From the NCBI GenBank assembly GCA_051883395.1, contig JBJETQ010000022.1, positions 2,305 to 66,304 on the forward strand: a stretch of DNA of 64,000 nt, in the 5' to 3' direction. The position numbers were made by a program, and so were the translations under genes. Below are positions 1 to 64,000 of the stretch, piece after piece. Source of the stretch: Christensenellales bacterium. GTDB lineage: Bacteria > Bacillota > Clostridia > Christensenellales > UBA3700. The notes below the pieces were generated by a model, which was not told where the DNA came from, made no database searches, and saw nothing but the letters and a program-made list of their open reading frames with translations. Position 1 is the stretch's first letter. The number at the start of each line of letters is the position of its first letter.

Positions 1-257
1 GAAGCGGAGATAAAGCTTCCACAATCGCCGCCGGAAAATTGGAAAGATGGATGGCTGTTGTCAAAGATAAGAAAATACCGCTGAAAATTAGCGATTTGAA
101 ACTGACGGGAGACGATATAAAAAATTTGGGCTACAAAGGCGCAGATATAAGAAAAACTTTGGAAAACCTGAGAGACTGGTGCGTGGAAAACCAAACGGAG
201 AGCAATCGTGAAGAATTGACGGAGATTGCCGTGAGATGGAGGAAGAACAATGGATAA
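1..257 (+). CDS. 3' end of a gene cut by the window edge; C-terminal region resembling CCA-adding enzyme / poly(A) polymerase family
   Basis: Frame 3 is open from the window edge to the stop at 257. The tail LKLTGDDIKNLGYKGADIRKTLENLRDWCVENQ resembles the C-terminal helical part of Firmicutes CCA tRNA nucleotidyltransferases (recollection only). Confidence 0.4.
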   Translation, partial: SGDKASTIAAGKLERWMAVVKDKKIPLKISDLKLTGDDIKNLGYKGADIRKTLENLRDWCVENQTESNREELTEIAVRWRKNNG

Positions 258-1599
258 CGTTATTTTGGCGATTTCGGTTGTGTGTGTCGTGTTGACGGCA
301 ATCGTACTGATTTATATTATTGTAAGGGATAAAAAAGAGAAGAAAAATCAGGACAGCGGTTACGACGAAGTTATTGACGCTTTGGGCGAAGCCGTGAGCA
401 TGGTAAAAGAAAACCAGGAAAATACCGCAAAAAACAGCAGAGAACATATTGTAAGCAATATCAATACGGCTAACAGCACGCTCAATGCTTTGCTCAAAAC
501 GTACATGGATAATTTTGCAAGGCAGATTGACGATATAAATATAAATTTGCGCAACTCGCTCGGCGAGATGAAGACAGAAGTGAAATCGACTCTGTCGGAG
601 ATGAAAGTCGAGCTGAAACAAAGCATCGGAGAATTGAAAACCGAAGTGAGCGAAAGTTTGCAAACGCTGCGTAAGGACAACGAAGCGCAACTGGAAAAGA
701 TGAGAGAAACGGTGGACGAAAAGTTGTCGGGAACGCTGGAAAAGAGAGTAAACGCCGCATTCGAGATGGTAAACAGTCGTCTTGACGCCGTACAAAAGGG
801 CTTTGGTGAGATGCAGAGTTTGTCAGAAAAAGTCGCCAATCTCAACAAATCTTTCAGCAATATCAAGACGAGAGGAAGCTGGGGAGAGGTGGCGCTCAAC
901 AGCCTTCTCGAACAGATGCTGGCGCCTGAGCAATATAAGGCACAGTTTAATATCAAGGGCAAAAACATGGTAGACTTTGCAATTGTTATGCCGGGGCAGG
1001 CAGGAGAAAAAGTCTATCTGCCTATTGACGCAAAATTTCCTGTCGAAGATTATAACAGGCTGGTGGATGCGACCGAAAGGGGAGACGCAGGCGAGATTGA
1101 CAAGGAACGCAAACAACTCAAAATTCGCATCAAGGAAGAAGCAAAGTCTATCAAAGAAAAATATATTGCACCGCCAAAGACTACCAATTTTGCAATCATT
1201 TATCTGCCAAGCGAAGGTCTATATGCCGAAGTAGTAAAAGACAGCGAATTGTGCAACGAATTGCAGTCCAAGTATGCTATTACGGTGTGCGGACCAAGTA
1301 CCATCGCCGCCCTGCTCAACAGTTTGCAGATGGGATTTACTACTCTCAAAATTCAGAAAAAGAGCGCAGAAGTGGTAAAACTTATGCTTGGATTTAAAAA
1401 AGATTTTACTAAGTTTACCGAAACTGTTGGTAAGGCGAGAGCAAAAGCCAACGATACTGTAAAGGAACTGGATAGTATAGATAAAAGAACAGATATTATT
1501 CAGAAGAAACTCGACAAAGTGGACGACCTTGCGGGAGAATACATAGATAAGAATGAAGATATGCCTGCAATAGACGGAGAAGCGCAAGATGAAATATGA
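250..1599 (+). CDS. rmuC: DNA recombination protein RmuC
   Basis: 449 aa with an N-terminal TM helix and a long coiled coil. The C-terminal nuclease-like core (GSWGEVALNSLLEQMLAPEQY ... DFAIVMPG ... YLPIDAKFP) is typical of the RmuC family. Confidence 0.85.
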   Translation: MDNVILAISVVCVVLTAIVLIYIIVRDKKEKKNQDSGYDEVIDALGEAVSMVKENQENTAKNSREHIVSNINTANSTLNALLKTYMDNFARQIDDININLRNSLGEMKTEVKSTLSEMKVELKQSIGELKTEVSESLQTLRKDNEAQLEKMRETVDEKLSGTLEKRVNAAFEMVNSRLDAVQKGFGEMQSLSEKVANLNKSFSNIKTRGSWGEVALNSLLEQMLAPEQYKAQFNIKGKNMVDFAIVMPGQAGEKVYLPIDAKFPVEDYNRLVDATERGDAGEIDKERKQLKIRIKEEAKSIKEKYIAPPKTTNFAIIYLPSEGLYAEVVKDSELCNELQSKYAITVCGPSTIAALLNSLQMGFTTLKIQKKSAEVVKLMLGFKKDFTKFTETVGKARAKANDTVKELDSIDKRTDIIQKKLDKVDDLAGEYIDKNEDMPAIDGEAQDEI

Positions 1600-2404
1600 T
1601 TTGCATATACATTCGATATTCAGCGACGGAACGGACGCTCCCGTCGCTATCGTGGAGAAAGCGAAGCAAAAAGGGTTGAGCGCCATTGCGCTGACTGACC
1701 ACGATACGATAGACGGTCTTGATGAATGCAGAGATGCGGCAAAGTCCGCAGGAATTGAGTTTGTGGACGGTTTGGAATTGTCTACTTATTCAATGTCCGA
1801 AGTGCATATTCTCGGCTATGGGTTTGACCGCAAAAGCGACAGATTGCATTCTGCGCTGTCCGACTTTGCCGCAAGGCGTGTAGAGAGAATAAAGAATATT
1901 CTGGCATTGTTGGGTAAATTCAAAATAAATCTCGATTATGATAGCGTGGCTTCTAACGCAGGCGGTGCTATCGGCAGAATGCACGTGGCAAACGAACTTA
2001 TCAAAAAGGGCTTTTGCACGAGTGTACACGAAGCGTTTGACAGATATTTGGGAGTAAACGGGCTTGCTTATGTTCCGTCTAAGAGAATTACTCCAATGGA
2101 AGGCGTAAAACTGATAAAGAATTGCAAAGGGCTGGCGATTCTGGCTCATCCTTTGAGATTTTTGCAAACGGGAAAATTCAACGATTTTGTGTACGGACTC
2201 AAACCGTTTGGTCTGGACGGAGTTGAAGCGTATTATCCTACTCACGACGAAAAGACTGTCAGAAATATCACCATGATTGCAAAGCAAAACGGAATGATTG
2301 TAACGGGCGGTACGGACTATCACGGAGCCAACAAAAACGTGGAGTTGGGAAGCGTGGACGTCAGACTCGACGACAAGGCAAAGAAAAAGTTGAAAATAAA
2401 ATAA
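1589..2404 (+). CDS. PHP-domain phosphoesterase (TrpH/YciV-like)
   Basis: The N-terminus MKYDLHIHSIFSDGTD carries the PHP metal-binding HxH motif. Also present: ALTDHDT, LAHP and GGTDYHG. Overlaps the rmuC stop by 11 nt. Confidence 0.8.
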   Translation: MKYDLHIHSIFSDGTDAPVAIVEKAKQKGLSAIALTDHDTIDGLDECRDAAKSAGIEFVDGLELSTYSMSEVHILGYGFDRKSDRLHSALSDFAARRVERIKNILALLGKFKINLDYDSVASNAGGAIGRMHVANELIKKGFCTSVHEAFDRYLGVNGLAYVPSKRITPMEGVKLIKNCKGLAILAHPLRFLQTGKFNDFVYGLKPFGLDGVEAYYPTHDEKTVRNITMIAKQNGMIVTGGTDYHGANKNVELGSVDVRLDDKAKKKLKIK

Positions 2405-2425
2405 ATTATTACGCATAATAGACTT

Positions 2426-3364
2426 GTGGAAAGAGATGTAAGGACAAGTCGGATAAAGTTGAAAGCAGTCCTAATGACAGGTCTGCTTTTTGCGTATATG
2501 ATTTTGCAAACGTGCGGCTTTGGGAGTGTCGGTCAAAATACGGCTGAAAAATATGTAAGAGACGACGTCCGCAATATATATGCCAGTGAAGACAATGGTC
2601 TGACGAGAATGTCGTCAGGTGATGATTTTGTCGGCAATTTTAGTCCAAAAACTCAAAACATATCGACCTTTTCGACTTCTTTTGAAACTTCTACCCAAGG
2701 ACGTATACACAATATCACGCTTGCCACGGGTAATTTTAGTTGGTTGCTTGTGGAAGCAGGCGGAAGGTTAAGCTTTAATACCGTGGTCGGCGCAAGGACG
2801 CAGGAGCGGGGATATGCCAATGCCAAAGTCATATTGTGGGGAGAATACGTTGACGGAGTGGGCGGCGGAGTGTGTCAGGTTTCGACCACGCTTTACAACG
2901 CCTGGATAAGAGCAGGACTGGGCGTAGAGCAGGTGGTCAATCATAGTCTGCCGTCATCTTATTGTGAGTTGAGTCAGGACGCTACCGTGAGCGAATATAC
3001 CGATATGATTCTTGTCAACGACAGCGGCTACGACGTGATAGTCAACGGAAAAGTGGAAGGAAAAACCGTTACCTTTAATATCTACGGCGCTCCCAGCGAA
3101 TATACTTATGATATACGGAGCAGTCTGCTGGAAGTTCTGCCGCCTACCGCCCCCGAAGTGGTGTATAGCGCTACGCTGGAAGGAATGGGAGAAATTTTTG
3201 AAGACGGAGAAGGCCAATACGTGGTTCTTCGACAAGAAAAAAACGGATACCGCTCGCAAGCAGTACGAATAAAATACAAAAACGGCGTGGAAGTTGAAAG
3301 CAAGTTGCTCAGGGTAGATACCTACCAACCGAGTCGTGGAAAAATATGCGTCAAACGTCCGTAA
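2426..3364 (+). CDS. VanW family protein
   Basis: N-terminal hydrophobic anchor. The core GGGVCQVSTTLYNAWIRAGL ... VNHSLPSSY is typical of the VanW domain. The start codon is uncertain: GTG at 2426 or ATG at 2474. Confidence 0.7.
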   Translation: MERDVRTSRIKLKAVLMTGLLFAYMILQTCGFGSVGQNTAEKYVRDDVRNIYASEDNGLTRMSSGDDFVGNFSPKTQNISTFSTSFETSTQGRIHNITLATGNFSWLLVEAGGRLSFNTVVGARTQERGYANAKVILWGEYVDGVGGGVCQVSTTLYNAWIRAGLGVEQVVNHSLPSSYCELSQDATVSEYTDMILVNDSGYDVIVNGKVEGKTVTFNIYGAPSEYTYDIRSSLLEVLPPTAPEVVYSATLEGMGEIFEDGEGQYVVLRQEKNGYRSQAVRIKYKNGVEVESKLLRVDTYQPSRGKICVKRP

Positions 3365-3369
3365 AAACA

Positions 3370-3398
3370 TTGAAAAAACCCTTAGAGCGTGATATAAT
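3370..3398 (+). promoter_or_regulatory. sigma-A type promoter upstream of the phosphoglucomutase gene
   Basis: TTGAAA (3370-3375), a 17-nt spacer ending in TG, then TATAAT (3393-3398). Confidence 0.45.
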
Positions 3399-3419
3399 CT
3401 TGATATTAAGGAGATGTCT

Positions 3420-5162
3420 ATGGATTATTTGAAAAATTATCAATATTGGAAAAGCAACGTTGCGCAGGAGTATGGAGCCGAGATGGAAACCATCGGCAGC
3501 GACGACAAGGAAATGAAAGAGAGATTTACTTTGCCGCTGGCATTTGGAACGGCAGGTATGCGTGGTACTATCGGCATGGGTATAAGCAACATGAACGTTT
3601 ATACCGTGGCTAGAGCCAGCCTGGGACTTGCACAATACATATTGAGCCTTGGCAAAAAGCAAGCCGAAATGGGCGTAGTAATATCATATGATACCCGAAG
3701 AATGTCTTTTGAATTTGCTTTGACGACGGCAAGAGTGCTGGCGGCAAAAGGCATAAAAGTAAGAATTTTTGAAAACGTCAGACCTGTGCCTATGTGTTCG
3801 TTTGCCGTAAGGCATCTGGGCTGTATAGCGGGCGTTATGATTACCGCAAGCCACAATCCAAAAGAGTACAACGGATACAAGGTGTACGGCGACGACGGAG
3901 CGCAAATGTCGCCGGAAGCAACTAAAAAAGTGGTGGAATTTATAGACCGTGCAGACTATTTCGGCATTGAATTGCAGGCGGTCAGCTCTACCAATCGTCA
4001 GGACGTTGTTGGCAAAGATAATTATGAGTTGGGCGACAATATCACGGTGGTGGGAGCAAGCGTCGACAACGCTTATTATGATACTATCGAAAAGTTGGGG
4101 CTTTCCGCTCAATCTGTCAGGAGAGTAGGCAAAGAAATAAAAATCGTTTATAGTCCTATTCACGGCTCCGGTTGGATTCCCGTTACCACAATTCTTGCAA
4201 GAATGGGTATAGAAGTCAACGTGGTAGAAGAACAAAAATATCCCGACACCGAATTTTCTACGGTAAGCGTACCTAACCCTGAGCAAAGCGAAGCACTATC
4301 AATGGGCGTGGCTCTTGCTGATAAACTTGGTAGCGATATAGTAATAGGTACGGACCCGGATTGCGACAGAATGGGTGTAGCGGTGAGAGATAATCAAGGA
4401 AAATTTGTCCTTCTCAACGGCAATCAGATTGGCGCAATGTTGATGAATTATATTTTGTCAAGAAGACAGGAAGAAGGAACCATGCCTTCCAATCCCGCCG
4501 TTGTGAAGACAATAGTTACCACTCGTCTTGCCGACAGAATTGCACGCAGTTACGGCGTGAGAGTTTACGACGTGTTGACGGGCTTTAAATTTATCGGAGA
4601 AAAGATAAAAGAGTGGGAAACGAGCGGAGAAAGCACATTCCTGTTCGGCTATGAAGAGAGCTACGGCTATTTGTCAGGCACTCATGCAAGAGATAAGGAC
4701 GCCGTGGTAGCCAGCATGTTGTTTGCCGAGATGGTGTGTTACTACACCGACAAAGGCGTAAAGGTGTACGACAAATTGCAAGAATTGTTTGATAAATTCG
4801 GCTATTTTGTAGAAAATAGCAAGTCGATATTCTTCAAGGGCCTTGACGGAATGCAAAACATGGCAGAGATAATGATAAAATTCAGAAAGAGCGACATAAA
4901 GGAAATCGCAGGTTGCAGCGTCGTAAGCAAGACGGATCTCAACGTGAGCAAGAAATATAATGCAGACGGCAGCGTGGAGAGCGTGGATTTGCCTGAGACC
5001 AACGTGGTAAAGTGGGATTTGGGAAATGATGAGTGGGCGTGCGTAAGACCAAGCGGAACGGAACCGAAACTCAAAATTTATGTGTCAACCAATGCAAGCG
5101 ATAAGCAGGTCGCCGCTGAAAAAAATCAAAAGATTATGACGGCAATATCAGAGATGATTTGA
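3420..5162 (+). CDS. pgcA: phosphoglucomutase / phosphomannomutase (alpha-D-phosphohexomutase family)
   Basis: Active-site loop TASHNPKEYNGYKVY, metal loop GTDPDCDR and sugar loop GYEESYGY. The AAGGAG RBS at 3408-3413 favours ATG 3420 over ATG 3414. Confidence 0.85.
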   Translation: MDYLKNYQYWKSNVAQEYGAEMETIGSDDKEMKERFTLPLAFGTAGMRGTIGMGISNMNVYTVARASLGLAQYILSLGKKQAEMGVVISYDTRRMSFEFALTTARVLAAKGIKVRIFENVRPVPMCSFAVRHLGCIAGVMITASHNPKEYNGYKVYGDDGAQMSPEATKKVVEFIDRADYFGIELQAVSSTNRQDVVGKDNYELGDNITVVGASVDNAYYDTIEKLGLSAQSVRRVGKEIKIVYSPIHGSGWIPVTTILARMGIEVNVVEEQKYPDTEFSTVSVPNPEQSEALSMGVALADKLGSDIVIGTDPDCDRMGVAVRDNQGKFVLLNGNQIGAMLMNYILSRRQEEGTMPSNPAVVKTIVTTRLADRIARSYGVRVYDVLTGFKFIGEKIKEWETSGESTFLFGYEESYGYLSGTHARDKDAVVASMLFAEMVCYYTDKGVKVYDKLQELFDKFGYFVENSKSIFFKGLDGMQNMAEIMIKFRKSDIKEIAGCSVVSKTDLNVSKKYNADGSVESVDLPETNVVKWDLGNDEWACVRPSGTEPKLKIYVSTNASDKQVAAEKNQKIMTAISEMI

Positions 5163-5175
5163 CATCGGCATACAA

Positions 5176-5219
5176 AGACGCACGAGAACAGGTTGTGATT
5201 CGGTGCGTCTTTTTTTTTG
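5176..5219 (+). terminator. rho-independent terminator of pgcA
   Basis: Stem GACGCAC (5177-5183) pairs with GTGCGTC (5203-5209), followed by a T9 run. Confidence 0.7.
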
Positions 5220-5301
5220 TAGCAAAAGTTGTGGCGAAAAGGCTTGAAGCCGATTCGCCACGTGGGGAAGGGTAAATATATAGATTTACCCTGATGTAGG
5301 T

Positions 5302-5327
5302 AAAAAGTCGATACGTATCGACTTTTT
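5302..5327. terminator. perfect 26-nt palindrome between convergent genes (bidirectional hairpin)
   Basis: AAAAAGTCGATACGTATCGACTTTTT has an A-run and T-run flanking a GC-containing palindrome. It overlaps the stop codon of the minus-strand gene. Confidence 0.55.
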
Positions 5328-5835
5328 AGTATGCCGATTGTCCGTCGGCAAGGGTTTGTAACAGGTCTTCGAATATTGAAACGTGCAACTCTTCGTCCAT
5401 AATTATACGAGAAATAAGGTCTTTGAGAGAAGCATTGGACACACAGCTTATTGTGCGACGATATTTGGCGATTGCTTGTCTTTCGGCTTCGATATTGGCA
5501 CGGAGAGCGGCAACGGGATTTTTTATGTAATTGACGTTGCTTCCCGACCAAAAGCATGTGCTTCCTGCTATGATAGGGTCGCCGCCCGCAAGTGTTATTG
5601 CTTCACCCAGCAGCTCGTGATGGTGCATTTCGGTTACGGCAATACCCAGCAGGGCGTCTCCGATTTGCGGATAATCTGCGTCAAGCACGTAGTGTTGATA
5701 TATATATTGCATAATTGCGGTGGTTTCACTCTTACGACCGCCATAATCGTCCACCAGACAGCGGACTTCTTTTGGGGATAAATAGCCCGTAATTTCGGGA
5801 TACGGAAGTGATAAAGAATATTGTCTTGTATCCAT
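5326..5835 (-). CDS. ferritin-like / manganese catalase family protein (CotJC-like)
   Basis: 169 aa with paired E..H di-metal motifs (TEMHHHELLGEAI and MDEELHVSIFEDL), as in CotJC-type spore proteins. AAAGGAG RBS lies upstream. Confidence 0.7.
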   Translation of the reverse strand: MDTRQYSLSLPYPEITGYLSPKEVRCLVDDYGGRKSETTAIMQYIYQHYVLDADYPQIGDALLGIAVTEMHHHELLGEAITLAGGDPIIAGSTCFWSGSNVNYIKNPVAALRANIEAERQAIAKYRRTISCVSNASLKDLISRIIMDEELHVSIFEDLLQTLADGQSAY

Positions 5836-6067
5836 ATTAAGCTCCTTTTACTAGTCTTAGTTATTGTATTCAAATAGTCTCATTTGTGATACTCGTCGGC
5901 AAATATTTGATTGAAATAAGTAAAATAGGCGCAGAAATGAAATACACGACGATTAATTTTTGGTATGCAAAAGCAATAAAAGGTCAAAATTTTATAAAAA
6001 ACAGTTGAAATTTGATAATCGGTATGCTATTATAGGTAAGCAATCAAAATATGGAGGATTGTTATTG

Positions 6068-6364
6068 ATGGACTTTATGTATATGCTCTCAGCAGCATTG
6101 ATACCGGCAGAAGTAACCAATTGGTTGCGTCCAACGCTTCAAATTCTCATGGCTTTGGTAAGCGTGGCTGCTATCGTTATCATTCTGATGCAAAAGGGTA
6201 CTAATAATAATATAGGCGTAATCGGCGGACAGGAAACCGACACGTATGCAGGTAAGAATAAAGCAAAATCCAAGGAAAGCATTTTGAGAAAGCTCACGAT
6301 AGTAATGGGCGTTTTGTTCTTGGTGATATCGGTATTGTTCTTTATCACTTATCTTGAAGCATAA
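6068..6364 (+). CDS. secG: preprotein translocase subunit SecG
   Basis: Two TM helices with the central loop QKGTNNNIGVIGGQ typical of SecG. GGAGGA RBS precedes ATG 6068. The longer ORF from 5960 has no support. Confidence 0.8.
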   Translation: MDFMYMLSAALIPAEVTNWLRPTLQILMALVSVAAIVIILMQKGTNNNIGVIGGQETDTYAGKNKAKSKESILRKLTIVMGVLFLVISVLFFITYLEA

Positions 6365-6381
6365 CGTAAGACGAAGTTGTG

Positions 6382-6410
6382 GTCCTCACCGATTGGTGAG
6401 GACTTTTTTT
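6382..6410 (+). terminator. rho-independent terminator of secG
   Basis: GTCCTCACC-GATT-GGTGAGGAC followed by T7. Confidence 0.8.
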
Positions 6411-6564
6411 ATAGGAACGTGCAACTGCTGCTAAAGGACGTGGTGTATGACGCTAAGAGATAGTCCCGATAGAATATGAGATATAGCTGCGGACAAGGTA
6501 AGGAGCAAACGTTGAAAAAAATAGACTCTATACAAAATAAAAAAAAGAGTATATAATAAATAAG

Positions 6565-7026
6565 ATGGACAATATAAAAATCGTTGAAAATAACAAGAAA
6601 GCCTACTTTGATTATTTTATTGAAGACACTCTTGAAGCAGGCATAGTGCTGACGGGGAGTGAAGTCAAGTCAATAAGACAGGGGCATATCAATATCAAAG
6701 ACAGCTTTTGTACCATTGTCGACGGAGAGATGTGGCTTGTCAATGCACATATCCGCCCCTATGAAATGGGCAGTTATTTTAACGTGGACAGCAAAAGAAG
6801 AAGAAAGCTGTTGATGAACAAGCGGGAGATAAACAAATTGCGTGGTTACGTTACTCAAAAGGGCTATACCCTTGTGCCTACCAAAGTTTATTTCAAGCAA
6901 GGTCTGGTCAAGGTGGAAGTAGGGCTTGCCAAAGGTAAGGAACTGCACGATAAACGGCGCTCTTTGGCAGAAAAACAGACTAGACGGGACGTTGAAAGAC
7001 AAATAAAACAATATAATGCAAAGTAA
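6565..7026 (+). CDS. smpB: SsrA-binding protein SmpB
   Basis: NKKAYFDYFIEDTLEAGIVLTGSEVKSIRQG ... KRRRKLLMNKREINKL ... GKELHDKR is a canonical SmpB sequence. Confidence 0.95.
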   Translation: MDNIKIVENNKKAYFDYFIEDTLEAGIVLTGSEVKSIRQGHINIKDSFCTIVDGEMWLVNAHIRPYEMGSYFNVDSKRRRKLLMNKREINKLRGYVTQKGYTLVPTKVYFKQGLVKVEVGLAKGKELHDKRRSLAEKQTRRDVERQIKQYNAK

Positions 7027-7039
7027 GGAGAAGAAATAT

Positions 7040-8308
7040 ATGAAGATAGATACCAATTGTGTTCAAGGCGGATATAGCCCAAAGAACGGTGAAGCGAGAG
7101 TTTTGCCTATATATCAAAGCACGACGTTTGCTTATGATACTCCCGAACAACTTGCCGACGTGTTCGATCTCAAAGATCCCGGCTTTATGTACACTCGTCT
7201 GGGCAATCCAACCGTCAATTATTTTGAAGATAAGATTGCTTTGCTTGAAGGCGGAGTAGGAGCGCTTGCAACTTCTTCCGGACAAGCTGCATCGTTGCTT
7301 GCCATTCTCAACGTGTGCAACGCAGGCGATAACATTATCGCAGTCAACAAAATATATGGCGGCACCTTCAATCTTCTCAACGTAACGCTGAGAAGGTCGG
7401 GGATAGAAACTCGTTTTGTGGACCCCGAAGCAGACGCCGACGAGATAGAAAAACTTATCGATGACAAGACTAAGGTTATATTTGGTGAAACCGTTGCCAA
7501 TCCCGCTATGACTATTTTTGATTTTGACAAGTTTACTGCCATAGGCAAAAAATACGGCATTCTGGTGTTTGTTGACAATACGCTGGCTACGCCGATTTTG
7601 TGCAGACCTTTGGAATTGGGCGCAAACGTAGTGATTCACTCTACTACCAAATATATCGACGGACATGCTTGTTGCGTGGGCGGTATAATTGTGGACGGCG
7701 GAAATTTTAATTTTGTCGGCAATCCACGTTATCCTATGTTCAATGAACCGGACGCAAGCTATCACGGCATGGTGTATACCAGAGATTGCGGAAATAAGGC
7801 GTTTGTTGTCAAGGCAAGGGTTCAGCTTTTGAGAGATTTGGGTACTACCATGAGTCCGTTTAACGCCTTTTTGACCAACATGGGCGCCGAAACTTTGCAT
7901 CTGAGAATGGAAAAACACAGCTCAAATGCTCTTGCTGTTGCAAAGGCGCTGGCAAACAACCCTAAGATTGAAGAAGTGAGATACAACGGCCTGGAAAGCG
8001 ATCCGAGCTACGAGCGAGCATGCAAATATTATCTGGGCAGGGGCTTTGGCGGAATGATGACTTTCTGCGTCAAGGGTGGCAGAGATGCGGCTAACAAAGT
8101 GATGAAGAACCTTAAACTTGCAAAAATCGTTACTCACGTGGCTGATGCAAGAACATGCGTGCTGCACCCAGCAAGCACTACTCACAGACAGCTTTCTGAC
8201 GAGCAATTGGTTGCTTGCGGAATCAAGGACAATCTTATCAGACTTTCGGTGGGCATTGAAGACGCCGAAGATATAATTGCAGATCTCGAACAAGCGTTGA
8301 ACGCATAA
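7040..8308 (+). CDS. metY: O-acetylhomoserine aminocarboxypropyltransferase (sulfhydrylase), Cys/Met-metabolism PLP family
   Basis: PIYQSTTFAY, NPT, HSTTKYIDGH (the PLP-binding lysine context) and HPASTTHRQL. AAGGAG RBS at 7025; ATG 7040 lies 13 nt after the smpB stop. Confidence 0.85.
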   Translation: MKIDTNCVQGGYSPKNGEARVLPIYQSTTFAYDTPEQLADVFDLKDPGFMYTRLGNPTVNYFEDKIALLEGGVGALATSSGQAASLLAILNVCNAGDNIIAVNKIYGGTFNLLNVTLRRSGIETRFVDPEADADEIEKLIDDKTKVIFGETVANPAMTIFDFDKFTAIGKKYGILVFVDNTLATPILCRPLELGANVVIHSTTKYIDGHACCVGGIIVDGGNFNFVGNPRYPMFNEPDASYHGMVYTRDCGNKAFVVKARVQLLRDLGTTMSPFNAFLTNMGAETLHLRMEKHSSNALAVAKALANNPKIEEVRYNGLESDPSYERACKYYLGRGFGGMMTFCVKGGRDAANKVMKNLKLAKIVTHVADARTCVLHPASTTHRQLSDEQLVACGIKDNLIRLSVGIEDAEDIIADLEQALNA

Positions 8309-8332
8309 ATAACAACTACAAAGGAGAAAAAT

Positions 8333-9253
8333 ATGCCAATAGTAATTCCTAAATCATTACCTGCGTTTCAAATATTGACCAAGGAACGAATTTTCGTTAT
8401 GCCTCAGGCAAGGGCTATAAAACAGGATATAAGACCTATTCAGATAGCCATCGTCAACCTGATGCCGACAAAAATCGATACCGAAACGCAGCTTATGCGA
8501 TTGCTGGGTAATTCTCCTTTGCAAATCGAAGTTACGTTGGTTGCTATGGACAGCTATACTTCCCGCCATACACCGTTGGAACATATGGAAAAGTTCTATA
8601 AGACGTTCGACCAGATAAAGGATACGAAATTTGACGGAATGATTATTACCGGCGCTCCGGTGGAACAGATGGCATTTGAAGAAGTGGCGTATTGGAAAGA
8701 ATTGACCAGAATAATGGATTTTTGCGAGAGTAACGTTACTTCAACAATTTATATCTGTTGGGGAGCTCAGGCAGGCTTGTATTATCACTACGGAATAAAT
8801 AAGCATAACCTGGACAAAAAGCTCTTTGGAGTGTGCAGCAACGTAAGCTGCGACCCTAAGGAATTGTTGCTCAAAGGTATGGACGATACTATTTATATCC
8901 CTATGTCAAGACATACTGCTGTGGACGATAAAGCTATTGTCGCCACTCCTGACCTGGTGCCACTTGCATACGGCGACGACTGCGGTTACAGTATTATCAA
9001 GAGCAAAGACAATCGTAAGTTTTTCTTTATGGGACACAGCGAGTACGACAGAGAAACGTTGCGCAACGAGTACCTTAGAGATAAGGAAAAGGGGTTGGAT
9101 ATAGAACAGCCTTTCAACTATTTCGTGGGCAGAGACATCAACAAAATAGATATGAAATGGAAGTCTACTGCCAACTTGTTGTTCTATAATTGGCTCAACT
9201 ATTACGTATATCAGGTTACGCCATACGATCTGACGGCAGATTTGCATCGTTGA
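8333..9253 (+). CDS. metA: homoserine O-acyltransferase MetA (MetA/HTS family)
   Basis: MPIVIPKSLPAF ... IRPIQIAIVNLMP.K..TE.QL.RLL ... FDGMIITGAP ... ICWGAQA is a canonical MetA sequence. Confidence 0.9.
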   Translation: MPIVIPKSLPAFQILTKERIFVMPQARAIKQDIRPIQIAIVNLMPTKIDTETQLMRLLGNSPLQIEVTLVAMDSYTSRHTPLEHMEKFYKTFDQIKDTKFDGMIITGAPVEQMAFEEVAYWKELTRIMDFCESNVTSTIYICWGAQAGLYYHYGINKHNLDKKLFGVCSNVSCDPKELLLKGMDDTIYIPMSRHTAVDDKAIVATPDLVPLAYGDDCGYSIIKSKDNRKFFFMGHSEYDRETLRNEYLRDKEKGLDIEQPFNYFVGRDINKIDMKWKSTANLLFYNWLNYYVYQVTPYDLTADLHR

Positions 9254-9553
9254 TTTTGACGAGCAGCAACTGCCGCCAAGGGTGCAAATATATTTGACAA
9301 GAAAAAGTTACTGCTCTTTGTACCGACTCATACTTCCATCGCCAATATCGGAGAGAGTCGTGCAAGAGCAGAAAAAAATGTCGACGTATACTGTAATATT
9401 GGAAGAATTTGTGCGGTAGAAAGTGTTGTAAACTAAGCAAAATATTTGTACACTATAATAGTTAGGCAATTACGATAGCATAATACGTTTAGAAAAAAAT
9501 CAAATTGCTTTGTTATCAAAAAAATAAAAAATGTTGACACGTATCGACTTTAT

Positions 9554-9896
9554 GGGGGTGTAACGGATTCGACAGGAGAAATGATGATTGTGTAAGCACG
9601 GCGAAGGCTCGGCTTCGTAAAAACGGAAATTAAATTTAAACGCTAATAATAACAAACAAATTGCCGTAGCTGCTTAATTGCTCGGCTGTCGTCCGAAGAA
9701 TCCACGACTTCGGAACGGCATCAGCTAGTGGAAAGTGCCTAAGGGAAGTGCCCGTACCCATAGGCGAGATCAGGGCTAGTTTGGCGACGATTTGGTAGCG
9801 TTGGCATCGTCAAAGACCAATCAACGCATACTAACCGTGTAGAAAGCGCAGTAGGAATTCTTTTGGACGCGGGTTCAACTCCCGCCATCTCCACCA
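9554..9896 (+). ncRNA. ssrA: tmRNA (SsrA)
   Basis: The 5' end GGGGGTGTAACGGATTCGACAGG and the 3' tRNA-like end GGACGCGGGTTCAACTCCCGCCATCTCCACCA are both present. The tag reading frame is 9642-9677: GCT AAT AAT AAC AAA CAA ATT GCC GTA GCT GCT TAA, giving ANNNKQIAVAA. Confidence 0.9.
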
Positions 9897-9902
9897 ATAC
9901 AA

Positions 9903-9930
9903 ACAGGACAGGCTTATACCTGTCCTATTT
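9903..9930 (+). terminator. rho-independent terminator of ssrA
   Basis: ACAGGACAGG-CTTATA-CCTGTCCT followed by ATTTG. A near-identical copy lies at 13777-13806. Confidence 0.7.
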
Positions 9931-10337
9931 GTATTATGACAATCAACGCAGATTGAAGAAGCAAGAAACGACGCTGAGATATTTTTTAATAGTTTTTTGA
10001 AATATGATTTAATCAGTTTTACGGCTTATAGATAGTCATTATCAGGCGTCACAAAAATATTACGTATTGACAAAATCGAATGACGGTGGTTTACTAATAT
10101 AGTAAAAGCCAATATGGCAGCTGATGATTGCACATTTGAAATGCAAAACCAGCAAATAACCGATAAGGCTTCTGAAAGGCTTGCAAAATATGCTTGTGGA
10201 GATAAAATATCTGCGAAGTATCGCTTAGATTGCCAAATAAGCTTTTATAAGTTAGTGAAAAGATAATTTACTAAAAATTGATTTTGATTTTTTTAAAAAT
10301 GTGATAAAATAAAAACGAACTTTTATGGAGGTGTATT

Positions 10338-11141
10338 ATGGATAGATTAAAAGGCAAAGTTGCGGTCGTTACCGGCTCTACTAGCGGAATCGGTATCGGT
10401 ATTGCAAGATTGTTTGCGGCAGAAGGTGCGAAAGTAGTTGTCTGCGGCAGAAGACAGGAAAAAGGACAAGCGGTTGTTGACAGTATCGTAAAAGAAGGTG
10501 GAGAAGCATGCTATCATTTTATGGATATTACTGCAACGGACAGCATCGAAAAACTTTTTGCGGATACCGTTGAAAAATATGGTAAAATCGACGTGTTGGT
10601 AAACAATGCGGCAAACGTTGCCTTGAAGGACGGACGTGTGGACGAACTTACTCTCGAAATGTGGGATAACATTTTCCAGAGCGATATGCGTGGTACTTTC
10701 TATGCAACAAAAACCGTGTTGCCTTATTTGCAAAAGAATGAAAACGGCGGTTCCATTATCAATATCGGTTCTATGGCGTCTTGCAGCGGCGATTTGAGCT
10801 CTACCGCTTATGCATGTGCAAAAGCCGGCGTAGATAAACTCACGCAATATACCGCTTTGCAGTACGGCAAACAGAATATCCGTTGCAACTGCGTGCGTCC
10901 GGGTCTGATTGTTACGCCTGAAAACGACGCTCACGTTCCACAAATGCTCAAAGATATATTTACGAGCAATATTATGGTCAATCGCTATGGATGTCCTGAG
11001 GATATAGGATATATGTGCGTATATCTCGCTTCCGACGAGAGTGCATACGTTACGGGTCAGATTGTCAACGTGGACGGCGGACTTAACTCTCACGTTTCTA
11101 CCGTTGCACAATTCCGTCAGCTCAATTCCCGCACTTGGTAA
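10338..11141 (+). CDS. SDR family oxidoreductase
   Basis: Cofactor motif TGSTSGIGIG, NNAA, and the catalytic Y..AK (YACAKAG). GGAGG RBS. Confidence 0.85.
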   Translation: MDRLKGKVAVVTGSTSGIGIGIARLFAAEGAKVVVCGRRQEKGQAVVDSIVKEGGEACYHFMDITATDSIEKLFADTVEKYGKIDVLVNNAANVALKDGRVDELTLEMWDNIFQSDMRGTFYATKTVLPYLQKNENGGSIINIGSMASCSGDLSSTAYACAKAGVDKLTQYTALQYGKQNIRCNCVRPGLIVTPENDAHVPQMLKDIFTSNIMVNRYGCPEDIGYMCVYLASDESAYVTGQIVNVDGGLNSHVSTVAQFRQLNSRTW

Positions 11142-11188
11142 AAGGAATTGGCAAAACAGCTGTGTAGCTTTCTGTAAAAAGATTATCT

Positions 11189-11228
11189 AAGCCTAACTCT
11201 GTCCGCAAGGCAGGAGTTAGGCTTTTTG
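11189..11228 (+). terminator. rho-independent terminator of the SDR gene
   Basis: AGCCTAACTCTG ... CAGGAGTTAGGCT followed by TTTTTG. Confidence 0.7.
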
Positions 11229-11563
11229 TTATACAATTTTATTTTATTTTATCAATAAAGAATAGATTAAATTGATAAGAACATATTTTTTGATAAAATA
11301 TTTAAGGTTTATTTTAAGAATGAAAAGTATTATAAAAAAAACGGAATACGCCAAATATTTGATTTAAACGAATTGTCGGCGATAGATTAAAGATTTGACT
11401 TGCAATTTTAAACTTGTGTCCCTTATAACGACAAAAATGGGACCTGAACCGAAATATATTATAGTATAGCAAAATGTAAAACGGGGTAAATTTTTATTAG
11501 GTTAATTTCGTTGTGAAAACGACAATTTTGATATTATTATTCTAAATAAGGAGAAGATACAAA

Positions 11564-13705
11564 ATGAGTTGTAAGAAAATATTAACTGTGATATGTTGTG
11601 TACTTTGTATAGCGTGTTCGTTGTTTACAGCCTGTGATGTGCCGTCTGCCAAGCCGGATAACGATAACCCATCGCAGGGAAATAATAACTATAACGGAGC
11701 GGAAATTGTAGACGATAACGAAGTAGACATAATCGAACCCGATACGACCGAACACGATTTTGAGTTTGTCTCCGATTCAAACGGAACCATTACTTATAAA
11801 TGTGCCGATTGTAACGAAGAAAAAACTGTCGTTATAACTTATGTAAGCGGTACGCCGAATGCCTATTCGGTTGAAAACAACACCATTACGTTCAGCAACA
11901 TTGCCGAACAGAGCGTCTATGACATCAGCGGAACGTTGTATGGCAATATCATAATCGACGTGAGCGAAGATTATAAATTCGAATTGCAAATGAGCGGTCT
12001 GGAAATATATTCTTATTCCGCTTGTCCGATTACTGTTTCGAGTGGGGATAAGGTTACGCTTTCTGCCAAGAAGTCAACGGAAAATTTTATTTATGATATG
12101 CGAGAAGCCGCAGACGAAGACGATATTGACTTTGTATCCGCAAGTGTGTATGCTCAATGCGATTTGAATATTCAAGGCAAGGGCAGTCTTGCGGTTAAGT
12201 CGGTCAACAACAAAGGAATCCATACCAAGGACGATTTGAACGTAAAGAATCTGACGTTGCAGGTAGATTGTATGGACAATGCGTTGAAAGGCAACGACAG
12301 CGTAACGATAGAATCGGGGACTTTGGTGCTTATTGCTCGTCAGGGCGACGGAATAAAAACGTCGAATAGCGATATTTCTTCAAAAGGTAATCAACGTGGC
12401 AGCATTGCGATAACCGGCGGAGACATTTTGATTTATGCGGCGTGCGACGGCATTGACGCTGCTTATGACGTAAGTATTGACGAAAGTGAGACAACCGTCA
12501 ATTTGCAGATTTTTACCGACAAATATTCCAAGTATTCGGAAGAAGTTACTGCCGTTGCCGATAGCGTATATTACGTGCGCTTTAACTCTACGACGTATAG
12601 CTATTCGCTAAAATTCTTTAACAACGATAACGACGCAGTATGGCACAATTCTTCTTCTTATACGACAGTCGGCAATTACCGTTATTATCCTATTGCCAAA
12701 CCGAGTGGATATACCTACGTTCAACTGTATATATACAGCAGCACTCAACAACAAGGGCAGGACGAAAATTACGTTGCCCGCACCGACGCTATGACGGTAA
12801 ACAATAATTACGACACCATTGCGTTGCAATCGAGAAACGGTAGTTTAAGTTATGGTTGGAGCAATTATACTACGGCAAGTCAAGGTGGACCTAACGGCGG
12901 TATGGGTGGCGGCAATACCGACAAAGGCGACTATTCAACCAAAGGCATCAAAGCGGATAACAGCATAACAGTTGCGGCAGGAACGATTACGATAAGTGCT
13001 TACGACGACGCAATACATGCAAATAATACGAACGTTCTTGAAAACGGAGTCGCTGCTACGGGTAACGTAAGTATTGAAGGCGGAATATTGACTTTGCGTT
13101 CTAACGACGACGGAATTCACGCAGACGGCAAGGTAACTATCGGCGGCGGGAACATATCCGTTGTATCAAGTTATGAAGGAATCGAAGGCAATACGATAGA
13201 AATGTCGGACGGCGAAGTTGCCGTTGTATCGTCAGACGACGGCATTAACGGAACTGCTACGACAGGAACGACAATTACTATTGCGGGTGGCAAACTTTAC
13301 GTTTGTGCCGGCGGAGACGGAGTCGATTCCAACAGTACGACTTCCTATGCGGGAATACTTTTTGCGGGCGGTGTGAGCGTTATTATTTCGACAGGACAGT
13401 CAGATTCGAGTATCGATACCGAGCGTGGTTACAAATATACGGGCGGATACGTTTTAGGTATAGGAAAAAGCGGCGGTATGAGCAGCGAAGCGACCAACTG
13501 TTCCGATTTTTCTTCGATTGGTACAAGCAAAACTTTGAGTTTGCAAAAGGACGCTTATTTGGTAGTAGGCGATATAGCTACCGTCAAAATGCCTGTTTCG
13601 ATGAATGCGATTGTCGTGTGCCTTGGAAAAACGAGCGTCAGTATTTCATCAAGCGAATCATCTAGTTGCGAAACGGACGCAAACGGCGTGTATTGGAACG
13701 TATAA
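11564..13705 (+). CDS. lipoprotein with Cthe_2159-like carbohydrate-binding beta-helix repeats
   Basis: Signal peptide with lipobox LFTAC. Recurring DGI turns (GDGIKT, CDGIDA, DDAIHA, DDGIHADG, YEGIEGN, DDGINGT, GDGVDSN) are typical of the Cthe_2159 carbohydrate-binding family. Confidence 0.6.
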   Translation: MSCKKILTVICCVLCIACSLFTACDVPSAKPDNDNPSQGNNNYNGAEIVDDNEVDIIEPDTTEHDFEFVSDSNGTITYKCADCNEEKTVVITYVSGTPNAYSVENNTITFSNIAEQSVYDISGTLYGNIIIDVSEDYKFELQMSGLEIYSYSACPITVSSGDKVTLSAKKSTENFIYDMREAADEDDIDFVSASVYAQCDLNIQGKGSLAVKSVNNKGIHTKDDLNVKNLTLQVDCMDNALKGNDSVTIESGTLVLIARQGDGIKTSNSDISSKGNQRGSIAITGGDILIYAACDGIDAAYDVSIDESETTVNLQIFTDKYSKYSEEVTAVADSVYYVRFNSTTYSYSLKFFNNDNDAVWHNSSSYTTVGNYRYYPIAKPSGYTYVQLYIYSSTQQQGQDENYVARTDAMTVNNNYDTIALQSRNGSLSYGWSNYTTASQGGPNGGMGGGNTDKGDYSTKGIKADNSITVAAGTITISAYDDAIHANNTNVLENGVAATGNVSIEGGILTLRSNDDGIHADGKVTIGGGNISVVSSYEGIEGNTIEMSDGEVAVVSSDDGINGTATTGTTITIAGGKLYVCAGGDGVDSNSTTSYAGILFAGGVSVIISTGQSDSSIDTERGYKYTGGYVLGIGKSGGMSSEATNCSDFSSIGTSKTLSLQKDAYLVVGDIATVKMPVSMNAIVVCLGKTSVSISSSESSSCETDANGVYWNV

Positions 13706-13776
13706 AGTTATATCATAGTAGAATAACGTAATACGACAGACGTCGTTGAATAAATCTGATATTATTCGCTATATTG

Positions 13777-13806
13777 ACAGGACAGGCTTATGCCTGTCCT
13801 TTTTTG
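13777..13806 (+). terminator. rho-independent terminator (second copy of the ssrA terminator sequence)
   Basis: ACAGGACAGG-CTTATG-CCTGTCCT followed by T6. Confidence 0.75.
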
Positions 13807-13862
13807 ACAATCAATCGGTGCCGGATAATAGAAAACCGAATGTAAAGATTGATAAAAGATTG

Positions 13863-13891
13863 TTGACAACGTAGATAATATAGGCTATAAT
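13863..13891 (+). promoter_or_regulatory. sigma-A type promoter of the marR-ABC operon
   Basis: TTGACA (13863-13868), a 17-nt spacer, then TATAAT (13886-13891). Confidence 0.55.
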
Positions 13892-13892
13892 A

Positions 13893-13908
13893 TGTAGCGT
13901 GCTACACA
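13893..13908. promoter_or_regulatory. candidate MarR operator, copy 1 (TGTAGCGTGCTACACA)
   Basis: Inverted repeat TGTAGC-GT-GCTACA immediately downstream of the -10 box. An identical 16-mer recurs at 14409-14424. Confidence 0.4.
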
Positions 13909-13945
13909 ATTACGTTATTTCGCAGGTGCAAAGGGAGTTTTAACA

Positions 13946-14362
13946 TTGGAAAAAGATTTTGGATATCTGATGAAAAGTATCAATGACAAAATGAAGGCAA
14001 GGGCGGACGCCGACCTGAAAAGTTTTGATATAACCTTTGCACAGAGTCAGGTCATTGCGTTTTTGAGTGAAAACGGTGGCAAGGCAACTCAGAAAGAGAT
14101 AGAAGTATTTATGGAAGTGTCCCATCCTACCGTGGTAGGAATCGTATCGAGAATGGAGCAGAACGGACACGTAGTAACATGGTTTGACGAAAAGGATAAA
14201 CGCAACAAGATAGTTAAACTGACGCAGAAAGCCGAGAATATGGGCAAAGATATGCAACAGAATGTTCGCAACAACGAAAAGCAAATTCTGAAATCTTTGT
14301 CTGAGCAGGAGATGAAAGAATTGACCAGAATGTTGGGCATTATTTATAAAAATCTCGAATAA
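13946..14362 (+). CDS. MarR family transcriptional regulator
   Basis: 138 aa with a winged-helix core (ITFAQSQVIAFLSENGGKATQKEIEVFMEVSHPTVVGIVSRME..G). TTG start with an AGGGAG RBS. Confidence 0.85.
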   Translation: MEKDFGYLMKSINDKMKARADADLKSFDITFAQSQVIAFLSENGGKATQKEIEVFMEVSHPTVVGIVSRMEQNGHVVTWFDEKDKRNKIVKLTQKAENMGKDMQQNVRNNEKQILKSLSEQEMKELTRMLGIIYKNLE

Positions 14363-14408
14363 CAGTCAGTAGTAGTCGGAATAAATCCGACTTTATCATA
14401 GAATAAAG

Positions 14409-14424
14409 TGTAGCGTGCTACACA
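14409..14424. promoter_or_regulatory. candidate MarR operator, copy 2
   Basis: The identical 16-mer TGTAGCGTGCTACACA lies in the marR-ABC intergenic region, after the hairpin AGTCGGA-ATAAA-TCCGACT (14373-14391). Confidence 0.4.
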
Positions 14425-14443
14425 TCTATAAAAGGAGTAAATT

Positions 14444-16195
14444 ATGATAAAAACATTGGGAAGGAGTCTGCGGCAATACAAAAAAGGCTCGATAATCACG
14501 ATTATGTTGTCGATTATGGAAGCGGCTTTTGAAATTCTGATACCGCTCTGTATGGCAAAGGTCATTGACGTAGGTATTGAGCTGGGCGATATGAGCGCAG
14601 TATGGAAATACGGTGCAATTTTGCTTGCGCTGGCGTGTCTTCAACTTCTGACGGGGATATTGTCGGCACATATCGGAGCTAAAACGGCGGTCGGCTTTTG
14701 TGCCAATCTGCGACAGGATATGTACGACAACGTTCAGACGTTTGCTTTTTCCAACATAGACAAATATTCGACTGCGTCGATAGTTACCCGTCTTACCACC
14801 GACGTAACGAACATACAAAACGCATATCAGATGTTGTTGCGTATGGCGATAAGGGGACCCGTTATGTTGATATTTTCGATGATAGTATCATTCCGAATCA
14901 ACGTAACGATAGCTTGTATATTCCTGGTTGTCATACCTATTATGGCAGTCTTGCTGCTGTTTATTATCAAAGGAGTAAACCCTATATTCAAACGTGTATT
15001 CCGCACCTACGACCATCTCAACAACGTAGTGCAGGAAAACGTGCGTGGCATCAGGGTAGTCAAATCTTTTAACAGGGAAGATTATGAGATAGACAAGTTC
15101 AAAGGCATATCTCAGTCGATATACGAAGACTTTTCCAAGGGAGAAAGGTTGCTTGCCTACAACTCCCCGATAATGCAGTTTTTTATGTATGCCTGCATGA
15201 TACTCATATCATGGATAGGAGCAAAGGCTATCGTTGCTTCGGGCAACTCAGGTGCGGCGGGTATGACCACGGGCGACCTGACGGCGTTGTTCTCCTATGC
15301 TACTCAGATTTTGATGAGTCTTATGATGTTGTCGATGATATTTGCGATGCTGATAATATCCATAGCTTCTGCCAGACGTATTGCCGAGATATTGGACGAA
15401 AAGACGGATATAGAAAATCCTGTCGACGCTCTGACCACAGTCAAAGATGGTTCGATTTGCTTTGAAAACGTAGACTTTTCGTATGCTTCCAAGGCAGATA
15501 AAAAGGTGTTGGACGATATCAATCTCAATATAGAGTCGGGACAGACGGTGGGCATCGTCGGAGCTACGGGTTCTTCAAAATCTAGTTTGGTACAACTCAT
15601 TCCACGTTTGTACGACGTTACCGCAGGCAGACTTACGCTGGGCGGAGAAGACGTGCGCAATTATGATCTGGACGTTCTGCGCAATGCCGTGGCAATGGTC
15701 TTGCAAAAAAACGAGCTTTTTGCAGGTACGATAAAGGACAATTTGCGCTGGGGTAACGAAAATGCCACCGATGACGAGATAGAACAGGCTTGCAAACTAG
15801 CCTGTGCCGACGAATTTATCCGTACTTTCCCCGACAAATACGATACGTATATAGAACAGGGCGGTACCAACGTGTCGGGCGGACAAAAACAGCGACTGTG
15901 TATTGCACGTGCTTTGCTCAAAAATCCGAAAGTTCTGATACTGGACGATTCGACAAGCGCCGTGGATACCAGAACGGACGCAGCAATTCAAAAATCTTTT
16001 GCAAAATTTTTGCCAGATACTACAAAAATTATCATTGCTCAGAGAGTAAGTTCGGTGCAACACGCCGACCAGATAGTCGTATTGGACGACGGCAAAGTCG
16101 TGGCTACTGGCAAACATGACGAATTGCTGGCAAACTGTGATATATACAGACAGGTTTATCAATCCCAGAAAAAAGGGGGTAAAGAAAATGAGTAA
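14444..16195 (+). CDS. ABC transporter ATP-binding/permease protein (type I exporter half-transporter)
   Basis: Six-TM domain followed by an NBD: Walker A GATGSSKSS, signature VSGGQKQR, Walker B LILDDSTSAVD. Confidence 0.9.
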   Translation: MIKTLGRSLRQYKKGSIITIMLSIMEAAFEILIPLCMAKVIDVGIELGDMSAVWKYGAILLALACLQLLTGILSAHIGAKTAVGFCANLRQDMYDNVQTFAFSNIDKYSTASIVTRLTTDVTNIQNAYQMLLRMAIRGPVMLIFSMIVSFRINVTIACIFLVVIPIMAVLLLFIIKGVNPIFKRVFRTYDHLNNVVQENVRGIRVVKSFNREDYEIDKFKGISQSIYEDFSKGERLLAYNSPIMQFFMYACMILISWIGAKAIVASGNSGAAGMTTGDLTALFSYATQILMSLMMLSMIFAMLIISIASARRIAEILDEKTDIENPVDALTTVKDGSICFENVDFSYASKADKKVLDDINLNIESGQTVGIVGATGSSKSSLVQLIPRLYDVTAGRLTLGGEDVRNYDLDVLRNAVAMVLQKNELFAGTIKDNLRWGNENATDDEIEQACKLACADEFIRTFPDKYDTYIEQGGTNVSGGQKQRLCIARALLKNPKVLILDDSTSAVDTRTDAAIQKSFAKFLPDTTKIIIAQRVSSVQHADQIVVLDDGKVVATGKHDELLANCDIYRQVYQSQKKGGKENE

Positions 16196-18116
16196 GAAAA
16201 AAATATCGGACAAGACGCAGTCCAACGCTATGCCAAAGGCGCAGTTTGACGTAAAGACCCTGACAAGACTGCTCAGTTATATGAAGGACTATAAGGGACA
16301 GCTGGTTTTTGTAGTTATCTGCATTTTGCTCAGCGCAATAGCTTCCGCCGCTTCGTCTTTGTTTTTGCAGTCGCTCATTGACGACTATATCGTACCGCTG
16401 CTTGGAGTGGATAACCCGGTATTCAGCAGTTTGCTCAAAGCTCTTGTGGTGATTGGAGTCATATATCTGGCAGGTGTGCTTTCTACGTTGTTTTACAACC
16501 GCATTATGGTTACCATTGCGCAAGGAACGCTCAAAAAAATAAGAGACGAGATGTTTGAGAAAATGCAAGGTCTGCCTATAAGGGCGTTTGATACCCGCAC
16601 TCACGGCGATATTATGAGCCTTTATACCAACGATACCGATACTCTGCGACAAATGATAGCTCAGTCAATGGCACAACTGATTTCGTCGATATTTACTATT
16701 GTGGCGGTATTCGTCTGCATGTTATATATCAGCGTGTGGCTGACTTTGGTTGCCGTTGCGGTGATGTTTGCAATATTGCAGATAGTAAAAATCATTACAG
16801 GGAAGATAGGCAATTATTTTGTAATGCAACAAAAGACGCTTGCCGACGTCAACGGCTACGTTGAAGAAATGGTAAACGGACAAAAAGTAGTCAAAGTTTT
16901 CTGCCACGAAACGCAGGCAAAAAATCAACTGGGAATAAGAAACACCGAGTGGGCAAAAAGTGCCGCAAGCGCAAACGGGTATGCAAATTCCATGATGCCT
17001 ATGATGAACGCTTTGGGCTACGTCCAGTACGTTATCATTGCGATATTGGGAGCGTATATGGCTATTTCCGGGGCGACAAACTTGTCTCTTACGGGCTGCG
17101 GCACGTTGTCGCTGGGCATGATAGCGTCGTTCCTTACCTTATCACGCAACTTTACCAATCCCGTATCGCAGATATCCAATCAGTTCAATTCGATTGTTAC
17201 CGCTCTTGCAGGTGCATCCCGTATATTTGCCTTTATGGACGAACAGCCTGAGACCGACGAAGGCTACGTTACTCTCGTCAACGCCATTGAACAGGACGGA
17301 ATATTGACGGAAACAAGCGAACGTACAGGAATATGGGCTTGGAAACACCCGCATCACGACGGCACCGTAACTTACACCAAGTTGAAAGGAGAAGTTGTCT
17401 TTGAAAACGTAGATTTTGGATACGTCGCAGACAAACAGGTGTTGTACGACGTTTCGTTGTACGCCAAACCGGGACAAAAAATTGCATTTGTGGGAGCTAC
17501 GGGCGCAGGCAAGACCACTATCACCAATCTTATCAACAGATTTTATGATATCGCCGACGGTAAAATCAGATATGACGGAATCAATATCAACAAAATCAAA
17601 AAGGCCGATTTGCGTCGTTCTTTGGGAGTGGTGCTGCAAGAAGTCAACCTGTTCACAGGGACGGTAATGGATAACTTGCGTTACGGCAATCCCGACGCCA
17701 GCGACGAAGATTGTATTGCCGCAGCTTGTCTTGCCAATGCCGACGGCTTTATAAGAATGTTGCCTGACGGATACAATACCGTTCTCAAAGGCGACGGAAG
17801 CGGCTTGTCGCAAGGACAGCGCCAGTTGCTTTCCATTGCACGTGCGGCAGTATCCAATCCGCCCGTTATGATACTTGACGAAGCTACGTCTTCCATCGAT
17901 ACCCGTACCGAAGCTTTGGTGCAGGACGGTATGGACAAATTGATGAAGGGCAGGACGGTTTTTGTCATAGCGCATCGCCTTTCCACAGTCCGCAATTCCG
18001 ACGTAATTATGGTACTTGACCACGGTAGAATTATAGAACGTGGCAATCACGAAGACCTTATTGCAAAGAAAGGAACGTATTATCAACTCTACACGGGAGC
18101 GTTTGAGTTGGAATAA
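16188..18116 (+). CDS. ABC transporter ATP-binding/permease protein (partner half-transporter)
   Basis: Walker A GATGAGKTT, signature LSQGQRQL, Walker B MILDEATSSID. ATG 16188 overlaps the upstream stop by 8 nt; the longer ORF from 16116 is unsupported. Confidence 0.9.
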   Translation: MSKKKISDKTQSNAMPKAQFDVKTLTRLLSYMKDYKGQLVFVVICILLSAIASAASSLFLQSLIDDYIVPLLGVDNPVFSSLLKALVVIGVIYLAGVLSTLFYNRIMVTIAQGTLKKIRDEMFEKMQGLPIRAFDTRTHGDIMSLYTNDTDTLRQMIAQSMAQLISSIFTIVAVFVCMLYISVWLTLVAVAVMFAILQIVKIITGKIGNYFVMQQKTLADVNGYVEEMVNGQKVVKVFCHETQAKNQLGIRNTEWAKSAASANGYANSMMPMMNALGYVQYVIIAILGAYMAISGATNLSLTGCGTLSLGMIASFLTLSRNFTNPVSQISNQFNSIVTALAGASRIFAFMDEQPETDEGYVTLVNAIEQDGILTETSERTGIWAWKHPHHDGTVTYTKLKGEVVFENVDFGYVADKQVLYDVSLYAKPGQKIAFVGATGAGKTTITNLINRFYDIADGKIRYDGININKIKKADLRRSLGVVLQEVNLFTGTVMDNLRYGNPDASDEDCIAAACLANADGFIRMLPDGYNTVLKGDGSGLSQGQRQLLSIARAAVSNPPVMILDEATSSIDTRTEALVQDGMDKLMKGRTVFVIAHRLSTVRNSDVIMVLDHGRIIERGNHEDLIAKKGTYYQLYTGAFELE

Positions 18117-18287
18117 AGTAATGAAAAAGTTATTTTTTGATGAGAGAAGGGGGATTAAAGACTACGACCGACACAAGCAAGCAAAAAGTGCGAAAAGTCG
18201 ATACGTGTCGCAAAAAATGCATTATTATAAAAAACAAATGAAAATAATAAAATGTAATTTTGCAATATAAATATGATTTTTTTAGAT

Positions 18288-18316
18288 AAATGGAAGGGCT
18301 GATTTCCCTTCCATTT
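18288..18316 (+). terminator. hairpin terminator after the ABC operon
   Basis: AAATGGAAGGG-CTGATTT-CCCTTCCATTT is a perfect 11-bp stem with a short T-rich tail. Confidence 0.6.
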
Positions 18317-18495
18317 GTTAATTGAAATATTTCAGCAAGGGGCACGCTATACAATTTATAAGGCAAGTGCTTGAAAAATAAGAGTTTATAGCATTTATCA
18401 ATTAAATTTTGAAAATTTTTTGAAGATTTATTATTAAAAAATATTTAGTTATGTCAATTGACTATTTGAAACAGTTCTTTTTTTAAAATTAAGAC

Positions 18496-18529
18496 TTGAC
18501 AACAATGGTTGGATATATGATAATATAAT
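18496..18529 (+). promoter_or_regulatory. candidate promoter of the 15-gene operon
   Basis: TTGACA (18496-18501), a 17-nt spacer, then GATAAT (18519-18524), with an overlapping TATAAT at 18524-18529. It sits in a very A+T-rich 450-nt intergenic region. Confidence 0.4.
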
Positions 18530-18572
18530 CAACTATAATATACTAAAAGATTCACAGAAGGTATAGTGATTT

Positions 18573-27947: not shown

Positions 27948-28301
27948 ATGTGTTTTAAAAAATTTACAGAAAAGAGAAAATTGAAAAACTATAACAAGCA
28001 TGATGAAGAAATAAAAGAAAGCAATAGCGTTCTTCGTTCCAATTTTGCCAAGGTAAAAACTTTGTGCGGAATGACTCAATCAGATACAGTAAAGAGCAAA
28101 CTCAATGAAGTTGCCGATTTGTTAGAATATGCATCTCCGTCGACAAAAGGTGAGGTCGTAAAGGAAGATAACAAGATTTCTGACAGGCTTGATGACGTAA
28201 AAATTCTTATTGTTGGAGAGAAGGCAGAAGATAAAATTGTTGAAAAAATCAATGAAATCAGGATTATGGTTATTGAGAGAAATAATTTGACAGGTGTGTA
28301 A
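27948..28301 (+). CDS. operon gene 10: small charged helical protein, unknown family
   Basis: 117 aa with an AAGGAG RBS. Its stop lies 1 nt before the gene 11 start. Confidence 0.5.
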   Translation: MCFKKFTEKRKLKNYNKHDEEIKESNSVLRSNFAKVKTLCGMTQSDTVKSKLNEVADLLEYASPSTKGEVVKEDNKISDRLDDVKILIVGEKAEDKIVEKINEIRIMVIERNNLTGV

Positions 28302-28302
28302 A

Positions 28303-28908
28303 ATGTGGCCTTTTAACAAAAATAAGTTTGAAAAAATCAAGCGTAGCGACGTGGTTGACAGTATCATAAACATAGAGCGCAGGCAACAAGAAGAAATTGA
28401 TAACGTCGGGGAGCGAGAAAAAGAGATAGCGAAACTTTTGCAACAAGGAAAGGCTTGCAAAAGTCGTGATATGCAACTTGCGCTTGCCAAACGCATCAAT
28501 TTGCTTAAAAAAGAAAATAGCAACTCCGCTCAAAGAATTCAGTATCTTAACGCCAATTTGCAGGCGCTAAATCAGCTTAAAACGGCAATTGACGACAAAG
28601 ATTTTATTTCCAACAATTCGGATATACCAATCAACAAACTGTTGACCGATACGGCAGCTTTACAAAAATTTCTTGCCGGTGTAACCAACAAGAAGATGAA
28701 GGGAGAGAGCAAACTTTCTGCGGCGCTTGATACTTTTGATAATGTGGACGACGGCTATGAAGCTAACGAGCGCATTTATGGAGTAAGCGAACAGGACGAA
28801 CAACTTTTAAGTATGTTTGAAATGGAAAATTCTGAAGAAGACGCTTCGGTTTTTGGTGCGCCTGAGTACGAAAAAAATACACAAAGCATAGAAAAGGACA
28901 GCTTATAG
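28303..28908 (+). CDS. operon gene 11: ESCRT-III (Snf7 family)-like protein
   Basis: 201 aa. The N-terminus MWPFNKNKFEK resembles the yeast Snf7 N-terminal MWSSLFGW. It has a basic helical hairpin (IERRQQEEID..EKEIAKLLQQGKACKSRDMQLALAKRINLLKKE..RIQYLNANLQALNQLKTAI) and an acidic C-terminal tail. Confidence 0.7.
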   Translation: MWPFNKNKFEKIKRSDVVDSIINIERRQQEEIDNVGEREKEIAKLLQQGKACKSRDMQLALAKRINLLKKENSNSAQRIQYLNANLQALNQLKTAIDDKDFISNNSDIPINKLLTDTAALQKFLAGVTNKKMKGESKLSAALDTFDNVDDGYEANERIYGVSEQDEQLLSMFEMENSEEDASVFGAPEYEKNTQSIEKDSL

Positions 28909-28922
28909 TGAGGTAGCAAATA

Positions 28923-29516
28923 ATGGGAAGATTTTTCAAGACAAAAGAGGAAAAAGAACTCGAAAAAAGAATGCTCGTCAAAAAGACGATGCGAGATATT
29001 GAGAAACATATCGTAAAATTGCAAGCACAAAAGCAAAAAGCTGTAGAATCGGCAAAGCAAGCCAAGCTTCAAGGTTCGCCTCAACAGTATAGTCTTGCTG
29101 TCAGCTGTTTGAGAACAGCTCTTGCACAAGAAAAGAAAGCAAAAGAAATGTTGCTCAATTTCCAAAACACTTTGCAAATGCGTGATTTGAGCCAAATGAC
29201 AAGCGAGTTTTTGAAGGGAATGAGCATAGTGTCAAAAGAAATGCAAGCTATTACAAAAGATATGAATTTTGCAAAAGTTCAAAAGGAATTTGAAACGGCT
29301 ATGATGGGCATGGAGAATACCACGGATAATCTTGACGCAATGCTTGATTCTACCAACGATACTTTTTCTGCTATATCGTCTTCCAATATCAATATTGACG
29401 ACGCAGAAATCGAAGCGCTTATCGGCAATCAGGCAAGTGAATCTGAAAAGGAACTTGACAATGCCATAGACAAAAAACTCGACGAAATTTCAAAGTCGCT
29501 CAATGGAGCAAATTAA
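28923..29516 (+). CDS. operon gene 12: ESCRT-III (Snf7 family; CHMP2/CHMP3-like) protein with a C-terminal MIM1-like helix
   Basis: 197 aa. The N-terminus MGRFFKTKEEKELEKRM resembles CHMP3 MGLFGKTQEKPPKE. It is collinear with CHMP cores (MRDIEKHIVKLQAQKQKAVESAKQAKLQG ... LRTALAQEKKAKEML ... MTSEFLKGMSIVSKEM ... KVQKEFETAMMGME). The tail is ELDNAIDKKLDEISKSL. Confidence 0.8.
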   Translation: MGRFFKTKEEKELEKRMLVKKTMRDIEKHIVKLQAQKQKAVESAKQAKLQGSPQQYSLAVSCLRTALAQEKKAKEMLLNFQNTLQMRDLSQMTSEFLKGMSIVSKEMQAITKDMNFAKVQKEFETAMMGMENTTDNLDAMLDSTNDTFSAISSSNINIDDAEIEALIGNQASESEKELDNAIDKKLDEISKSLNGAN

Positions 29517-29525
29517 GGAGCAAAA

Positions 29526-31079
29526 ATGGCTGACGCTGATAAAAATGCTTTTATTTACGATACGTTTTTGATGTATTACGAGCATGCAAAAAAAGCACAA
29601 GAACGTGGCGATATTGCCGGAGCAAAAGAAAACTTGCTCCGTGCTGCGCAAGCATTGGTAAAACTTGCCAAGGAAGATAAGGGAGAACTGAAAAAAGCGA
29701 GATTTGATAGAGCAAATCGCCTTATAGAAATTGCCAACAGTCTGACTCCTAACAGCGTAGTTATCGGAGAAAATTCCAACGTTAAGCGCTCGTCAAATTC
29801 TAACAAATCTGATTCTGCCCGTTCTAACAATGCTTCAAAAAACGAAGATGAAGAAAAAATATGGCAGGCGTCTTCTATACCTGATGTCAAATTTAGCGAC
29901 GTGGCAGGTTTGGAAGACGTAAAAAACACTATAAGAATGAGAATGATAAATCCGGTCAAATATCCGGAAAAATACGCTGTTTACAATAAGAAAAGCGGCG
30001 GTGGAGTTTTGTTATACGGACCACCCGGCACTGGTAAGACAATGATTGCCAAAGCAATTGCCAATGAGGTCGGTGCAACGTTTTATGCAATCAAAGGCTC
30101 GGATATAGTAAGTAAGTGGGTAGGAGAGTCGGAAAAAAACATCAGCAGCCTATTTGAAACGGCTCGTAAGGACAAACTTGCAATAATTTTTGTCGATGAA
30201 ATGGATAGTTTGTTTGGTCAAAGGGGTGTGGACCCGCACAATGACAAACGTGTAAACGAGTTTTTGCAGCAAATTGACGGTTTTGTAGGGCGCAACCCTA
30301 ATCTTTTGTTACTGGGTGCGACAAACCGTCCGTGGGACGTCGATGGTGCGGCTGTGCGTTCCGGACGATTTAGCGAAAAAATTTATGTTCCGTTGCCTGA
30401 TGCACAAGCGAGAATGTACCTGTTGAAAAAACAACTTAAAAACATTCCTTTGGGCAGCGATGTTGATTTTGATAAAGTTGTTCAGATGACCAAAGGATAT
30501 TCGGGAGCGGATATCGATGAAGTATGTGATAGAGCCAAAGAAATACCGCTCAATAATTTTATAAAAAACAATATAGAAGAAAAAGTATGTATGAAACATA
30601 TCATAGGAGCAATAAAAAAGGTGAGACCTATGGTAAGTGCCGAGGAAATTGCTCGTTTTGAGGAATATGCGGGAGTAAGATATAAGGACTCTCCTGATGA
30701 AGAAGACGACATAGAATTCAATGACGAGACACAAAACGACGTCAATACAAATAACTCGTCGGTACAAAACGAAAGCTCGGAAGATGTAACAACTAAAAGG
30801 CAAGAAGCTCCAAAAATCATATTCGAGAAAACTCAAATAGATTTACAGCCAGGAGAAAATCCGACAATCCAATTCTATATTGACGGAGATTATGACAGAG
30901 TATATCTAGAATTGGACGGAGCCAATTACGTGTGTGAAAAATGTATACGCAACTGGAGCTGCGTTGTCAATGTACAGGAAGCAGGAGATTATGTTGCCAG
31001 GATTTTTGCTAAAGAGTTGCTGGGAGAAGAAAAATTGACGTTTTCAAAAGGTTTTGTAGAAAACGATATGGAGATTTGA
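29526..31079 (+). CDS. operon gene 13: Vps4-like AAA+ ATPase (N-terminal MIT domain, single AAA cassette, C-terminal helix, extra beta-rich C-terminal domain)
   Basis: MIT-like three-helix region at aa 1-78 (YYEHAKKAQERGDIAGAKENLLRAAQALVKLAKED ... RANRLIEIANSL). Walker A GPPGTGKT, pore loop SKWVGESEK, Walker B IIFVDEMD, sensor-1 GATNRPW. Arginine-finger region AVRSGRFSEKIYVPLPD resembles Vps4 RRFEKRIYIPLP. Followed by MVSAEEIARFEEYAG and about 125 additional aa. Confidence 0.8.
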   Translation: MADADKNAFIYDTFLMYYEHAKKAQERGDIAGAKENLLRAAQALVKLAKEDKGELKKARFDRANRLIEIANSLTPNSVVIGENSNVKRSSNSNKSDSARSNNASKNEDEEKIWQASSIPDVKFSDVAGLEDVKNTIRMRMINPVKYPEKYAVYNKKSGGGVLLYGPPGTGKTMIAKAIANEVGATFYAIKGSDIVSKWVGESEKNISSLFETARKDKLAIIFVDEMDSLFGQRGVDPHNDKRVNEFLQQIDGFVGRNPNLLLLGATNRPWDVDGAAVRSGRFSEKIYVPLPDAQARMYLLKKQLKNIPLGSDVDFDKVVQMTKGYSGADIDEVCDRAKEIPLNNFIKNNIEEKVCMKHIIGAIKKVRPMVSAEEIARFEEYAGVRYKDSPDEEDDIEFNDETQNDVNTNNSSVQNESSEDVTTKRQEAPKIIFEKTQIDLQPGENPTIQFYIDGDYDRVYLELDGANYVCEKCIRNWSCVVNVQEAGDYVARIFAKELLGEEKLTFSKGFVENDMEI

Positions 31080-31080
31080 T

Positions 31081-32583
31081 ATGGAAGAAAAGTTGAAACT
31101 ATACTTTGACGGTATGATTGTCAAAAAATCATCTATTCAGGGAGTTTTTTCTACTTTGAGCTTACCTGCGTTTATTAGAGACTGGTTTATAAAGAGATAT
31201 AGCGATAAAAACGGAGATATTAGCGTTGATTTTGTTACGGAAAAGATAAAGGATATTATTCCAAGAAAAAATGAGTGGAATGCAATTCTTGACAAAATAA
31301 TGACCGGTGAAAAGGCCAAATTTATGGCAAAAATCAACGTTTCATTTGACATAAAAACAGGGCGAGTAAATTTTGCGCTGCCAGACTTTGGTGTAACAAC
31401 CGATCAAACTTATATCAGCGCCACAGTATGGGAGACTTGCAAGAAGAGCCTGTTGCGTACTGATGGCGATATTTGGGGAATAATAGAATTGGGATATGGT
31501 ACGGTCCAAGTCAGCGCAAAAAAAGAGGAAGGAAGGATATTGCTGACTTCATTCAAAGACTTTTTGCCATATAGTATTGATATAAATTATTATAGAAACG
31601 CAAGAAAATATTTTGACTTGGATGAATGGATTGACTTGTTGCTTATGGCGATAGATTACAATCCGTCGGGCTATAACAGTCATGAAGAAAAAATTATGAT
31701 GTTGACCAGGCTTTTGCCGTTTGTAGAAAAGCGTCTTAATCTGATTGAACTTGCGCCAAAAGGTACTGGTAAGAGCTACGTCTTTTCCCAGATCAGTAAG
31801 AGAGGCTGGCTTTCCAGCGGTGGCGTAATGACGAGAGCAAAGTTACTATACGATATGAAAAGCAAACAGGAAGGTTTGGTAGCTAATTATGATTATGTTG
31901 CTCTAGATGAAGTCGGAACAATCAAATTTCCTGATGAGGCAGAAATGCAAGGGGCAATGAAAGGATACCTTGAAAGCGGCTCTTACACGGTTGGTGTAAA
32001 AGCAGGCAATGGTGACGCAGGAATTGTTCTTTTGGGCAATATTAAGTCAGAAATGATGAACGTCAACGTAAATATGTTTGAAAATTTGCCGGCAATATTT
32101 GGTGATTCTGCATTGATAGATCGCTTCCACGGTTTTATTGAAGGCTGGAAAATTCCGAGAATGAACGAGAATATGAAGGCCGACGGTTGGGCACTAAATA
32201 CGGAATATTTTGCAGAAATATTGCATGCATTCAGAGATGACGTTGTATCAAAAACATTGGTTGAAAATGTGCTAATCGTTCCAAAAGATGCAGACACCAG
32301 AGATACTACTGCCGTCAAGAAGATTATGACTGCCTTTACTAAGTTATTGTTCCCGCATTGGCAAAAGCCTCAGGACGTAGATTTTGAAAAGATGCAAAAA
32401 TATTGTCTTGACCCTGCAATGAAGATGAGAAATATTATCAAAAAGCAGTTGGCAATTATTGATGTTGAATATAGAAACAAACCAATGGCAGATTATAGAT
32501 TGATCGGGTATAATCAAACTCCGCCTGATGATCCAAGCGACAAAGATAGTTTAAGCATCGAACAAGCATGTATAAATGAGTGA
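31081..32583 (+). CDS. operon gene 14: BrxL-like AAA+ ATPase (TIGR02688 / Lon-related ATPase family) lacking the Lon protease domain
   Basis: The N-terminus YFDGMIVKK ... SLPAFIRDWFIKRY, Walker A ELAPKGTGKSY and Walker B YVALDEVG followed by MQGAMKGYLESGSYTVG match my recollection of the BrxL N-terminal and ATPase regions. At 500 aa it is too short to include the C-terminal protease domain. Confidence 0.55.
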   Translation: MEEKLKLYFDGMIVKKSSIQGVFSTLSLPAFIRDWFIKRYSDKNGDISVDFVTEKIKDIIPRKNEWNAILDKIMTGEKAKFMAKINVSFDIKTGRVNFALPDFGVTTDQTYISATVWETCKKSLLRTDGDIWGIIELGYGTVQVSAKKEEGRILLTSFKDFLPYSIDINYYRNARKYFDLDEWIDLLLMAIDYNPSGYNSHEEKIMMLTRLLPFVEKRLNLIELAPKGTGKSYVFSQISKRGWLSSGGVMTRAKLLYDMKSKQEGLVANYDYVALDEVGTIKFPDEAEMQGAMKGYLESGSYTVGVKAGNGDAGIVLLGNIKSEMMNVNVNMFENLPAIFGDSALIDRFHGFIEGWKIPRMNENMKADGWALNTEYFAEILHAFRDDVVSKTLVENVLIVPKDADTRDTTAVKKIMTAFTKLLFPHWQKPQDVDFEKMQKYCLDPAMKMRNIIKKQLAIIDVEYRNKPMADYRLIGYNQTPPDDPSDKDSLSIEQACINE

Positions 32584-32600
32584 GTAAACAGGAGCGTCAA

Positions 32601-34820
32601 ATGAGTATAAAAATAAAAAGAAGAGTGGCAATATTTGGCATAATCGCATTACTGTTGGCAGTATTATGCGTAGGCGTTGCTTGCGATTCAAACGAATTCG
32701 AAAGAGATATTTTGCCTGAAAATAATAGCACTGGTGTTGAGGAAGAAAATAAAGTGCTAGAAGATGAATTGGAAAATTTGGCAATGCATCTTGATATGTC
32801 TTTAGGACTATTCAGAGTTCTTAAAGAGAACAATAGTATCCAATATTATACAGCAGTATTTATAGACAATCAAGGCGGTTTTGTTGTGCCAAAAGAAGCA
32901 ATAGAAAATTCTATTAGCGCTGAATTAAAAACTCAAAACAGAATTTATGAAAATAATAAAATTCATGTAATCAAAAACAATGAACAAAGTAATTTTGCCG
33001 TACTCAGTGTTGACGACATTGTTACCGAGGGATTACTTACGACAAAAGAAATAAGCAATAAGGTTTATGCTGTAGGATATAACAAAACTAGCAATAACTT
33101 TGAAAAAAAGGTAATAGAAGTTTATAATTTTGACAAGGTGATAATATCGGCTGAATCAAGCGATTTTCTTTATGGATGTGCATTAATAGATTCGTCAAGT
33201 AAAAAATTATATGGCGTATATTCTCCTGTTGAAGGAGTAGCAGCAAGTGCTGAAATTTTGATGGCTGAGCCAATTGAGGATCAGTTGAGCGGGACTAACA
33301 TATATTGGAGTTTGGCAGAGTATAATCGTTCCAAATATCCATGCAATGTGTCAATATATGACGGTGAGTCGTTAGTATATTCTTTCAGTAGCGGCGTGGT
33401 TTTTGGCACGGCTGTGGGAGATATCTTGGCACAAACACGACATGTACTTAATAATCCGGGTCATGCGCTTGTAGGTTTTTATGACGACGATAACAATCAT
33501 TACACTGACGTCTCCGACGATATAAGAGACGACGTGAATTTGCATACTATGTGGGTAGAGATTGACGTGCTAGAAGAGAACGTAAGGGGAACGGTGAATT
33601 TTGACGAAAGTAAAACCCATTATTTTGATACAGGTATCAGTGTCGTTGCAACAAACGCCCCAGGTTACGTTTTTGCAGGCTGGTATAACGGAATCTACTT
33701 GCTAGATTCGGCATTGAGTGCAAAGTTACCTGTACCACAATATAACGCCACCTTTAATGCTAAATGGGTGCAATTTAGCTATGAAACCAATAATGATGCA
33801 GCAGGAAACGTTGAGGCTACAAGTTCTTATAACAGTATAGGTGATAGCGTTGTGCTGAGAGCCATAGAAACTGATGAGACATATACTTGGTTGGGCTGGT
33901 ATAAGGGCGGCGAAAAGGTTTCTGATTCGTATATATATACTATGACGATCGGAGAAGAAGATGCTCTTTACACGGCAACTTGGGAGAGCTATACGTTGAA
34001 TTTGTCGGCGGATGTGATTGGCAATAGCATTACGGTTAATTTTGACATCAACGATGAACAGGTCAGTGCAACGATGCCTTCTTCGCAGACGATATATACA
34101 GGTGAAAGTATATATTACGTCAAACCTACCGATATAGTTGGCAGATACCTGTTTGCAGGATGGTATAGTACGGCAGATTGCACAGGAGAACCGTTTGATT
34201 TTACCGCCGAGTTGAATAGCGACGTTACGCTCTATGCAAAATGGTGTGCATATAATGTCGATACTAGCAGCAATACATATTATTCAAGGCAAGTGGGCGA
34301 AACGGGAAACATATATGGTTATAGTAAAAATAGCAGTAGCGGAAACTACATAGCATTTGTTCCGTTGGTGAGTCAAAGCATAACTATTTATTCTTCGGGC
34401 AGTTGGGATACGTACGGCTATCTGTATAGCAGTAATATGAGCTTGCTCAGTTATAACGATGACGGTGGCATAAATAATAATTTTAGTATTACATATAGCG
34501 TGAAAGCAGGACAATTATATTATATCAAAGCGTGCGGGTATTCGTCATCAGGTACTATGGGCTTAACGATAACGGGTACTGCAACTCCTGCTGACGGAGG
34601 TAATGTAGTCGGTTTCAGCGGACCTTATTCCGGAAGAATTAAGGCAGGAACTGTATTCAATTTTAGAACCCATGCAACTAGCGGCGCCGGCGCTTATGTT
34701 TTCAATGGCTGGTATGTCAACGGAATCTTGCAAGATGCAGACTACGATGAATTTGAATTTGTAATGCCTTATCAAGATGCAAATATAGAAGTAAAATATA
34801 GAACCATGTCGATTTACTGA
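32601..34820 (+). CDS. operon gene 15: anchored surface protein with a degenerate trypsin-like domain, Listeria-Bacteroides (InlB B-type) repeats and a PPC-like domain
   Basis: N-terminal anchor or possible lipobox IFGIIALLLAVLCVGVAC. Repeats GYVFAGWY, YTWLGWY, GRYLFAGWY..DVTLYAKW and AYVFNGWY. SWDTYGYLYSSNMSLLSYNDDGG ... GQLYYIKACGYSSSGTMGLTITG is typical of pre-peptidase C-terminal domains. AGGAG RBS precedes ATG 32601. Confidence 0.65.
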   Translation: MSIKIKRRVAIFGIIALLLAVLCVGVACDSNEFERDILPENNSTGVEEENKVLEDELENLAMHLDMSLGLFRVLKENNSIQYYTAVFIDNQGGFVVPKEAIENSISAELKTQNRIYENNKIHVIKNNEQSNFAVLSVDDIVTEGLLTTKEISNKVYAVGYNKTSNNFEKKVIEVYNFDKVIISAESSDFLYGCALIDSSSKKLYGVYSPVEGVAASAEILMAEPIEDQLSGTNIYWSLAEYNRSKYPCNVSIYDGESLVYSFSSGVVFGTAVGDILAQTRHVLNNPGHALVGFYDDDNNHYTDVSDDIRDDVNLHTMWVEIDVLEENVRGTVNFDESKTHYFDTGISVVATNAPGYVFAGWYNGIYLLDSALSAKLPVPQYNATFNAKWVQFSYETNNDAAGNVEATSSYNSIGDSVVLRAIETDETYTWLGWYKGGEKVSDSYIYTMTIGEEDALYTATWESYTLNLSADVIGNSITVNFDINDEQVSATMPSSQTIYTGESIYYVKPTDIVGRYLFAGWYSTADCTGEPFDFTAELNSDVTLYAKWCAYNVDTSSNTYYSRQVGETGNIYGYSKNSSSGNYIAFVPLVSQSITIYSSGSWDTYGYLYSSNMSLLSYNDDGGINNNFSITYSVKAGQLYYIKACGYSSSGTMGLTITGTATPADGGNVVGFSGPYSGRIKAGTVFNFRTHATSGAGAYVFNGWYVNGILQDADYDEFEFVMPYQDANIEVKYRTMSIY

Positions 34821-34933
34821 TAGATATTTATTAAGTTATCAGTATATGTAAATAAGTAAATTGGGGGACTTGCCTGAGATTGTGGTATTGTACTGTACTT
34901 TAATAGGAGAGATATCATTGCAGTTAGCAAAGC

Positions 34934-35203
34934 TTATAGTATAAAAACAGCGTTCCATTTAGCTGTAAGGACGGCGTTGTCGTTGGTTATTGACCAACCT
35001 TTTAACATTTTGCCATTGCTATTGGTAATTTGCGTATTGCCTATATACCAACCGTCAAAAGTATAGTGAGACCTTGTAGGTACTACCAACGTCTTGGTCA
35101 AATTATATTGTATAGTCCCCAAAGCGTCTCCGCCGTTGACGGCATAACTTATATTATAAGAATTAAGTTGGTGTTGAAAATGCGTATAAGATATGATATA
35201 ATA
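34934..35203 (-). pseudogene. orphan fragment encoding a single Listeria-Bacteroides repeat (gene remnant)
   Basis: The minus-strand frame is open from 35203 and reads YNISYAVNGGDALGTIQYNLTKTLVVPTRSHYTFDGWYIGN ... AVLTAKW. There is no ATG, RBS or signal peptide, and it overlaps the promoter of the downstream plus-strand gene. Confidence 0.55.
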
Positions 35204-35208
35204 TTATA
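35174..35208 (+). promoter_or_regulatory. promoter of the rubrerythrin-fusion gene with an overlapping 12-nt palindrome
   Basis: TTGAAA (35174-35179), a 17-nt spacer ending in TGA, then TATAAT (35197-35202). TATAATATTATA (35197-35208) is a perfect palindrome resembling Fur/PerR-type boxes. Confidence 0.45.
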
Positions 35209-35231
35209 AAACCAAATTAAGGAGAAATTAT

Positions 35232-36407
35232 ATGAATAACAAGGCAATGTATAAATTGAGTTACGGACTGTTTGTCCTTACGGCAAAAGAAGGAGATAAG
35301 GACAACGGTTGTATCATCAACACGGCTATGCAGGCGGCGTCCGTACCCAATCAGGTAAGTATTTGCGTCAACAAAGCCAACTATACTCACGATATGATTG
35401 TCAATACGGGAGTGTTTACTGTGTCCGTCATCAGTCAAAAGGCTAAATTCGAATTATTCAAGCGTTTCGGCTTCCAATCGGGCAGGACAGTTGACAAATT
35501 CGACGGCTTTGACAAGTGCGTCAGGGGTAGCAACGGCTTGTTGTATATCAACGAAGGAACCAATGCTTACATATCGGTCAAGGTTGACAAAACCGTAGAT
35601 TTGGGTTCTCACACTATGTTTATCGGTGAAATTACCGATATGGAAGTGCTTGACGACAGTTCGTCTGCAACTTACGAGTATTATCTCAACAATATCAAGC
35701 CAAAGCCACAACCTGTCGGCGTAGCAGAGAACGGACAAACGGTATGGCGTTGTTCGATATGCGGATATGAATACGTAGGAGAAGAATTGCCTGCGGACTT
35801 TGTCTGCCCTATATGCAAACACCCTGCGTCTGACTTTGAAAAGATTGTAAAAGCCAAAGAAACCGCTTCTACCAACAAATATGCAGGCACTAAGACGGAG
35901 AAAAATCTGCACGAAGCCTTTTCGGGAGAGTCGCAGGCGAGAAACAAATACACGTTTTTTGCTTCGGTTGCTCAAAGAAACGGTTATGAACAGATTGCCG
36001 CTCTGTTCCTGAAAACAGCGGAAAACGAAAGAGAACACGCAAAACTGTGGTTCAACGAACTTGGCGGAATAGGCGATACCGCACAAAATCTCGAAAGTGC
36101 GGCTGACGGTGAAAACTACGAATGGACGGATATGTACGACGGCTTTGCAAAAACGGCAGATGAAGAAGGATTTACAGAACTTGCCGAAAAGTTCCGTAAA
36201 GTGGGAGCAATAGAGAAACGCCACGAGGAGCGCTATCGTGCGTTGCTCAAAAACGTGGAAACACGTGAAGTTTTTGCCAAGAGCGACGTCAAGGTATGGG
36301 AATGTCGTAACTGCGGACACGTTGTCGTAGGCACAAAAGCACCTGACGTTTGTGAAGTATGTTTCTATCCGCAAGCATATTTTGAAGTGAGTGAAGAAAA
36401 TTATTAA
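35232..36407 (+). CDS. flavin reductase-rubredoxin-rubrerythrin fusion protein
   Basis: aa 1-150 are flavin-reductase-like ([21 protein letters not shown]). Rubredoxin segment: [20 protein letters not shown]. Rubrerythrin di-iron helices: [18 protein letters not shown] and [11 protein letters not shown]-terminal rubredoxin-like centre: [15 protein letters not shown]. Confidence 0.85.
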
Positions 36408-36500
36408 AAAGCAATCAATTGATTTTTGATTATCGACAACTATCAGGGCGCTGCGAAGGTTATACAACTAAGTGGCGCTTTGATTTTTAAAAGGTGAAAA

Positions 36501-36797
36501 ATGGCAAGCAGTAAAGAATTCAGAGATTACGTATTGGAACAGATGGAAGGGCTGGAAGTTACAAGCAGACCTATGATGGGCGAGTATATTTTGTATAAAG
36601 ACGGCATTTATTTTGGCGGAGTGTTCGACGATAGACTATTGGTAAAAACCGTCAGGGAGAATGAGAAATACGGAATGGAAAGGCAACTGCCTTATGACGG
36701 AGCAAAACCGATGTATATGGTTGACGACCTGGACGACAGACAAAAACTGGCGCAAATCGTCCAAGATACTTGCAGCGGGTTGAAGCAAAAAAGCTAA
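36501..36797 (+). CDS. TfoX N-terminal domain protein
   Basis: 98 aa with SKEFRDYVLEQMEGL..V..RPMMGEY.LY.DG..FGGVFDDRLLVK. Confidence 0.7.
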   Translation: MASSKEFRDYVLEQMEGLEVTSRPMMGEYILYKDGIYFGGVFDDRLLVKTVRENEKYGMERQLPYDGAKPMYMVDDLDDRQKLAQIVQDTCSGLKQKS

Positions 36798-36828
36798 ACT
36801 CAAAATGACAGTCAAACAAAATAAAAGT

Positions 36829-36857
36829 TACGGCGAGCAAACAAGCTCGCCGTTTTC
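36829..36857. terminator. bidirectional terminator between convergent genes
   Basis: CGGCGAGC-AAACAA-GCTCGCCG followed by TTTT. Confidence 0.7.
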
Positions 36858-36883
36858 AAATGTTGTAAAAAGGCGGTGATAGA

Positions 36884-38257
36884 TTATTCTACCTGATCGC
36901 AACAGTCAAAGTCGTTGTCGATATAGTGTGCGATAAATCTTGCTCTGAAACGGCGTGTATTGCATATTCCGTCAGGAGTACCGCTAACGTCAAGTTCTTC
37001 GGGTAGAACGAACTTGATACAACGCACTTTGATATCGGTACAGCTTTCTTTGGTGTGTGCAGGCACGACAAAAGTTTTGAGTCCACGCTTGTACTCTAAG
37101 TCGTTTTCGTCGAGTTCCGTTACTATTGCGGCGAGAGCAACACGTTTGTTTGGACATACCTTACGCAAAGTTACGTCGAGCTGCAAGACTCTGCCCATAG
37201 ATTCCATCATAAGGTCGCCTGCGTCTATCTCCACGCTGTCGTTGCAACCGCCGATAGATACTTCTACCGGCAAAGGGCAATCTTCGGGAGTTACTACGAC
37301 GTCGCAGTCAACGACGATGGATGGCGACGGAAATACAACTACGTTGCCTTCGTCGTCGGTATATTCTATCGAAGCGTCAACTTCTGTTTCGCCTTCACAT
37401 TCTCCAAGATGTTGTAGAGTAAAGGTAAAACTTGCGCCTTCGCTTTCGGTTTTTCCGAGCTCGTCAATCTTCCATTGTACCGTCGTGTCGTTGAGCATAA
37501 GTGCGCTGCCCTTGGTAGGAGAAGACACGCCTACCACTTTGAAACAGTCTGAGACAATGTCTTTGACAACGATGTCGGTTGCGCCGGGCTTAGAGATATT
37601 TTTTGCCAAATCTTCAAAGATGTCTTCGAGCTGACTGTCGTCGGGTGCTATTGCCACGTAGGCGGAGCTTGGCTGCGACGCCCACATTTTGAGAGCAGCT
37701 TCGTCTATGCCGCCGTCGCCTTCAAGACCTATGGCGTATATGATAACGCCTTGCGCTTTTGCCTGAGCGGCAACTACTGCCGGCATGCTGCCTACCGTCG
37801 TTACGCCGTCGGTAAACATGACCATAACTTTGGCATTGGTTGACGACATGTCAAACAGGTCGAGAGCTTTGGTAAAGGCGTCGGCATGATTGGTACTGCC
37901 GCCTGACGTCAGGGCGTCCACCGCCGCATTGAGAGTGGCTACCGAAGTAATCAGCCCCGTATCCTGTGTGGCTGTGGTGGCAAAACTTACTATGCCTATA
38001 TGACTGCCACCGCCGATATTGCCGTCCTGGCTACTGTCGGTGGACTGGTCAATGATTTCGATAAATTTTTTTGCTCCGAGTTTGAGATTGGCAAGCGGAC
38101 TGCCTTCCATACTGCCGGAGCGGTCTAATATAAGCACGATGTCGGTCGGATTGGATACGATATCGGGCTGAGCGGACAACGAAAGAGTTACGTCAAACGT
38201 GTCCTTGCAATTGATTTGTTTCTTAGAAATGGTTTTATTTGATGACGTTATTCCCAT
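36884..38257 (-). CDS. cytoplasmic vWA-domain protein with a Cys-rich C-terminal region
   Basis: MIDAS motif DIVLILDRSGSMEG, then GGSTN and MFTDG. No signal peptide. GGAAGGAGGA RBS precedes ATG 38257; the longer ORF to 38338 is unsupported. Confidence 0.75.
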   Translation of the reverse strand: MGITSSNKTISKKQINCKDTFDVTLSLSAQPDIVSNPTDIVLILDRSGSMEGSPLANLKLGAKKFIEIIDQSTDSSQDGNIGGGSHIGIVSFATTATQDTGLITSVATLNAAVDALTSGGSTNHADAFTKALDLFDMSSTNAKVMVMFTDGVTTVGSMPAVVAAQAKAQGVIIYAIGLEGDGGIDEAALKMWASQPSSAYVAIAPDDSQLEDIFEDLAKNISKPGATDIVVKDIVSDCFKVVGVSSPTKGSALMLNDTTVQWKIDELGKTESEGASFTFTLQHLGECEGETEVDASIEYTDDEGNVVVFPSPSIVVDCDVVVTPEDCPLPVEVSIGGCNDSVEIDAGDLMMESMGRVLQLDVTLRKVCPNKRVALAAIVTELDENDLEYKRGLKTFVVPAHTKESCTDIKVRCIKFVLPEELDVSGTPDGICNTRRFRARFIAHYIDNDFDCCDQVE

Positions 38258-38479
38258 ATATTTTCCTCCTTCCCCACGACATAATATGATACATTTTGTC
38301 GTCGGGTGAAAGGCGTGTTTCGGACAAGTTTGTTTCAAACAAAGCCTGTCCGTTTGCCGTTTTGGTTGCGACGCTTACAAAATACTTACAAAACTTTATC
38401 GATACGTTTACCAAACGGCGGCGATTTGATAACAAACGCCACGTATAATATAATCACAAAGGTCAAAAGGAGAAATAAA

Positions 38480-38818
38480 ATGGAAAATCAAAAACAAATA
38501 GAAGCAATAAGAAATCAATACGTAAAAAAAGAGATAAGCGAGCTTGACAAACTCAAAGCTCTCGACAAGAAGGCAAAAAGACCTGCAACGATAGTTGCTT
38601 ACGTTATAGGCGTCATCGCAACTCTGTTGTTGGGCGTTGGCATGTGCCTTGCCATGAAGGTTATAGGCGACCTTATGCCATTGGGCATAGTTATCGGAGT
38701 GATAGGCATCGTTTTTATTGGTGTCAATCATCTCATTTACAACAAAGTCCTTGAAAGCGGCAAAAAGAAATATGCCGAACAAATAATCGAAAAAAGCAAC
38801 GAATTGCTCAATAAATAA
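38480..38818 (+). CDS. small membrane protein (2 TM helices), unknown function
   Basis: 112 aa counted from ATG 38480, with an AAAGGAG RBS. TM segments: IVAYVIGVIATLLLGVGMCLAM and LGIVIGVIGIVFIGV. Confidence 0.6.
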   Translation: MENQKQIEAIRNQYVKKEISELDKLKALDKKAKRPATIVAYVIGVIATLLLGVGMCLAMKVIGDLMPLGIVIGVIGIVFIGVNHLIYNKVLESGKKKYAEQIIEKSNELLNK

Positions 38819-38843
38819 TACACTCCTAAATCGATTGTTTGGT

Positions 38844-38882
38844 AAAGGACAAGGCTCTCAATGGGCCTTGTCCTTTTTTTGT
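38844..38882 (+). terminator. rho-independent terminator
   Basis: GGACAAGGC-loop-GCCTTGTCC followed by T8. Confidence 0.8.
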
Positions 38883-38989
38883 CGTTTTCAAAAGTGTGCA
38901 AAATTCGTCTTAAAACGGCTTTTCGTAACGCTAAATTTTAAAGATATTGTAAAATCGGGTTGAAAAAGGGCGATTTTGAAAATTCGCCG

Positions 38990-39018
38990 TTGACTTGCAC
39001 AAAAAAGTATTGTAAAAT
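38990..39018 (+). promoter_or_regulatory. sigma-A type promoter of the atp operon
   Basis: TTGACT (38990-38995), a 17-nt spacer ending in TG, then TAAAAT (39013-39018). Confidence 0.5.
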
Positions 39019-39067
39019 ATTACTTGATTATATCGGTACAATAGTGGCGAAATAATATAGGAAAAAT

Positions 39068-39610
39068 ATGAAACTTAGCAAAACAATATACAAAGAAACG
39101 GCTTATATCGCTATCTGGACAATTATTTTCAGCGTGTTGATGAATGCGGTTTTTTTGATTGTAAGAAAGTGGAATTTGACGGTATTGTGGGGCAATCTTC
39201 TCAGTTTTGCGGGCGGCGTGCTCAACTTTTTTTTGTTGGGAGTAACGGTGCAAAAGGCATTGGATTATGACGAAAAAAAAGCAAAAACAGCCATGAAACT
39301 GTCGCAAAGTCTGCGACTTTTGATGTTGTTTGTGTTCGCTGTTGTGGGAGTGATTTTCGACTGTTTCAATATCATTGCGGTATTACTGCCGCTGCTTTTC
39401 CCAAGAATCGCCATAGCTATAAGACCGCTTTTTGATAAAAAAATGAACAAAGGAGGGGAGATAAGTGGAAACACTAGTGCAGACGACGGAAACGACGGAT
39501 TTGCAGAATGCGCAGGCACAGACGACGGAAACGACGGACTTGCAGAAAGCGCAGATGCAGACGGCGCAAACGCAATCTCAGTCGAAGAAGACGTCGAAGA
39601 AAACCAATGA
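39068..39610 (+). CDS. atpI: ATP synthase subunit I (AtpI-like) with an acidic C-terminal extension overlapping atpB
   Basis: Four hydrophobic segments, located at the head of the atp operon. The frame stays open 146 nt into atpB. Confidence 0.6.
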   Translation: MKLSKTIYKETAYIAIWTIIFSVLMNAVFLIVRKWNLTVLWGNLLSFAGGVLNFFLLGVTVQKALDYDEKKAKTAMKLSQSLRLLMLFVFAVVGVIFDCFNIIAVLLPLLFPRIAIAIRPLFDKKMNKGGEISGNTSADDGNDGFAECAGTDDGNDGLAESADADGANAISVEEDVEENQ

Positions 39611-40511
39611 TATCCTCTTCAAAGTAGTTGACGTTTTGTTGATAATCATGATGCTGTTGCCGATAGTAGCGGCAATGGTACTCAAAGTTTTGTTTACTCC
39701 TGCGTCGCAAGGCGTGGAGATTACGGGTGCGCTCATATATTTTACTATCCCTATGCCGTTCCAGGATTTGCCGATAGGCGAATCGCAGGTCAACAGCTGG
39801 CTGTTGATAATTTCGATAATCTTTTTGTGTCTGTTTATGACTCACGGCATCAAAGAAAGACCAAATCTCAAAAGACAGTACGTTATCGAATGGGCTGTGG
39901 ATAAGGTCAAGGCAATGGTGGGTGAGAGCATGGGAGACTACTTTGCAGGTTTTGCCGCTTTTATTGCAGGTATAATGGTTTTGTCTGCATTGTCCAGTCT
40001 TTTGTCGCTGGTAGGACTCTTTCCTCCGACTTCTGACATCAACGTTGTAGCAGGTTGGGCGATACTGGTATTCTTTATCATCACGTATTACAAGATGAAA
40101 TGCGGACCTGTCAACTATCTCAAAGGTTTTACCAAGCCTGTGGCGCTGTTGTTGCCTATCAACATAATCAGCGAGTTCGCAACACCCGTATCAATGGCTT
40201 TCCGTCATTACGGCAATATACTTTCCGGTACGGTAATATCGGTGCTGTTGGGAGCGGCGTTGAGAACGTTGTCTGCAAAGTTGTTGGGCTGGCTGCCGGG
40301 AGTGCTGGGAGACATACCGTATTTGCAGGTCGGCATTCCTGCAATATTGTCGCTGTATTTCGACGTATTCAGTTCGCTGTTGCAGGCATATATCTTTGCG
40401 ATGCTGACGATGATGTACGTGTCGAGTGCTTTCGAATACGACCTGTATCAGCAGCGACAGTATAACAAACAACAAAAAAAGCAACAAAAAAGGGCTAGGG
40501 CAAACGCTTAG
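39465..40511 (+). CDS. atpB: F0F1 ATP synthase subunit a
   Basis: GTG start 6 nt after a GGAGGGG RBS. Conserved FRHYGNILSG (the essential Arg region) and LQAYIFAMLT. The N-terminal extension carries a 13-aa tandem repeat. Confidence 0.85.
   Translation: METLVQTTETTDLQNAQAQTTETTDLQKAQMQTAQTQSQSKKTSKKTNDILFKVVDVLLIIMMLLPIVAAMVLKVLFTPASQGVEITGALIYFTIPMPFQDLPIGESQVNSWLLIISIIFLCLFMTHGIKERPNLKRQYVIEWAVDKVKAMVGESMGDYFAGFAAFIAGIMVLSALSSLLSLVGLFPPTSDINVVAGWAILVFFIITYYKMKCGPVNYLKGFTKPVALLLPINIISEFATPVSMAFRHYGNILSGTVISVLLGAALRTLSAKLLGWLPGVLGDIPYLQVGIPAILSLYFDVFSSLLQAYIFAMLTMMYVSSAFEYDLYQQRQYNKQQKKQQKRARANA
39480..39575 (+). repeat. 39-nt tandem repeat (about 2.4 copies) inside the atpI/atpB overlap
   Basis: CAGACGACGGAAACGACGGATTTGCAGAATGCGCAGGCA is followed by CAGACGACGGAAACGACGGACTTGCAGAAAGCGCAGATG and then a partial third unit. 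Confidence 0.85.
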
Positions 40512-40523
40512 TCTTAGAAATAA

Positions 40524-40835
<312 letters not shown>

Positions 40836-40847
40836 TCGGAGGAAACA

Positions 40848-41360
40848 ATGCAAACATCAGAGATTATATCTGTCAACGTCTGGCAAATAATCATCTCGCT
40901 GTGCAATCTAGTGATTATCTTCGTCATTCTCAAAAAGTTGCTGTTCAAGCCTATACAGAAGATGCTGGACAAGCGCAAAAACATGATTGACGAACAGTAT
41001 GACAAGGCTCAGAAGGCTCAGGATGAAGCCGAACAAGCCAAAGCCGAGTGGGACGAAAAGATGAGCGTTGCCGACGCCCGTGCAGACGGAATAATCGACA
41101 GCGCCAACAAACGTGCCGAAAAAATCACCGAAAAGGCGACGCTGGAAGCGAGAGAAAAAGCCGACGCAATCGTCAGACAAGCCCAAGTTGACGCAGACCT
41201 TGAAAGAAAGAAGGCTGAGGACGACATAAAAAAGGAAATTGTCGACGTTTCGTCTTGCCTTGCCGAAAAGATTATCGAGAGAGAAATCGACGTGGACGAC
41301 CACCGCAAGTTGATAGACTCTTTTATTGACAAGATAGGAGAGAGCGATGATAATCAATAA
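40848..41360 (+). CDS. atpF: F0F1 ATP synthase subunit b
   Basis: A single N-terminal TM helix followed by a long charged helix; operon position fits. Confidence 0.85.
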   Translation: MQTSEIISVNVWQIIISLCNLVIIFVILKKLLFKPIQKMLDKRKNMIDEQYDKAQKAQDEAEQAKAEWDEKMSVADARADGIIDSANKRAEKITEKATLEAREKADAIVRQAQVDADLERKKAEDDIKKEIVDVSSCLAEKIIEREIDVDDHRKLIDSFIDKIGESDDNQ

Positions 41361-41880
41361 GGTAAGTGCAGAATATGCCGGAGCGTTGTTTGAGCTTTCC
41401 GTTGAAAAGGGCGTGCAGAAGCAGTATTACGACGACGTAGTCAGGATTTATCAGGCTCTAAAAGAAAACCCTGCTTTTGGAGAGCTGTTGACTTCTGCAA
41501 ACGTAACGATAGCGGAAAAAATCGACATAGTCGACAAGGCTTTTGGCAGTCTCAATGAAGACGTGGTTTCCTGGGTAAAGATTCTTTGCGAAAAAAAGCG
41601 TTTCGATTTGTTTGACTTTTGCTATCGTGATTACGTGGGAATGTACAACGATGCCAACAAGATTCTGACGGCAAAGGTCAGGACGGCTTTGCCTTTGAGC
41701 AAAGAAGAAAAACAAAGGCTCACCAAAGAATTGGAAAAAAAGAGCGGGCATAAAGTCGTGCTGGAATGTGTGGTCGATGCCAACGTGCTTGGCGGTATGA
41801 TTATCGAACATGAAGGCAAAATTATCGACGGCAGTCTCAAAACCCGTCTTAACAGAATAAAGGAAGTGATAAATAAATGA
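41347..41880 (+). CDS. atpH: F0F1 ATP synthase subunit delta
   Basis: YAGALFELS ... and the C-terminal [13 protein letters not shown] are typical of the OSCP/delta family. Confidence 0.85.
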
Positions 41881-43370
41881 ATGGTAAACCCGAAGAAATA
41901 AGCAGTATTATCAAGGACCAAATCAAAAATTACAATTCCCGTATCGAAATGCGAGAGACGGGAAAGGTTATTCTTGTGGGCGACTCTATTGCCAAGGTTT
42001 ACGGACTCAAAGACTGTATGTCCAGCGAGCTGTTGGAGTTTGACGACGGCAGTTTCGGTATTGCCCAAAACCTGGAAGCAGAAACGGTGTCGGTGGCTAT
42101 TCTTTCCGATACCAATCAGATTCATGAAGGCAGTATAGTCAAAAGAACCGGCAGAGTCGTTTCGGTGCCTGTCGGTGAAGCTTTGCTGGGCAGAATCGTA
42201 GACGCTTTGGGCAATCCAATCGACGGCAAGGGACCTGTGGCTTATACTACTACCAAACCGGTAGAAGCCGAAGCTCCTGGAATCATAGAGAGACAGAGCG
42301 TATCGGTGCCTTTGCAGACGGGTATCAAGGCTATTGACAGTATGATACCGATAGGCAGGGGACAAAGAGAACTGATTATCGGCGATAGACAGACGGGTAA
42401 GACGGCTATCGTTACCGATACCATAATCAATCAGAAGAACACGGGAGTGCTGTGTATTTACGTGGCGATAGGTCAAAAGAGTACGTCTGTGGTGCAACTT
42501 GCCCAGGAATTGAGCAAAGCGGGAGCGATGGAATATACCATTATCGTGTCGGCTTCGGCTGCGGAGAGTGCTCCTTTGCAATACATTGCTCCTTATGCAG
42601 GTTGCGCAATGGCGGAATATTTCAGAGAACAGGGCAAAGACGTGTTGATTATATACGACGACTTGTCCAAGCACGCCGTGGCATATCGTGCGCTGTCGTT
42701 GCTCATACGCAGGCCGCCGGGACGTGAAGCATACCCTGGCGACGTATTCTACCTGCACTCTCGTCTTTTGGAGAGAGCGGCATGTGTTGCTCCTGAATTT
42801 GGTGGCGGTTCCATAACCGCTCTGCCCATTATCGAAACTCAGGCAGGAGACGTGTCGGCATATATCCCTACCAACGTAATATCCATTACCGACGGACAGA
42901 TATTTTTGGAAACAGAACTCTTTAACGCAGGAGTTATGCCTGCTATCAACCCGGGAATTTCCGTCAGCCGTGTAGGCGGTTCGGCGCAGATAAAGGGTAT
43001 GAAAAAGGTAGCCGGAGAACTCAAACTTCTGTATTCGCAATACAGGGAATTGCAGGCTTTTGCACAATTTGGCAGCGACCTTGACCAAGACACCAAAAAA
43101 CGTCTTGCTCTTGGCGAGAGAATTGCCGAAGTTCTGAAACAAAAGCGCAACGCACCTGTTAGAGTAGGCTGTCAGGTGGCTATCGTTTATGCCGTAGTCA
43201 ACGGTTATCTCGACGAAGTGCCTGTGGAAAAAGTCAAGAAGTACGAAAAAGCACTGTACGAGACTTTGGAGAACGATTACGTCGATTTGCTTGTAAGAAT
43301 AGAGAGCGGCGAGTACGGCGAGCGTGAAATAGAAGATTTGAAACAAGCATTGAGCGGTCTGAGGTGGTAA
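41877..43370 (+). CDS. atpA: F0F1 ATP synthase subunit alpha
   Basis: GDRQTGKT Walker [11 protein letters not shown], and [21 protein letters not shown]. Confidence 0.95.
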
Positions 43371-43371
43371 A

Positions 43372-45583
<2,212 letters not shown>

Positions 45584-45586
45584 AAA

Positions 45587-45847
45587 ATGAAGAATTTTCA
45601 GTTGATTGTTTCTACACCCGACGGCAATGCCTTTGACAGACAGGTTCAGATGTTGAGTTTGCGTGGCGTGGACGGCGACCTTGCGGTTATGGCGGGACAC
45701 GTTCCGTTTTGTACGGCGATAAAACCCGGCAGATGCAAGATATGGACCGATGACGAAGATTTGACTGCCGTTACCGACGCAGGAATGTTGGTCGTGGGGC
45801 AGGACAAAGTCATTTTGCTTGTGGGCAGTATGACGATTGACGAATAA
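45587..45847 (+). CDS. atpC: F0F1 ATP synthase subunit epsilon, N-terminal beta-sandwich only (86 aa)
   Basis: The sequence LIVSTPDGNAFDRQVQMLSLRGVDGDLAVMAGHVP and the operon position identify it. The usual C-terminal two-helix domain is absent, and a terminator follows directly. Confidence 0.8.
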   Translation: MKNFQLIVSTPDGNAFDRQVQMLSLRGVDGDLAVMAGHVPFCTAIKPGRCKIWTDDEDLTAVTDAGMLVVGQDKVILLVGSMTIDE

Positions 45848-45855
45848 ATAGTAAA

Positions 45856-45895
45856 ACAAAAAAAATACAGCGCCGTATACGGCGCTGTTTTATTT
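45856..45895. terminator. bidirectional terminator between atpC and the convergent peptidase gene
   Basis: An A-run, then ACAGCGCCG-TATA-CGGCGCTGT, then TTTTATTT. Confidence 0.8.
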
Positions 45896-45925
45896 GCCAA
45901 CAAATTGTTTAGTTTATTTGTTTAG

Positions 45926-47203
45926 TTATTGGTTCGTTCTGTTTTTGTGATATTCGTCAATCTTAGGCACGAGATTTATCATTGTTTCAAAGCCTTTTTC
46001 GAGAGAGAACATGCTAAGTCCGTCCACCGTGTCTTTGATAGTATGGTAGTAATCGGTAGCGGTAGGGTTCTGAGCGTTGAGAGTAACCGTCTTGTAACCT
46101 GCTCTTGCAAAAGGAGTTGAATCGCAACCGCCGACAGGGTTGGATACTATCTTTGGATTGAGTTCCGCTTCTTTCATTGCTTCGATTGACATATCGATAA
46201 GGTCTTTGTCAAAGTGGCTGGCCAGCCATACGTCGCCTTTGACAGCGCAAAAATGGTCGTCGTCTCTGAAAGAATCGAGATTTATGTTGTAGAGATTTTC
46301 GTTCAGCCAATCGAGCTTGCCCTTGTTGTCTCTGCAAAAAGCCGACGAACCTTTGAGTCCCGATTCTTCTGCGCCGAGAGCTGCAAGTACAAAGCGGCAG
46401 TTTTCAGGCCATTGGTCAGGGTTTTCCTGCATATATTTGATGGTGGCAAGTCCAATCTCTATGCCGCTCATGTTGTCCATTGCGCCTGGTGCGCCTATGG
46501 TAGTGGTAAGAAAGTCGGAGAGCCAGTAGCAGCCCGGCAGACAAAATACAGGCAACATATACAGTATCAGGTCAAATACTTGCCAGCCGCTGAGTCCGCC
46601 TACGGCAGTAGAAAAGTTTGCGAGATATGTAAAGGTGTACGCACCACGTAGCACAAGAATAAAGGAAGCGATAATCATAGCCACGATAGAAACGACTCCC
46701 ATAACAGTCTTGATTATCATTGTCTTAGGATTTTTGAGAGACAAATTCCAGTTCCAGCAGCTGTCTATATGTCCCGACAGCATTATGGTATATTTTGCTT
46801 CTCCCTTAGGCTCGTACACCGAAAAAACGTTGTGAGAAGTGCCTTGCGGAAAAGCCCAGTCGAGCGCACCGCTATAAGAAAATATTTGGAGACAAGCGGC
46901 TATAAATAAGAAAAGTCCCCATATAAGCGCAGCAATCGGAGACAGATAGAACAATGCGAATTGTATTCCGCCGCCTATGCCCAACAAAGGAATTGCACCT
47001 ATAGACGCTCGTGGAGCATGAACGAATGGCTGAGAAATTACTTCTTTTGCCCCCAGTTCTCTTTTCATCTGTTCTTCAACCATCTGACAGCCCAATTCTT
47101 CTTCTTTGGAAGCAGGTAGTCTTGGTCCGGTCTTGTCGACGACTTCTTTGATAAGGTCGTAGACATACTTGCCTTTTTGCTTGATAATCTCTTGTTTGTC
47201 CAT
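45926..47203 (-). CDS. M28-family metallopeptidase with inserted TM segments
   Basis: IMLSGHIDS, GAMDNMSGI and LGAEESGLKGS (zinc-ligand motifs of M28/M20-type peptidases), plus several hydrophobic helices. Confidence 0.6.
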   Translation of the reverse strand: MDKQEIIKQKGKYVYDLIKEVVDKTGPRLPASKEEELGCQMVEEQMKRELGAKEVISQPFVHAPRASIGAIPLLGIGGGIQFALFYLSPIAALIWGLFLFIAACLQIFSYSGALDWAFPQGTSHNVFSVYEPKGEAKYTIMLSGHIDSCWNWNLSLKNPKTMIIKTVMGVVSIVAMIIASFILVLRGAYTFTYLANFSTAVGGLSGWQVFDLILYMLPVFCLPGCYWLSDFLTTTIGAPGAMDNMSGIEIGLATIKYMQENPDQWPENCRFVLAALGAEESGLKGSSAFCRDNKGKLDWLNENLYNINLDSFRDDDHFCAVKGDVWLASHFDKDLIDMSIEAMKEAELNPKIVSNPVGGCDSTPFARAGYKTVTLNAQNPTATDYYHTIKDTVDGLSMFSLEKGFETMINLVPKIDEYHKNRTNQ

Positions 47204-47372
47204 AAACTACTCCTAAATATCTAAATTATACCAAAAGACATTCGTTAATTCAAGCGCATTGATATATTTTTTATAGCAAATTAATTATTAATATAACAAA
47301 ATGCTTATTGACTACCAGTGTAAAATGTGCTAGAATTTTATTAATAGTAATTTTGTTACGCAGGAGGTTATT

Positions 47373-48959
47373 ATGAAAGTAACATATACCCAGCTTGAAG
47401 GCAAGCAGGAAGCCGGCTACGGCGTAACCCGTTGGCCAAACGCACAGGAAATCAACGCAAGTCTCAAAGAATTGACTGACAAGAACATTTACAGTATTCC
47501 AAAAGAGACTTATAAGGAAATTTGCAGCGAATATTATGACAAAAAATGCTCCAAGTCCAAGGCTATTACCGCAGAAGCGAAAGAATACATACCGGGCGGT
47601 GTGCAACATAACCTTGCATTCAACAAGCCGTTCCCAATGTGCATGACTAAAGCCGAAGGCGCTTATCTCGAAGATATCGATGGCAACAAATACATAGACT
47701 TTTTGCAGGCAGGCGGTCCTACCATTCTGGGAAGCAATTATCCTGCAGTAAGAGAAGAAGCTATCAAGCTTATCGAAGAATGTGGTCCTGTTACAGGTCT
47801 GTTCCACGAAGCTGAACTTCTCATTGCAAAAGAAATCAACAAAAACATGCCTAACGTAGAAAAATTCCGTATGCTCGGCAGCGGAACGGAATCGGTTATG
47901 GCTGCTATTCGTATAGCAAGATGCGCAACCAAGAAAAAGAGAATTATCAAGGTTGGCGGCGCTTATCACGGCTGGTCCGACCAGATGGTTTACGGACTTA
48001 AAGTTCCCGGAACGAGACAATTCCTTGAATCTCACGGTATCCCTAACAATATTTTCAGCGTAATTGACGAAGTAAGACCAAACGATCTCAATATGTTAGA
48101 GACGTATCTCAAACTCAACAAGATGCGTGGCGGTACGGCAGCCGTTATCGTAGAGCCTGTCGGACCTGAATCGGGTACAAGACCTGTTGACTGGGACTAC
48201 AACGCAGGAGTGAGAGCTTTGTGCGACAAGTACGGCTGCCTGTTTATCTTCGACGAAGTCGTTACCGGCTTCCGTGTAGGTCTGGGCGGTGCGCAAGGTC
48301 TGTTCGGAGTTAAACCTGACCTTACCATATTCGGTAAAATCGTTGCCGGAGGTTATCCTGCTGCCGGTGGCGTAGGCGGAAAGAGAGAACTCGTAAATCT
48401 TATGGCTGCGGGCGTTGCAGGCGGTGCTAAGAAGGCTTACGTCGGCGGAACTTTGGCGGCTAACCCATTGTCTGCTATGGCAGGTTACGTTGCCATCAAG
48501 GAAATTGCCAAGACAAACGCTTGCGTAAAAGCAGGTCTTGCAGGCAACAGACTTACCGACGGTCTCGTAAGACTGATTGAAGCATACGATTTGCCATACG
48601 TTGCTTACAACCAAGGTTCTATCGTACACCTTGAATGTACCGGCGCAATGAGCTATGACTTCTCGTCTATGAATATACTCAACCTTATCAAGGTTTTGAA
48701 GAAGAAAGACAGCATCATGGTAAGAAAAGTGGCTATGGAACACATGGGAGCCGCATATATGTCCAAGGGTATCGTTACTCTGGCAGGTTCCAGACTCTAT
48801 ACGTCTATGGCAGACACCGATGAAATCATCGACGAAGCACTCAACAGATTTGAAGACGTATTCAAGATGGTCAAGGTTCGTACCCAATCTATTGAAGAAC
48901 AGACCGCAGAGTACAGAGCAGAAAAAGAAGCAAGCAAAGCCGCTGCAAAAAAGAACTAA
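47373..48959 (+). CDS. class-III PLP aminotransferase, glutamate-1-semialdehyde aminomutase-like, with N- and C-terminal extensions
   Basis: IPGGVQHN ... AEGAYLEDIDGNKYIDF ... GSGTESVMAAIRIAR ... FDEVVTGFR ... DLTIFGKIVAGG (PLP-binding lysine). Confidence 0.75.
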   Translation: MKVTYTQLEGKQEAGYGVTRWPNAQEINASLKELTDKNIYSIPKETYKEICSEYYDKKCSKSKAITAEAKEYIPGGVQHNLAFNKPFPMCMTKAEGAYLEDIDGNKYIDFLQAGGPTILGSNYPAVREEAIKLIEECGPVTGLFHEAELLIAKEINKNMPNVEKFRMLGSGTESVMAAIRIARCATKKKRIIKVGGAYHGWSDQMVYGLKVPGTRQFLESHGIPNNIFSVIDEVRPNDLNMLETYLKLNKMRGGTAAVIVEPVGPESGTRPVDWDYNAGVRALCDKYGCLFIFDEVVTGFRVGLGGAQGLFGVKPDLTIFGKIVAGGYPAAGGVGGKRELVNLMAAGVAGGAKKAYVGGTLAANPLSAMAGYVAIKEIAKTNACVKAGLAGNRLTDGLVRLIEAYDLPYVAYNQGSIVHLECTGAMSYDFSSMNILNLIKVLKKKDSIMVRKVAMEHMGAAYMSKGIVTLAGSRLYTSMADTDEIIDEALNRFEDVFKMVKVRTQSIEEQTAEYRAEKEASKAAAKKN

Positions 48960-48969
48960 TACTAAAAAG

Positions 48970-48999
48970 GGGCTGTTTGGACAAACGAACAGCCCTTTT
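48970..48999 (+). terminator. hairpin terminator/attenuator after the aminotransferase gene
   Basis: GGGCTGTT-loop-AACAGCCC followed by TTTT. Confidence 0.6.
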
Positions 49000-49019
49000 G
49001 TCTTGAAAAGAGGTAACTT

Positions 49020-50555
49020 ATGAAATACATAATGGCGCACGACTTAGGTACAAGCTCGGACAAGGCTGTTTTGGTAAGTTTTGAAGGCAAAATCATAGGC
49101 ACCAAAGCAATACCTTATCCAACCTATTATCCTTCTCCCGCATTTGTGGAGCAAGACCCTATGGACTATTGGAATGCCGCATGCGAAGCTTCCAGATTGA
49201 TAATGAAAGAACACAAAATCAATCCGAGCGACGTAGAAGGCGTGGTTTTCAGTACACAGGCAATGGGCATTATCCCGGTAGACGAAAGGGGCAACGTGTT
49301 GCACCCTAACATTACGTGGGTGGACGGCAGAGCTCAGAAACAAGCCGATTCCATAATGAAAAAGCTCGGCGGCAAGGCGATATTTACGCTGGTTGCAGGC
49401 ACGCCGATTATGGGTAAGGACGTCATCGCCAAGTTGATATGGCTCAAAGAAGAAAGACCTGACGTGTACAATCATACCAAATATTTTCTGGACGTCAACG
49501 GCTTTATGAAATTCAAATGTACCGGCGAGATGGTCGCAGAACTGACGGGCGCATCCAGTTACGGATTTGACCTGAAAAAGAAAGATTGGCTCAGCGTACT
49601 GTCTTTGACGGGATTGGATATGAGCAAACTTCCGCCACTCGTCAAAAGTACCGACAAAATCGGCAACGGTTTGACAGCGGAAGCTGCAAAAGCTATGGGG
49701 CTGAAAGAAGGAACGTGCGTATTCGGCGGTTGCGACGATACTCAATCTGCGGCGATAGGCAGCGGAATGAACGGCGACGGCGACATTCATATTTATCTCG
49801 GTACTTCCGCTTGGGTGGGAGCTACCAGCAGAACGCAGACTAAGTTTAAAAACGGCGCTGCGGCAATTCAGTCCGCAGACCCTGAGATGAATCTCGTTGT
49901 AGGCATTACGGAAGCGGCAGGAAGCAATATTCAATGGCTGTGCGACCAATTTTTCAAGAGCGAGCAGAAGGAACTCGGCGACGGAATTTATTCTTATATG
50001 GACAAGGTAATCGAGTCCATTCCGCCCGGTTCAGACCATCTGATATGCACGCCTTGGATGCTGGGAGAGAGATGCCCCGTAAGCTCTACGACTACGAGAG
50101 CGACGCTATTCAACATCACTCCCGAGCATACGAGAGAACATCTTATGAGAGCTGTGTACGAAGGAATCGCATACAATCTCAGATGGATACTAGAAAACTT
50201 TAAGAAAGATTACAAGCTCAGTTGCAGAAAATTCAGAATTATCGGTGGCGGCGCATTGGATGACGCATGGATGCAGATTATAGCCGACGTTACGGGCGTA
50301 GAATTTGCCATTGTTGACAATCCACGCAACGCAGGCGCATTGGGAGTAGCGATTGTCGCATTGATAGGTCTGGGAGAGATTGCGTCTTTTGCAGATGCAA
50401 AAAACTTTGTCAAAGAAACAAAAACGTATAGACCAAACGCTCAGAACCAACACATCTACAACGAACTGTTCCAAAGTTATAAGGACGTGTATTATAGTCT
50501 GAGCAAGGCTTACAGAAAAGCTAACGGCAAGAGATTTGAAGGAGGAGAAGAATGA
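49020..50555 (+). CDS. FGGY-family carbohydrate kinase
   Basis: The N-terminus AHDLGTSSDKAVL, then W.DGRA, GGCDDTQSAAIGSG and GGGALDDAWMQIIADV are FGGY N- and C-domain signatures. Confidence 0.8.
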   Translation: MKYIMAHDLGTSSDKAVLVSFEGKIIGTKAIPYPTYYPSPAFVEQDPMDYWNAACEASRLIMKEHKINPSDVEGVVFSTQAMGIIPVDERGNVLHPNITWVDGRAQKQADSIMKKLGGKAIFTLVAGTPIMGKDVIAKLIWLKEERPDVYNHTKYFLDVNGFMKFKCTGEMVAELTGASSYGFDLKKKDWLSVLSLTGLDMSKLPPLVKSTDKIGNGLTAEAAKAMGLKEGTCVFGGCDDTQSAAIGSGMNGDGDIHIYLGTSAWVGATSRTQTKFKNGAAAIQSADPEMNLVVGITEAAGSNIQWLCDQFFKSEQKELGDGIYSYMDKVIESIPPGSDHLICTPWMLGERCPVSSTTTRATLFNITPEHTREHLMRAVYEGIAYNLRWILENFKKDYKLSCRKFRIIGGGALDDAWMQIIADVTGVEFAIVDNPRNAGALGVAIVALIGLGEIASFADAKNFVKETKTYRPNAQNQHIYNELFQSYKDVYYSLSKAYRKANGKRFEGGEE

Positions 50556-51181
50556 AAAACGAAAAAATCGTGGCTACGGTTGTAGATTACGCAAAAAAAC
50601 TTGCGGGCGAAAGAGTTTGCGGCGGCAAGGATATGATTGCGATGAGAGCCGACGACGAAATGTACGTTACTAAGGTTGGCGTTGACTTTGCGTCGATTAC
50701 CGCCGACGACGTCGACGTGCTGACTCTCGAACAGGCATACGGCGAGTATAAACTCTTTGCCGACGTGTTTAAGGCAAGAGAAGATATAAAAGCAATCTGC
50801 CATTGTTATCCTGCCTGGATACAACCGCTTGCAAAAGTAGGTGCGACGATTCCTGCGGTGCTTGACGATATGGCGCAAATCGTAGGACCTACCTGCAAAA
50901 CTTCGCTAGGCGACAGCGCAAGTATTATCAAGACGCTCAAAGGAAGAAATTCCTGCCTTATCAAAAACGACGGCTGTCTGACTTCCGGCAGAACTATGGA
51001 CGAAGCTTATACCTGCGTTCTTGTGCTGGACAAAGCGGCTCATTGTTACGTGTCTTCGGCTGTAATAGGCAAAAACGTCATTATCAACGGCATTGAAGCA
51101 AGACTTATGAGATTTATCTACAAGGTAAAATACAGCAAGAAAAACCAAGAAAATTTGAAGAGTGCAGAGGGGGAAGCGTGA
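50552..51181 (+). CDS. class II aldolase/adducin-domain protein (metal-ligand motif degenerate)
   Basis: Length and pattern fit the aldolase II fold. The usual H.H motif reads ICHCYP. Confidence 0.6.
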   Translation: MKNEKIVATVVDYAKKLAGERVCGGKDMIAMRADDEMYVTKVGVDFASITADDVDVLTLEQAYGEYKLFADVFKAREDIKAICHCYPAWIQPLAKVGATIPAVLDDMAQIVGPTCKTSLGDSASIIKTLKGRNSCLIKNDGCLTSGRTMDEAYTCVLVLDKAAHCYVSSAVIGKNVIINGIEARLMRFIYKVKYSKKNQENLKSAEGEA

Positions 51182-51182
51182 T

Positions 51183-51839
51183 ATGGCATGGGATAAAGAA
51201 ACAGAATTGAAATTGCGTCAGGTTATCAAAGACAGCGGCGTAAATCTTTTGAAAGAAAACCTTGTGCAAGGCACTTGGGGCAATACGGCTGTAAGACTTG
51301 ACGAAGACCACATGTTGGTTACTCCTACGGGCCTTGATTATATTGCCCTGCAACCCGAAGATATGCCTGTCGTTCAAATATCCGATCCGTCGATATGGAG
51401 CGACGGCAAAAAGCCCACCAGCGAAAGAAAGATTCACGCAGCGATTATGATGGCAAGACCGGAAATCAACGCTACCATTCACTCGCACCCTGTTTACTGC
51501 TCCATTCTCGCTTCGGCAAGAATAGAATTGCCTGTTATGAGCGACGAAATGCAGCGACTTGTAGGCGGAAGCGCAAGAGTGGGCGCATACGGATTGCCGG
51601 GTACCAAGAAGCTGAAAAACGGTACGGTTGAAGCAATGCAAGGAAGAAACGCCTGCTTTATGGCAAATCACGGTGTATTCTGTGCCGGAAAGGATATGGA
51701 CGAAGCCTTTGAAATAATAAGAATTATGGAAAAGAGCAGCTACGACTATATCAAAGAGCAGACTTTGAAGGCTACGGGACAAAGCACGTACAGCGACCAA
51801 TTGCTGTTTGATTACTTTGTATCAAAATACGGCAAATGA
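51183..51839 (+). CDS. class II aldolase/adducin-domain protein
   Basis: GNTAVRLDEDHMLVTPTG, SERKIHAAI, TIHSHPVY and MANHGVFCAG. ATG 51183 lies 1 nt after the upstream stop. Confidence 0.75.
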   Translation: MAWDKETELKLRQVIKDSGVNLLKENLVQGTWGNTAVRLDEDHMLVTPTGLDYIALQPEDMPVVQISDPSIWSDGKKPTSERKIHAAIMMARPEINATIHSHPVYCSILASARIELPVMSDEMQRLVGGSARVGAYGLPGTKKLKNGTVEAMQGRNACFMANHGVFCAGKDMDEAFEIIRIMEKSSYDYIKEQTLKATGQSTYSDQLLFDYFVSKYGK

Positions 51840-52234
51840 GCCTGCCTTTGATTGACAAACCGCTTACTGCGCATCAGGCGGCGCAGATGAGTCCGCTGGC
51901 ATTGGCATATATCGGCGACAGCGTTCATACTCTTTACGTCAGGACGGGTCTGTCGCTGAGTACGGGTAGCAAGCCCAATCAATTGCACACCGTCGTTTCC
52001 GATATGGTAAAGGCGTCGGCGCAAGCAGGAAAGATGCAAGAAATTTTGCCCTTGCTCAGTCAGGAAGAAGCGGAGATTTATCATAGGGGACGCAACGCCA
52101 AGGTACATACGATAGCAAAAAGCGCCAGCGTTGCCGACTACAAGCAAGCTACGGGATTTGAGTGCCTTATCGGCTATCTATATCTTGTAGGCAATAGCAA
52201 AAGAATAGAAGAATTGTTGAAAATAGGAGAATAA
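51836..52234 (+). CDS. mrnC: mini-ribonuclease 3
   Basis: LALAYIGDSVHTLYVR ... YKQATGFECLIGYLYL. Confidence 0.85.
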   Translation: MSLPLIDKPLTAHQAAQMSPLALAYIGDSVHTLYVRTGLSLSTGSKPNQLHTVVSDMVKASAQAGKMQEILPLLSQEEAEIYHRGRNAKVHTIAKSASVADYKQATGFECLIGYLYLVGNSKRIEELLKIGE

Positions 52235-52235
52235 A

Positions 52236-52979
52236 ATGGCACAGGTTAAGCCACAAGTTACTTTGTTGAAATACACGCCGGACCCTGAGCAAACCATTGC
52301 TCTGGCGGCAAAACTCTGTTATAGCGACGCAACTATTGAAGACCTTAAAGACGGCGTAGAGAGCGGCGACGTGTCCAAGTTTATTGCACGCTTGTCGTCC
52401 TTTGGACACATGTCTCCTTTTGAACACGCTAGTTTTACTTTTGGTATAGAAGGCGTTTCCAGAGCGTTGCTTGCGCAGATTACCAGACATAGGGTGGCAA
52501 GTTTCAGCGTCAAGTCCCAAAGATACGTTGCGGCAGGTAAAAACGTCGAAGTTTTCAATTATATCATTCCGCCTAGCATAGAACAATTGGGCGAAGAAGC
52601 GGTGGCAAAATATAACGAACAGATGGCTACTATGCAAAAGTGGTATACCGAATGGCAGACGTTGCTGGGCGGCGATTGCGAAAAGTCCAACGAAGACGCT
52701 CGTTTCGTGTTGCCAAACGCTGCCGAAACCAAGATGATAGTAACTATGAACGCAAGAGAATTGCAACACTTTTTCCATCTCAGATGCTGTCAGAGAGCGC
52801 AATGGGAAATAAGAGAAGTGGCTTGGCAGATGCTCAGACTTGTGATGGAAGTTGCGCCAAATGTCTTTTGCACCAGCGGACCTAATTGTGTGGCAGGTCC
52901 TTGTACCGAAGGCAGCAAGAGCTGTGGCAGAGCAAAAGAGATGAGAGAAAAACAACAAGGACTCAAAAATGGACAATAA
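52236..52979 (+). CDS. thyX: FAD-dependent thymidylate synthase
   Basis: ThyX signature RHRVASFSVKSQRY. Confidence 0.9.
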   Translation: MAQVKPQVTLLKYTPDPEQTIALAAKLCYSDATIEDLKDGVESGDVSKFIARLSSFGHMSPFEHASFTFGIEGVSRALLAQITRHRVASFSVKSQRYVAAGKNVEVFNYIIPPSIEQLGEEAVAKYNEQMATMQKWYTEWQTLLGGDCEKSNEDARFVLPNAAETKMIVTMNARELQHFFHLRCCQRAQWEIREVAWQMLRLVMEVAPNVFCTSGPNCVAGPCTEGSKSCGRAKEMREKQQGLKNGQ

Positions 52980-53538
52980 CAGGGACCTTGAACTCCTGCA
53001 AAAAATCAAACAAGGCGACGATAGAGCGCTGGAAGAATTGATGACCGCCTACAAAGGGGTCGTCAGTTCTTTGATGAAGGACTATTTTCTCAAAGGCGCA
53101 GACAAAGAAGATTTGTTTGAAGAAGGGTGGATAGGTTTGTATAAGGCGGTGTTGAGTTATGACAAGGAACAAAACGTCAGCTTTTACACTTACGCATGTT
53201 CCTGCATAAGAAACAAATTGTACGACGCCATCAAAAAGTACAATGCCCCTGCCCATAACGCTTTGAGCGAGCGTGTCGATATAGCGCAAAGCAACGATTT
53301 AGAAGACGAAGATTCCTGCATGGAAGAAAAGACCATGGAAAGACAAATAGTCGACGCCGTGATAAAAGGTCTGAGCAAAGAGCTGAACGAGCAGGAACAA
53401 AAAGTGCTTAAATATTATCTGGACGGCGAACAATACAGCGCTATTGCCGAGCAGGTGGGCAAGTCGGAAAAGTACGTGGACAACACCATTCAAAAAATAA
53501 AACGAAAAATAAAAGACCTTTCAAAACGACTTATTTAA
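52969..53538 (+). CDS. sigH: sigma-70 family sigma factor, SigH-like
   Basis: GDDRALEELMTAYKGVV ... YFLKGADKEDLFEEGWIGLYKAV closely parallels the region-2 sequence of B. subtilis SigH. The neighbourhood with mrnC fits the Firmicutes sigH locus. Confidence 0.75.
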   Translation: MDNNRDLELLQKIKQGDDRALEELMTAYKGVVSSLMKDYFLKGADKEDLFEEGWIGLYKAVLSYDKEQNVSFYTYACSCIRNKLYDAIKKYNAPAHNALSERVDIAQSNDLEDEDSCMEEKTMERQIVDAVIKGLSKELNEQEQKVLKYYLDGEQYSAIAEQVGKSEKYVDNTIQKIKRKIKDLSKRLI

Positions 53539-53566
53539 AGGCTCTGTCTGATGACAGAGCCTTTTT
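53537..53566. terminator. bidirectional terminator
   Basis: GGCTCTGTC-TGAT-GACAGAGCC flanked by an A-run and a T-run. Confidence 0.8.
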
Positions 53567-53584
53567 GTTTGCTACATTAACCAA

Positions 53585-54601
53585 TCAGCAATTTTCCAGA
53601 CACGTATTGAGTTTTTTGATGATATCACAAGTGATTTTGTCAACCTTTTCAAAGTCTACGCACGGGATATAAATCTTTTCTATCTCGCTATGGAGAGCTT
53701 TGGCTCTCTGAAATCTTTCCACCGCCCAGTCCAGCAATCGCTGTTGAGAGAGTTGCAAAGCGTAGTCGTCGGCGCTATCTTCAAGATAAGCCGAACAATC
53801 TATTATTGAGCAGTCGTCGGCAGAAAAGTTAGGATTGGTGGATATTACCTTGTCGGCAAAAACCAAATCGCAAACTACGTCGGGGTTGAGCGGAGAATAA
53901 AAGACGTCGTATTTGACAGATAATGCGTCTGCCATTGCTTTTATTTTGTCCATAATCAGATGCGCTACATATTTGTTGCCCACAAGACGATACGTCTTTT
54001 TTGTAAATTTGCAAGGCAGATAGACGTCTCCCAAAGCGGTTATCGCATATCCGAACAAAGCTCTCTTGCGTGGAAGGCTGTCGGTACATAGCAGACTCTT
54101 GGCAAGCGACGTTATCTTGTTGTCGTCAACGCCGTCCTTTGCCCTTTGATACAGGGTGTCAAATATTTTGCCTGCGGCAGATATAGCCATCGTCGCATAG
54201 CGGTAACAGTCGGCTTTGTCCTTGTTGATAGCCACGAGAGTTGCCTTGCTGTCGGCTAGCGACGTATAGTCGATACAGGTTGAAAGGTCGACAGTCCAGT
54301 CGGTACAGCATACGTATTTACTTTCTATCACGTGTGGCGCAGTTCCGTCTACCATAGCGATTTTTTGATTCGGCAAAGCAATTCCGTCAAGACTGTCGGT
54401 GTCGGCAGAGCATCTGAAATATTCGACGGGGAATCTGTCGCTTACGCTTGCGGCAATCTTTTTGAGCAAAGTGCTTTTACCCACTCCGCTGCCGCCTTTG
54501 ATTACAAAAAATGCTTTACAGGTGTCTCTGTCCACGATTCCGTCGTAGAGATTGACAAAGCCTTTGCCGGTGGTTGCTCCTGCAAAAAAAGAATTTTCCA
54601 T
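53585..54601 (-). CDS. P-loop ATPase of unknown function (PRK06851-like, common in spore formers)
   Basis: Walker A GGSGVGKST at aa 36-44. Size and layout match conserved clostridial hypothetical ATPases. Confidence 0.55.
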   Translation of the reverse strand: MENSFFAGATTGKGFVNLYDGIVDRDTCKAFFVIKGGSGVGKSTLLKKIAASVSDRFPVEYFRCSADTDSLDGIALPNQKIAMVDGTAPHVIESKYVCCTDWTVDLSTCIDYTSLADSKATLVAINKDKADCYRYATMAISAAGKIFDTLYQRAKDGVDDNKITSLAKSLLCTDSLPRKRALFGYAITALGDVYLPCKFTKKTYRLVGNKYVAHLIMDKIKAMADALSVKYDVFYSPLNPDVVCDLVFADKVISTNPNFSADDCSIIDCSAYLEDSADDYALQLSQQRLLDWAVERFQRAKALHSEIEKIYIPCVDFEKVDKITCDIIKKLNTCLENC

Positions 54602-54676
54602 TTAACACCTCACAACAAAAATTCATATATTTAAGTATATTGCAATAGCGCAATAAATATGAAATCAGGGTGAAAA

Positions 54677-55435
54677 ATGAATAACGTGATGGTGGTGGAC
54701 GTCGTAGACGAAAGAAGCCGTCTGGCGCTGCAAATTTTGCAGGAAAAATATGAGACGCTTACTCTCGGACAATATCTTGATTTGCCTGAGAGAAAACCAT
54801 GTAATATGATTTTGTCGGTGCCTTCCGTGCTAGACGAAAAAGCTGTGGCGAAAGTTGCGCCAAACAGCAGGATATTTTACTTCTTTATGGGGGCAGAAAC
54901 ACGGGACATACTGACGGAAAAAGGTTGCGAATGTATCAACGTTCTCAAAGTTCAGAGATTTGTAGACGTCAACAGTTATCTTACGGCGGAAGGAAGCCTG
55001 GAATATATCATACAAAACACCGACAAGTGCATACGGGATATGACGTTTGGGGTGATCGGGTGGGGAAATCTTGCCAAAGCTATGGTAAAGTTGCTCGGCA
55101 AGTTTGAGTCAAGGGCCATTGTTCTTACCCGCTCGAAGGAGGAGAAAAAGCAAACAGTCATTTCGGGGCGGGAATATATGCCGTTCGACGAGTGCGACTA
55201 TACCCAATTTGATTGTATTATCAACACCGTGCCTTATCGACTGTTTGAAAAAAATCCGCCTGTCGACCACGATGTGTTCGTTCTGGAATTGGCTAGCAAG
55301 ATATATCCCTTTGACTATGACGATTTTAAGGACAAAGGCATACGATATATGATTGCTTCTTCCGTGCCTTCAAAAACGGCGCCCCGATCGGCGGCACAAC
55401 TTTTGTGCGACGTTGCTCTGTCCCTGTCAACCTGA
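54677..55435 (+). CDS. dpaA: dipicolinate synthase subunit A
   Basis: Rossmann motif GVIGWGNLAKA. It lies immediately upstream of an unambiguous dpaB. Confidence 0.7.
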   Translation: MNNVMVVDVVDERSRLALQILQEKYETLTLGQYLDLPERKPCNMILSVPSVLDEKAVAKVAPNSRIFYFFMGAETRDILTEKGCECINVLKVQRFVDVNSYLTAEGSLEYIIQNTDKCIRDMTFGVIGWGNLAKAMVKLLGKFESRAIVLTRSKEEKKQTVISGREYMPFDECDYTQFDCIINTVPYRLFEKNPPVDHDVFVLELASKIYPFDYDDFKDKGIRYMIASSVPSKTAPRSAAQLLCDVALSLST

Positions 55436-55447
55436 TAAGGAGTGTTT

Positions 55448-56032
55448 ATGAATCTGACGGGAAAGAAAATCGGCGTGGCAATAACGGGTTCTTTTTGCAC
55501 CCTTTCACGCAGTTTGAATATGATAAAGAACCTTGTAGATATGGGTTGCGACGTTACTCCTATATTTTCGGAAAAGGTAGCGACGACGGACACAAGGTTT
55601 TTTCTTGCAGGTGATTTTCGTCGACAAGTGGTGGAAATTACAGGGAAGCAACCCATTACGGACATAGTCGGCGCCGAACCGATAGGTCCTAAAAAGATGT
55701 TTGATATTATGGTTGTCGCTCCGTGTACCGGCAATACGCTTGCAAAATTGGCACAATCGATGACCGATAGTTCGGTTACCATGGCATGCAAGGCGCATTT
55801 GCGCAACAATCGTCCTTTGGTCATAGCCGTATCGACCAACGACGGATTGAGCGGAAGTGCAAAAAATATAGGCAAATTGCTCAATTATCGCAACGTATAT
55901 TTTGTGCCGTTCGGTCAGGATGACCCGATAAAGAAAGCCCGTTCATTGGTGGCGGATTTCGATATGGTTACGCCTACGTTGGAAAAGGCGCTTGACGGCG
56001 AGCAAATTCAACCAATAATAATCGCAAAATAA
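55448..56032 (+). CDS. dpaB: dipicolinate synthase subunit B
   Basis: GKKIGVAITGSFCT ... TPIFSEKV..TDTRF ... APCTGNTLAKLA ... VSTNDGL..SAKNIG.L ... FVPFGQDDP. AAGGAG RBS precedes ATG 55448. Confidence 0.9.
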   Translation: MNLTGKKIGVAITGSFCTLSRSLNMIKNLVDMGCDVTPIFSEKVATTDTRFFLAGDFRRQVVEITGKQPITDIVGAEPIGPKKMFDIMVVAPCTGNTLAKLAQSMTDSSVTMACKAHLRNNRPLVIAVSTNDGLSGSAKNIGKLLNYRNVYFVPFGQDDPIKKARSLVADFDMVTPTLEKALDGEQIQPIIIAK

Positions 56033-56038
56033 TTTTTG

Positions 56039-56067
56039 AGCCATACTTTTGAAGGTATGGCTTTTTT
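56039..56067 (+). terminator. rho-independent terminator of dpaB
   Basis: AGCCATAC-loop-GTATGGCT followed by T6. Confidence 0.75.
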
Positions 56068-56219
56068 ATGCGGTGTTTTCAAGTTTTGCCAATCGAAGTT
56101 ATTATCAAGTCAGAGAAACAAAATCAATATGTACAAGGCACAAAATATTTGTTATAATAAACTTGAAATATAATAGCAGGCTTTGCAAACGTTTTTGTAA
56201 AGCGTAAGGGGCATATCAG

Positions 56220-57968
56220 ATGAAAACCGCTTATGATATAGGGGTTATTCCTCACAGCGAGCATCCGTTTCCGCAATGCAAGCGCAAAGCAATGCAATGT
56301 CTCAACGGACAATGGGACTTGCAGAGAATGAGAAGCAACGCCAGTGTGGATAATTATAAAATAATCGTTCCGTTCTCTCCCGAATCAGTCAACAGCGGGA
56401 TAGGCGGAGATTTTGTGCTTGCTCCCGATGAAACCTTGATTTATAGCAGAGATTTTGTTGTCGAAAAGGATATGTTGGCAGGCAGGACGGTATTGCATTT
56501 TGGCGCTGTTGACAGCGAGTGCAGAGTTGTTGTCAACGGAGTGGACGTCGGGGGACACGTCGGCGGATACACGCCTTTTTGTCTTGACTGCACATCGGCT
56601 ATCAGGGAAGGAATAAACAATATTGTGGTTCAGGTGTCCGACAGCGCAATAGTCGACGGTGGGGCAAAAGGTAAACAAAATTATAAAAGCGGCGGCATAT
56701 GGTACACTCCGCAGAGCGGAATATGGCAGTCGGTATGGCTGGAAGCGATGCCTTGCACTTATATAAGAGATTTAAAAATCAAAACCGACGCTCTGTCAAA
56801 AGTCGTCGATATTCAGGCATATTCGGACGGAGAAGAAATGACGCTGGAAGTGTCTGACAATGGTAAAATAATTGCAAAAACGAGCTTTGTGGACAAAGTC
56901 AGATTGCAATATGATTTTGAATTGTGGTCGCCGGAAAATCCCAAGCTTTACGATATTGTTATCACCAACGAGAGCGGCGACAGAATAGAGTCTTATTTCG
57001 GGGTGCGCAGTTGGGGTATTGCAAAGGACAATAACGGGATAAAAAGACTTACTCTCAACGGGCAACCATACTTTTTCAACGGCTTGCTTGACCAGGGCTA
57101 CTGGTGCGACGGCATGCTCACGCCGCCAAGCGACAAGGCTATGACAGACGAATTGGAGCTGGTCAAAGCTATGGGGTTCAACACCTTGCGCAAACATATC
57201 AAAATCGAGCCGATGAGATGGTATTATCATTGCGACAGACTGGGGATAGCCGTGTGGCAGGACTTTGTCAACGGCGGTGGCGATTATAAGTTTACGCACG
57301 TGGGATTGCTTCCTTTTTTGGGTATCAATCACAGCGACGAAGATTATAAATATTTTGGCAGACAAAACGCAGACAAAAGACAGGAATTTATCGACAATGC
57401 CAAGGAGACTGTCAACAGTCTTTACAACGCTACGTGTATTGCCGTATGGACGCCCTTCAACGAAGGCTGGGGACAGTTCGATTCCGCAAAGATAAGTCGC
57501 TGGTTGGAGAGTATAGACGACGGCAGAATAGTCGACAGCGTGAGCGGCTGGTACGATCAGGGCGTAGGAAAGACCAATCTTAGAAGTATGCACACCTATT
57601 TTACGCCGCTCAAAGTGCCAAAGGACGAAAGACCTGTTGTGCTGAGTGAATTCGGCGGTTATTCGCTAAAAGTCGACGGGCACGTTTTTAATGCCGACAG
57701 ACAATTTGGTTACAGGCGCTATTCCAGCCGACAAAAATTGTCCGATGCAATAGAAAAATTATATCTTGACAAGGTTCTGCCTTTGATTAAAAAGGGACTT
57801 TGCGCTTGTATCTATACGCAGGTGAGCGACGTGGAAGAAGAAATAAACGGTCTTGTTACTTATGACAGACGAGTAGTCAAAATAGCAGTTGACAAAATGA
57901 GACAAATAAACGACAAAATAAGAGAAGAAGCTCGCAAAGTTGCTAAAAAAACCGATACGTGTCAATAA
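56220..57968 (+). CDS. glycoside hydrolase family 2 protein
   Basis: Sugar-binding, Ig-like and TIM-barrel layout. Motifs: FNTLRKHIKIEP, LGIAVWQDF, WTPFNEGWG and SEFGG. Confidence 0.75.
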   Translation: MKTAYDIGVIPHSEHPFPQCKRKAMQCLNGQWDLQRMRSNASVDNYKIIVPFSPESVNSGIGGDFVLAPDETLIYSRDFVVEKDMLAGRTVLHFGAVDSECRVVVNGVDVGGHVGGYTPFCLDCTSAIREGINNIVVQVSDSAIVDGGAKGKQNYKSGGIWYTPQSGIWQSVWLEAMPCTYIRDLKIKTDALSKVVDIQAYSDGEEMTLEVSDNGKIIAKTSFVDKVRLQYDFELWSPENPKLYDIVITNESGDRIESYFGVRSWGIAKDNNGIKRLTLNGQPYFFNGLLDQGYWCDGMLTPPSDKAMTDELELVKAMGFNTLRKHIKIEPMRWYYHCDRLGIAVWQDFVNGGGDYKFTHVGLLPFLGINHSDEDYKYFGRQNADKRQEFIDNAKETVNSLYNATCIAVWTPFNEGWGQFDSAKISRWLESIDDGRIVDSVSGWYDQGVGKTNLRSMHTYFTPLKVPKDERPVVLSEFGGYSLKVDGHVFNADRQFGYRRYSSRQKLSDAIEKLYLDKVLPLIKKGLCACIYTQVSDVEEEINGLVTYDRRVVKIAVDKMRQINDKIREEARKVAKKTDTCQ

Positions 57969-58084
57969 AAAGCCTTGTCGGGTGCAACAGAAAAAACAAT
58001 TTAATCTGACAAAAAGCAGACAAAAGCGTATAAAACGAATATCAATCGATATCTTATATTGACAGAAGTCAAAGGAGATAATAT

Positions 58085-58705
58085 ATGAACATAATTACGA
58101 TAGGCAGGGAATTCGGCTCAGGCGGCAGAGAACTGGGAGAAAAACTGGCGGAGCTGCTAAGCTACGACTATTATGACAGCCGTATAATTACGGCGATAGC
58201 GGACAACAAGGGGTTGAGCGCAGATTACGTAGAAAAGACTTTGGATAATTATTCGTCAGGCAACGTAACTTTTGCCTTTGCCAGCACTTTCAGTATGTCG
58301 GGTGCGGGAGATTTCAACAATATCGATTTGTTGGTGGAACAGGCCAAGGTGGTCAAAGCTCTGGCAGAAAAGGGCAGAGACATGGTGATTGTAGGCAGAA
58401 ACGCCGACGTATATCTTGCAGAGTATCAACCTATCAATATCTTTGTATGCGCCGATATGTCCGCTAAGTTGGAGCGGTGCCGACAGAGAGCCAAGCAAGG
58501 AGAAAATCTGAGCGACAGACAGTTGGCAAGAAAAATCAAGTCAATCGACAAAAACAGAAAAAGAATGAGAGAATTTGTGGGTGGTAACGGCTGGGGCGAC
58601 CCGCACAATTACAATCTTACGGTCAACACCACGTGCAGAAATCCAAAGGAGTTGGCAAAGACCGTGGCAATCTACGTCAGAAACGAGATTGATACAAAGA
58701 GATGA
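58085..58705 (+). CDS. cytidylate kinase-like family protein
   Basis: MNIITIGREFGSGGRELGEKLAELL.YDYYD is the characteristic N-terminus of this family. Confidence 0.8.
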   Translation: MNIITIGREFGSGGRELGEKLAELLSYDYYDSRIITAIADNKGLSADYVEKTLDNYSSGNVTFAFASTFSMSGAGDFNNIDLLVEQAKVVKALAEKGRDMVIVGRNADVYLAEYQPINIFVCADMSAKLERCRQRAKQGENLSDRQLARKIKSIDKNRKRMREFVGGNGWGDPHNYNLTVNTTCRNPKELAKTVAIYVRNEIDTKR

Positions 58706-58794
58706 TGCCACTCTGACCAAATTGATAGTATAGCGTTTTACTTTGTTATAAAAACGATATATAATTATGTATATACAATCGTTGAGGTGTATTT

Positions 58795-60000
58795 ATGATA
58801 AAACAAGCGATAAGCAAAGACGTTTTTTACGTAGGAGCAAGCGACAGAAGAATAAAGTTGTTCGAAAATATATATCCGATTGACAGGGGTGTAAGCTACA
58901 ACAGTTATCTTGTAGCAGGTCAGAAGACGGCGCTGATAGACAGCGTTGACGACGCCGTGGGCAAAACTTTTATCCGCAAGGTCAAGGACGCCCTTGGCGA
59001 CAGAAAACTGGATTATTTTATCGTCAACCATATGGAACCCGACCATTGCGCTTGTATACAGGACGTCATGTCAACTTTTGACGACGCAAAACTAGTAACC
59101 AACAACAAGGCGGCCATGATGATAGAAGAATATTTTGGCAACGATTGGGCGGACAGACGCATCATTGTCAAGGAAAACGATATTCTCGATCTCGGTAATC
59201 ATCAGCTCAAATTTGTTTTTGCGCCCATGGTTCATTGGCCGGAAGTTATGATGACGTACGATATTACGACGGCGACGCTGTTTTCCGCAGACGCATTCGG
59301 AAGCTTCGGCGCTCTCAGCGGCAACGTTTTTGCCGATATGACGTATAAGGGCGACGAGTGGCAGGACGAGATGCGAAGATATTATACCAATATCGTAGGC
59401 AAGTACGGAGTGCAGGTCAAAAATGCGCTTGCAAAACTGTCGGGCGTGGAAATCAGGATGATTGCACCGCTCCACGGTCCCGTATGGAGAAAGGATATAG
59501 ACAAATTAATCGACAAATACAGCAAGTGGAGTAGTTATCAATGGGAAGATAAAGAAGTCGTGATAATATACGGCTCTATATACGGACACACAGCGGCAGC
59601 TGCCGATATGCTTGCCGCCGAGCTGGACAATCTCGGCGTGGGTAAGGTCAGAATTTACGACGCTTCCAACGTGGACGTATCCTATCTTGTTGCCGAGAGT
59701 TTCAGATGTTCGCATATCGTAATAGCTTCGGCAACGTATAATGCGGCAATATTTACACCTATCGAGAGATATTTGTCCGAGATTGTTTCACACAACCTTC
59801 AAAACAGGACGATAGGCATTATCGAAAACGGCACTTGGTCGGCAATAAGCGGTTCTTTGATAGTCAAAGAAACGGAAAATATGAAAAATATCACTTTGTT
59901 GGGCAACAAGGTTTCTGTCAAAGCTGCGGTAAAAGAAGACAACGTAGAAGCCGTCAGAGCTATGGCGCAAGAAATATGCGAGAGCTTGAAACAAATATAA
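58795..60000 (+). CDS. FprA-family A-type flavoprotein (flavodiiron protein)
   Basis: Metallo-beta-lactamase-like domain with HMEPDH di-iron ligands, followed by a flavodoxin-like domain (VVIIYGSIYGHT). Confidence 0.85.
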   Translation: MIKQAISKDVFYVGASDRRIKLFENIYPIDRGVSYNSYLVAGQKTALIDSVDDAVGKTFIRKVKDALGDRKLDYFIVNHMEPDHCACIQDVMSTFDDAKLVTNNKAAMMIEEYFGNDWADRRIIVKENDILDLGNHQLKFVFAPMVHWPEVMMTYDITTATLFSADAFGSFGALSGNVFADMTYKGDEWQDEMRRYYTNIVGKYGVQVKNALAKLSGVEIRMIAPLHGPVWRKDIDKLIDKYSKWSSYQWEDKEVVIIYGSIYGHTAAAADMLAAELDNLGVGKVRIYDASNVDVSYLVAESFRCSHIVIASATYNAAIFTPIERYLSEIVSHNLQNRTIGIIENGTWSAISGSLIVKETENMKNITLLGNKVSVKAAVKEDNVEAVRAMAQEICESLKQI

Positions 60001-60668
60001 AAGAACAATTACAGAATAAGGCGGAACAGGAATACCGCCTTTTTTCGCTGAAACTCACGCCTACGAATTATGAGATTTTAGGCGTGAGAATGCCATACCA
60101 AAAACTAATTGCGAGAGAGATAACAAAATGCAAAAATTTTGAACAGTATCTCGCCCACGCTGCTCCGACGAGCTTTGAAGAACTCAACGTTTACGGATTT
60201 GCGATTGCATACGCCAAAGTATACGACTGCGACAAAAAGCTTCTTATGGGGAGATATTTTTCCTTGACAGATAATTGGGCAAGCGTAGACAGTATAGTGT
60301 GCGCATGCAAGTTTGTTGCTAAAAAACCCGATACATATTACGATTTTGTCAAAAAACTCGTGTCTGACGACAAGACCTTCGTCTGTCGTGCAGGCATTGT
60401 GCTTATGATGACTTATTATCTCACGGACGGCTACGTCGACGACGTACTTGCAACCATTCGGGATGTAAAATCTGACCAATATTATGTAGAGACGGCAAAG
60501 GCATGGCTTGTCGCCACCGCACTTGCAAAATACTGGGATAAAACAATCAACCTGCTTGAAGCACGGTTGTTGGATAAAGCGACACACAACAGAGCTATTG
60601 TCAAGGCTAGCGAGTCTTACCGAATTATACCCGAACAAAAAACGCATCTCAAAGGATTGAAAAGATGA
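59976..60668 (+). CDS. DNA alkylation repair protein (AlkD-like HEAT-repeat family)
   Basis: IKEQLQNKAEQEYRLFSLKLTPT.YEILGVRMP. The start is uncertain; ATG 59976 overlaps the fprA end by 25 nt. Confidence 0.65.
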   Translation: MRELETNIKEQLQNKAEQEYRLFSLKLTPTNYEILGVRMPYQKLIAREITKCKNFEQYLAHAAPTSFEELNVYGFAIAYAKVYDCDKKLLMGRYFSLTDNWASVDSIVCACKFVAKKPDTYYDFVKKLVSDDKTFVCRAGIVLMMTYYLTDGYVDDVLATIRDVKSDQYYVETAKAWLVATALAKYWDKTINLLEARLLDKATHNRAIVKASESYRIIPEQKTHLKGLKR

Positions 60669-61180
60669 AAACTTGTACAATCAGAAAAATTACGCATCCC
60701 TTTGCCCCGATAATCGATTGCAACAGCAAAGTGCTTGTTTTGGGTAGCGTTCCGTCAGTAAAGTCTGTGGAACAGGGGTTTTATTACATGAACAAGTACA
60801 ACAGATTCTGGAAAATCATGTCGGACATTTTGGGTGTGGATATGGAGAGTATGGACAGCGGTGCAAAAACCGCTACTTTGCTCGACGCAGGTATAGCGTT
60901 GTACGACAGCGTTTATAAATGTGAAATATCGGGCAGCAAGGATAGTACCGTCAAAGTCGTGGAAGCGACCAATCTCGATATTCTTACGCAAGGCAGCAAT
61001 ATACAGATAGTGCTGTGCAACGGCAGATTGAGTTATGATACTGCCGTCAGATACAACCCTAAGTGGAAAGACAAATTCGTACTAATGCCTTCCACCAGTC
61101 CTGCCAATGCTGCGATAAGCAGAGAAAAACTGAGAGAGATATGGGCAAAGGAATTGGAAAAATATATAATTTGCCAATAA
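60665..61180 (+). CDS. DNA-deoxyinosine glycosylase (UDG superfamily)
   Basis: HPFAPIIDCNSKVLVLGSVPSVKSVEQGFYYMNKYNRFWKIM ... MPSTSPANA. Confidence 0.8.
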   Translation: MKTCTIRKITHPFAPIIDCNSKVLVLGSVPSVKSVEQGFYYMNKYNRFWKIMSDILGVDMESMDSGAKTATLLDAGIALYDSVYKCEISGSKDSTVKVVEATNLDILTQGSNIQIVLCNGRLSYDTAVRYNPKWKDKFVLMPSTSPANAAISREKLREIWAKELEKYIICQ

Positions 61181-61337
61181 AAATATAAAGCTTTGCAGAC
61201 GGAATTTTTTATCGTCGGTTTCCGATAAATAAAATTTATATAAAATCTATATAAAATCTGTGATTTTGTACGCAAATTCAATAGCCAAAAATAGAAAAAA
61301 GTGCTATCATATACTCAAATATCAGAGGTGAAAAAAT

Positions 61338-62618
61338 ATGGAAGCATTTATCAATTTTATCAAAGAGAACCTGGTGATTTGCTGCATAGTAGTAGCAGTC
61401 GTCGTATTGCTTATCGTTGTGCTTGCCGCATTGAGTGCAAAAAAGAAAAATGCAAAGAAAGCAAACCTTGAAAAATCTCAACAAGAAGCACAGCCTGTCA
61501 GCGATGAACAGAGCCAACAAGCGGTGGAAACGGTCGAAGTTCAGACCGTAGAGCAACAGGAGAGTGCATCGGTTGACGAGAAACAGGCAGAGCCACAACA
61601 GGAAGTGCAGGAAGAAAAAGAAGCTCAATCGGACGAACAAGCAGTCGAAGCAGTCGTTGAAGCCGAGCCACAGGCAGAAGAAGTAGTAGAACAAACTGCC
61701 GACGAAGCGCAGGAAGAAAGCGTTGAGACTCAGGTAGTCGAAGAAAAACAGGAAGATAAGACGAGCGAGCAGAGCGTAGAACAGGCAGAAGAAAAACAAG
61801 AGCCTGTTGCAAAGCCAAAGAAAGCGCCTGCCAAAAAGGCGGACGTTGCAGCGTCAGCAGAAGAAAAACCTACCAAGAAAAAGGGTGCCGTGGGCAAATG
61901 GCAAGTTTATCAAAAGAGCGACGACGAGTTTGTTGCGCATCTGCTTGCCAACAACGGTACCGTATTGCTTACCAGCGAGACGTATTCTACCGCAAAGGGC
62001 GTAATGAGCGGTATCGAAACCATCAAGAAAAACGTTGATTTGGGCAAGTTTGAAGTGCATTGCGACAAAAAGGGCAATTATTATTACAAACTCAAAAGCT
62101 CAGCCAACAGATTGCTCTGCGTGGGCGAAGTATATAGTTCTAAGGTCAGCTGCGAGAGTTCGATAGAATCTGTCAAGAAATTCGCACAGAGCGCAATTCT
62201 GGTAGAAGACGTAATCGAAGACAAGACAGTTATCAAGTATGAGCCAACCGGCGAGATTGCTGTTGCCAAAAAAGGATATACCGGCAAATGGACTGTTGAA
62301 GAAGTAGACGAGATGTATCTTGCCAACCTTTGGGCTTCCAACGGCGAGTTGTTGCTTGTAACCGAATCTTACAGCACCGAAGCCGCTGCAAAATCGGCAA
62401 TGGAAAACATCAAGAAAAATGCTCTTGCCAACAACTTTATCATCGATAGGGATAAGACGGGCAGATATTATTACAAGCTGAGAAATACGCAAAAGTCAAT
62501 TCTTTGCGTAGGCGAAACCTATGACAGCGTCGATCGTTGCATAAGCGCAATAGAATCTGTCAAAAAGTTCTGCAACAGCGCAAAACTTGTTGAAAAGCAA
62601 GCGGAAGACAAAGAATAA
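61338..62618 (+). CDS. membrane-anchored protein with an E/Q-rich acidic spacer and four tandem YegP (DUF1508) domains
   Basis: N-terminal TM helix, about 130 aa of EQ-rich low complexity, then four units of the type GKW.V ... NG..LL.SE.YS....A..GIE..KKN and YYYKLK..N...L...E.Y.S...C..SIESVKKF. Confidence 0.7.
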   Translation: MEAFINFIKENLVICCIVVAVVVLLIVVLAALSAKKKNAKKANLEKSQQEAQPVSDEQSQQAVETVEVQTVEQQESASVDEKQAEPQQEVQEEKEAQSDEQAVEAVVEAEPQAEEVVEQTADEAQEESVETQVVEEKQEDKTSEQSVEQAEEKQEPVAKPKKAPAKKADVAASAEEKPTKKKGAVGKWQVYQKSDDEFVAHLLANNGTVLLTSETYSTAKGVMSGIETIKKNVDLGKFEVHCDKKGNYYYKLKSSANRLLCVGEVYSSKVSCESSIESVKKFAQSAILVEDVIEDKTVIKYEPTGEIAVAKKGYTGKWTVEEVDEMYLANLWASNGELLLVTESYSTEAAAKSAMENIKKNALANNFIIDRDKTGRYYYKLRNTQKSILCVGETYDSVDRCISAIESVKKFCNSAKLVEKQAEDKE

Positions 62619-62642
62619 AAGTCAAAATCGACAAAACTTACG

Positions 62643-62669
62643 GTAGCGGCAGATTGCCGCTACTTTTTT
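62643..62669 (+). terminator. rho-independent terminator
   Basis: GTAGCGGC-AGATT-GCCGCTAC followed by T6. Confidence 0.8.
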
Positions 62670-62760
62670 ACCCAAGATTATATTTCCAATATTTGTGTGT
62701 TGCATACTCTCAGACCATAAGTTAAAATCAACTTAACTGACGACACAATGAGGAGAAAGG

Positions 62761-63591
62761 ATGAGAAGATTAATTTTAGTAGGAGTTTTGTTGATTTACA
62801 TATTGGTTGCGACGATGGGTTGCGCCGCAGATACAAAAAACGAAATATCTGACGAGTTTATCCCGTCTGACGTCGAAGAAGCAACGGGCGAGCAGGAGCA
62901 AGTACCACAGCAGCCTTCCGAAGAAGAAACAGAAGAAGAACAGGAGACTGCTCCGCAGGTCAGATATGACGTGCTTGTTATGTCAACCGTCAACAATCTT
63001 AACGTAAGGTCGGGCAAAGGCAGCGCATATTCGGTATTGGGAAGCATCAACAGCAAGGATATGCTGGAATACGTTGCCACCGAAGGCAGCTGGTACAAGG
63101 TAAGATATAAGATGGGATATGGATACGTATCGTCTGCTTACAGTCAGCTCAAATATATGAAAATGAGCGACAATCAGCAGGTAGAAGACGTCTTGCACGT
63201 CGCAAAGGGGCTTATGGGGTTTCCTTACGTCTGGGGAGCGCAGAGATACCATTGGGGCAACGGAATTCTCAATTACAACTTTGTGCAAGGGCAGTTCGAT
63301 TGCTCGTCGTTGGTTCAATACGTATTTTACATAGGAGCCGGCGTGATACTGGACGTCAACACCCGTACCCAGGTCTATCAGGGACGTACCGTTTCCGAAT
63401 TGGAAAGGGGAGACGTTATGTTCTTTACCAATGCCGACAGAGTGGGGTTGAGCGGTCTGGAACGAGTGGGACACGTAGCGATATATCTGGGTGATAATTA
63501 TATTCTGCATACCGCCAGCGATTATGCCGTCATCGAGCCTATCAGTTCTTTGAGATGGTCATACTTTATTGTTGGCAAAAGAATGATATGA
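62761..63591 (+). CDS. secreted SH3-domain / NlpC-P60 (C40) cell-wall hydrolase
   Basis: Signal/lipobox LVATMGCA, an acidic linker, and an SH3b-like segment (LNVRSGKGSAYSVLG ... WYKVRY..GYGYVS). Catalytic FDCSSLVQYVF and GHVAIYLG. Confidence 0.85.
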   Translation: MRRLILVGVLLIYILVATMGCAADTKNEISDEFIPSDVEEATGEQEQVPQQPSEEETEEEQETAPQVRYDVLVMSTVNNLNVRSGKGSAYSVLGSINSKDMLEYVATEGSWYKVRYKMGYGYVSSAYSQLKYMKMSDNQQVEDVLHVAKGLMGFPYVWGAQRYHWGNGILNYNFVQGQFDCSSLVQYVFYIGAGVILDVNTRTQVYQGRTVSELERGDVMFFTNADRVGLSGLERVGHVAIYLGDNYILHTASDYAVIEPISSLRWSYFIVGKRMI

Positions 63592-63627
63592 CTTTACATT
63601 GATAAAAATTAAATATATAATTATTAT

Positions 63628-64000
63628 ATGAAATGTATTTGCGTCGGGGCGGGCGAAAGACCTACGGGGACTATTCCGAAAGATAAGGACGATTTTCTTA
63701 TTGCAGTAGACGGCGGCTATAATTATATAGCCCCCGACTGCATTGATATGGCGGTGGGAGATTTTGATTCTTTGGGTTATATGCCCGACGTAGATAACGT
63801 AATCAAACTGGAAGAAAGAAAAAATTATACGGATATGTGGGTTGCGTGTCAGAAGGGATACGAGCTAGGTTACAGGACGTTTGTTCTTTACGGTGCAACA
63901 GGCGGAAGATTCGACCACACCGTTGCCAACGTTCAACTGGCGACGCATCTTGCAAAAAAGCATTGTCAAGTGGTAATCGCAAGCGTGGACAACACCATAT
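63628..64000 (+). CDS. thiN: thiamine diphosphokinase, 3' end beyond the window
   Basis: MKCICVGAGE ... LIAVDGG ... AVGDFDS ... KNYTDM ... LYGATGGRFDHTVANV is typical of the TPK catalytic domain. The frame is open to the window end. Confidence 0.8.
   Translation, partial: MKCICVGAGERPTGTIPKDKDDFLIAVDGGYNYIAPDCIDMAVGDFDSLGYMPDVDNVIKLEERKNYTDMWVACQKGYELGYRTFVLYGATGGRFDHTVANVQLATHLAKKHCQVVIASVDNTI

Follow-up and report, generated by a model that had tools for sequence, protein, structure and literature searches.

Can a bacterium encode Snf7-type ESCRT-III proteins together with an MIT-AAA ATPase, a combination that, according to recent reviews, is absent from bacteria? The question is raised by three consecutive genes (11, 12 and 13) in a 64,000-nucleotide stretch of a contig from a gut Christensenellales bacterium (hereinafter, the window), in which a sequence-only reading had recognized a complete Snf7-Snf7-Vps4 cassette. 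We found no description of this Clostridia module in the searchable literature.

Organization and conservation of the locus

Genes 11 to 13 are real, tightly packed open reading frames (Table 1), and the set of features that they present goes far beyond chance. The gaps between neighboring genes amount to 1 nt (g117 and gene 11), 14 nt (genes 11 and 12), 9 nt (genes 12 and 13, as originally noticed) and 1 nt (gene 13 and the BrxL-like gene), and ribosome-binding sites, GAGG and AAGGAG, are located upstream of genes 12 and 13.

Table 1. Features of the ESCRT-III-like locus and its immediate surroundings, in window coordinates
Feature	Position	Strand	Basis
Zn-ribbon + TPR + divergent TIR-like domain protein, 448 aa	25616..26962	+	locus homologues
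SPFH (Band_7_1) + C-terminal zinc-ribbon protein, YdjI-like architecture	26985..27917	+	Pfam
g117, small conserved protein	27948..28301	+	always between SPFH gene and gene 11
Gene 11, divergent ESCRT-III-like partner, 201 aa, start MWPFNKNKF	28303..28908	+	hhalign to gene 12 family, AF2 hairpin, adjacency
Gene 12, Snf7-family ESCRT-III protein, 197 aa, start MGRFFKTKEEKE	28923..29516	+	Pfam Snf7, fold search, family conservation
Gene 12 C-terminal helix (res 180-196), candidate MIT-interacting motif	29460..29510	+	family conservation
Gene 13, predicted MIT-AAA ATPase, CdvC/Vps4-type architecture + extra C-terminal domain, 517 aa	29526..31079	+	Pfam, NCBIfam, adjacency
Gene 13 N-terminal helical domain, assigned MIT (res 6-72)	29541..29741	+	orthologue Pfam MIT, profile vs PDB
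Gene 13 AAA cassette (res 116-385)	29871..30680	+	family conservation, p97 D2 alignment
Gene 13 extra C-terminal domain (res ~425-517)	30798..31076	+	family alignment, length classes
BrxL-like ATPase without Lon protease domain	31081..32583	+	Pfam BrxL_N + BrxL_ATPase

The gene 12 family comprises 582 bacterial cluster representatives and is found in at least 139 species-representative genomes, with the gene order of the module stable across at least 139 species. Gene associations were counted in 80 fetched loci from species-level genomes, mostly those of Christensenellales and other Clostridia, along with Izemoplasmatales. Gene 11 adjoins gene 12 in 78 of the 80 loci, gene 13 homologues accompany both genes in 75 to 77, and the adjacency of all three holds, overall, in 75 to 78 of the 80 species genomes. 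Conservation at the scale of an order-level clade makes the initial designation of the module as an accessory operon doubtful. The proposed cassette is present and conserved, but the sequence-only reading missed the larger module to which it belongs, with its SPFH protein, g117 and TIR proteins; the conserved core order is SPFH-g117-g11-g12-g13.

The SPFH gene, found in 67 to 70 of the 80 loci, encodes a Band-7 domain (Pfam Band_7_1, 2.2e-25) followed by a zinc ribbon (Zn_Ribbon_1), with no predicted transmembrane segment; the same architecture is listed for the PspA operon of Bacillus subtilis in Table S3 of PMC11237479. Homologues of g117 were detected with phmmer in 61/80 loci; this protein matches no family in Pfam or NCBIfam, and profile comparison revealed no similarity with either gene 11 or gene 12. 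The Zn-ribbon-TPR-TIR proteins are represented in 44 to 45 of the 80 loci, often by two or three copies each. Pfam TIR_2 matches the N-terminal module in 26 of the 30 members (best 2.3e-14), with no match to Pfam TIR in the window protein. The relatives often possess variable C-termini containing LRR_5, Flg_new and GLUG surface repeats and transmembrane segments, and that of the window protein is weakly ESAT-6-like. Other members of the gene 12 family show direct fusions of the Snf7-like domain with P-loop ATPases, and some of these involve RuvB-like ATPases with NERD or TnsA-like nuclease domains. Coupling of the components is supported by the fusions, the adjacency of genes 11 to 13 and the recurrent presence of the SPFH-zinc ribbon gene.

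Gene 12 and its divergent partner

Comparisons at the level of the family support the classification of gene 12 as a Snf7-family ESCRT-III protein. The window protein matches Pfam Snf7 (PF03357) with 21.4 bits (E-value 2.2e-4), under the 27.3-bit cutoff, and, of 42 members of the family, 19 are recognized by this profile at E≤0.01, the lowest E-value being 2.8e-8; many homologues carry precomputed PF03357 annotation. The PspA_IM30 profile (PF04012) matched neither gene 11 nor gene 12 at E≤1, none of the 42 gene 12 family members at E≤0.01, and none of 24 gene 11 family members at E≤0.1. Thus, the outcome that had been considered adverse to the original proposal, namely, matches to PspA/Vipp1 or unrelated coiled coils only, did not materialize for gene 12.

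The protein bears the motif MG(L/R)F.K..EK at its N-terminus, continues with an alpha1-alpha2 hairpin that is basic, and has a C-terminal half that is acidic and closes with a conserved amphipathic helix; the mean charge in the family is +9.6 over residues 1-110 and -13.1 over the remainder, so that the basic hairpin and acidic tail of the ESCRT-III layout described from the sequence are both in place. The collinearity with CHMP3/Vps24 that had first been proposed was recovered in a sequence search of the PDB, where CHMP2A and CHMP3 were the sole, collinear though weak, matches; the family profile did not reach CHMPs significantly. In the AF2 model (pLDDT 72), helices span residues 8-50, 53-111, 114-153 and 160-196. 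The suggested comparison of this model with CHMP structures, performed with Foldseek, placed CdvB (E 0.04, prob 0.99) first, along with CHMP2A (prob 0.99, TMt 0.65), below significance, with no match at E≤0.001 and with BAR domains interleaved among the matches. The terminal helix shows the consensus I-D-K-E-L-E-E-L-(R/K)-K-K-I, in which I182 is conserved at 98%, K191 at 100% and D183 at 83%. Read by eye, this helix resembles MIM1 and is a candidate for such a motif, with a spacing that differs from that of the MIM1 consensus.

In gene 11, for which the same ESCRT-III layout had been claimed, the MWPF.KNKF motif at the N-terminus is followed by a helical hairpin; the tail is acidic, IYG...DD.LL.MFE is a further conserved motif, and the family mean charges are +5.1 over residues 1-110 and -12.1 over the remainder. 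The hairpin (residues 14-51 and 55-105) is modelled by AF2 with pLDDT of about 90. No match was found among Pfam families or PDB sequences; in the Foldseek search, approximately 22 of the best 50 matches, with Vipp1 ranking first, are ESCRT-III superfamily members, all at a non-significant E≥0.2. A comparison of shallow profiles of genes 11 and 12 was negative, and hhalign of gene 11 against the deep gene 12 family yielded a probability of 66% over 158-182 collinear columns (P 6e-5 local, 7e-6 global), compared to 0.1% for the reversed profile, at most 8.2% for shuffles and at most 0.6% for other helical families of the locus. These observations indirectly support gene 11 as a remote, very divergent collinear paralogue of gene 12. 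The hairpin, the charge asymmetry and a remote paralogy to gene 12 speak for the layout claimed for gene 11, and a family match or a significant fold match did not emerge.

The ATPase encoded by gene 13

The gene 13 protein is built like archaeal CdvC, from an MIT domain, a linker, one classical AAA cassette and a C-terminal helix. The MIT-like N-terminus perceived in the original analysis is upheld by the relatives of this protein. Pfam MIT (cutoff 30) gave no match in the window protein; among orthologues, P0195 scores above the cutoff, at 31.4 bits, and P0211 scores 27.8 bits, and about 10 homologues have precomputed PF04212 annotation. The N-terminal profile of the family, compared with the PDB, retrieved 2mpk first (E 0.003) and 2w2u next (E 0.02), both of which we take to be MIT domains, the latter from crenarchaeal Vps4/CdvC. 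The other elements that had been read from the sequence, namely, a Ser/Asn-rich linker (residues ~73-115), pore loop 1 SKWVGESEK (196-204) and RFSEKIYVPLP (281-291), were all located. The cassette further includes Walker A (GPPGTGKT), Walker B (DEMD), the SRH arginines R278 and R281, the lid and the C-terminal helix; Walker A and B, the pore loop and the arginines are conserved in the family, with little or no variation in the catalytic motifs of its single-AAA members. The KW.GESEK pore loop is of the same type as in Vps4.

The Vps4-like C-terminal helix reported originally is matched by Pfam Vps4_C with 21.7 bits, a small margin over the cutoff of 21.3, next to AAA (138.5 bits) and AAA_lid_3, and PF09336 is precomputed for many homologues; p97 D2 aligns across this helix too. 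However, the protein continues for about 130 aa beyond the helix, into an extra conserved domain that had gone unmentioned. This domain, which has no Pfam family match, is present in forms of 480-530 aa and missing from the commoner forms of 370-390 aa. Elsewhere, ATPase variants of ~700 aa contain an additional SpoVK/EccA-like domain.

With respect to the AAA clade, NCBIfam profiles score the window protein at 233 bits for CDC48 and 214 bits for CdvC; across orthologues, the ranges are 222-243 and 209-227 bits, respectively, all far under the cutoffs, and CdvC ranks first for P0211 only among the orthologues scored. For the short orthologues, the alignment with the CdvC profile (370 positions) extends from end to end. 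In the PDB, a chain of p97 D2 only reaches 201.7 bits, and the best 60 matches include none that is named Vps4 or CdvC; the lid and helix are closest to those of Cdc48/VAT D2, with katanin coming after. This region of about 90 aa aligns with both p97 D2 and the 370-position CdvC profile without insertion, that is, without the VPS4 beta domain (Vta1 binding). Crenarchaeal CdvC is likewise not known to have a beta domain. Against Cdc48 D2, the AAA domain reaches scores equal to or higher than those against CdvC; it may therefore be a Cdc48-derived unfoldase that gained an MIT domain rather than a member of the Vps4 clade. Accordingly, of the Vps4-like assignment made previously, the CdvC/Vps4-type architecture stands, and the clade does not follow from profile scores, Cdc48 D2 being equal or better. 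A grouping with SpoVK or CbbX, which would have spoken against that assignment, was not found: neither is among the 25 matches listed for the window protein, and EccA scores 37 bits.

Predicted function and relationship to known systems

We consider it likely that the locus encodes a bacterial ESCRT-III/Vps4-like membrane-remodelling module with a predicted ATP-recycled polymer. The two subunits would co-polymerize on the inner face of the membrane, to which their N-termini, short and aromatic-basic, and their basic hairpins would attach them, and the SPFH protein could recruit or organize the polymer in the way that YdjI acts on PspA. The hexameric gene 13 ATPase would capture the C-terminal amphipathic helix of gene 12 via its MIT domain and thread the subunit through the SKWVGESEK-lined pore, so that ATP would drive polymer turnover and remodelling. 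In the cell, the module could serve to repair the membrane, to bud off vesicles, to sort the TIR membrane proteins, in septum-related work or in conflict. Counting against the proposed reading, the TIR proteins, nuclease fusions and occasional BrxL lean towards a conflict role over housekeeping remodelling.

An unlikely alternative is an envelope-stress module of the PspA type, in which PspA/Vipp1-like proteins protect or repair the membrane, a YdjI-like protein recruits them, and a Cdc48-like unfoldase regulates the process incidentally. The SPFH-zinc ribbon partner has the architecture of B. subtilis YdjI (PMC11188069), and Ravi et al. (PMC11237479) report PspA beside classical AAA proteins in a Clostridium; Vipp1 as the top fold match of gene 11 and the proximity of the gene 13 AAA to Cdc48 D2 and VAT point the same way. 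However, PspA_IM30 is matched by neither subunit family and Snf7 is matched by nearly half of the gene 12 relatives, the fold of gene 12 matches CdvB and CHMP2A rather than PspA, and gene 13 combines an MIT domain with the end-to-end CdvC alignment. We know of no PspA system with MIT-dependent, ATP-driven disassembly. The membrane-repair part of this alternative overlaps with the remodelling module that we favor.

We similarly assign a low probability to an anti-phage or inter-bacterial conflict system in which the TIR proteins would be sensors or signalling components, and the ESCRT-III-like polymer, together with its ATPase, would act either as a membrane-directed effector or in self-protection and repair. 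Such a role would fit the co-conserved, often multiple and variable Zn-ribbon-TPR-TIR proteins, the nuclease-bearing RuvB-like fusions, the BrxL-like gene (TIGR02688, 424 bits; PADLOC BrxL, 643 bits) that adjoins the module in a minority of loci (10/80), and the GC content, which is reduced over 18-36 kb of the window. Nevertheless, PADLOC assigned no defence family to the core genes beyond generic AAA similarity, the gene 12 family is absent from the phage, plasmid and IMG/VR collections, the TIR-like domain in the window is too divergent for a Pfam TIR match, and the stable gene order is unlike that of typical patchy defence islands. Very improbable is an accessory role in the type VII-like secretion cluster located upstream in the window, with gene 13 acting like EccA and the helical proteins as chaperones or substrates, as could be surmised from the unbroken same-strand array that the window has in common with its closest relatives (EssC-like ATPase, five small helical ORFs, gene 13, BrxL), the ESAT-6-like C-terminus and the ~700 aa ATPase variants, given that gene 12 is of the Snf7 family rather than WXG100, and EssC and the small ORFs flank the module in only 2/80 loci plus the P0035 clade, with SPFH-g117-g11-g12-g13 retained without them. 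The type VII-like and BrxL neighbors are not conserved partners.

Among known systems, the membrane-remodelling module shares with bacterial PspA/Vipp1 and its partners YdjI (B. subtilis ydjFGHI) or PspF the ESCRT-III superfamily, the bacterial host and a likely membrane-maintenance role; its SPFH-zinc ribbon partner parallels PspA-YdjI (PMC11188069; PMC11237479, supplement). The module differs in having two putative paralogous subunits that the PspA_IM30 profile does not match and a dedicated classical-clade MIT-AAA ATPase, whereas PspA has none or the sigma-54 activator PspF. Ravi et al. 2024 (PMC11237479) describe Snf7-clade proteins that occur sporadically in bacteria, in some cases together with AAA+ ATPases, and, for a few bacteria, MIT plus Vps4-like ATPases, interpreted as transfers from archaea. 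Unlike the proteins of the Clostridia module, those Snf7 examples have signal or transmembrane segments and occur with ABC transporters or PspA. In the MIT-Vps4 examples (Opitutus, Mycolicibacterium), Snf7 is missing, "displaced" by a TPR-6TM protein; the combination of a soluble Snf7-like pair with MIT-AAA, SPFH and TIR is not among the contexts accessible there.

With eukaryotic CHMP2/CHMP3 (Vps2/Vps24), gene 12 shares the MGLFGK..EK-type N-terminal motif, the basic core, the acidic tail and the terminal amphipathic helix at the MIM1 position, at an identity of about 15-20% and with E-values that are non-significant alone; unlike the eukaryotic VPS4 system, the module has no VPS4 beta domain, Vta1 or upstream ESCRT-0/I/II components. 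The archaeal Cdv and Asgard ESCRT-IIIA/B-Vps4 systems differ from the module, which resides in a bacterial (Bacillota) host, in that neither CdvA nor ESCRT-I/II wH proteins were seen with the latter, gene 11 has diverged much further than CdvB paralogues typically do, and the partners g117 and Zn-ribbon-TPR-TIR membrane proteins are new. Furthermore, unlike CdvC, the ATPase scores about 210-227 bits against an equivalog cutoff of 650, with Cdc48 D2 no worse, and the window protein has the extra C-terminal domain. The archaeal systems resemble the module in the presence of at least two ESCRT-III paralogues beside an MIT-linker-AAA ATPase that measures about 370 aa, has a C-terminal helix and lacks a beta domain, in the Snf7 Pfam match and in CdvB being the best fold match of gene 12, and some archaeal ESCRT loci also include SPFH and zinc-ribbon partners (Makarova et al., PMC11188069).

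Organization and conservation of the module

The genes for a small conserved protein (g117), for the predicted ESCRT-III-like pair (gene 11 and gene 12) and for a predicted MIT-AAA ATPase (gene 13) form a run of tightly packed plus-strand ORFs at 27.9-31.1 kb, with intergenic gaps of 1, 14 and 9 nt in order from g117 to gene 13 and Shine-Dalgarno-like sequences upstream of gene 12 and gene 13. The sequence-only reading had claimed a Snf7-Snf7-Vps4 cassette in a bacterial accessory operon, and all the features it relied on (the N-termini, the pore loop SKWVGESEK, the RFSEKIYVPLP motif and the Ser/Asn-rich linker) are present. The gene 12 protein is identical to a recorded protein of a Christensenellales MAG (lineage Bacillota, Clostridia). 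A bacterial tmRNA gene lies upstream of a low-GC stretch (0.33-0.41 over window positions 18000-36000 vs 0.42-0.49 in most of the remaining window), and a separate ORF contains a von Willebrand factor A-like motif (DIVLILDRSGSMEG...).

Features of the window and presence of their homologues in the 80 species-level genome loci fetched for the gene 12 family
Feature	Window position	Strand	Length	Loci with homologue
tmRNA gene	9554-9896
EssC-like ATPase and its small helical ORFs	18573-23684			2/80
Membrane protein, 3 TM + BspA-type LRR	23720-25564
Zn-ribbon/TPR protein (TIR-like)	25616-26962			44-45/80
Band_7_1 SPFH + zinc-ribbon protein	26985-27917			67-70/80
g117	27948-28301	+	117 aa	61/80
gene 11	28303-28908	+	201 aa	78/80
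gene 12	28923-29516	+	197 aa	80/80
gene 13	29526-31079	+	517 aa	75-77/80
gene 13, extra C-terminal domain (res ~425-517)	30798-31076		~95 aa
BrxL-like ATPase	31081-32583			10/80
Membrane protein, N-terminal TM + Flg_new repeats	32580-34820
ORF with von Willebrand factor A-like motif	36884-38338	-	484 aa

The analysis shows the co-conservation of these genes and, at family level, the assignments of gene 12 and gene 13, with gene 11 a probable paralogue of gene 12; the full module extends beyond the three-gene cassette originally described. The usual gene order is SPFH, g117, gene 11, gene 12, none to two TIR proteins and the ATPase, sometimes followed by another TIR protein; in 78 of the 80 loci, gene 11 immediately precedes gene 12. 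The label 'accessory' for the proposed operon is doubtful, given the conservation of the module across an order-level clade. A single module locus, on a 7-kb contig, is labelled alphaproteobacterial (uncultured Acidiphilium sp.), which, given the size of the contig, is likely to reflect mis-binning; all others belong to Clostridia or Izemoplasmatales.

Members of the Zn-ribbon/TPR family have the first ~260 residues in common. Pfam TIR_2 matches were obtained for 26 of 30 members (best 2.3e-14) but not for the window copy, which is too divergent. The C-terminal parts in this family vary in length between zero and over 1000 aa and contain TM segments and repeats of the LRR_5, Flg_new or GLUG type; TM segments are predicted in none of gene 11, gene 12, gene 13 and the SPFH protein. 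A weak NCBIfam match, well under the cutoff, links residues 367-441 of the window Zn-ribbon/TPR protein to 'pore-forming ESAT-6 family protein' (19.8 bits, E 7e-4). The module is flanked by two membrane proteins whose repeats are of the same types as those fused to TIR in other genomes, which may mean that separate genes encode the parts of a receptor-like protein here.

The predicted ESCRT-III-like pair

Gene 12 is predicted, from profile matches and a structural model, to be a Snf7-family ESCRT-III protein. In Pfam, the window protein matches nearly the whole Snf7 domain below the cutoff (E 2.2e-4, 21.4 bits; cutoff 27.3), with no PspA-type match, whereas Snf7 is matched by 19 of the 42 relatives aligned (best E 2.8e-8) and PspA_IM30 by none of them, in line with the original assignment to the Snf7 type rather than to PspA/Vipp1; PF03357 is also precomputed on many homologues. 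A PDB sequence search with gene 12 retrieved CHMP2A and CHMP3 as the sole chains, in weak alignments that are collinear from the N-terminal MG.F.K motif on, and the family profile gave no significant ESCRT-III match among PDB sequences (a ClpC fragment came first at E 0.05, CHMP2A at E 2.1). The AlphaFold model (pLDDT 72) consists of helices 8-50, 53-111, 114-153 and 160-196, and structurally it comes closest to S. islandicus CdvB (prob 0.99) and CHMP2A (prob 0.99, TM 0.65 on target), none of the matches being statistically significant and BAR domains being interleaved among them.

The mean net charge in the family is +9.6 over the first 110 residues and -13.1 over the remainder, and the protein terminates in an amphipathic helix of strong conservation, IDKELEEL(R/K)KKI (I182 98%, K191 100%), which we take to occupy the position of MIM1 in CHMP1/2, making it a candidate motif of this kind. 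An exhaustive profile search yielded 582 cluster representatives at E <= 0.001; the best 150 of its matches are all family members and stop short of any border with archaeal or eukaryotic Snf7. An identity of the gene 11 and gene 12 products as WXG100/T7SS substrates was rejected, the gene 12 relatives matching Snf7.

Several members of the gene 12 family bear their Snf7-like domain N-terminal to other motors. These are either RuvB-like AAA+ ATPases, some of which also have NERD or TnsA-like nuclease domains, or FtsK_alpha + FtsK_SpoIIIE translocases (homologues P0318, P0320, P0352, P0364, P0406, P0420; P0326, P0340, P0343); those with a named source come from Firmicutes/Clostridiales MAGs. 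We read these fusions as independent evidence that the Snf7-like domain would work physically with P-loop motors, possibly targeting them to membranes.

Remote profile similarity and the modelled structure make gene 11 a probable, highly divergent paralogue of gene 12. Alone and as a family, it had no match in Pfam, NCBIfam or PDB apart from spurious coiled-coil families such as Nup54. Profile comparison of gene 11 with gene 12 in hhalign was negative with shallow alignments (0.8% and 4.5%) and, among the gene 12 alignments tried, gave a signal only with that of 211 sequences: 66% probability, P 6e-5 in the local and 7e-6 in the global mode, and 158-182 columns aligned collinearly. The controls scored 0.1% for the reversed profile, at most 2.5% for 20 column shuffles, at most 8.2% for 20 block shuffles and at most 0.6% for other helical families of the locus. 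The gene 11 model contains a confident hairpin (14-51 / 55-105, pLDDT about 90) with more helices after it, and about 22 of its top 50 Foldseek matches (manual count, all E >= 0.2) fall within the ESCRT-III superfamily, including Vipp1, CHMP1B, CHMP2A/3, Shrub, Asgard ESCRT-IIIB and PspA. Charge asymmetry is found here too (+5.1 / -12.1), and the N-terminus is aromatic-basic. The claim that gene 11 is also an ESCRT-III protein is supported indirectly, through its probable remote paralogy to gene 12 and its modelled hairpin.

A PspA-type stress module would be favoured by the SPFH neighbour and the Vipp1 match of the gene 11 model and disfavoured by the matches of gene 12 relatives to Snf7 rather than PspA_IM30; we consider it unlikely.

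The MIT-AAA ATPase

Gene 13 is predicted to be a MIT-AAA ATPase of CdvC-type build. Its Pfam matches are AAA (138.5 bits), AAA_lid_3 and Vps4_C (21.7 bits, cutoff 21.3). The N-terminal domain of the window protein is not recognized as MIT by Pfam on its own; it aligns with those of orthologues that score 31.4 and 27.8 bits to Pfam MIT (above and near the cutoff, respectively), and PF04212 is precomputed on about ten homologues. A profile of 26 N-termini retrieved 2mpk first (E 0.003) and 2w2u next (E 0.02) from PDB, which we take to be the MIT domains of a chitin synthase and of Sulfolobus Vps4/CdvC, respectively.

Conserved features of the family include Walker A/B, the pore loop and the SRH arginines. 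Most members are 370-390 aa long and match the NCBIfam CdvC profile end to end (for example, 6-379 vs 5-366 of 370). The window protein is one of the longer ATPases (480-530 aa), which alone carry an additional conserved domain at the C-terminus. This domain had no match in any library searched; a small, beta-rich fold is suggested by the conservation of Cys, Trp and Gly positions in it. A third form of ~700 aa, about a quarter of the ATPase orthologues (L009:10575-12668 and loci L013, L019, L026 and others), carries an inserted SpoVK/EccA/CbbX-like AAA (291 bits against SpoVK) between MIT and the classical AAA. The window gene 13 itself showed no SpoVK/CbbX grouping in the profile search.

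The placement of gene 13 between Vps4/CdvC and Cdc48 is less clear-cut. NCBIfam scores of the gene 13 forms are 222-243 bits for CDC48 vs 209-227 bits for CdvC, both far below the cutoffs. A PDB search with full gene 13 retrieved a p97 D2-only chain at 201.7 bits, with no chain named Vps4 or CdvC among the top 60 matches, and the lid and helix alone matched Cdc48/VAT D2 best (38-48 bits) and katanin next (31 bits); p97 constructs saturate both lists, so that these bound the similarity to Vps4 from above only. The description of this protein as Vps4-like is backed by MIT in orthologues, AAA and Vps4_C, but the CdvC and CDC48 profiles fit about equally.

Genomic context, possible function and relation to known systems

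The BrxL-like ATPase (BrxL_N + BrxL_ATPase, PADLOC BrxL 643 bits, no Lon protease domain) starts 1 nt past the gene 13 stop. At the C-terminal end of many BrxL proteins lies the MIT_C domain that is found in MITD1, an ESCRT-III-binding protein (PMC12065111, 2025), a second and curious link between BrxL and ESCRT. The core genes belong to no known defence family in PADLOC and have no PHROGs assignment, and no gene 12 family member was found in phage, plasmid and IMG/VR collections. A conflict system, for which the BrxL-like neighbour and the TIR proteins could speak and against which these negative database results count, is considered unlikely.

The EssC/FtsK-family ATPase (1175 aa), for which no TM segment is predicted, has a coiled-coil N-terminus and is followed, in type VII-secretion-like order, by five small helical ORFs (86-180 aa). 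This cluster adjoins the module only in the nearest relatives (loci L001, L002, L081/L082), the closely related P0035 loci carrying it too, with the same result in a neighbourhood recount without a coverage filter; that the module is an accessory of type VII secretion, as this arrangement might suggest, is highly improbable.

Tentatively, and with considerable doubt, we propose that a clade of gut Clostridia and some Izemoplasmatales run a genuine ESCRT machine, with an ESCRT-III heteropolymer, cycling by a CdvC/Vps4-type MIT-AAA, an SPFH scaffold and a functional tie to receptor-like membrane proteins (cytoplasmic TIR; extracellular LRR, Flg_new or GLUG), and that the polymer domain of related proteins recruits FtsK-like and RuvB-nuclease motors to membranes. 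By analogy with the ESCRT-III/Vps4 and PspA-YdjI models, the gene 11 and gene 12 subunits would co-polymerise on the membrane, the SPFH protein would recruit or organise the polymer, and the gene 13 MIT domain would dock on the terminal helix of gene 12, the ATPase then pulling subunits through its pore. Possible cellular roles include PspA-like repair, vesicle budding, sorting of TIR membrane proteins, septal functions and a role in conflict. The TIR-membrane-protein partners, together with the FtsK and RuvB-nuclease fusions, suggest that ESCRT-III-like polymers have bacterial uses not yet described.

The observation of a bacterial Snf7-type pair with a MIT-AAA ATPase is confirmed and its interpretation supported, with caveats on the ATPase phylogeny, gene 11 and the term 'accessory'. 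Full-text searches of the literature outside subscription journals turned up no account of this Clostridial module. Makarova et al. reported ESCRT components to be identifiable in archaea and not in bacteria (PMC11188069), bacteria apparently lack a Vps4-like ATPase according to a 2025 review (PMC7619361), and Liu et al. 2021 left open whether the bacterial ESCRT-III relatives have an equivalent ATPase. Ravi et al. 2024 describe sporadic bacterial Snf7-clade proteins with signal or TM segments next to transporters or PspA, as well as MIT + Vps4-like ATPases without Snf7 in a few bacteria, and propose ATP-dependent remodelling in general terms (PMC11237479). A Snf7-family subunit with a paralogue and a MIT-AAA in bacteria would provide a directly testable model for ATP-driven ESCRT-III dynamics, and is relevant to the time of origin of the ESCRT-III/Vps4 partnership or to its passage between domains. 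SPFH + zinc-ribbon proteins occur in some archaeal ESCRT loci (PMC11188069), and the SPFH link, seen there and with B. subtilis PspA, would gain a third, independent instance. If the module is a genuine ESCRT machine, ATP-driven ESCRT-III remodelling, whether in vesicle budding, receptor sorting or septal scission, would not be an archaeal-eukaryotic speciality.

Follow-up and report, generated by a model that had tools for sequence, protein, structure and literature searches.

A probable MIM1-like interface between an ESCRT-III-like protein and an MIT-domain AAA+ ATPase in a conserved operon of Clostridia

Gene content and conservation of the locus

We analysed a window of 64,000 nt (the whole stretch of DNA studied here) on contig JBJETQ010000022.1 of a Christensenellales bacterium (Clostridia; GCA_051883395.1), together with 83 related loci, which makes a comparison set of 84 sources. 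The genes and features considered are collected in Table 1. Adjacency of genes 11, 12 and 13 is kept in nearly all 84 sources: gene 11, for which a match was found in 82, lies directly 5' of gene 12 in nearly all of them, and gene 13 lies directly 3' of the Snf7-like gene in most. A sequence-only reading of the window had singled out positions 29445-29759, corresponding to gene 12 residues 175-197 and gene 13 residues 1-78, as a ligand and its receptor encoded side by side. The two genes are indeed neighbours in nearly all loci, and the helix at the end of gene 12 is conserved.

Table 1. Position of genes and protein features in the window
Feature	Position	Strand	Basis or remark
FtsK/EssC-like ATPase, first operon gene	18573..22100	+	Pfam FtsK_SpoIIIE 3.5e-28
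Three genes for WXG100-like small helical proteins, 86-90 aa	22091..22895	+	
SPFH/Band_7 protein with C-terminal zinc ribbon	26985..27917	+	Pfam
Gene 11, divergent ESCRT-III-like paralog	28303..28908	+	hhalign
Gene 12, ESCRT-III (Snf7-clade), 197 aa	28923..29516	+	Pfam, AF2, Foldseek
Gene 12 N-terminal motif MGRFFKTKEEKE	28923..28958	+	Family consensus MGLFKSKxEKE (alignment)
Gene 12 alpha5-like motif DDAEIEALIG, residues 159-168	29397..29426	+	Conserved in family
Gene 12 polar linker NQASESEK, residues 169-176	29427..29450	+	Variable
Gene 12 MIM1-like terminal amphipathic helix E177-L193, ELDNAIDKKLDEISKSL	29451..29501	+	AF2 helix, conservation
Gene 12 stop codon and overlapping gene 13 Shine-Dalgarno AAGGAG, TAAGGAGCAAAAATG	29514..29525	+	Sequence
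Gene 13 MIT-like three-helix bundle	29529..29741	+	AF2, Foldseek, profiles
Gene 13 helix 1 (H1), residues 2-26	29529..29603		
Gene 13 helix 2 (H2), residues 30-50	29613..29675		
Gene 13 helix 3 (H3), residues 53-72	29682..29741		
Gene 13 S/N-rich disordered linker, ~residues 73-115	29742..29870	+	pLDDT <50 from residue 81
Gene 13 single classic AAA+ module with lid and C-terminal helix	29871..30680	+	Pfam, NCBIfam
Gene 13 acidic linker and C-terminal domain (~residues 429-517)	30681..31079	+	Some orthologs only
BrxL-like ATPase (TIGR02688 type), directly downstream of gene 13	31081..32583	+	Pfam, PADLOC, NCBIfam

The operon partners of the trio are an FtsK-like ATPase, WXG100-like proteins, an SPFH protein and a BrxL-like ATPase. 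The FtsK-like gene, conserved in loci L001-L003, is preceded by a promoter-like site at 18496-18524 (11/12 matches in a promoter scan), and its product matches the NCBIfam EssC model at 3e-39, below the cut-off. Equal-sized counterparts of the three small WXG100-like genes are present in the same three loci, and one of the three proteins matches WXG100 (E 2.9e-4, below the cut-off). The SPFH protein, with Pfam matches to Band_7_1 (2.2e-25) and Zn_Ribbon_1 (1.7e-8), is kept in related loci as a conserved operon partner. The BrxL-like ATPase, found at the same position in L001-L003, is assigned by Pfam BrxL_ATPase (1.7e-113), PADLOC BrxL (6.8e-194) and NCBIfam TIGR02688 (424 bits, above the cut-off), and is devoid of a Lon protease domain. 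The operon also includes an ESAT-6-like C-terminus and an LRR surface protein.

ESCRT-III-like proteins encoded by genes 12 and 11

Gene 12 encodes an ESCRT-III-like protein, as the sequence-only reading had proposed, and it belongs to the Snf7 clade. The window protein matches Pfam Snf7 (PF03357) with an E-value of 2.2e-4 and 21.4 bits, below the cut-off of 27.3; 29 of 65 family members match the same model (E <= 0.01, best E 2.8e-8), which is the sole Pfam family recurring among gene 12 relatives, and none of the 65 matches PspA in Pfam. The AF2 model (pLDDT 76) consists of four long helices (residues 8-50, 53-111, 114-153 and 160-196) in which the helical architecture of ESCRT-III, an alpha1-alpha2 hairpin and alpha3-alpha5, is present. 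The best Foldseek matches are CdvB (9s9k), CdvB2 (9s99) and CHMP2A-CHMP3 (7zcg_B, TMt 0.66), all with weak E-values (0.045-0.3). The N-terminal motif resembles the membrane-anchor motifs found at the N-terminus of ESCRT-III proteins, and the N-terminus of CHMP3, MGLFGKTQEK, may be a counterpart.

Membrane-remodelling polymers of the ESCRT-III superfamily are already known from bacteria in the form of PspA and Vipp1, sometimes together with SPFH/Band-7 and AAA+ proteins (PMC11237479, PMC7619361). The gene 12 family differs from these in matching Snf7 and not PspA_IM30; likewise PspF, the partner of PspA, is a sigma-54 activator without an MIT domain, unlike gene 13.

Translation of 28923-29516 gives a C-terminus reading ...NQASESEK-ELDNAIDKKLDEISKSL-NGAN*. 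The alpha5-like motif that precedes it aligns with DDxLLAMFE of gene 11, and the linker is gapped and poorly conserved in alignments, with an AF2 pLDDT of 65-66. Gene 11 ends differently: its own alpha5-like motif (EQDEQLLSMFE) is followed by a variable acidic tail and the terminal helix is absent, in agreement with the earlier claim that this paralog carries no obvious MIM1. The family consensus of gene 11 begins MWPF, and its true start is likely to be the ATG at 28303 (MWPF...) rather than the GTG at 28294. Its relationship to gene 12 comes from hhalign, which aligns the two families colinearly (4-181 versus 1-173; probability 50%, E 1.6e-4), a second, weaker hhalign result having also been obtained; gene 11 has no sequence match in Pfam or PDB.

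The MIT-type domain and AAA+ module of gene 13

Between the gene 12 stop codon and the start of gene 13 at 29526 lie 9 nt, the two genes share a reading frame, and the overlap of this stop with the ribosome-binding site suggests that they may be translationally coupled. In the AF2 model, built on a 67-sequence alignment, the protein opens with three helices of high confidence (pLDDT 96-98) arranged in an MIT-type fold, which bears out the MIT-like bundle announced by the sequence-only reading. The best Foldseek matches of this N-terminus are 2w2u, 2v6y, 2cpt, 4u7y, 4a5x, 2jq9 and 2k3w, ranks 1, 2 and 4 being occupied by the MIT domains of Sulfolobus CdvC/Vps4. The MIT domains of VPS4A/B, MITD1, spartin and ULK3 align to it with an rmsd of 1.6-2.9 A, and TMt reaches 0.67-0.77 for 2w2u, 2v6y, 2jq9, 2k3w, 4u7y and 4a5x. 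Foldseek assigns modest E-values to its matches (5.8e-3 at best), which also include designed bundles, FliS and ribosomal protein S20.

Profile comparisons point in the same direction. Searched against PDB, the family profile of the gene 13 N-terminus retrieves MIT domains in 10 of 17 matches (MIT E-values 9e-4 to 0.5), and hhalign aligns it to the VPS4A MIT domain with an E-value of 1e-3 and a probability of 20%. Pfam MIT gives no match at E <= 10 to the N-terminus of the window's gene 13 alone; about a dozen orthologs have a precomputed match to PF04212 (MIT), and PF09336 is also carried by orthologs.

Past an S/N-rich linker that is not conserved among orthologs, the AAA+ module carries a Walker A motif (residues 165-172), the pore loop SKWVGESEK (196-204), a Walker B motif (220-227) and VRSGRF (277-282). 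Pfam recognises AAA (2.4e-40, residues 161-290), AAA_lid_3 (8.8e-10) and, at residues 350-381, Vps4_C with 21.7 bits against a cut-off of 21.3. The domain order, MIT followed by one AAA+ module and a C-terminal helix, is that of Vps4 and CdvC. Crenarchaeal Vps4 has no beta-domain insertion, and the insertion is apparently absent from gene 13 as well. By score, the module itself lies closer to the D2 domains of Cdc48 and Rix7 than to Vps4. The large AAA subdomain scores 201 bits with Rix7 D2 versus 158 bits with yeast Vps4 (2rko), the lid and C-terminal region score best with p97 D2, VAT and katanin, with Vps4 outside the top 60, and the NCBIfam models CDC48 (233 bits) and CdvC (214 bits; cut-off 650) are both matched below cut-off. 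Orthologs are between 370 and 757 aa long, and Pfam returns no significant match in the C-terminal domain.

Taken with the operon context, this likeness to Cdc48 D2 opens a rival reading in which the locus resembles ESCRT only on the surface. Genes 11 and 12 would encode coiled-coil accessories, gene 13 would be a Cdc48-like chaperone ATPase with a TPR-like bundle, analogous to EccA, and the whole locus would be a T7SS-like or defence-type system. Such a reading would accommodate the FtsK/EssC-like, WXG100-like and BrxL-like partners and the ESAT-6-like C-terminus, as well as the Snf7 score below the Pfam cut-off in the window and the weak Foldseek E-values. EccA, which serves actinobacterial type VII secretion systems as their cytosolic AAA+ ATPase, combines a multi-repeat TPR domain with a CbbX-type AAA module. 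The NCBIfam EccA model matches gene 13 only generically (E 1.4e-9, 37 bits versus a cut-off of 467), and no Snf7 or SPFH component is listed for the described T7SS variants. Against this reading also stand the exclusive recurrence of Snf7, the ESCRT-III proteins at the top of the gene 12 fold matches and the dominance of MIT domains in both the profile and the fold matches of gene 13; we consider it highly improbable. The ESCRT and secretion readings are moreover compatible, since a secretion system could make use of a module of the ESCRT type.

SPFH and zinc-ribbon proteins accompany archaeal ESCRT loci too (PMC10936438), a further point against the superficial reading. In the archaeal 'Meth_adaptin' loci (Makarova et al. 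2024) they occur with ESCRT-III and a Vps4-like ATPase, a likeness to the Clostridia locus in gene content; those loci carry adaptin-like and ProX-like genes and, unlike the Clostridia operon, are without FtsK-like, WXG100-like and BrxL-like genes.

The gene 12 terminal helix and its predicted docking on the MIT domain

The terminal helix, which AF2 also predicts as helical, occupies residues 177-193 of 197, at the extreme C-terminus and after a variable linker. The sequence-only reading held that this tail fits the MIM1 pattern, and it does so in part: five of the six positions of the relaxed pattern are found (D179-x-x-I182-x-x-K185-L186-x-x-I189), while the sixth has S190 where K/R is expected, K191 coming next, and the strict consensus [DE]xxLxxRLxxL[KR] has no match in gene 12 in a regex search. 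The relaxed pattern without its terminal K/R, starting in the last 25 residues, is matched by 0.48% of 20,000 shuffles of gene 12 and, among 939 other ORFs of 150 aa or longer in related loci, by 4 (0.43%), which puts the chance of such a match at about 0.5%. The earlier reading is weakened by the family, in which just 6 of 79 members fit the pattern and 6 of 79 keep a basic residue at the Arg position. This central position is Lys in the clade of the window and Glu in most relatives.

What the family does conserve is the helix itself. I182 is kept in 69/71 members and K191 in 68/71, the hydrophobic positions 186, 189 and 193 in 70/71, 71/71 and 71/71 respectively, and position 190 is R/K in 52/71. 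The helix of about 17 residues has the 4-3-4 hydrophobic spacing of MIM1, an acidic N-terminal half and a basic C-terminal half. With a muH of 0.55 and a mean hydrophobicity of -0.19, it shows a narrow hydrophobic stripe with charges on either side, a geometry that suits a helix-in-groove ligand.

Any amphipathic helix running from acidic to basic might nevertheless look like MIM1, and the element could be a generic ESCRT-III helix of the alpha6 type. It might serve autoinhibition or filament packing, or its partner might be the FtsK-like ATPase, the SPFH protein or gene 11, with the MIT-like domain binding something else or nothing. The absence of a conserved central Arg would agree with this, as would a tail/MIT covariation that does not exceed that of control pairs (see below) and the AF2 model, in which residues 160-196 form a single continuous helix with no separate tail. 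Relatives in which an FtsK-like or RuvB-like ATPase is fused to the ESCRT-III domain also keep an IDxELxxL helix, and the helix may thus have roles besides MIT docking. We regard this generic explanation as unlikely given the groove-suited stripe, the location of the tail behind a variable linker and directly upstream of the MIT-ATPase gene, and the charge relationships between the two proteins described below. One locus with a fusion protein, L084, moreover retains a separate tailed ESCRT-III gene adjoining its MIT-AAA gene, and this pair obeys the same charge rules.

We scanned 875 tail x MIT column pairs for covariation and counted charges in 77 tail/MIT pairs. The charges of the tail and the MIT domain covary: the two strongest opposite-charge correlations link K185 to N64 (r -0.87) and S192 to N71 (r -0.68). 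At 185/64 the charges are opposite in 61 of the 77 pairs, neutral in 16 and of the same sign in none, and six further pairs, fetched afterwards, obey the same rule; at 192/71 the corresponding counts are 49, 27 and 1, the exception being locus L089. On the tree, three of five changes at tail position 185 share a branch with a compensating change at MIT position 64. The i+7/j+7 register of the two pairs implies that the tail would pack parallel to MIT helix 3, whose N-terminal half is basic and C-terminal half acidic. Control pairs that join the ESCRT-III core to the MIT domain, however, give z-scores as extreme as those of this covariation (-3.3 to -3.5): 5 of 1750 reach z <= -3.3, the minimum being -4.05. 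The evidence is therefore suggestive only, and most of the signal can be attributed to one deep clade split and two leaf events. The functional recruitment interface put forward in the sequence-only reading thus gains from a charge covariation that fits parallel MIM1-like docking, and loses to the extent that this covariation is no stronger than in some control pairs.

Positions 64, 67 and 71 share one face of MIT helix 3, and both hhalign and HMMER place V/I67 at L64 of VPS4A and N71 at E68, which suggests that the packing face is the one holding the equivalent of L64. MIM1 no longer binds when VPS4A carries the L64D substitution (PMC11218997). The H2/H3 groove of the MIT domain accommodates Type 1 MIMs, which run parallel to helix 3, and Type 3 MIMs, which are also helical and parallel to helix 3, use the H1/H3 groove (PMC9477494). 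Since the mapping on VPS4A depends on the low-probability hhalign alignment, Type 1 is not firmly separable from Type 3, and the tail could bind in a mode other than MIM1, be it Type 3, Type 4 or a two-helix wrap involving DDAEIEALIG. The third-ranked covarying pair, which joins E164 in the alpha5-like motif to R27 at the H1/H2 turn, and the charge pattern at position 185, which in most relatives is the reverse of that in canonical MIM1, are compatible with such a mode. The common face of 64, 67 and 71, the agreement of two independent alignments on the L64 hot spot and the MIM1-like length and spacing of the helix speak for the Type 1 groove, and we hold the other modes to be quite improbable.

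Altogether, the gene 12 tail and the gene 13 MIT domain probably form a MIM1-like recruitment interface of a new, bacterial variant, and we somewhat favour the reading in which the tail is a helical MIM1 (Type 1) motif recruiting the gene 13 ATPase through its MIT domain. According to this model, gene 12, probably together with the tail-less gene 11, would polymerise on the membrane, and its flexible linker would present the tail helices to the MIT domains of a hexameric gene 13 ATPase. Each tail would dock parallel to MIT helix 3, burying the stripe I182/L186/I189/L193 against the face with V/I67, with salt bridges on its flanks that would join tail 185 to MIT 64 and tail 192 to MIT 71. Once recruited, the ATPase would use its KWVG pore loop to draw subunits out of the polymer, leading to remodelling or recycling. 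The conserved operon points to a membrane remodelling activity tied to the FtsK-like ATPase with WXG100-like and SPFH partners.

The closest parallel is the MIM1-MIT system of eukaryotes, also predicted in Asgard archaea, in which the tails of CHMP1, CHMP2, Vps2 and IST1 bind Vps4. Gene 12 resembles it in its amphipathic C-terminal helix after a flexible linker, with an acidic start, 4-3 spacing and a basic end, and gene 13 in placing a three-helix MIT bundle at the N-terminus of a single-ring AAA+ ATPase. The charge polarity of the tail and of MIT helix 3 agrees as well, and the putative parallel packing on the L64-equivalent face of that helix would be a further likeness (PMC9477494, PMC11218997, PMC7240154). 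The host in contrast is a bacterium, the strict consensus is not matched, the ATPase is nearer to Cdc48 D2 and the binding of gene 12 to gene 13 is predicted; in place of the central Arg stands Lys or Glu, the complementary charge having moved to the MIT domain. A second parallel is the crenarchaeal CdvB-CdvC pair (2w2u), a prokaryotic operon with ESCRT-III and an MIT-AAA ATPase, in which CdvC provides the best fold match of the gene 13 N-terminus and CdvB that of gene 12. CdvB carries a proline-rich, extended MIM2 bound in the H1/H3 groove, and no MIM1 (PMC7240154). Gene 12 differs in ending in a helix and in having neither the proline motif nor a winged-helix domain, and the CdvA partner is absent.

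In the literature, such a recruitment interface has been described only for archaea and eukaryotes, and bacteria seem to have no Vps4-like ATPase (PMC7619361). MIM1 is missing from crenarchaeal CdvB, and its origin is for that reason placed in the Asgard/eukaryote line (PMC7240154). A gene 12 relative is encoded in at least 142 species-level Clostridia genomes from gut and sediment, and a MIM1-like tail paired with an MIT-AAA gene on this scale bears on these views: either helical MIM-MIT recruitment is more ancient, or passes more readily between lineages, than has been assumed, or its logic was reinvented by joining an MIT bundle to a Cdc48-like module. More tentatively, and with less confidence than we place in the interface, Clostridia may possess a complete bacterial ESCRT-like machine, consisting of two paralogs and an MIT-AAA disassemblase recruited in a MIM1-like manner with flipped polarity, in an undescribed operon. 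The tailed and tail-less Snf7-clade paralogs would then be comparable to pairs of the Vps2/Vps24 type, the polarity of the tail salt bridge would have flipped in evolution with compensating changes in MIT, and the operon would unite the machine with the FtsK-like ATPase, the WXG100-like proteins, the LRR surface protein, an SPFH scaffold and the BrxL-like ATPase. In these abundant gut bacteria, relatives of Christensenella, ESCRT-III-type remodelling would be linked with an export locus of the FtsK/WXG100 type. The 17-residue peptide and the 80-residue domain make a tractable experimental pair, and the natural charge-swapped variants offer material for studying the evolution of MIM-MIT specificity.

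The ESCRT-III-like genes and their operon

The window belongs to a metagenome-assembled genome of Christensenellales (Clostridia), and the product of gene 12 matches an NCBI MAG protein with 100% identity. Gene 12 has a sub-threshold match to the Pfam Snf7 family (E 2.2e-4, 21.4 bits against a cut-off of 27.3). Snf7 was the sole recurring family among its relatives (29/65, best E 2.8e-8), and no PspA match was found among the 65 relatives searched. An AlphaFold2 model based on 65 sequences consists of four long helices (mean pLDDT 76), and its top Foldseek matches in the PDB are S. islandicus CdvB, CdvB2 filaments and CHMP2A-CHMP3, with weak E-values as expected for extended helices. A profile search against 1.84 billion representative proteins yielded 584 relatives, and in some of them the ESCRT-III-like domain forms one protein with an FtsK-type or RuvB-type ATPase. 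A gene 12 relative is present in at least 142 species-level genomes, and the hosts are all Clostridia-type MAGs (Christensenellales, Izemoplasmatales, Lachnospiraceae-labelled and 'Coproplasma').

No Pfam or PDB match was obtained for gene 11, the upstream neighbour, and comparison of its profile with PDB sequences was uninformative. The gene 11 and gene 12 family profiles are colinear by hhalign (residues 4-181 against 1-173, probability 50%, E 1.6e-4), in an alignment that takes in the N-terminal MWPF/MGLF motif and the alpha5-like DDxLLAMFE motif. The sequence-only reading had held that gene 11 lacks an obvious MIM1 (MIT-interacting motif, Type 1), and this was borne out, since a variable acidic tail alone follows the alpha5-like motif. 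The mechanical ORF of gene 11 opens at GTG 28294 (MCKMWPF); the true start is likely the ATG at 28303, because the family consensus begins with MWPF.

In almost every one of the 84 sources examined, genes 11, 12 and 13 lie side by side. They belong to a conserved operon with a GC content of 0.37-0.40, under the 0.43-0.47 of its flanks. One of its small proteins matches WXG100 (E 2.9e-4), and the operon is not among the T7SS variants a-j (PMC11217815). The BrxL-like ATPase scores over the TIGR02688 cut-off and matches PADLOC BrxL at 6.8e-194; it has no Lon protease domain and lies outside any BREX locus. As judged from PADLOC, the trio corresponds to no catalogued defence system, the adjoining BrxL-like gene aside, since gene 13 gave generic AAA matches only (IetA, TRIP13) and genes 11 and 12 gave no match. 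In a viral-contig scan no contig carried the family, so that there is no sign of its being phage-borne, and a metagenome scan with a single protein returned one locus. The tmRNA gene found on the same contig, with the tag peptide ANNNKQIAVAA, confirms that the contig is bacterial.

Features of the window, in operon order where they belong to the operon
Feature	Position	Strand	Remarks
tmRNA gene	9554-9896		same contig
Strong promoter-like site	18496-18524
Conserved operon	18573-34820		~16 kb; order from the FtsK/EssC-like to the BrxL-like ATPase shared with related loci L001-L003
FtsK/EssC-like ATPase			operon start; no obvious TM N-terminus
Several small proteins			~80-180 aa, including three WXG100-like of 86-90 aa, also 180 aa and 105 aa
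TM/LRR protein			BspA-type
TPR/zinc-ribbon protein			ESAT-6-like C-terminus
SPFH/Band_7 protein	26985-27917		C-terminal zinc ribbon; upstream of the ESCRT-III genes
117-aa protein			between the SPFH gene and gene 11; ~110 aa in the operon generally
Gene 11	28303-28908	+	likely start
Gene 12	28923-29516	+	197 aa
Gene 12 C-terminus			...DDAEIEALIG-NQASESEK-ELDNAIDKKLDEISKSL-NGAN*
Gene 12 tail peptide			putative MIT ligand; SESEKELDNAIDKKLDEISKSLNGAN
Gene 13	29526-31079	+	517 aa; starts 9 nt past the gene 12 stop
Gene 13 C-terminal region	30681-31079	+	residues 386-517
BrxL-like ATPase	31081-32583		directly after gene 13, also in L001-L003
Listeria-Bacteroides-repeat protein	within 18573-34820

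The MIT-like domain and ATPase module of gene 13

Gene 13, whose ribosome-binding site AAGGAG overlaps the gene 12 stop codon, had been proposed to open with a MIT-like helical bundle, and the structural model agrees, with three helices (residues 2-26, 30-50 and 53-72) at pLDDT 96-98 and matches to the MIT fold. Sulfolobus CdvC/Vps4 MIT domains take ranks 1, 2 and 4 in Foldseek, and the MIT domains of VPS4A/B, MITD1, spartin and ULK3 superpose on this domain with an rmsd of 1.6-2.9 A. A domain profile of 43 sequences gave 17 matches at E <= 10 against PDB sequences, ten of them MIT domains (best 9e-4), and precomputed PF04212 matches exist on several gene 13 orthologs. The N-terminal domain of the window's gene 13 has by itself no Pfam MIT match, and when the first 150 residues of gene 13 served as the query for homologs, just 2 proteins came up.

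Pfam assigns AAA, AAA_lid_3 and a marginal Vps4_C to gene 13. The large AAA subdomain scores 201 bits with Rix7 D2, 158 bits with yeast Vps4 and about 255 bits with p97, the last being the sum of both p97 domains; for the lid and C-terminal region the best matches are p97 D2, VAT and katanin. In NCBIfam, CDC48 scores 233 bits and CdvC 214 bits, each far under its cut-off. The beta-domain insertion is absent from the ATPase, and the pore loop reads SKWVGESEK, which resembles the Vps4 loop. Gene 13 would be a Vps4 by domain architecture, and not clearly so by the sequence of its ATPase module; we therefore describe it as a MIT-AAA ATPase that may work like Vps4 and as a possible member of the Vps4 family. 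Its C-terminal region consists of an acidic linker and a ~90-aa domain with no family match, for which, when isolated, Pfam gave nothing meaningful. This domain occurs in the window clade; orthologs of 370-385 aa lack it, and there are also orthologs of 700-757 aa.

A putative MIM1-like tail on gene 12

The strict MIM1 consensus (D/E)xxLxxRLxxL(K/R) is unmatched in gene 12. A relaxed form of it had been read into the terminal helix (E177-L193, the tail), within a segment spanning residues 175-197 of gene 12 and 1-78 of gene 13; the reading holds for D179, I182, K185, L186 and I189 and fails at the last position, which is S190 followed by K191. Shuffled versions of gene 12 have a relaxed match starting within the last 25 residues in 0.48% of cases, and 939 unrelated ORFs from related loci in 0.43%. 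Only 6 of 79 family members satisfy this pattern, the position of the central MIM1 Arg being Lys in the window clade only and Glu in most other relatives, and Pfam gave nothing meaningful on the isolated tail. Conservation is stronger evidence than the pattern match: I182, K191 and the hydrophobic positions 186, 189 and 193 are near-invariant in 71 non-redundant relatives, and the family consensus reads I-D-K-E-(L/M)-E-E-(L/V)-(R/K)-K-K-(I/L).

Aligned tails and MIT domains from 77 gene 12/gene 13 pairs allowed us to examine covariation. Of the 875 tail x MIT column pairs, those with the strongest correlation of opposite charges are tail K185 with MIT 64 (r -0.87) and tail S192 with MIT 71 (r -0.68). 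They lie exactly seven residues apart in both helices, as expected from parallel helix packing. At 185/64 the signs are opposite in 61 pairs, include a neutral residue in 16 and are never the same; at 192/71 the counts are 49, 27 and 1, the single same-sign pair (E-E) being that of the variant locus L089. In the majority clade E185 is paired with R/K64 and K192 with D/E71; in the window clade K185 is paired with N/Q/D/E64. Both 185/64 partners switched together in two window-clade lineages, L004 (Q185/K64) and P0027/P0131 (E185/K64). In six later-fetched pairs the 185/64 rule was kept throughout and the 192/71 rule broken once.

A Type 1 MIM occupies the groove between H2 and H3 and runs parallel to helix 3 (PMC9477494). 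By both hhalign and HMMER, A70 of gene 13 corresponds to VPS4A A67, position 71 (N71) to E68 and V/I67 to L64, and L64D is the classical MIM1-blocking mutation (PMC11218997); a manual alignment equating N64 with E68 was dropped in favour of this one. The tail runs from acidic to basic and helix 3 from basic to acidic, the same charge polarity as in MIM1-MIT pairs. Type 1 is not firmly separable from Type 3 docking, because the VPS4A mapping is a low-probability alignment.

In a simulation that took the tree into account, both residue pairs had a z of about -3.3 to -3.5. The corresponding P <= 4e-4 was downgraded from significance, because pairs joining the ESCRT-III core to the MIT domain, used as controls, were as extreme (minimum z -4.05; 5/1750 at -3.3 or lower) and because three same-branch co-changes were counted for 185/64 but other pairs also reach three. 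Most of the correlation stems from one deep split. Given these controls, the deep split, the weak VPS4A mapping and the retention of the tail helix in ATPase-fusion relatives, direct binding of the tail to the MIT domain is predicted with moderate confidence, and a strictly Type 1 docking mode with less.

Related systems and variant loci

The closest known system is the recognition of MIM1 by the Vps4 MIT domain in eukaryotes and Asgard archaea, and the closest prokaryotic operon is CdvB-CdvC, in which a proline-rich MIM2 is used and MIM1 is missing (PMC7240154). PspA/Vipp1 of bacteria are members of the same superfamily, but without a MIT-ATPase partner. Bacteria have been described as apparently lacking a Vps4-like ATPase (PMC7619361), and a survey described sporadic transfer of Vps4-like genes to bacteria with displacement of snf7, as well as some associations of Snf7 with AAA+ in operons of other types (PMC11237479). 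The operon shares with archaeal ESCRT loci the combination of SPFH and zinc ribbon reported beside them (PMC10936438), a likeness in domain content. In the literature searched we found no bacterial Snf7 plus Vps4-like system, no T7SS variant with ESCRT or SPFH parts and no description of this Clostridial operon. What would be new is a putative MIM1-like/MIT interface in bacteria, with an altered charge logic and a Cdc48-like motor.

The fusion proteins among the gene 12 relatives (P0271, P0274, P0279, P0289, P0297, P0313 and P0359, and one at locus L084, 8001-9863) carry an N-terminal ESCRT-III-like domain of ~185 aa, followed by an FtsK_alpha/FtsK_SpoIIIE ATPase or by a RuvB-like AAA+ module plus a NERD or TnsA-like nuclease domain. 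Such fusions suggest that this ESCRT-III family and translocase-type ATPases are directly linked in function. L084 also contains SPFH, tailed ESCRT-III, MIT-AAA and LRR genes. At L089 (244-3579) the order differs: the gene 12 homolog has a MIT-like AAA gene (402 aa) upstream and the gene for a 728-aa RuvB-like/TnsA-like protein downstream.

Follow-up and report, generated by a model that had tools for sequence, protein, structure and literature searches.

The locus analyzed here raises the question of why an ATPase of the BrxL family should be encoded directly behind a Vps4-like ATPase gene in an ESCRT-like operon, and on what substrate it may act there. The gene lies within a 64-kb stretch of DNA (referred to as the window), the features of which are collected in Table 1.

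Judged by its sequence, the encoded protein is a genuine member of the BrxL family of AAA+ ATPases. It matches the Pfam models BrxL_N (E = 4e-27; 95.2 bits, cut-off 28.2) and BrxL_ATPase (E = 1.7e-113), the NCBIfam model TIGR02688 (424.1 bits against a curated equivalog cut-off of 329.3, over profile positions 3-448 of 449), and the PADLOC BrxL model (E = 6.8e-194), and all three motifs quoted in the original prediction were found in it: LIELAPKGTGKSY (Walker A), YVALDEVG (Walker B), and MKGYLESGSYTVG. A glutamate corresponding to E280 of Acinetobacter BrxL is likewise found in Walker B. Among PDB sequences, nothing but BrxL is matched at E ≤ 0.001. These matches refute the alternative of a mislabelled AAA+ protein of another kind, such as a generic Lon or MoxR, for which we found no support: the sole non-BrxL matches in Pfam and NCBIfam, both far under threshold, were to DUF5766 (E = 0.054) and IstB (E = 0.11), and the clades named beforehand as possible other homes of the protein, Lon (AAA/Lon_C) and MoxR (AAA_3), had no match listed at E ≤ 1 in either database.

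As predicted, the protein has no C-terminal Lon-like domain. TIGR02653, the NCBIfam model of the long, Lon-bearing form, is covered only over positions 5-454 of 675 (236 bits, cut-off 628). The alignment to Acinetobacter BrxL (8EMC/8EMH; E = 1e-48) covers only residues 11-458 of 679 and, since it ends at residue 458, the Lon-like domain is absent from the window protein. The accompanying idea that this domain was lost by truncation, however, does not hold, since a length of ~480 amino acids without a Lon domain is usual for the BrxL of type 4 BREX, where it is explicitly stated to be standard (PMC12839542). In keeping with this, TIGR02688 itself has 449 positions, 67 of the 80 sampled GTDB loci show a BrxP-BrxC-PglZ-BrxL arrangement, and RefSeq annotates a "BREX-4 PglZ" beside a short BrxL. 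What is new is the genomic context of the short BrxL, a form already known from type 4 BREX.

The window protein and the BrxL of type 4 (phosphorothioate-based) BREX (TIGR02688; PADLOC PDLC02505) share this ~480 amino acid length class and the combination of BrxL_N with an MCM-like BrxL_ATPase and no C-terminal domain. The sequences are 49-55% identical in the sampled bacterial loci (44.5% for an archaeal plasmid copy), with identical Walker A, Walker B, and other conserved motifs, and the residues that set cassette BrxL apart are F36, Y40, S236, T251, and K/R at 282. Both brxL genes directly follow a gene ending in a DUF7862 domain, but this partner is an ATPase with MIT-like and AAA domains (MIT-AAA) in the window and PglZ in type 4 BREX, and no BrxP, BrxC/PglY, PglZ, or cysteine desulfurase lies near the window gene. 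The BrxL of type 1 BREX (TIGR02653; 8EMC/8EMH) is homologous in its N-terminal region and AAA+ domain (~30% identity), but extends at its C-terminus by a Lon-like (or HKD nuclease) domain of ~200 amino acids, through which two hexamers dimerise in the solved structure and which is absent from the window protein; its gene adjoins PglX/PglZ type A, whereas the window gene does not.

A search of all stop-to-stop ORFs of the 64-kb window with custom HMMs detected no PglZ, BrxC, BrxP, PglX, BrxA, or BrxB, and PADLOC run on 49 window ORFs likewise detected no BREX partner genes, which agrees with the prediction that this brxL lies outside of a BREX locus. No BREX genes were found around BrxL in the related cassette loci either. 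The tight packing of brxL behind the Vps4-like gene was also borne out: a single base separates the TGA of the upstream gene (31077-31079) from the ATG of brxL (31081), and a Shine-Dalgarno sequence, GGAG (31071-31074), lies inside the upstream gene.

Table 1. Features of the window, in order of position; numbers are nucleotides of the window unless stated otherwise.
Feature	Position	Strand	Evidence or remark
Promoter-like site TTGACA-17-GATAAT	18496-18524		
Lineage-specific upstream operon extension	18573..25564	+	Closest relatives only
FtsK/SpoIIIE-family ATPase	18573-22100	+	Pfam FtsK_SpoIIIE, E = 3.5e-28
Five small helical proteins	22091-23684	+	One WXG100 match, E = 2.9e-4, below cut-off
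Membrane LRR_5 protein	23720-25564	+	
Zinc ribbon, TPR, TIR-like protein (TPR-TIR), 448 aa	25616..26962	+	Custom cluster C10 HMM, E = 6e-50
SPFH/Band_7_1 protein with C-terminal zinc ribbon	26985..27917	+	Pfam; first gene of the conserved core
Small conserved cassette protein, 117 aa (cluster C12)	27948..28301	+	In most cassettes
SnfA, ~200-aa helical protein	28294..28908	+	Conserved in cassette
SnfB, Snf7-family (ESCRT-III) protein, 197 aa	28923..29516	+	Pfam Snf7, E = 2.2e-4
MIT-AAA ATPase ("Vps4-like"), 517 aa	29526..31079	+	Pfam AAA, AAA_lid_3, Vps4_C
DUF7862-like β-domain, C-terminus of MIT-AAA	30813..31076	+	hhalign, Pfam DUF7862, custom HMM
brxL, short (type-4 BREX-type) form, 500 aa	31081..32583	+	ORF with ATG start
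BrxL_N domain	31102-31497 (residues 8-139)	+	Pfam PF20442
BrxL_ATPase domain	31540-32481 (residues 154-467)	+	Pfam PF13337
Walker A of BrxL, APKGTGKS	31753-31776	+	
Walker B of BrxL, ALDE	31900-31911	+	
Surface protein with Flg_new (Listeria-Bacteroides) repeats	32602..34820	+	Last gene of the low-GC island

The genes preceding brxL form a conserved cassette that encodes an SPFH/zinc ribbon protein, a small protein, two Snf7-like proteins, the MIT-AAA ATPase, and a TPR-TIR protein. Both domains of the SPFH protein are recognised by Pfam (Band_7_1, E = 2.2e-25; Zn_Ribbon_1, E = 1.7e-8), and the small protein has no Pfam match. The SnfB of the window scores 21.4 bits, under the Pfam Snf7 cut-off of 27.3; within its family, Snf7 is matched by 13 of 30 members (best E = 2.8e-8) and PspA by none of the 30. 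The AF2 model of SnfB consists of four long helices, for which the top Foldseek matches in the PDB are CdvB, CHMP2A-CHMP3, and CdvB2, at E-values that are not significant, and its C-terminal tail carries a motif (ID.ELE.L.KK) that is conserved in the alignment and looks MIM1-like by eye. SnfA, which has no Pfam or PDB sequence match, is probably a distant paralogue of SnfB, although the comparison of their profiles reaches only 43% probability (hhalign, E = 2.5e-4); the profiles of the two families gave chance-level matches only against PDB sequences. The relatives of SnfA begin with MW.PF, so that its translation may actually start at the ATG at 28303.

The TPR-TIR family is variable and is present in nearly all cassettes. 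The window member aligns over residues 4-268 to its relative in locus L005 (the sampled loci are numbered with L), which has a Pfam-recognised TIR_2 domain, as do those of L143 and L146. The TIR-like domain of the window protein is not itself recognised by Pfam, and in the alignment it appears to lack the glutamate of this relative's NEW motif. Some cassette loci also encode a trypsin-like protease, with PADLOC protease-domain matches.

The ATPase upstream of brxL is composed of an MIT-like three-helix bundle (residues 3-72, confident in the AF2 model), a disordered linker, a classical AAA domain plus lid (residues 120-382), an acidic linker, and a C-terminal DUF7862-like β-domain. Its N-terminal profile matches the MIT domains of VPS4A/B, SKD1, and Sulfolobus in the PDB (best E = 1.3e-3), and matches to Pfam MIT (PF04212) and Vps4_C are precomputed for several of its relatives; Vps4_C itself is marginal, at 21.7 bits in the window protein (cut-off 21.3) and 24.2 bits in L094. 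The earlier "Vps4-like" label fits the architecture (MIT, AAA, and marginal Vps4_C). Among solved structures, the AAA core comes closest, by sequence search and by Foldseek, to the D2 domain of p97/Cdc48 (38-39% identity). As p97 D2 ranks above Vps4 in both searches, we avoid the label of Vps4 orthologue and name the protein MIT-AAA, with a Vps4-like architecture.

The β-domain at the end of this ATPase connects the cassette with type 4 BREX. It aligns with the C-terminal domain of type-4 PglZ over 93 columns that extend to both C-termini (hhalign, 98.4%, E = 6.9e-15), Pfam DUF7862 is matched by 7 of 15 MIT-AAA β-domains (best E = 7.7e-6), and a custom HMM matches the last ~90 amino acids of 24 of 54 PglZ proteins. 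The C-terminal tail of the domain carries a conserved KG..E.D.. pattern. The domain is present in all BrxL-bearing loci with a readable ATPase (~20, or 18 after merging near-identical ones) and absent from all BrxL-less cassettes examined, a joint absence that is weaker than the counts imply, since the DUF7862 segment and brxL are usually contiguous and one deletion could take both. The length of MIT-AAA differs accordingly, with 477-535 amino acids in the presence of BrxL and either 368-382 amino acids or a ~700 amino acid double AAA form in its absence. From these data, we infer that DUF7862 and brxL were captured as one block from type 4 BREX, and gene order and co-occurrence point to the DUF7862 of MIT-AAA as a putative BrxL-docking adaptor.

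The recurrence of Snf7/Vps4 neighbours, which the original prediction proposed as a check, extends to a whole clade of BrxL proteins. BrxL is found in the SPFH-Snf7-Snf7-MIT-AAA cassette in ~20 loci, with BrxL identities of 51-100% and differing flanks, and all sampled BrxL relatives with at least ~56% identity, plus those of L015 and L026 (54%), lie in this cassette; the hosts are Christensenellales and other Bacillota from gut and rumen. At least 14 loci have the cassette without BrxL, and most cassettes are without both BrxL and the FtsK-like gene. The cassette-linked proteins form one clade that never occurs in BREX (neighbour-joining bootstrap 76/100), a support that is not decisive in trees built by neighbour-joining on simple distances. 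The Walker A, Walker B, LGNI, DRFHGF, and ADTRD motifs are invariant in the ESCRT-linked and BREX-4 clades, which are discriminated by four positions alone. Viral contigs contain only BREX-4-linked relatives (≤ 53% identity), and plasmids only BREX-linked or more distant BrxL (≤ 44.5% identity). As no viral contig carries the ESCRT-linked form, a phage origin of the cassette is not supported.

Alternatively, brxL might be a remnant of a decayed BREX-4 locus, or an independent defence gene that merely lies beside an ESCRT-like operon. Clustering and decay are common for defence genes and BrxL is dispensable in some BREX systems according to the literature, but we regard this explanation as very improbable and strongly disfavour it. 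It does not fit the repetition of the same arrangement across divergent loci with different flanks, the monophyly of the cassette clade, the fully intact catalytic motifs, the 1-nt intergenic gap with a Shine-Dalgarno sequence inside the upstream gene, or the occurrence of a PglZ-derived DUF7862 on the neighbouring ATPase exactly where BrxL occurs; moreover, the window holds no other BREX-4 gene fragment.

The cassette shares features with known membrane-remodelling systems and departs from each of them. As in the archaeal and eukaryotic ESCRT-III/Vps4 (Cdv) systems, a Snf7-like protein has a tail that, by eye, resembles a MIM, but CdvA and ESCRT-I/II genes are absent, p97/Cdc48 D2 is the closest match of the AAA core, TIR, trypsin-like, and BrxL components are added, and the hosts are bacteria instead of archaea and eukaryotes. 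The archaeal "Meth_adaptin" loci (PMC10936438) have in common with the window operon an SPFH protein with a zinc ribbon. The envelope-stress operons of the PspA-YdjGHI type in Bacillus subtilis (PMC11237479) are similar in that, also in Firmicutes, a protein of the ESCRT-III superfamily is encoded with a protein that combines Band_7_1 and a zinc ribbon. Unlike these operons, the cassette has polymer-forming proteins that match Snf7 and not PspA, it encodes a dedicated MIT-AAA, a TIR protein, and BrxL, and no equivalents of YdjG or YdjH were identified in it. According to recent reviews, Vps4-like ATPases appear to be absent from bacteria (PMC7619361) or were transferred to them without snf7 (PMC11237479), and ESCRT components other than PspA-type proteins have not been found in bacteria (PMC7619361, PMC10936438).

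The cassette of the window lies in an island with a GC content of 0.33-0.39 (18.5-34.8 kb), compared with 0.44-0.47 in the flanks, which consist of housekeeping genes and not of a defence island. No tRNA gene was found in the window, so that no tRNA marks the island boundary; a tmRNA gene is located 9 kb upstream. The original prediction described the operon as ESCRT/T7SS-like. The T7SS-like part is not core: beyond the window, the FtsK-like and weakly WXG100-like genes are seen only in L001-L003 (L004 is cut upstream), outside of the conserved genes, and no EssA/EssB/EsaA-type proteins were identified with them. For the Flg_new surface protein that closes the island, also found in L001-L004, the ATG at 32602, which follows CAGGAG, is a more probable start than the GTG at 32580. 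An ABC exporter pair lies beside the island, but conserved synteny is not supported for it: it shares ~36% identity with the pair that neighbours cassettes lacking BrxL.

With regard to its substrate, the type 1 BrxL of Acinetobacter assembles into rings on dsDNA in an ATP-dependent manner, holds dsDNA in its pore, has a dsDNA-stimulated ATPase activity, and resembles MCM (PMC10164562); ring assembly and DNA stimulation are known for this BrxL only. By homology to the solved protein, the window BrxL is predicted to form an MCM-like AAA+ ring that encircles dsDNA and has an N-terminal nucleic-acid-binding region. The pore-aligned basic residues are kept or gained in the ESCRT-linked sequences, 13 of 14 of which have K/R at position 92 (R104 of Acinetobacter), 13 of 14 K/R/H at position 262, and 13 of 14 K/R at position 282. 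DNA is the putative substrate of BrxL in the cassette as well. The original prediction offered as an alternative a ring of broader substrate-handling function, which the conservation of BrxL_N and of these basic residues does not favour. In a more specific form, the ring would handle protein: like a Lon devoid of its protease, it would be a second motor that unfolds or disassembles Snf7-like filaments or WXG100-like proteins. Such a role could be suggested by the pairing of BrxL with a protein-remodelling AAA ATPase and polymer-forming proteins, by the first annotation of the family as Lon-like, and by the inactivity of the Lon-like domain in the solved long BrxL (PMC12839542). We nevertheless hold it to be quite improbable, given that the solved MCM-like BrxL holds and is stimulated by dsDNA, that the N-terminal region, which comprises an HTH plus an OB fold according to the literature, matches BrxL_N in the window protein, that the cassette clade departs from BREX-4 BrxL at so few positions while its basic pore residues are conserved or increased, and that the window protein has no protease domain.

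The explanation that we propose, which we rate as about evenly balanced between right and wrong, is that a short BREX-4-type BrxL was captured together with the 3′ end of pglZ (DUF7862), fused behind MIT-AAA in an ESCRT-III-like cassette, and works there as follows. The SPFH and Snf7-like proteins would assemble on the cytoplasmic membrane, and MIT-AAA would bind their C-terminal tails and remodel the polymer. DUF7862, at the C-terminus of MIT-AAA, would dock the BrxL ring, as we propose also for the same domain of PglZ in BREX-4, and an ATP-driven binding or translocation of DNA would in this way be positioned at the membrane, with invading DNA as the most plausible target. The TIR protein, plus the trypsin-like protease in some loci, may serve as effectors or signalling components of a conflict system. 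In BREX-4, DNA modification does not require brxZ or brxL (PMC12914056), which places both in the system's other arm. A defence role of the cassette is plausible on the basis of the TIR domains, the protease, and the patchy low-GC island.

BrxL could instead be a DNA motor in a cell-biological membrane process, clearing or pumping DNA at a neck that is cut by the Snf7-like polymer, as FtsK/SpoIIIE do at septa, in settings such as division, sporulation-type engulfment, or the release of DNA vesicles. The MCM-like dsDNA ring of the family would suit this role, as would the FtsK/SpoIIIE-family ATPase in the same operon of the window and its closest relatives and the housekeeping genes in the flanks of the window. 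In addition, the cassette directly follows ftsQ/ftsA/ftsZ in L005, L007, L008, and L009, with spoIIGA-sigE-sigG preceding in L005 and L008. This ftsZ neighbourhood is, however, limited to one group of four related genomes, and BrxL and the FtsK-like gene are both missing from most cassettes. The patchy distribution, the low GC, and the flanks that vary among loci also argue against such a role, as do the TIR proteins and trypsin-like protease typical of conflict systems and the derivation of BrxL and DUF7862 from a defence system, and we consider this alternative unlikely.

Returning to the capture of BrxL by an ESCRT-III-like cassette, no model in PADLOC covers the cassette, the searchable literature yielded nothing relevant on BrxL with Vps4/Snf7 or on bacterial ESCRT with defence, and neither source yielded a defence system that combines BrxL with membrane-remodelling and TIR proteins. 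It is possible, though we advance this only tentatively, that the cassette represents an undescribed membrane-associated immune or DNA-handling machine of Bacillota, built of Snf7 polymers, an SPFH scaffold, and MIT-AAA, to which one lineage has added DUF7862 and BrxL, the effector arm of BREX-4. The recurrence of Snf7-family proteins with an MIT-AAA partner in gut and rumen Bacillota contrasts with the statements of recent reviews, and the locus links a DNA-ring ATPase of restriction-type defence to membrane-remodelling proteins and TIR domains. An apparent natural domain swap, in which brxL moved along with no more of PglZ than its last ~90 residues, singles out DUF7862 as a candidate docking domain for both BREX-4 and the cassette. 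If the explanation is true, DUF7862 would be the physical connection, long sought, by which BrxL is recruited in BREX, and a bacterial ESCRT-like system would act on DNA crossing or located at the membrane, such as incoming phage genomes.

Our analysis assigns the window protein (gene 14, brxL) to the short BrxL family, since all sequence criteria agree on this placement. Its ORF contains the motifs that the original prediction had quoted for BrxL, and Pfam detected BrxL_N at residues 8-139 (E = 4e-27) and BrxL_ATPase at residues 154-467 (E = 1.7e-113). The protein scored 424 bits against the NCBIfam model TIGR02688 (curated cut-off 329) and matched the 482-position PADLOC BrxL model with an E-value of 6.8e-194; the match to the long, Lon-bearing NCBIfam model TIGR02653 was confined to positions 5-454 of 675 and stayed far under its cut-off. 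The sole solved structures with a sequence match were those of Acinetobacter BrxL (8EMC/8EMH, E = 1e-48), where the alignment spans residues 11-458 of 679 and the Lon-like C-terminal domain lies outside. No Lon or MoxR family was found among the Pfam and NCBIfam matches of the protein, so the placement in such an AAA+ clade that the original prediction had weighed against itself does not apply. As predicted, brxL starts 1 nt after the stop of the Vps4-like gene (TGA at 31077-31079, one base, ATG), and a GGAG lies 7 nt 5' of this ATG. An identical protein is already recorded from a Christensenellales MAG. The Flg_new surface-protein gene has a mechanically called GTG start at 32580 that overlaps the brxL stop; translation more probably begins at the ATG at 32602, which follows a CAGGAG.

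Lack of the Lon domain is characteristic of the family and not a truncation, because a BrxL of ~480 amino acids is the normal form in type 4 BREX (BREX-4), as PMC12839542 also states. A scan for relatives, with one genome per GTDB species, gave 597 matches; the best 80 loci were fetched, their neighbors clustered, and cluster representatives annotated. ORF calling in the fetched loci was crude, with a few genes taken instead from the database's own gene calls, and all counts refer to loci, not to independent evolutionary events. In 67 of these best 80 loci the order was BrxP (PAPS reductase; PADLOC E = 6e-232), BrxC/PglY (1e-238), PglZ (9e-106), and BrxL, often followed by a DndA/IscS-like desulfurase. 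The same arrangement on a Methanosphaera plasmid is labeled BREX-4 in RefSeq, and on a Klebsiella plasmid the long BrxL form comes after PglX and a PglZ of type A. The absence of the domain was thus correctly predicted, but the protein is not a shortened one. Full BrxP-BrxC-PglZ-BrxL sets were also present on 20 of 23 viral-collection contigs with short BrxL (IMG/VR, fetched loci L120-L141); contigs classified as viral, possibly prophage-adjacent regions, thus often carry type 4 BREX.

The window BrxL is not part of a BREX system, since the locus-level test found no BREX partner genes around it. HMMs for BrxP, BrxC, PglZ, and the cysteine desulfurase, built on their genes in related loci, had no meaningful match among all stop-to-stop ORFs of the window, and when 49 window ORFs were compared with the PADLOC models, no BREX family besides BrxL was detected, which confirms for the whole 64 kb that the gene lies outside a BREX locus. 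It is contained in a low-GC island (18.5-34.8 kb; GC 0.33-0.39 vs 0.44-0.47 in the flanks) whose genes are all on the + strand and whose best promoter-like site is at 18496-18524. The flanks are housekeeping in nature, including ABC exporters, rubrerythrin, and the tmRNA and F-ATPase loci listed in the table, and no tRNA gene was found anywhere within the window. The ABC exporter pair (ABC_membrane and ABC_tran, 14444-18116) lies just upstream of the island, and a similar pair with ~36% identity (16157-19700 in L094, 16122-17876 in L143) is located directly downstream of several cassettes lacking BrxL, after a MarR gene; this is either coincidence or a loose association.

Table. Coordinates and strand of selected window features.
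Feature	Position	Strand	Remarks
tmRNA gene	9554-9896		Tag peptide ANNNKQIAVAA; ~9 kb upstream of the island
DUF7862-like β-domain of the MIT-AAA ATPase	30813-31076	+	Homologous to BREX-4 PglZ C-terminus (by sequence)
brxL ORF	31081-32583	+	500 aa; motifs LIELAPKGTGKSY, YVALDEVG, MKGYLESGSYTVG
VWA-domain protein	36884-38338	-	Ordinary chromosomal context
F-type ATP synthase operon	39068-45583	+	Downstream of the island; ordinary chromosomal context

Among the sampled relatives, none with at least ~56% identity, nor L015 and L026 at 54%, belonged to a BREX locus, and at ~53-55% identity both contexts were found (L016 and L144 are BREX-4). The recurrence of BrxL next to Snf7 and Vps4 genes, which the original prediction had proposed to check, was borne out: all the closest sampled relatives lie in a Snf7/MIT-AAA cassette. 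From gene calls with precomputed Pfam hits and our own neighbor clustering, its order is an SPFH/Band_7_1 protein with a zinc ribbon, a ~115 amino acid protein, SnfA (~200), SnfB (~195), the AAA ATPase (~480-535), and BrxL, with a TPR-TIR protein before or after the set and flanks that vary from locus to locus. In a neighbor-joining tree of 88 short BrxL proteins rooted on long BrxL, the 17 cassette-linked sequences formed one clade (bootstrap 76/100), which stands beside bacterial BREX-4 BrxL in this simple tree. Both clades keep Walker A, Walker B, LGNI, DRFHGF, and ADTRD without variation, and only four positions tell the clades apart. At positions aligned with the pore-proximal residues mutated in solved BrxL (R104, S264, and K287), 13 of 14 cassette-linked proteins carry K/R at 92, K/R/H at 262, and K/R at 282, the last being mostly S in BREX-4. 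Since the motifs are invariant, the discriminating positions few, and the pore-aligned basic residues kept or gained, the cassette protein looks like a working BrxL with unchanged biochemistry.

The SnfB family is small, with 117 clusters among 5.8 billion collected proteins; of 30 members scanned, 13 match Snf7 in Pfam (best E = 2.8e-8), whereas PspA is matched by none. Its AF2 model has four long helices (pLDDT 75), and the top PDB folds were S. islandicus CdvB (probability 0.99), CHMP2A-CHMP3, and CdvB2, with E-values that are not significant. The conserved tail ID.ELE.L.KK looks like a MIM1-like motif, and SnfA is at best a distant paralogue (hhalign probability 43%). The listed SnfA start is GTG 28294; relatives begin with MW.PF, which suggests ATG 28303 as the true start. 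The upstream ATPase has a confident N-terminal three-helix bundle (AF2) whose profile matches VPS4A/B and Sulfolobus MIT domains, and Pfam MIT and Vps4_C are precomputed hits in family members, but its AAA core is nearest to p97/Cdc48 D2 by both sequence and fold. We therefore keep "Vps4-like" for its predicted architecture only, and call it a MIT-AAA protein. Double-AAA forms of ~680-713 amino acids occur in the BrxL-less loci L107 (10564-12603), L108 (10569-12668), and L146 (10001-12142).

A trypsin-like protease (Pfam Trypsin_2, E = 6e-29), resembling the protease domains of PADLOC RT-Protease_XI and LmuA, follows MIT-AAA in cassettes with and without BrxL (L012 at 9201-9989, L013, L014, L015, L026, L145 at 11603-12538, L105, and L114), and in six loci (L012-L015, L026, and L145) it separates the ATPase from BrxL. 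The window TPR-TIR-family protein (25616-26962) has 448 amino acids, much shorter than its relatives (~700-1600); it aligns through the TIR_2 region of a relative and received no Pfam TIR call. An isoleucine stands in place of the glutamate of the relative's NEW motif, so catalytic activity may be absent from the TIR-like domain of the window protein. A 1175 amino acid FtsK/SpoIIIE-family ATPase, with no hydrophobic segment by eye, and five small helical proteins occupy 18573-23684; one of the latter (22372-22638) has a weak WXG100 match (E = 2.9e-4), and the first shares, by eye, an SWDDS motif with the C-terminus of the TPR-TIR-like protein. These ATPase and helical genes, like an LRR protein, are confined to the window and L001-L003, its closest relatives, so the predicted T7SS-like character is local to this group; the Flg_new protein extends also to L004.

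A metagenome scan anchored on SnfB, together with further look-ups, found the cassette without BrxL in at least 14 loci. There the MIT-AAA protein has 368-382 amino acids or is a ~700 amino acid double AAA; with BrxL it has 477-535 in every locus with a readable ATPase (~20, or 18 with near-identical loci counted once). In a simple neighbor-joining tree of AAA cores, the BrxL-less forms are spread over at least three different positions, and one of them, the L147 ATPase, 64% identical to that of the window, lacks both extension and BrxL. The extension comprises an acidic linker, a confident all-β domain (residues 430-508, AF2), and a conserved tail F.KG..END.., and its domain (L001-L015, L026, L112, L113, L116, L143, and L145) tracks brxL where the ATPase is readable. 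Profile comparisons identify this domain as a homologue of DUF7862, the C-terminal domain of BREX-4 PglZ: in 24 of 54 PglZ proteins our extension HMM matched the C-terminal ~90 residues (best E = 1.6e-15), hhalign of 15 ATPase against 12 PglZ C-termini gave 98.4% probability (E = 6.9e-15, 93 columns to both ends), and Pfam DUF7862 directly matched 7 of the 15 ATPase C-termini (best E = 7.7e-6). Taking into account that in BREX-4 the DUF7862-coding segment lies immediately upstream of brxL, the simplest history would be capture of a contiguous block, the 3' end of pglZ plus brxL, with in-frame fusion to the MIT-AAA gene. As the two are usually contiguous, one deletion can remove both.

Solved BrxL encircles dsDNA as an ATP-dependent ring; its ATPase activity is stimulated by dsDNA and its structure is MCM-like (PMC10164562). 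In a Bacteroides BREX-4 system, brxZ (pglZ) and brxL are dispensable for phosphorothioate synthesis and therefore belong to the non-modification arm (PMC12914056). We infer that DUF7862 could be an adaptor docking BrxL to its partner, with MIT-AAA replacing PglZ in the cassette, so that a ring binding or translocating DNA would be anchored to a membrane-bound assembly of SPFH and Snf7 proteins. The TIR proteins, trypsin-like protease, patchy distribution, and low-GC island make a conflict system the most plausible setting for this assembly; a closed ring needing a free DNA end would, speculatively, be well placed at the site of phage DNA entry. A cell-biological role is also conceivable, with BrxL clearing or pumping DNA at a membrane neck, because in one group of related Christensenella-type genomes (L005, L007, L008, and L009, upstream 1-6000) the cassette follows ftsQ/ftsA/ftsZ directly and precedes nrdR, with spoIIGA-sigE-sigG also preceding it in L005 and L008. 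This neighborhood may be one inherited insertion or a hint of a link to division or sporulation.

The most recent BREX census describes type-4 BrxL and does not mention Vps4, Snf7, ESCRT, SPFH, or DUF7862. ESCRT surveys either recognize no such components in bacteria or describe Vps4-like ATPases as apparently absent from them (PMC7619361, PMC10936438), and one study describes transfers of Vps4-like ATPases to bacteria with displaced snf7, and some bacterial Snf7/PspA-AAA operons, without mentioning BrxL (PMC11237479). No description of the association between BrxL and the ESCRT-like cassette was found in the open-access papers and preprints searched. We rate the window gene as a member of a BrxL clade that was exapted into an ESCRT-like system outside BREX, and the complete cassette may itself represent a new system.
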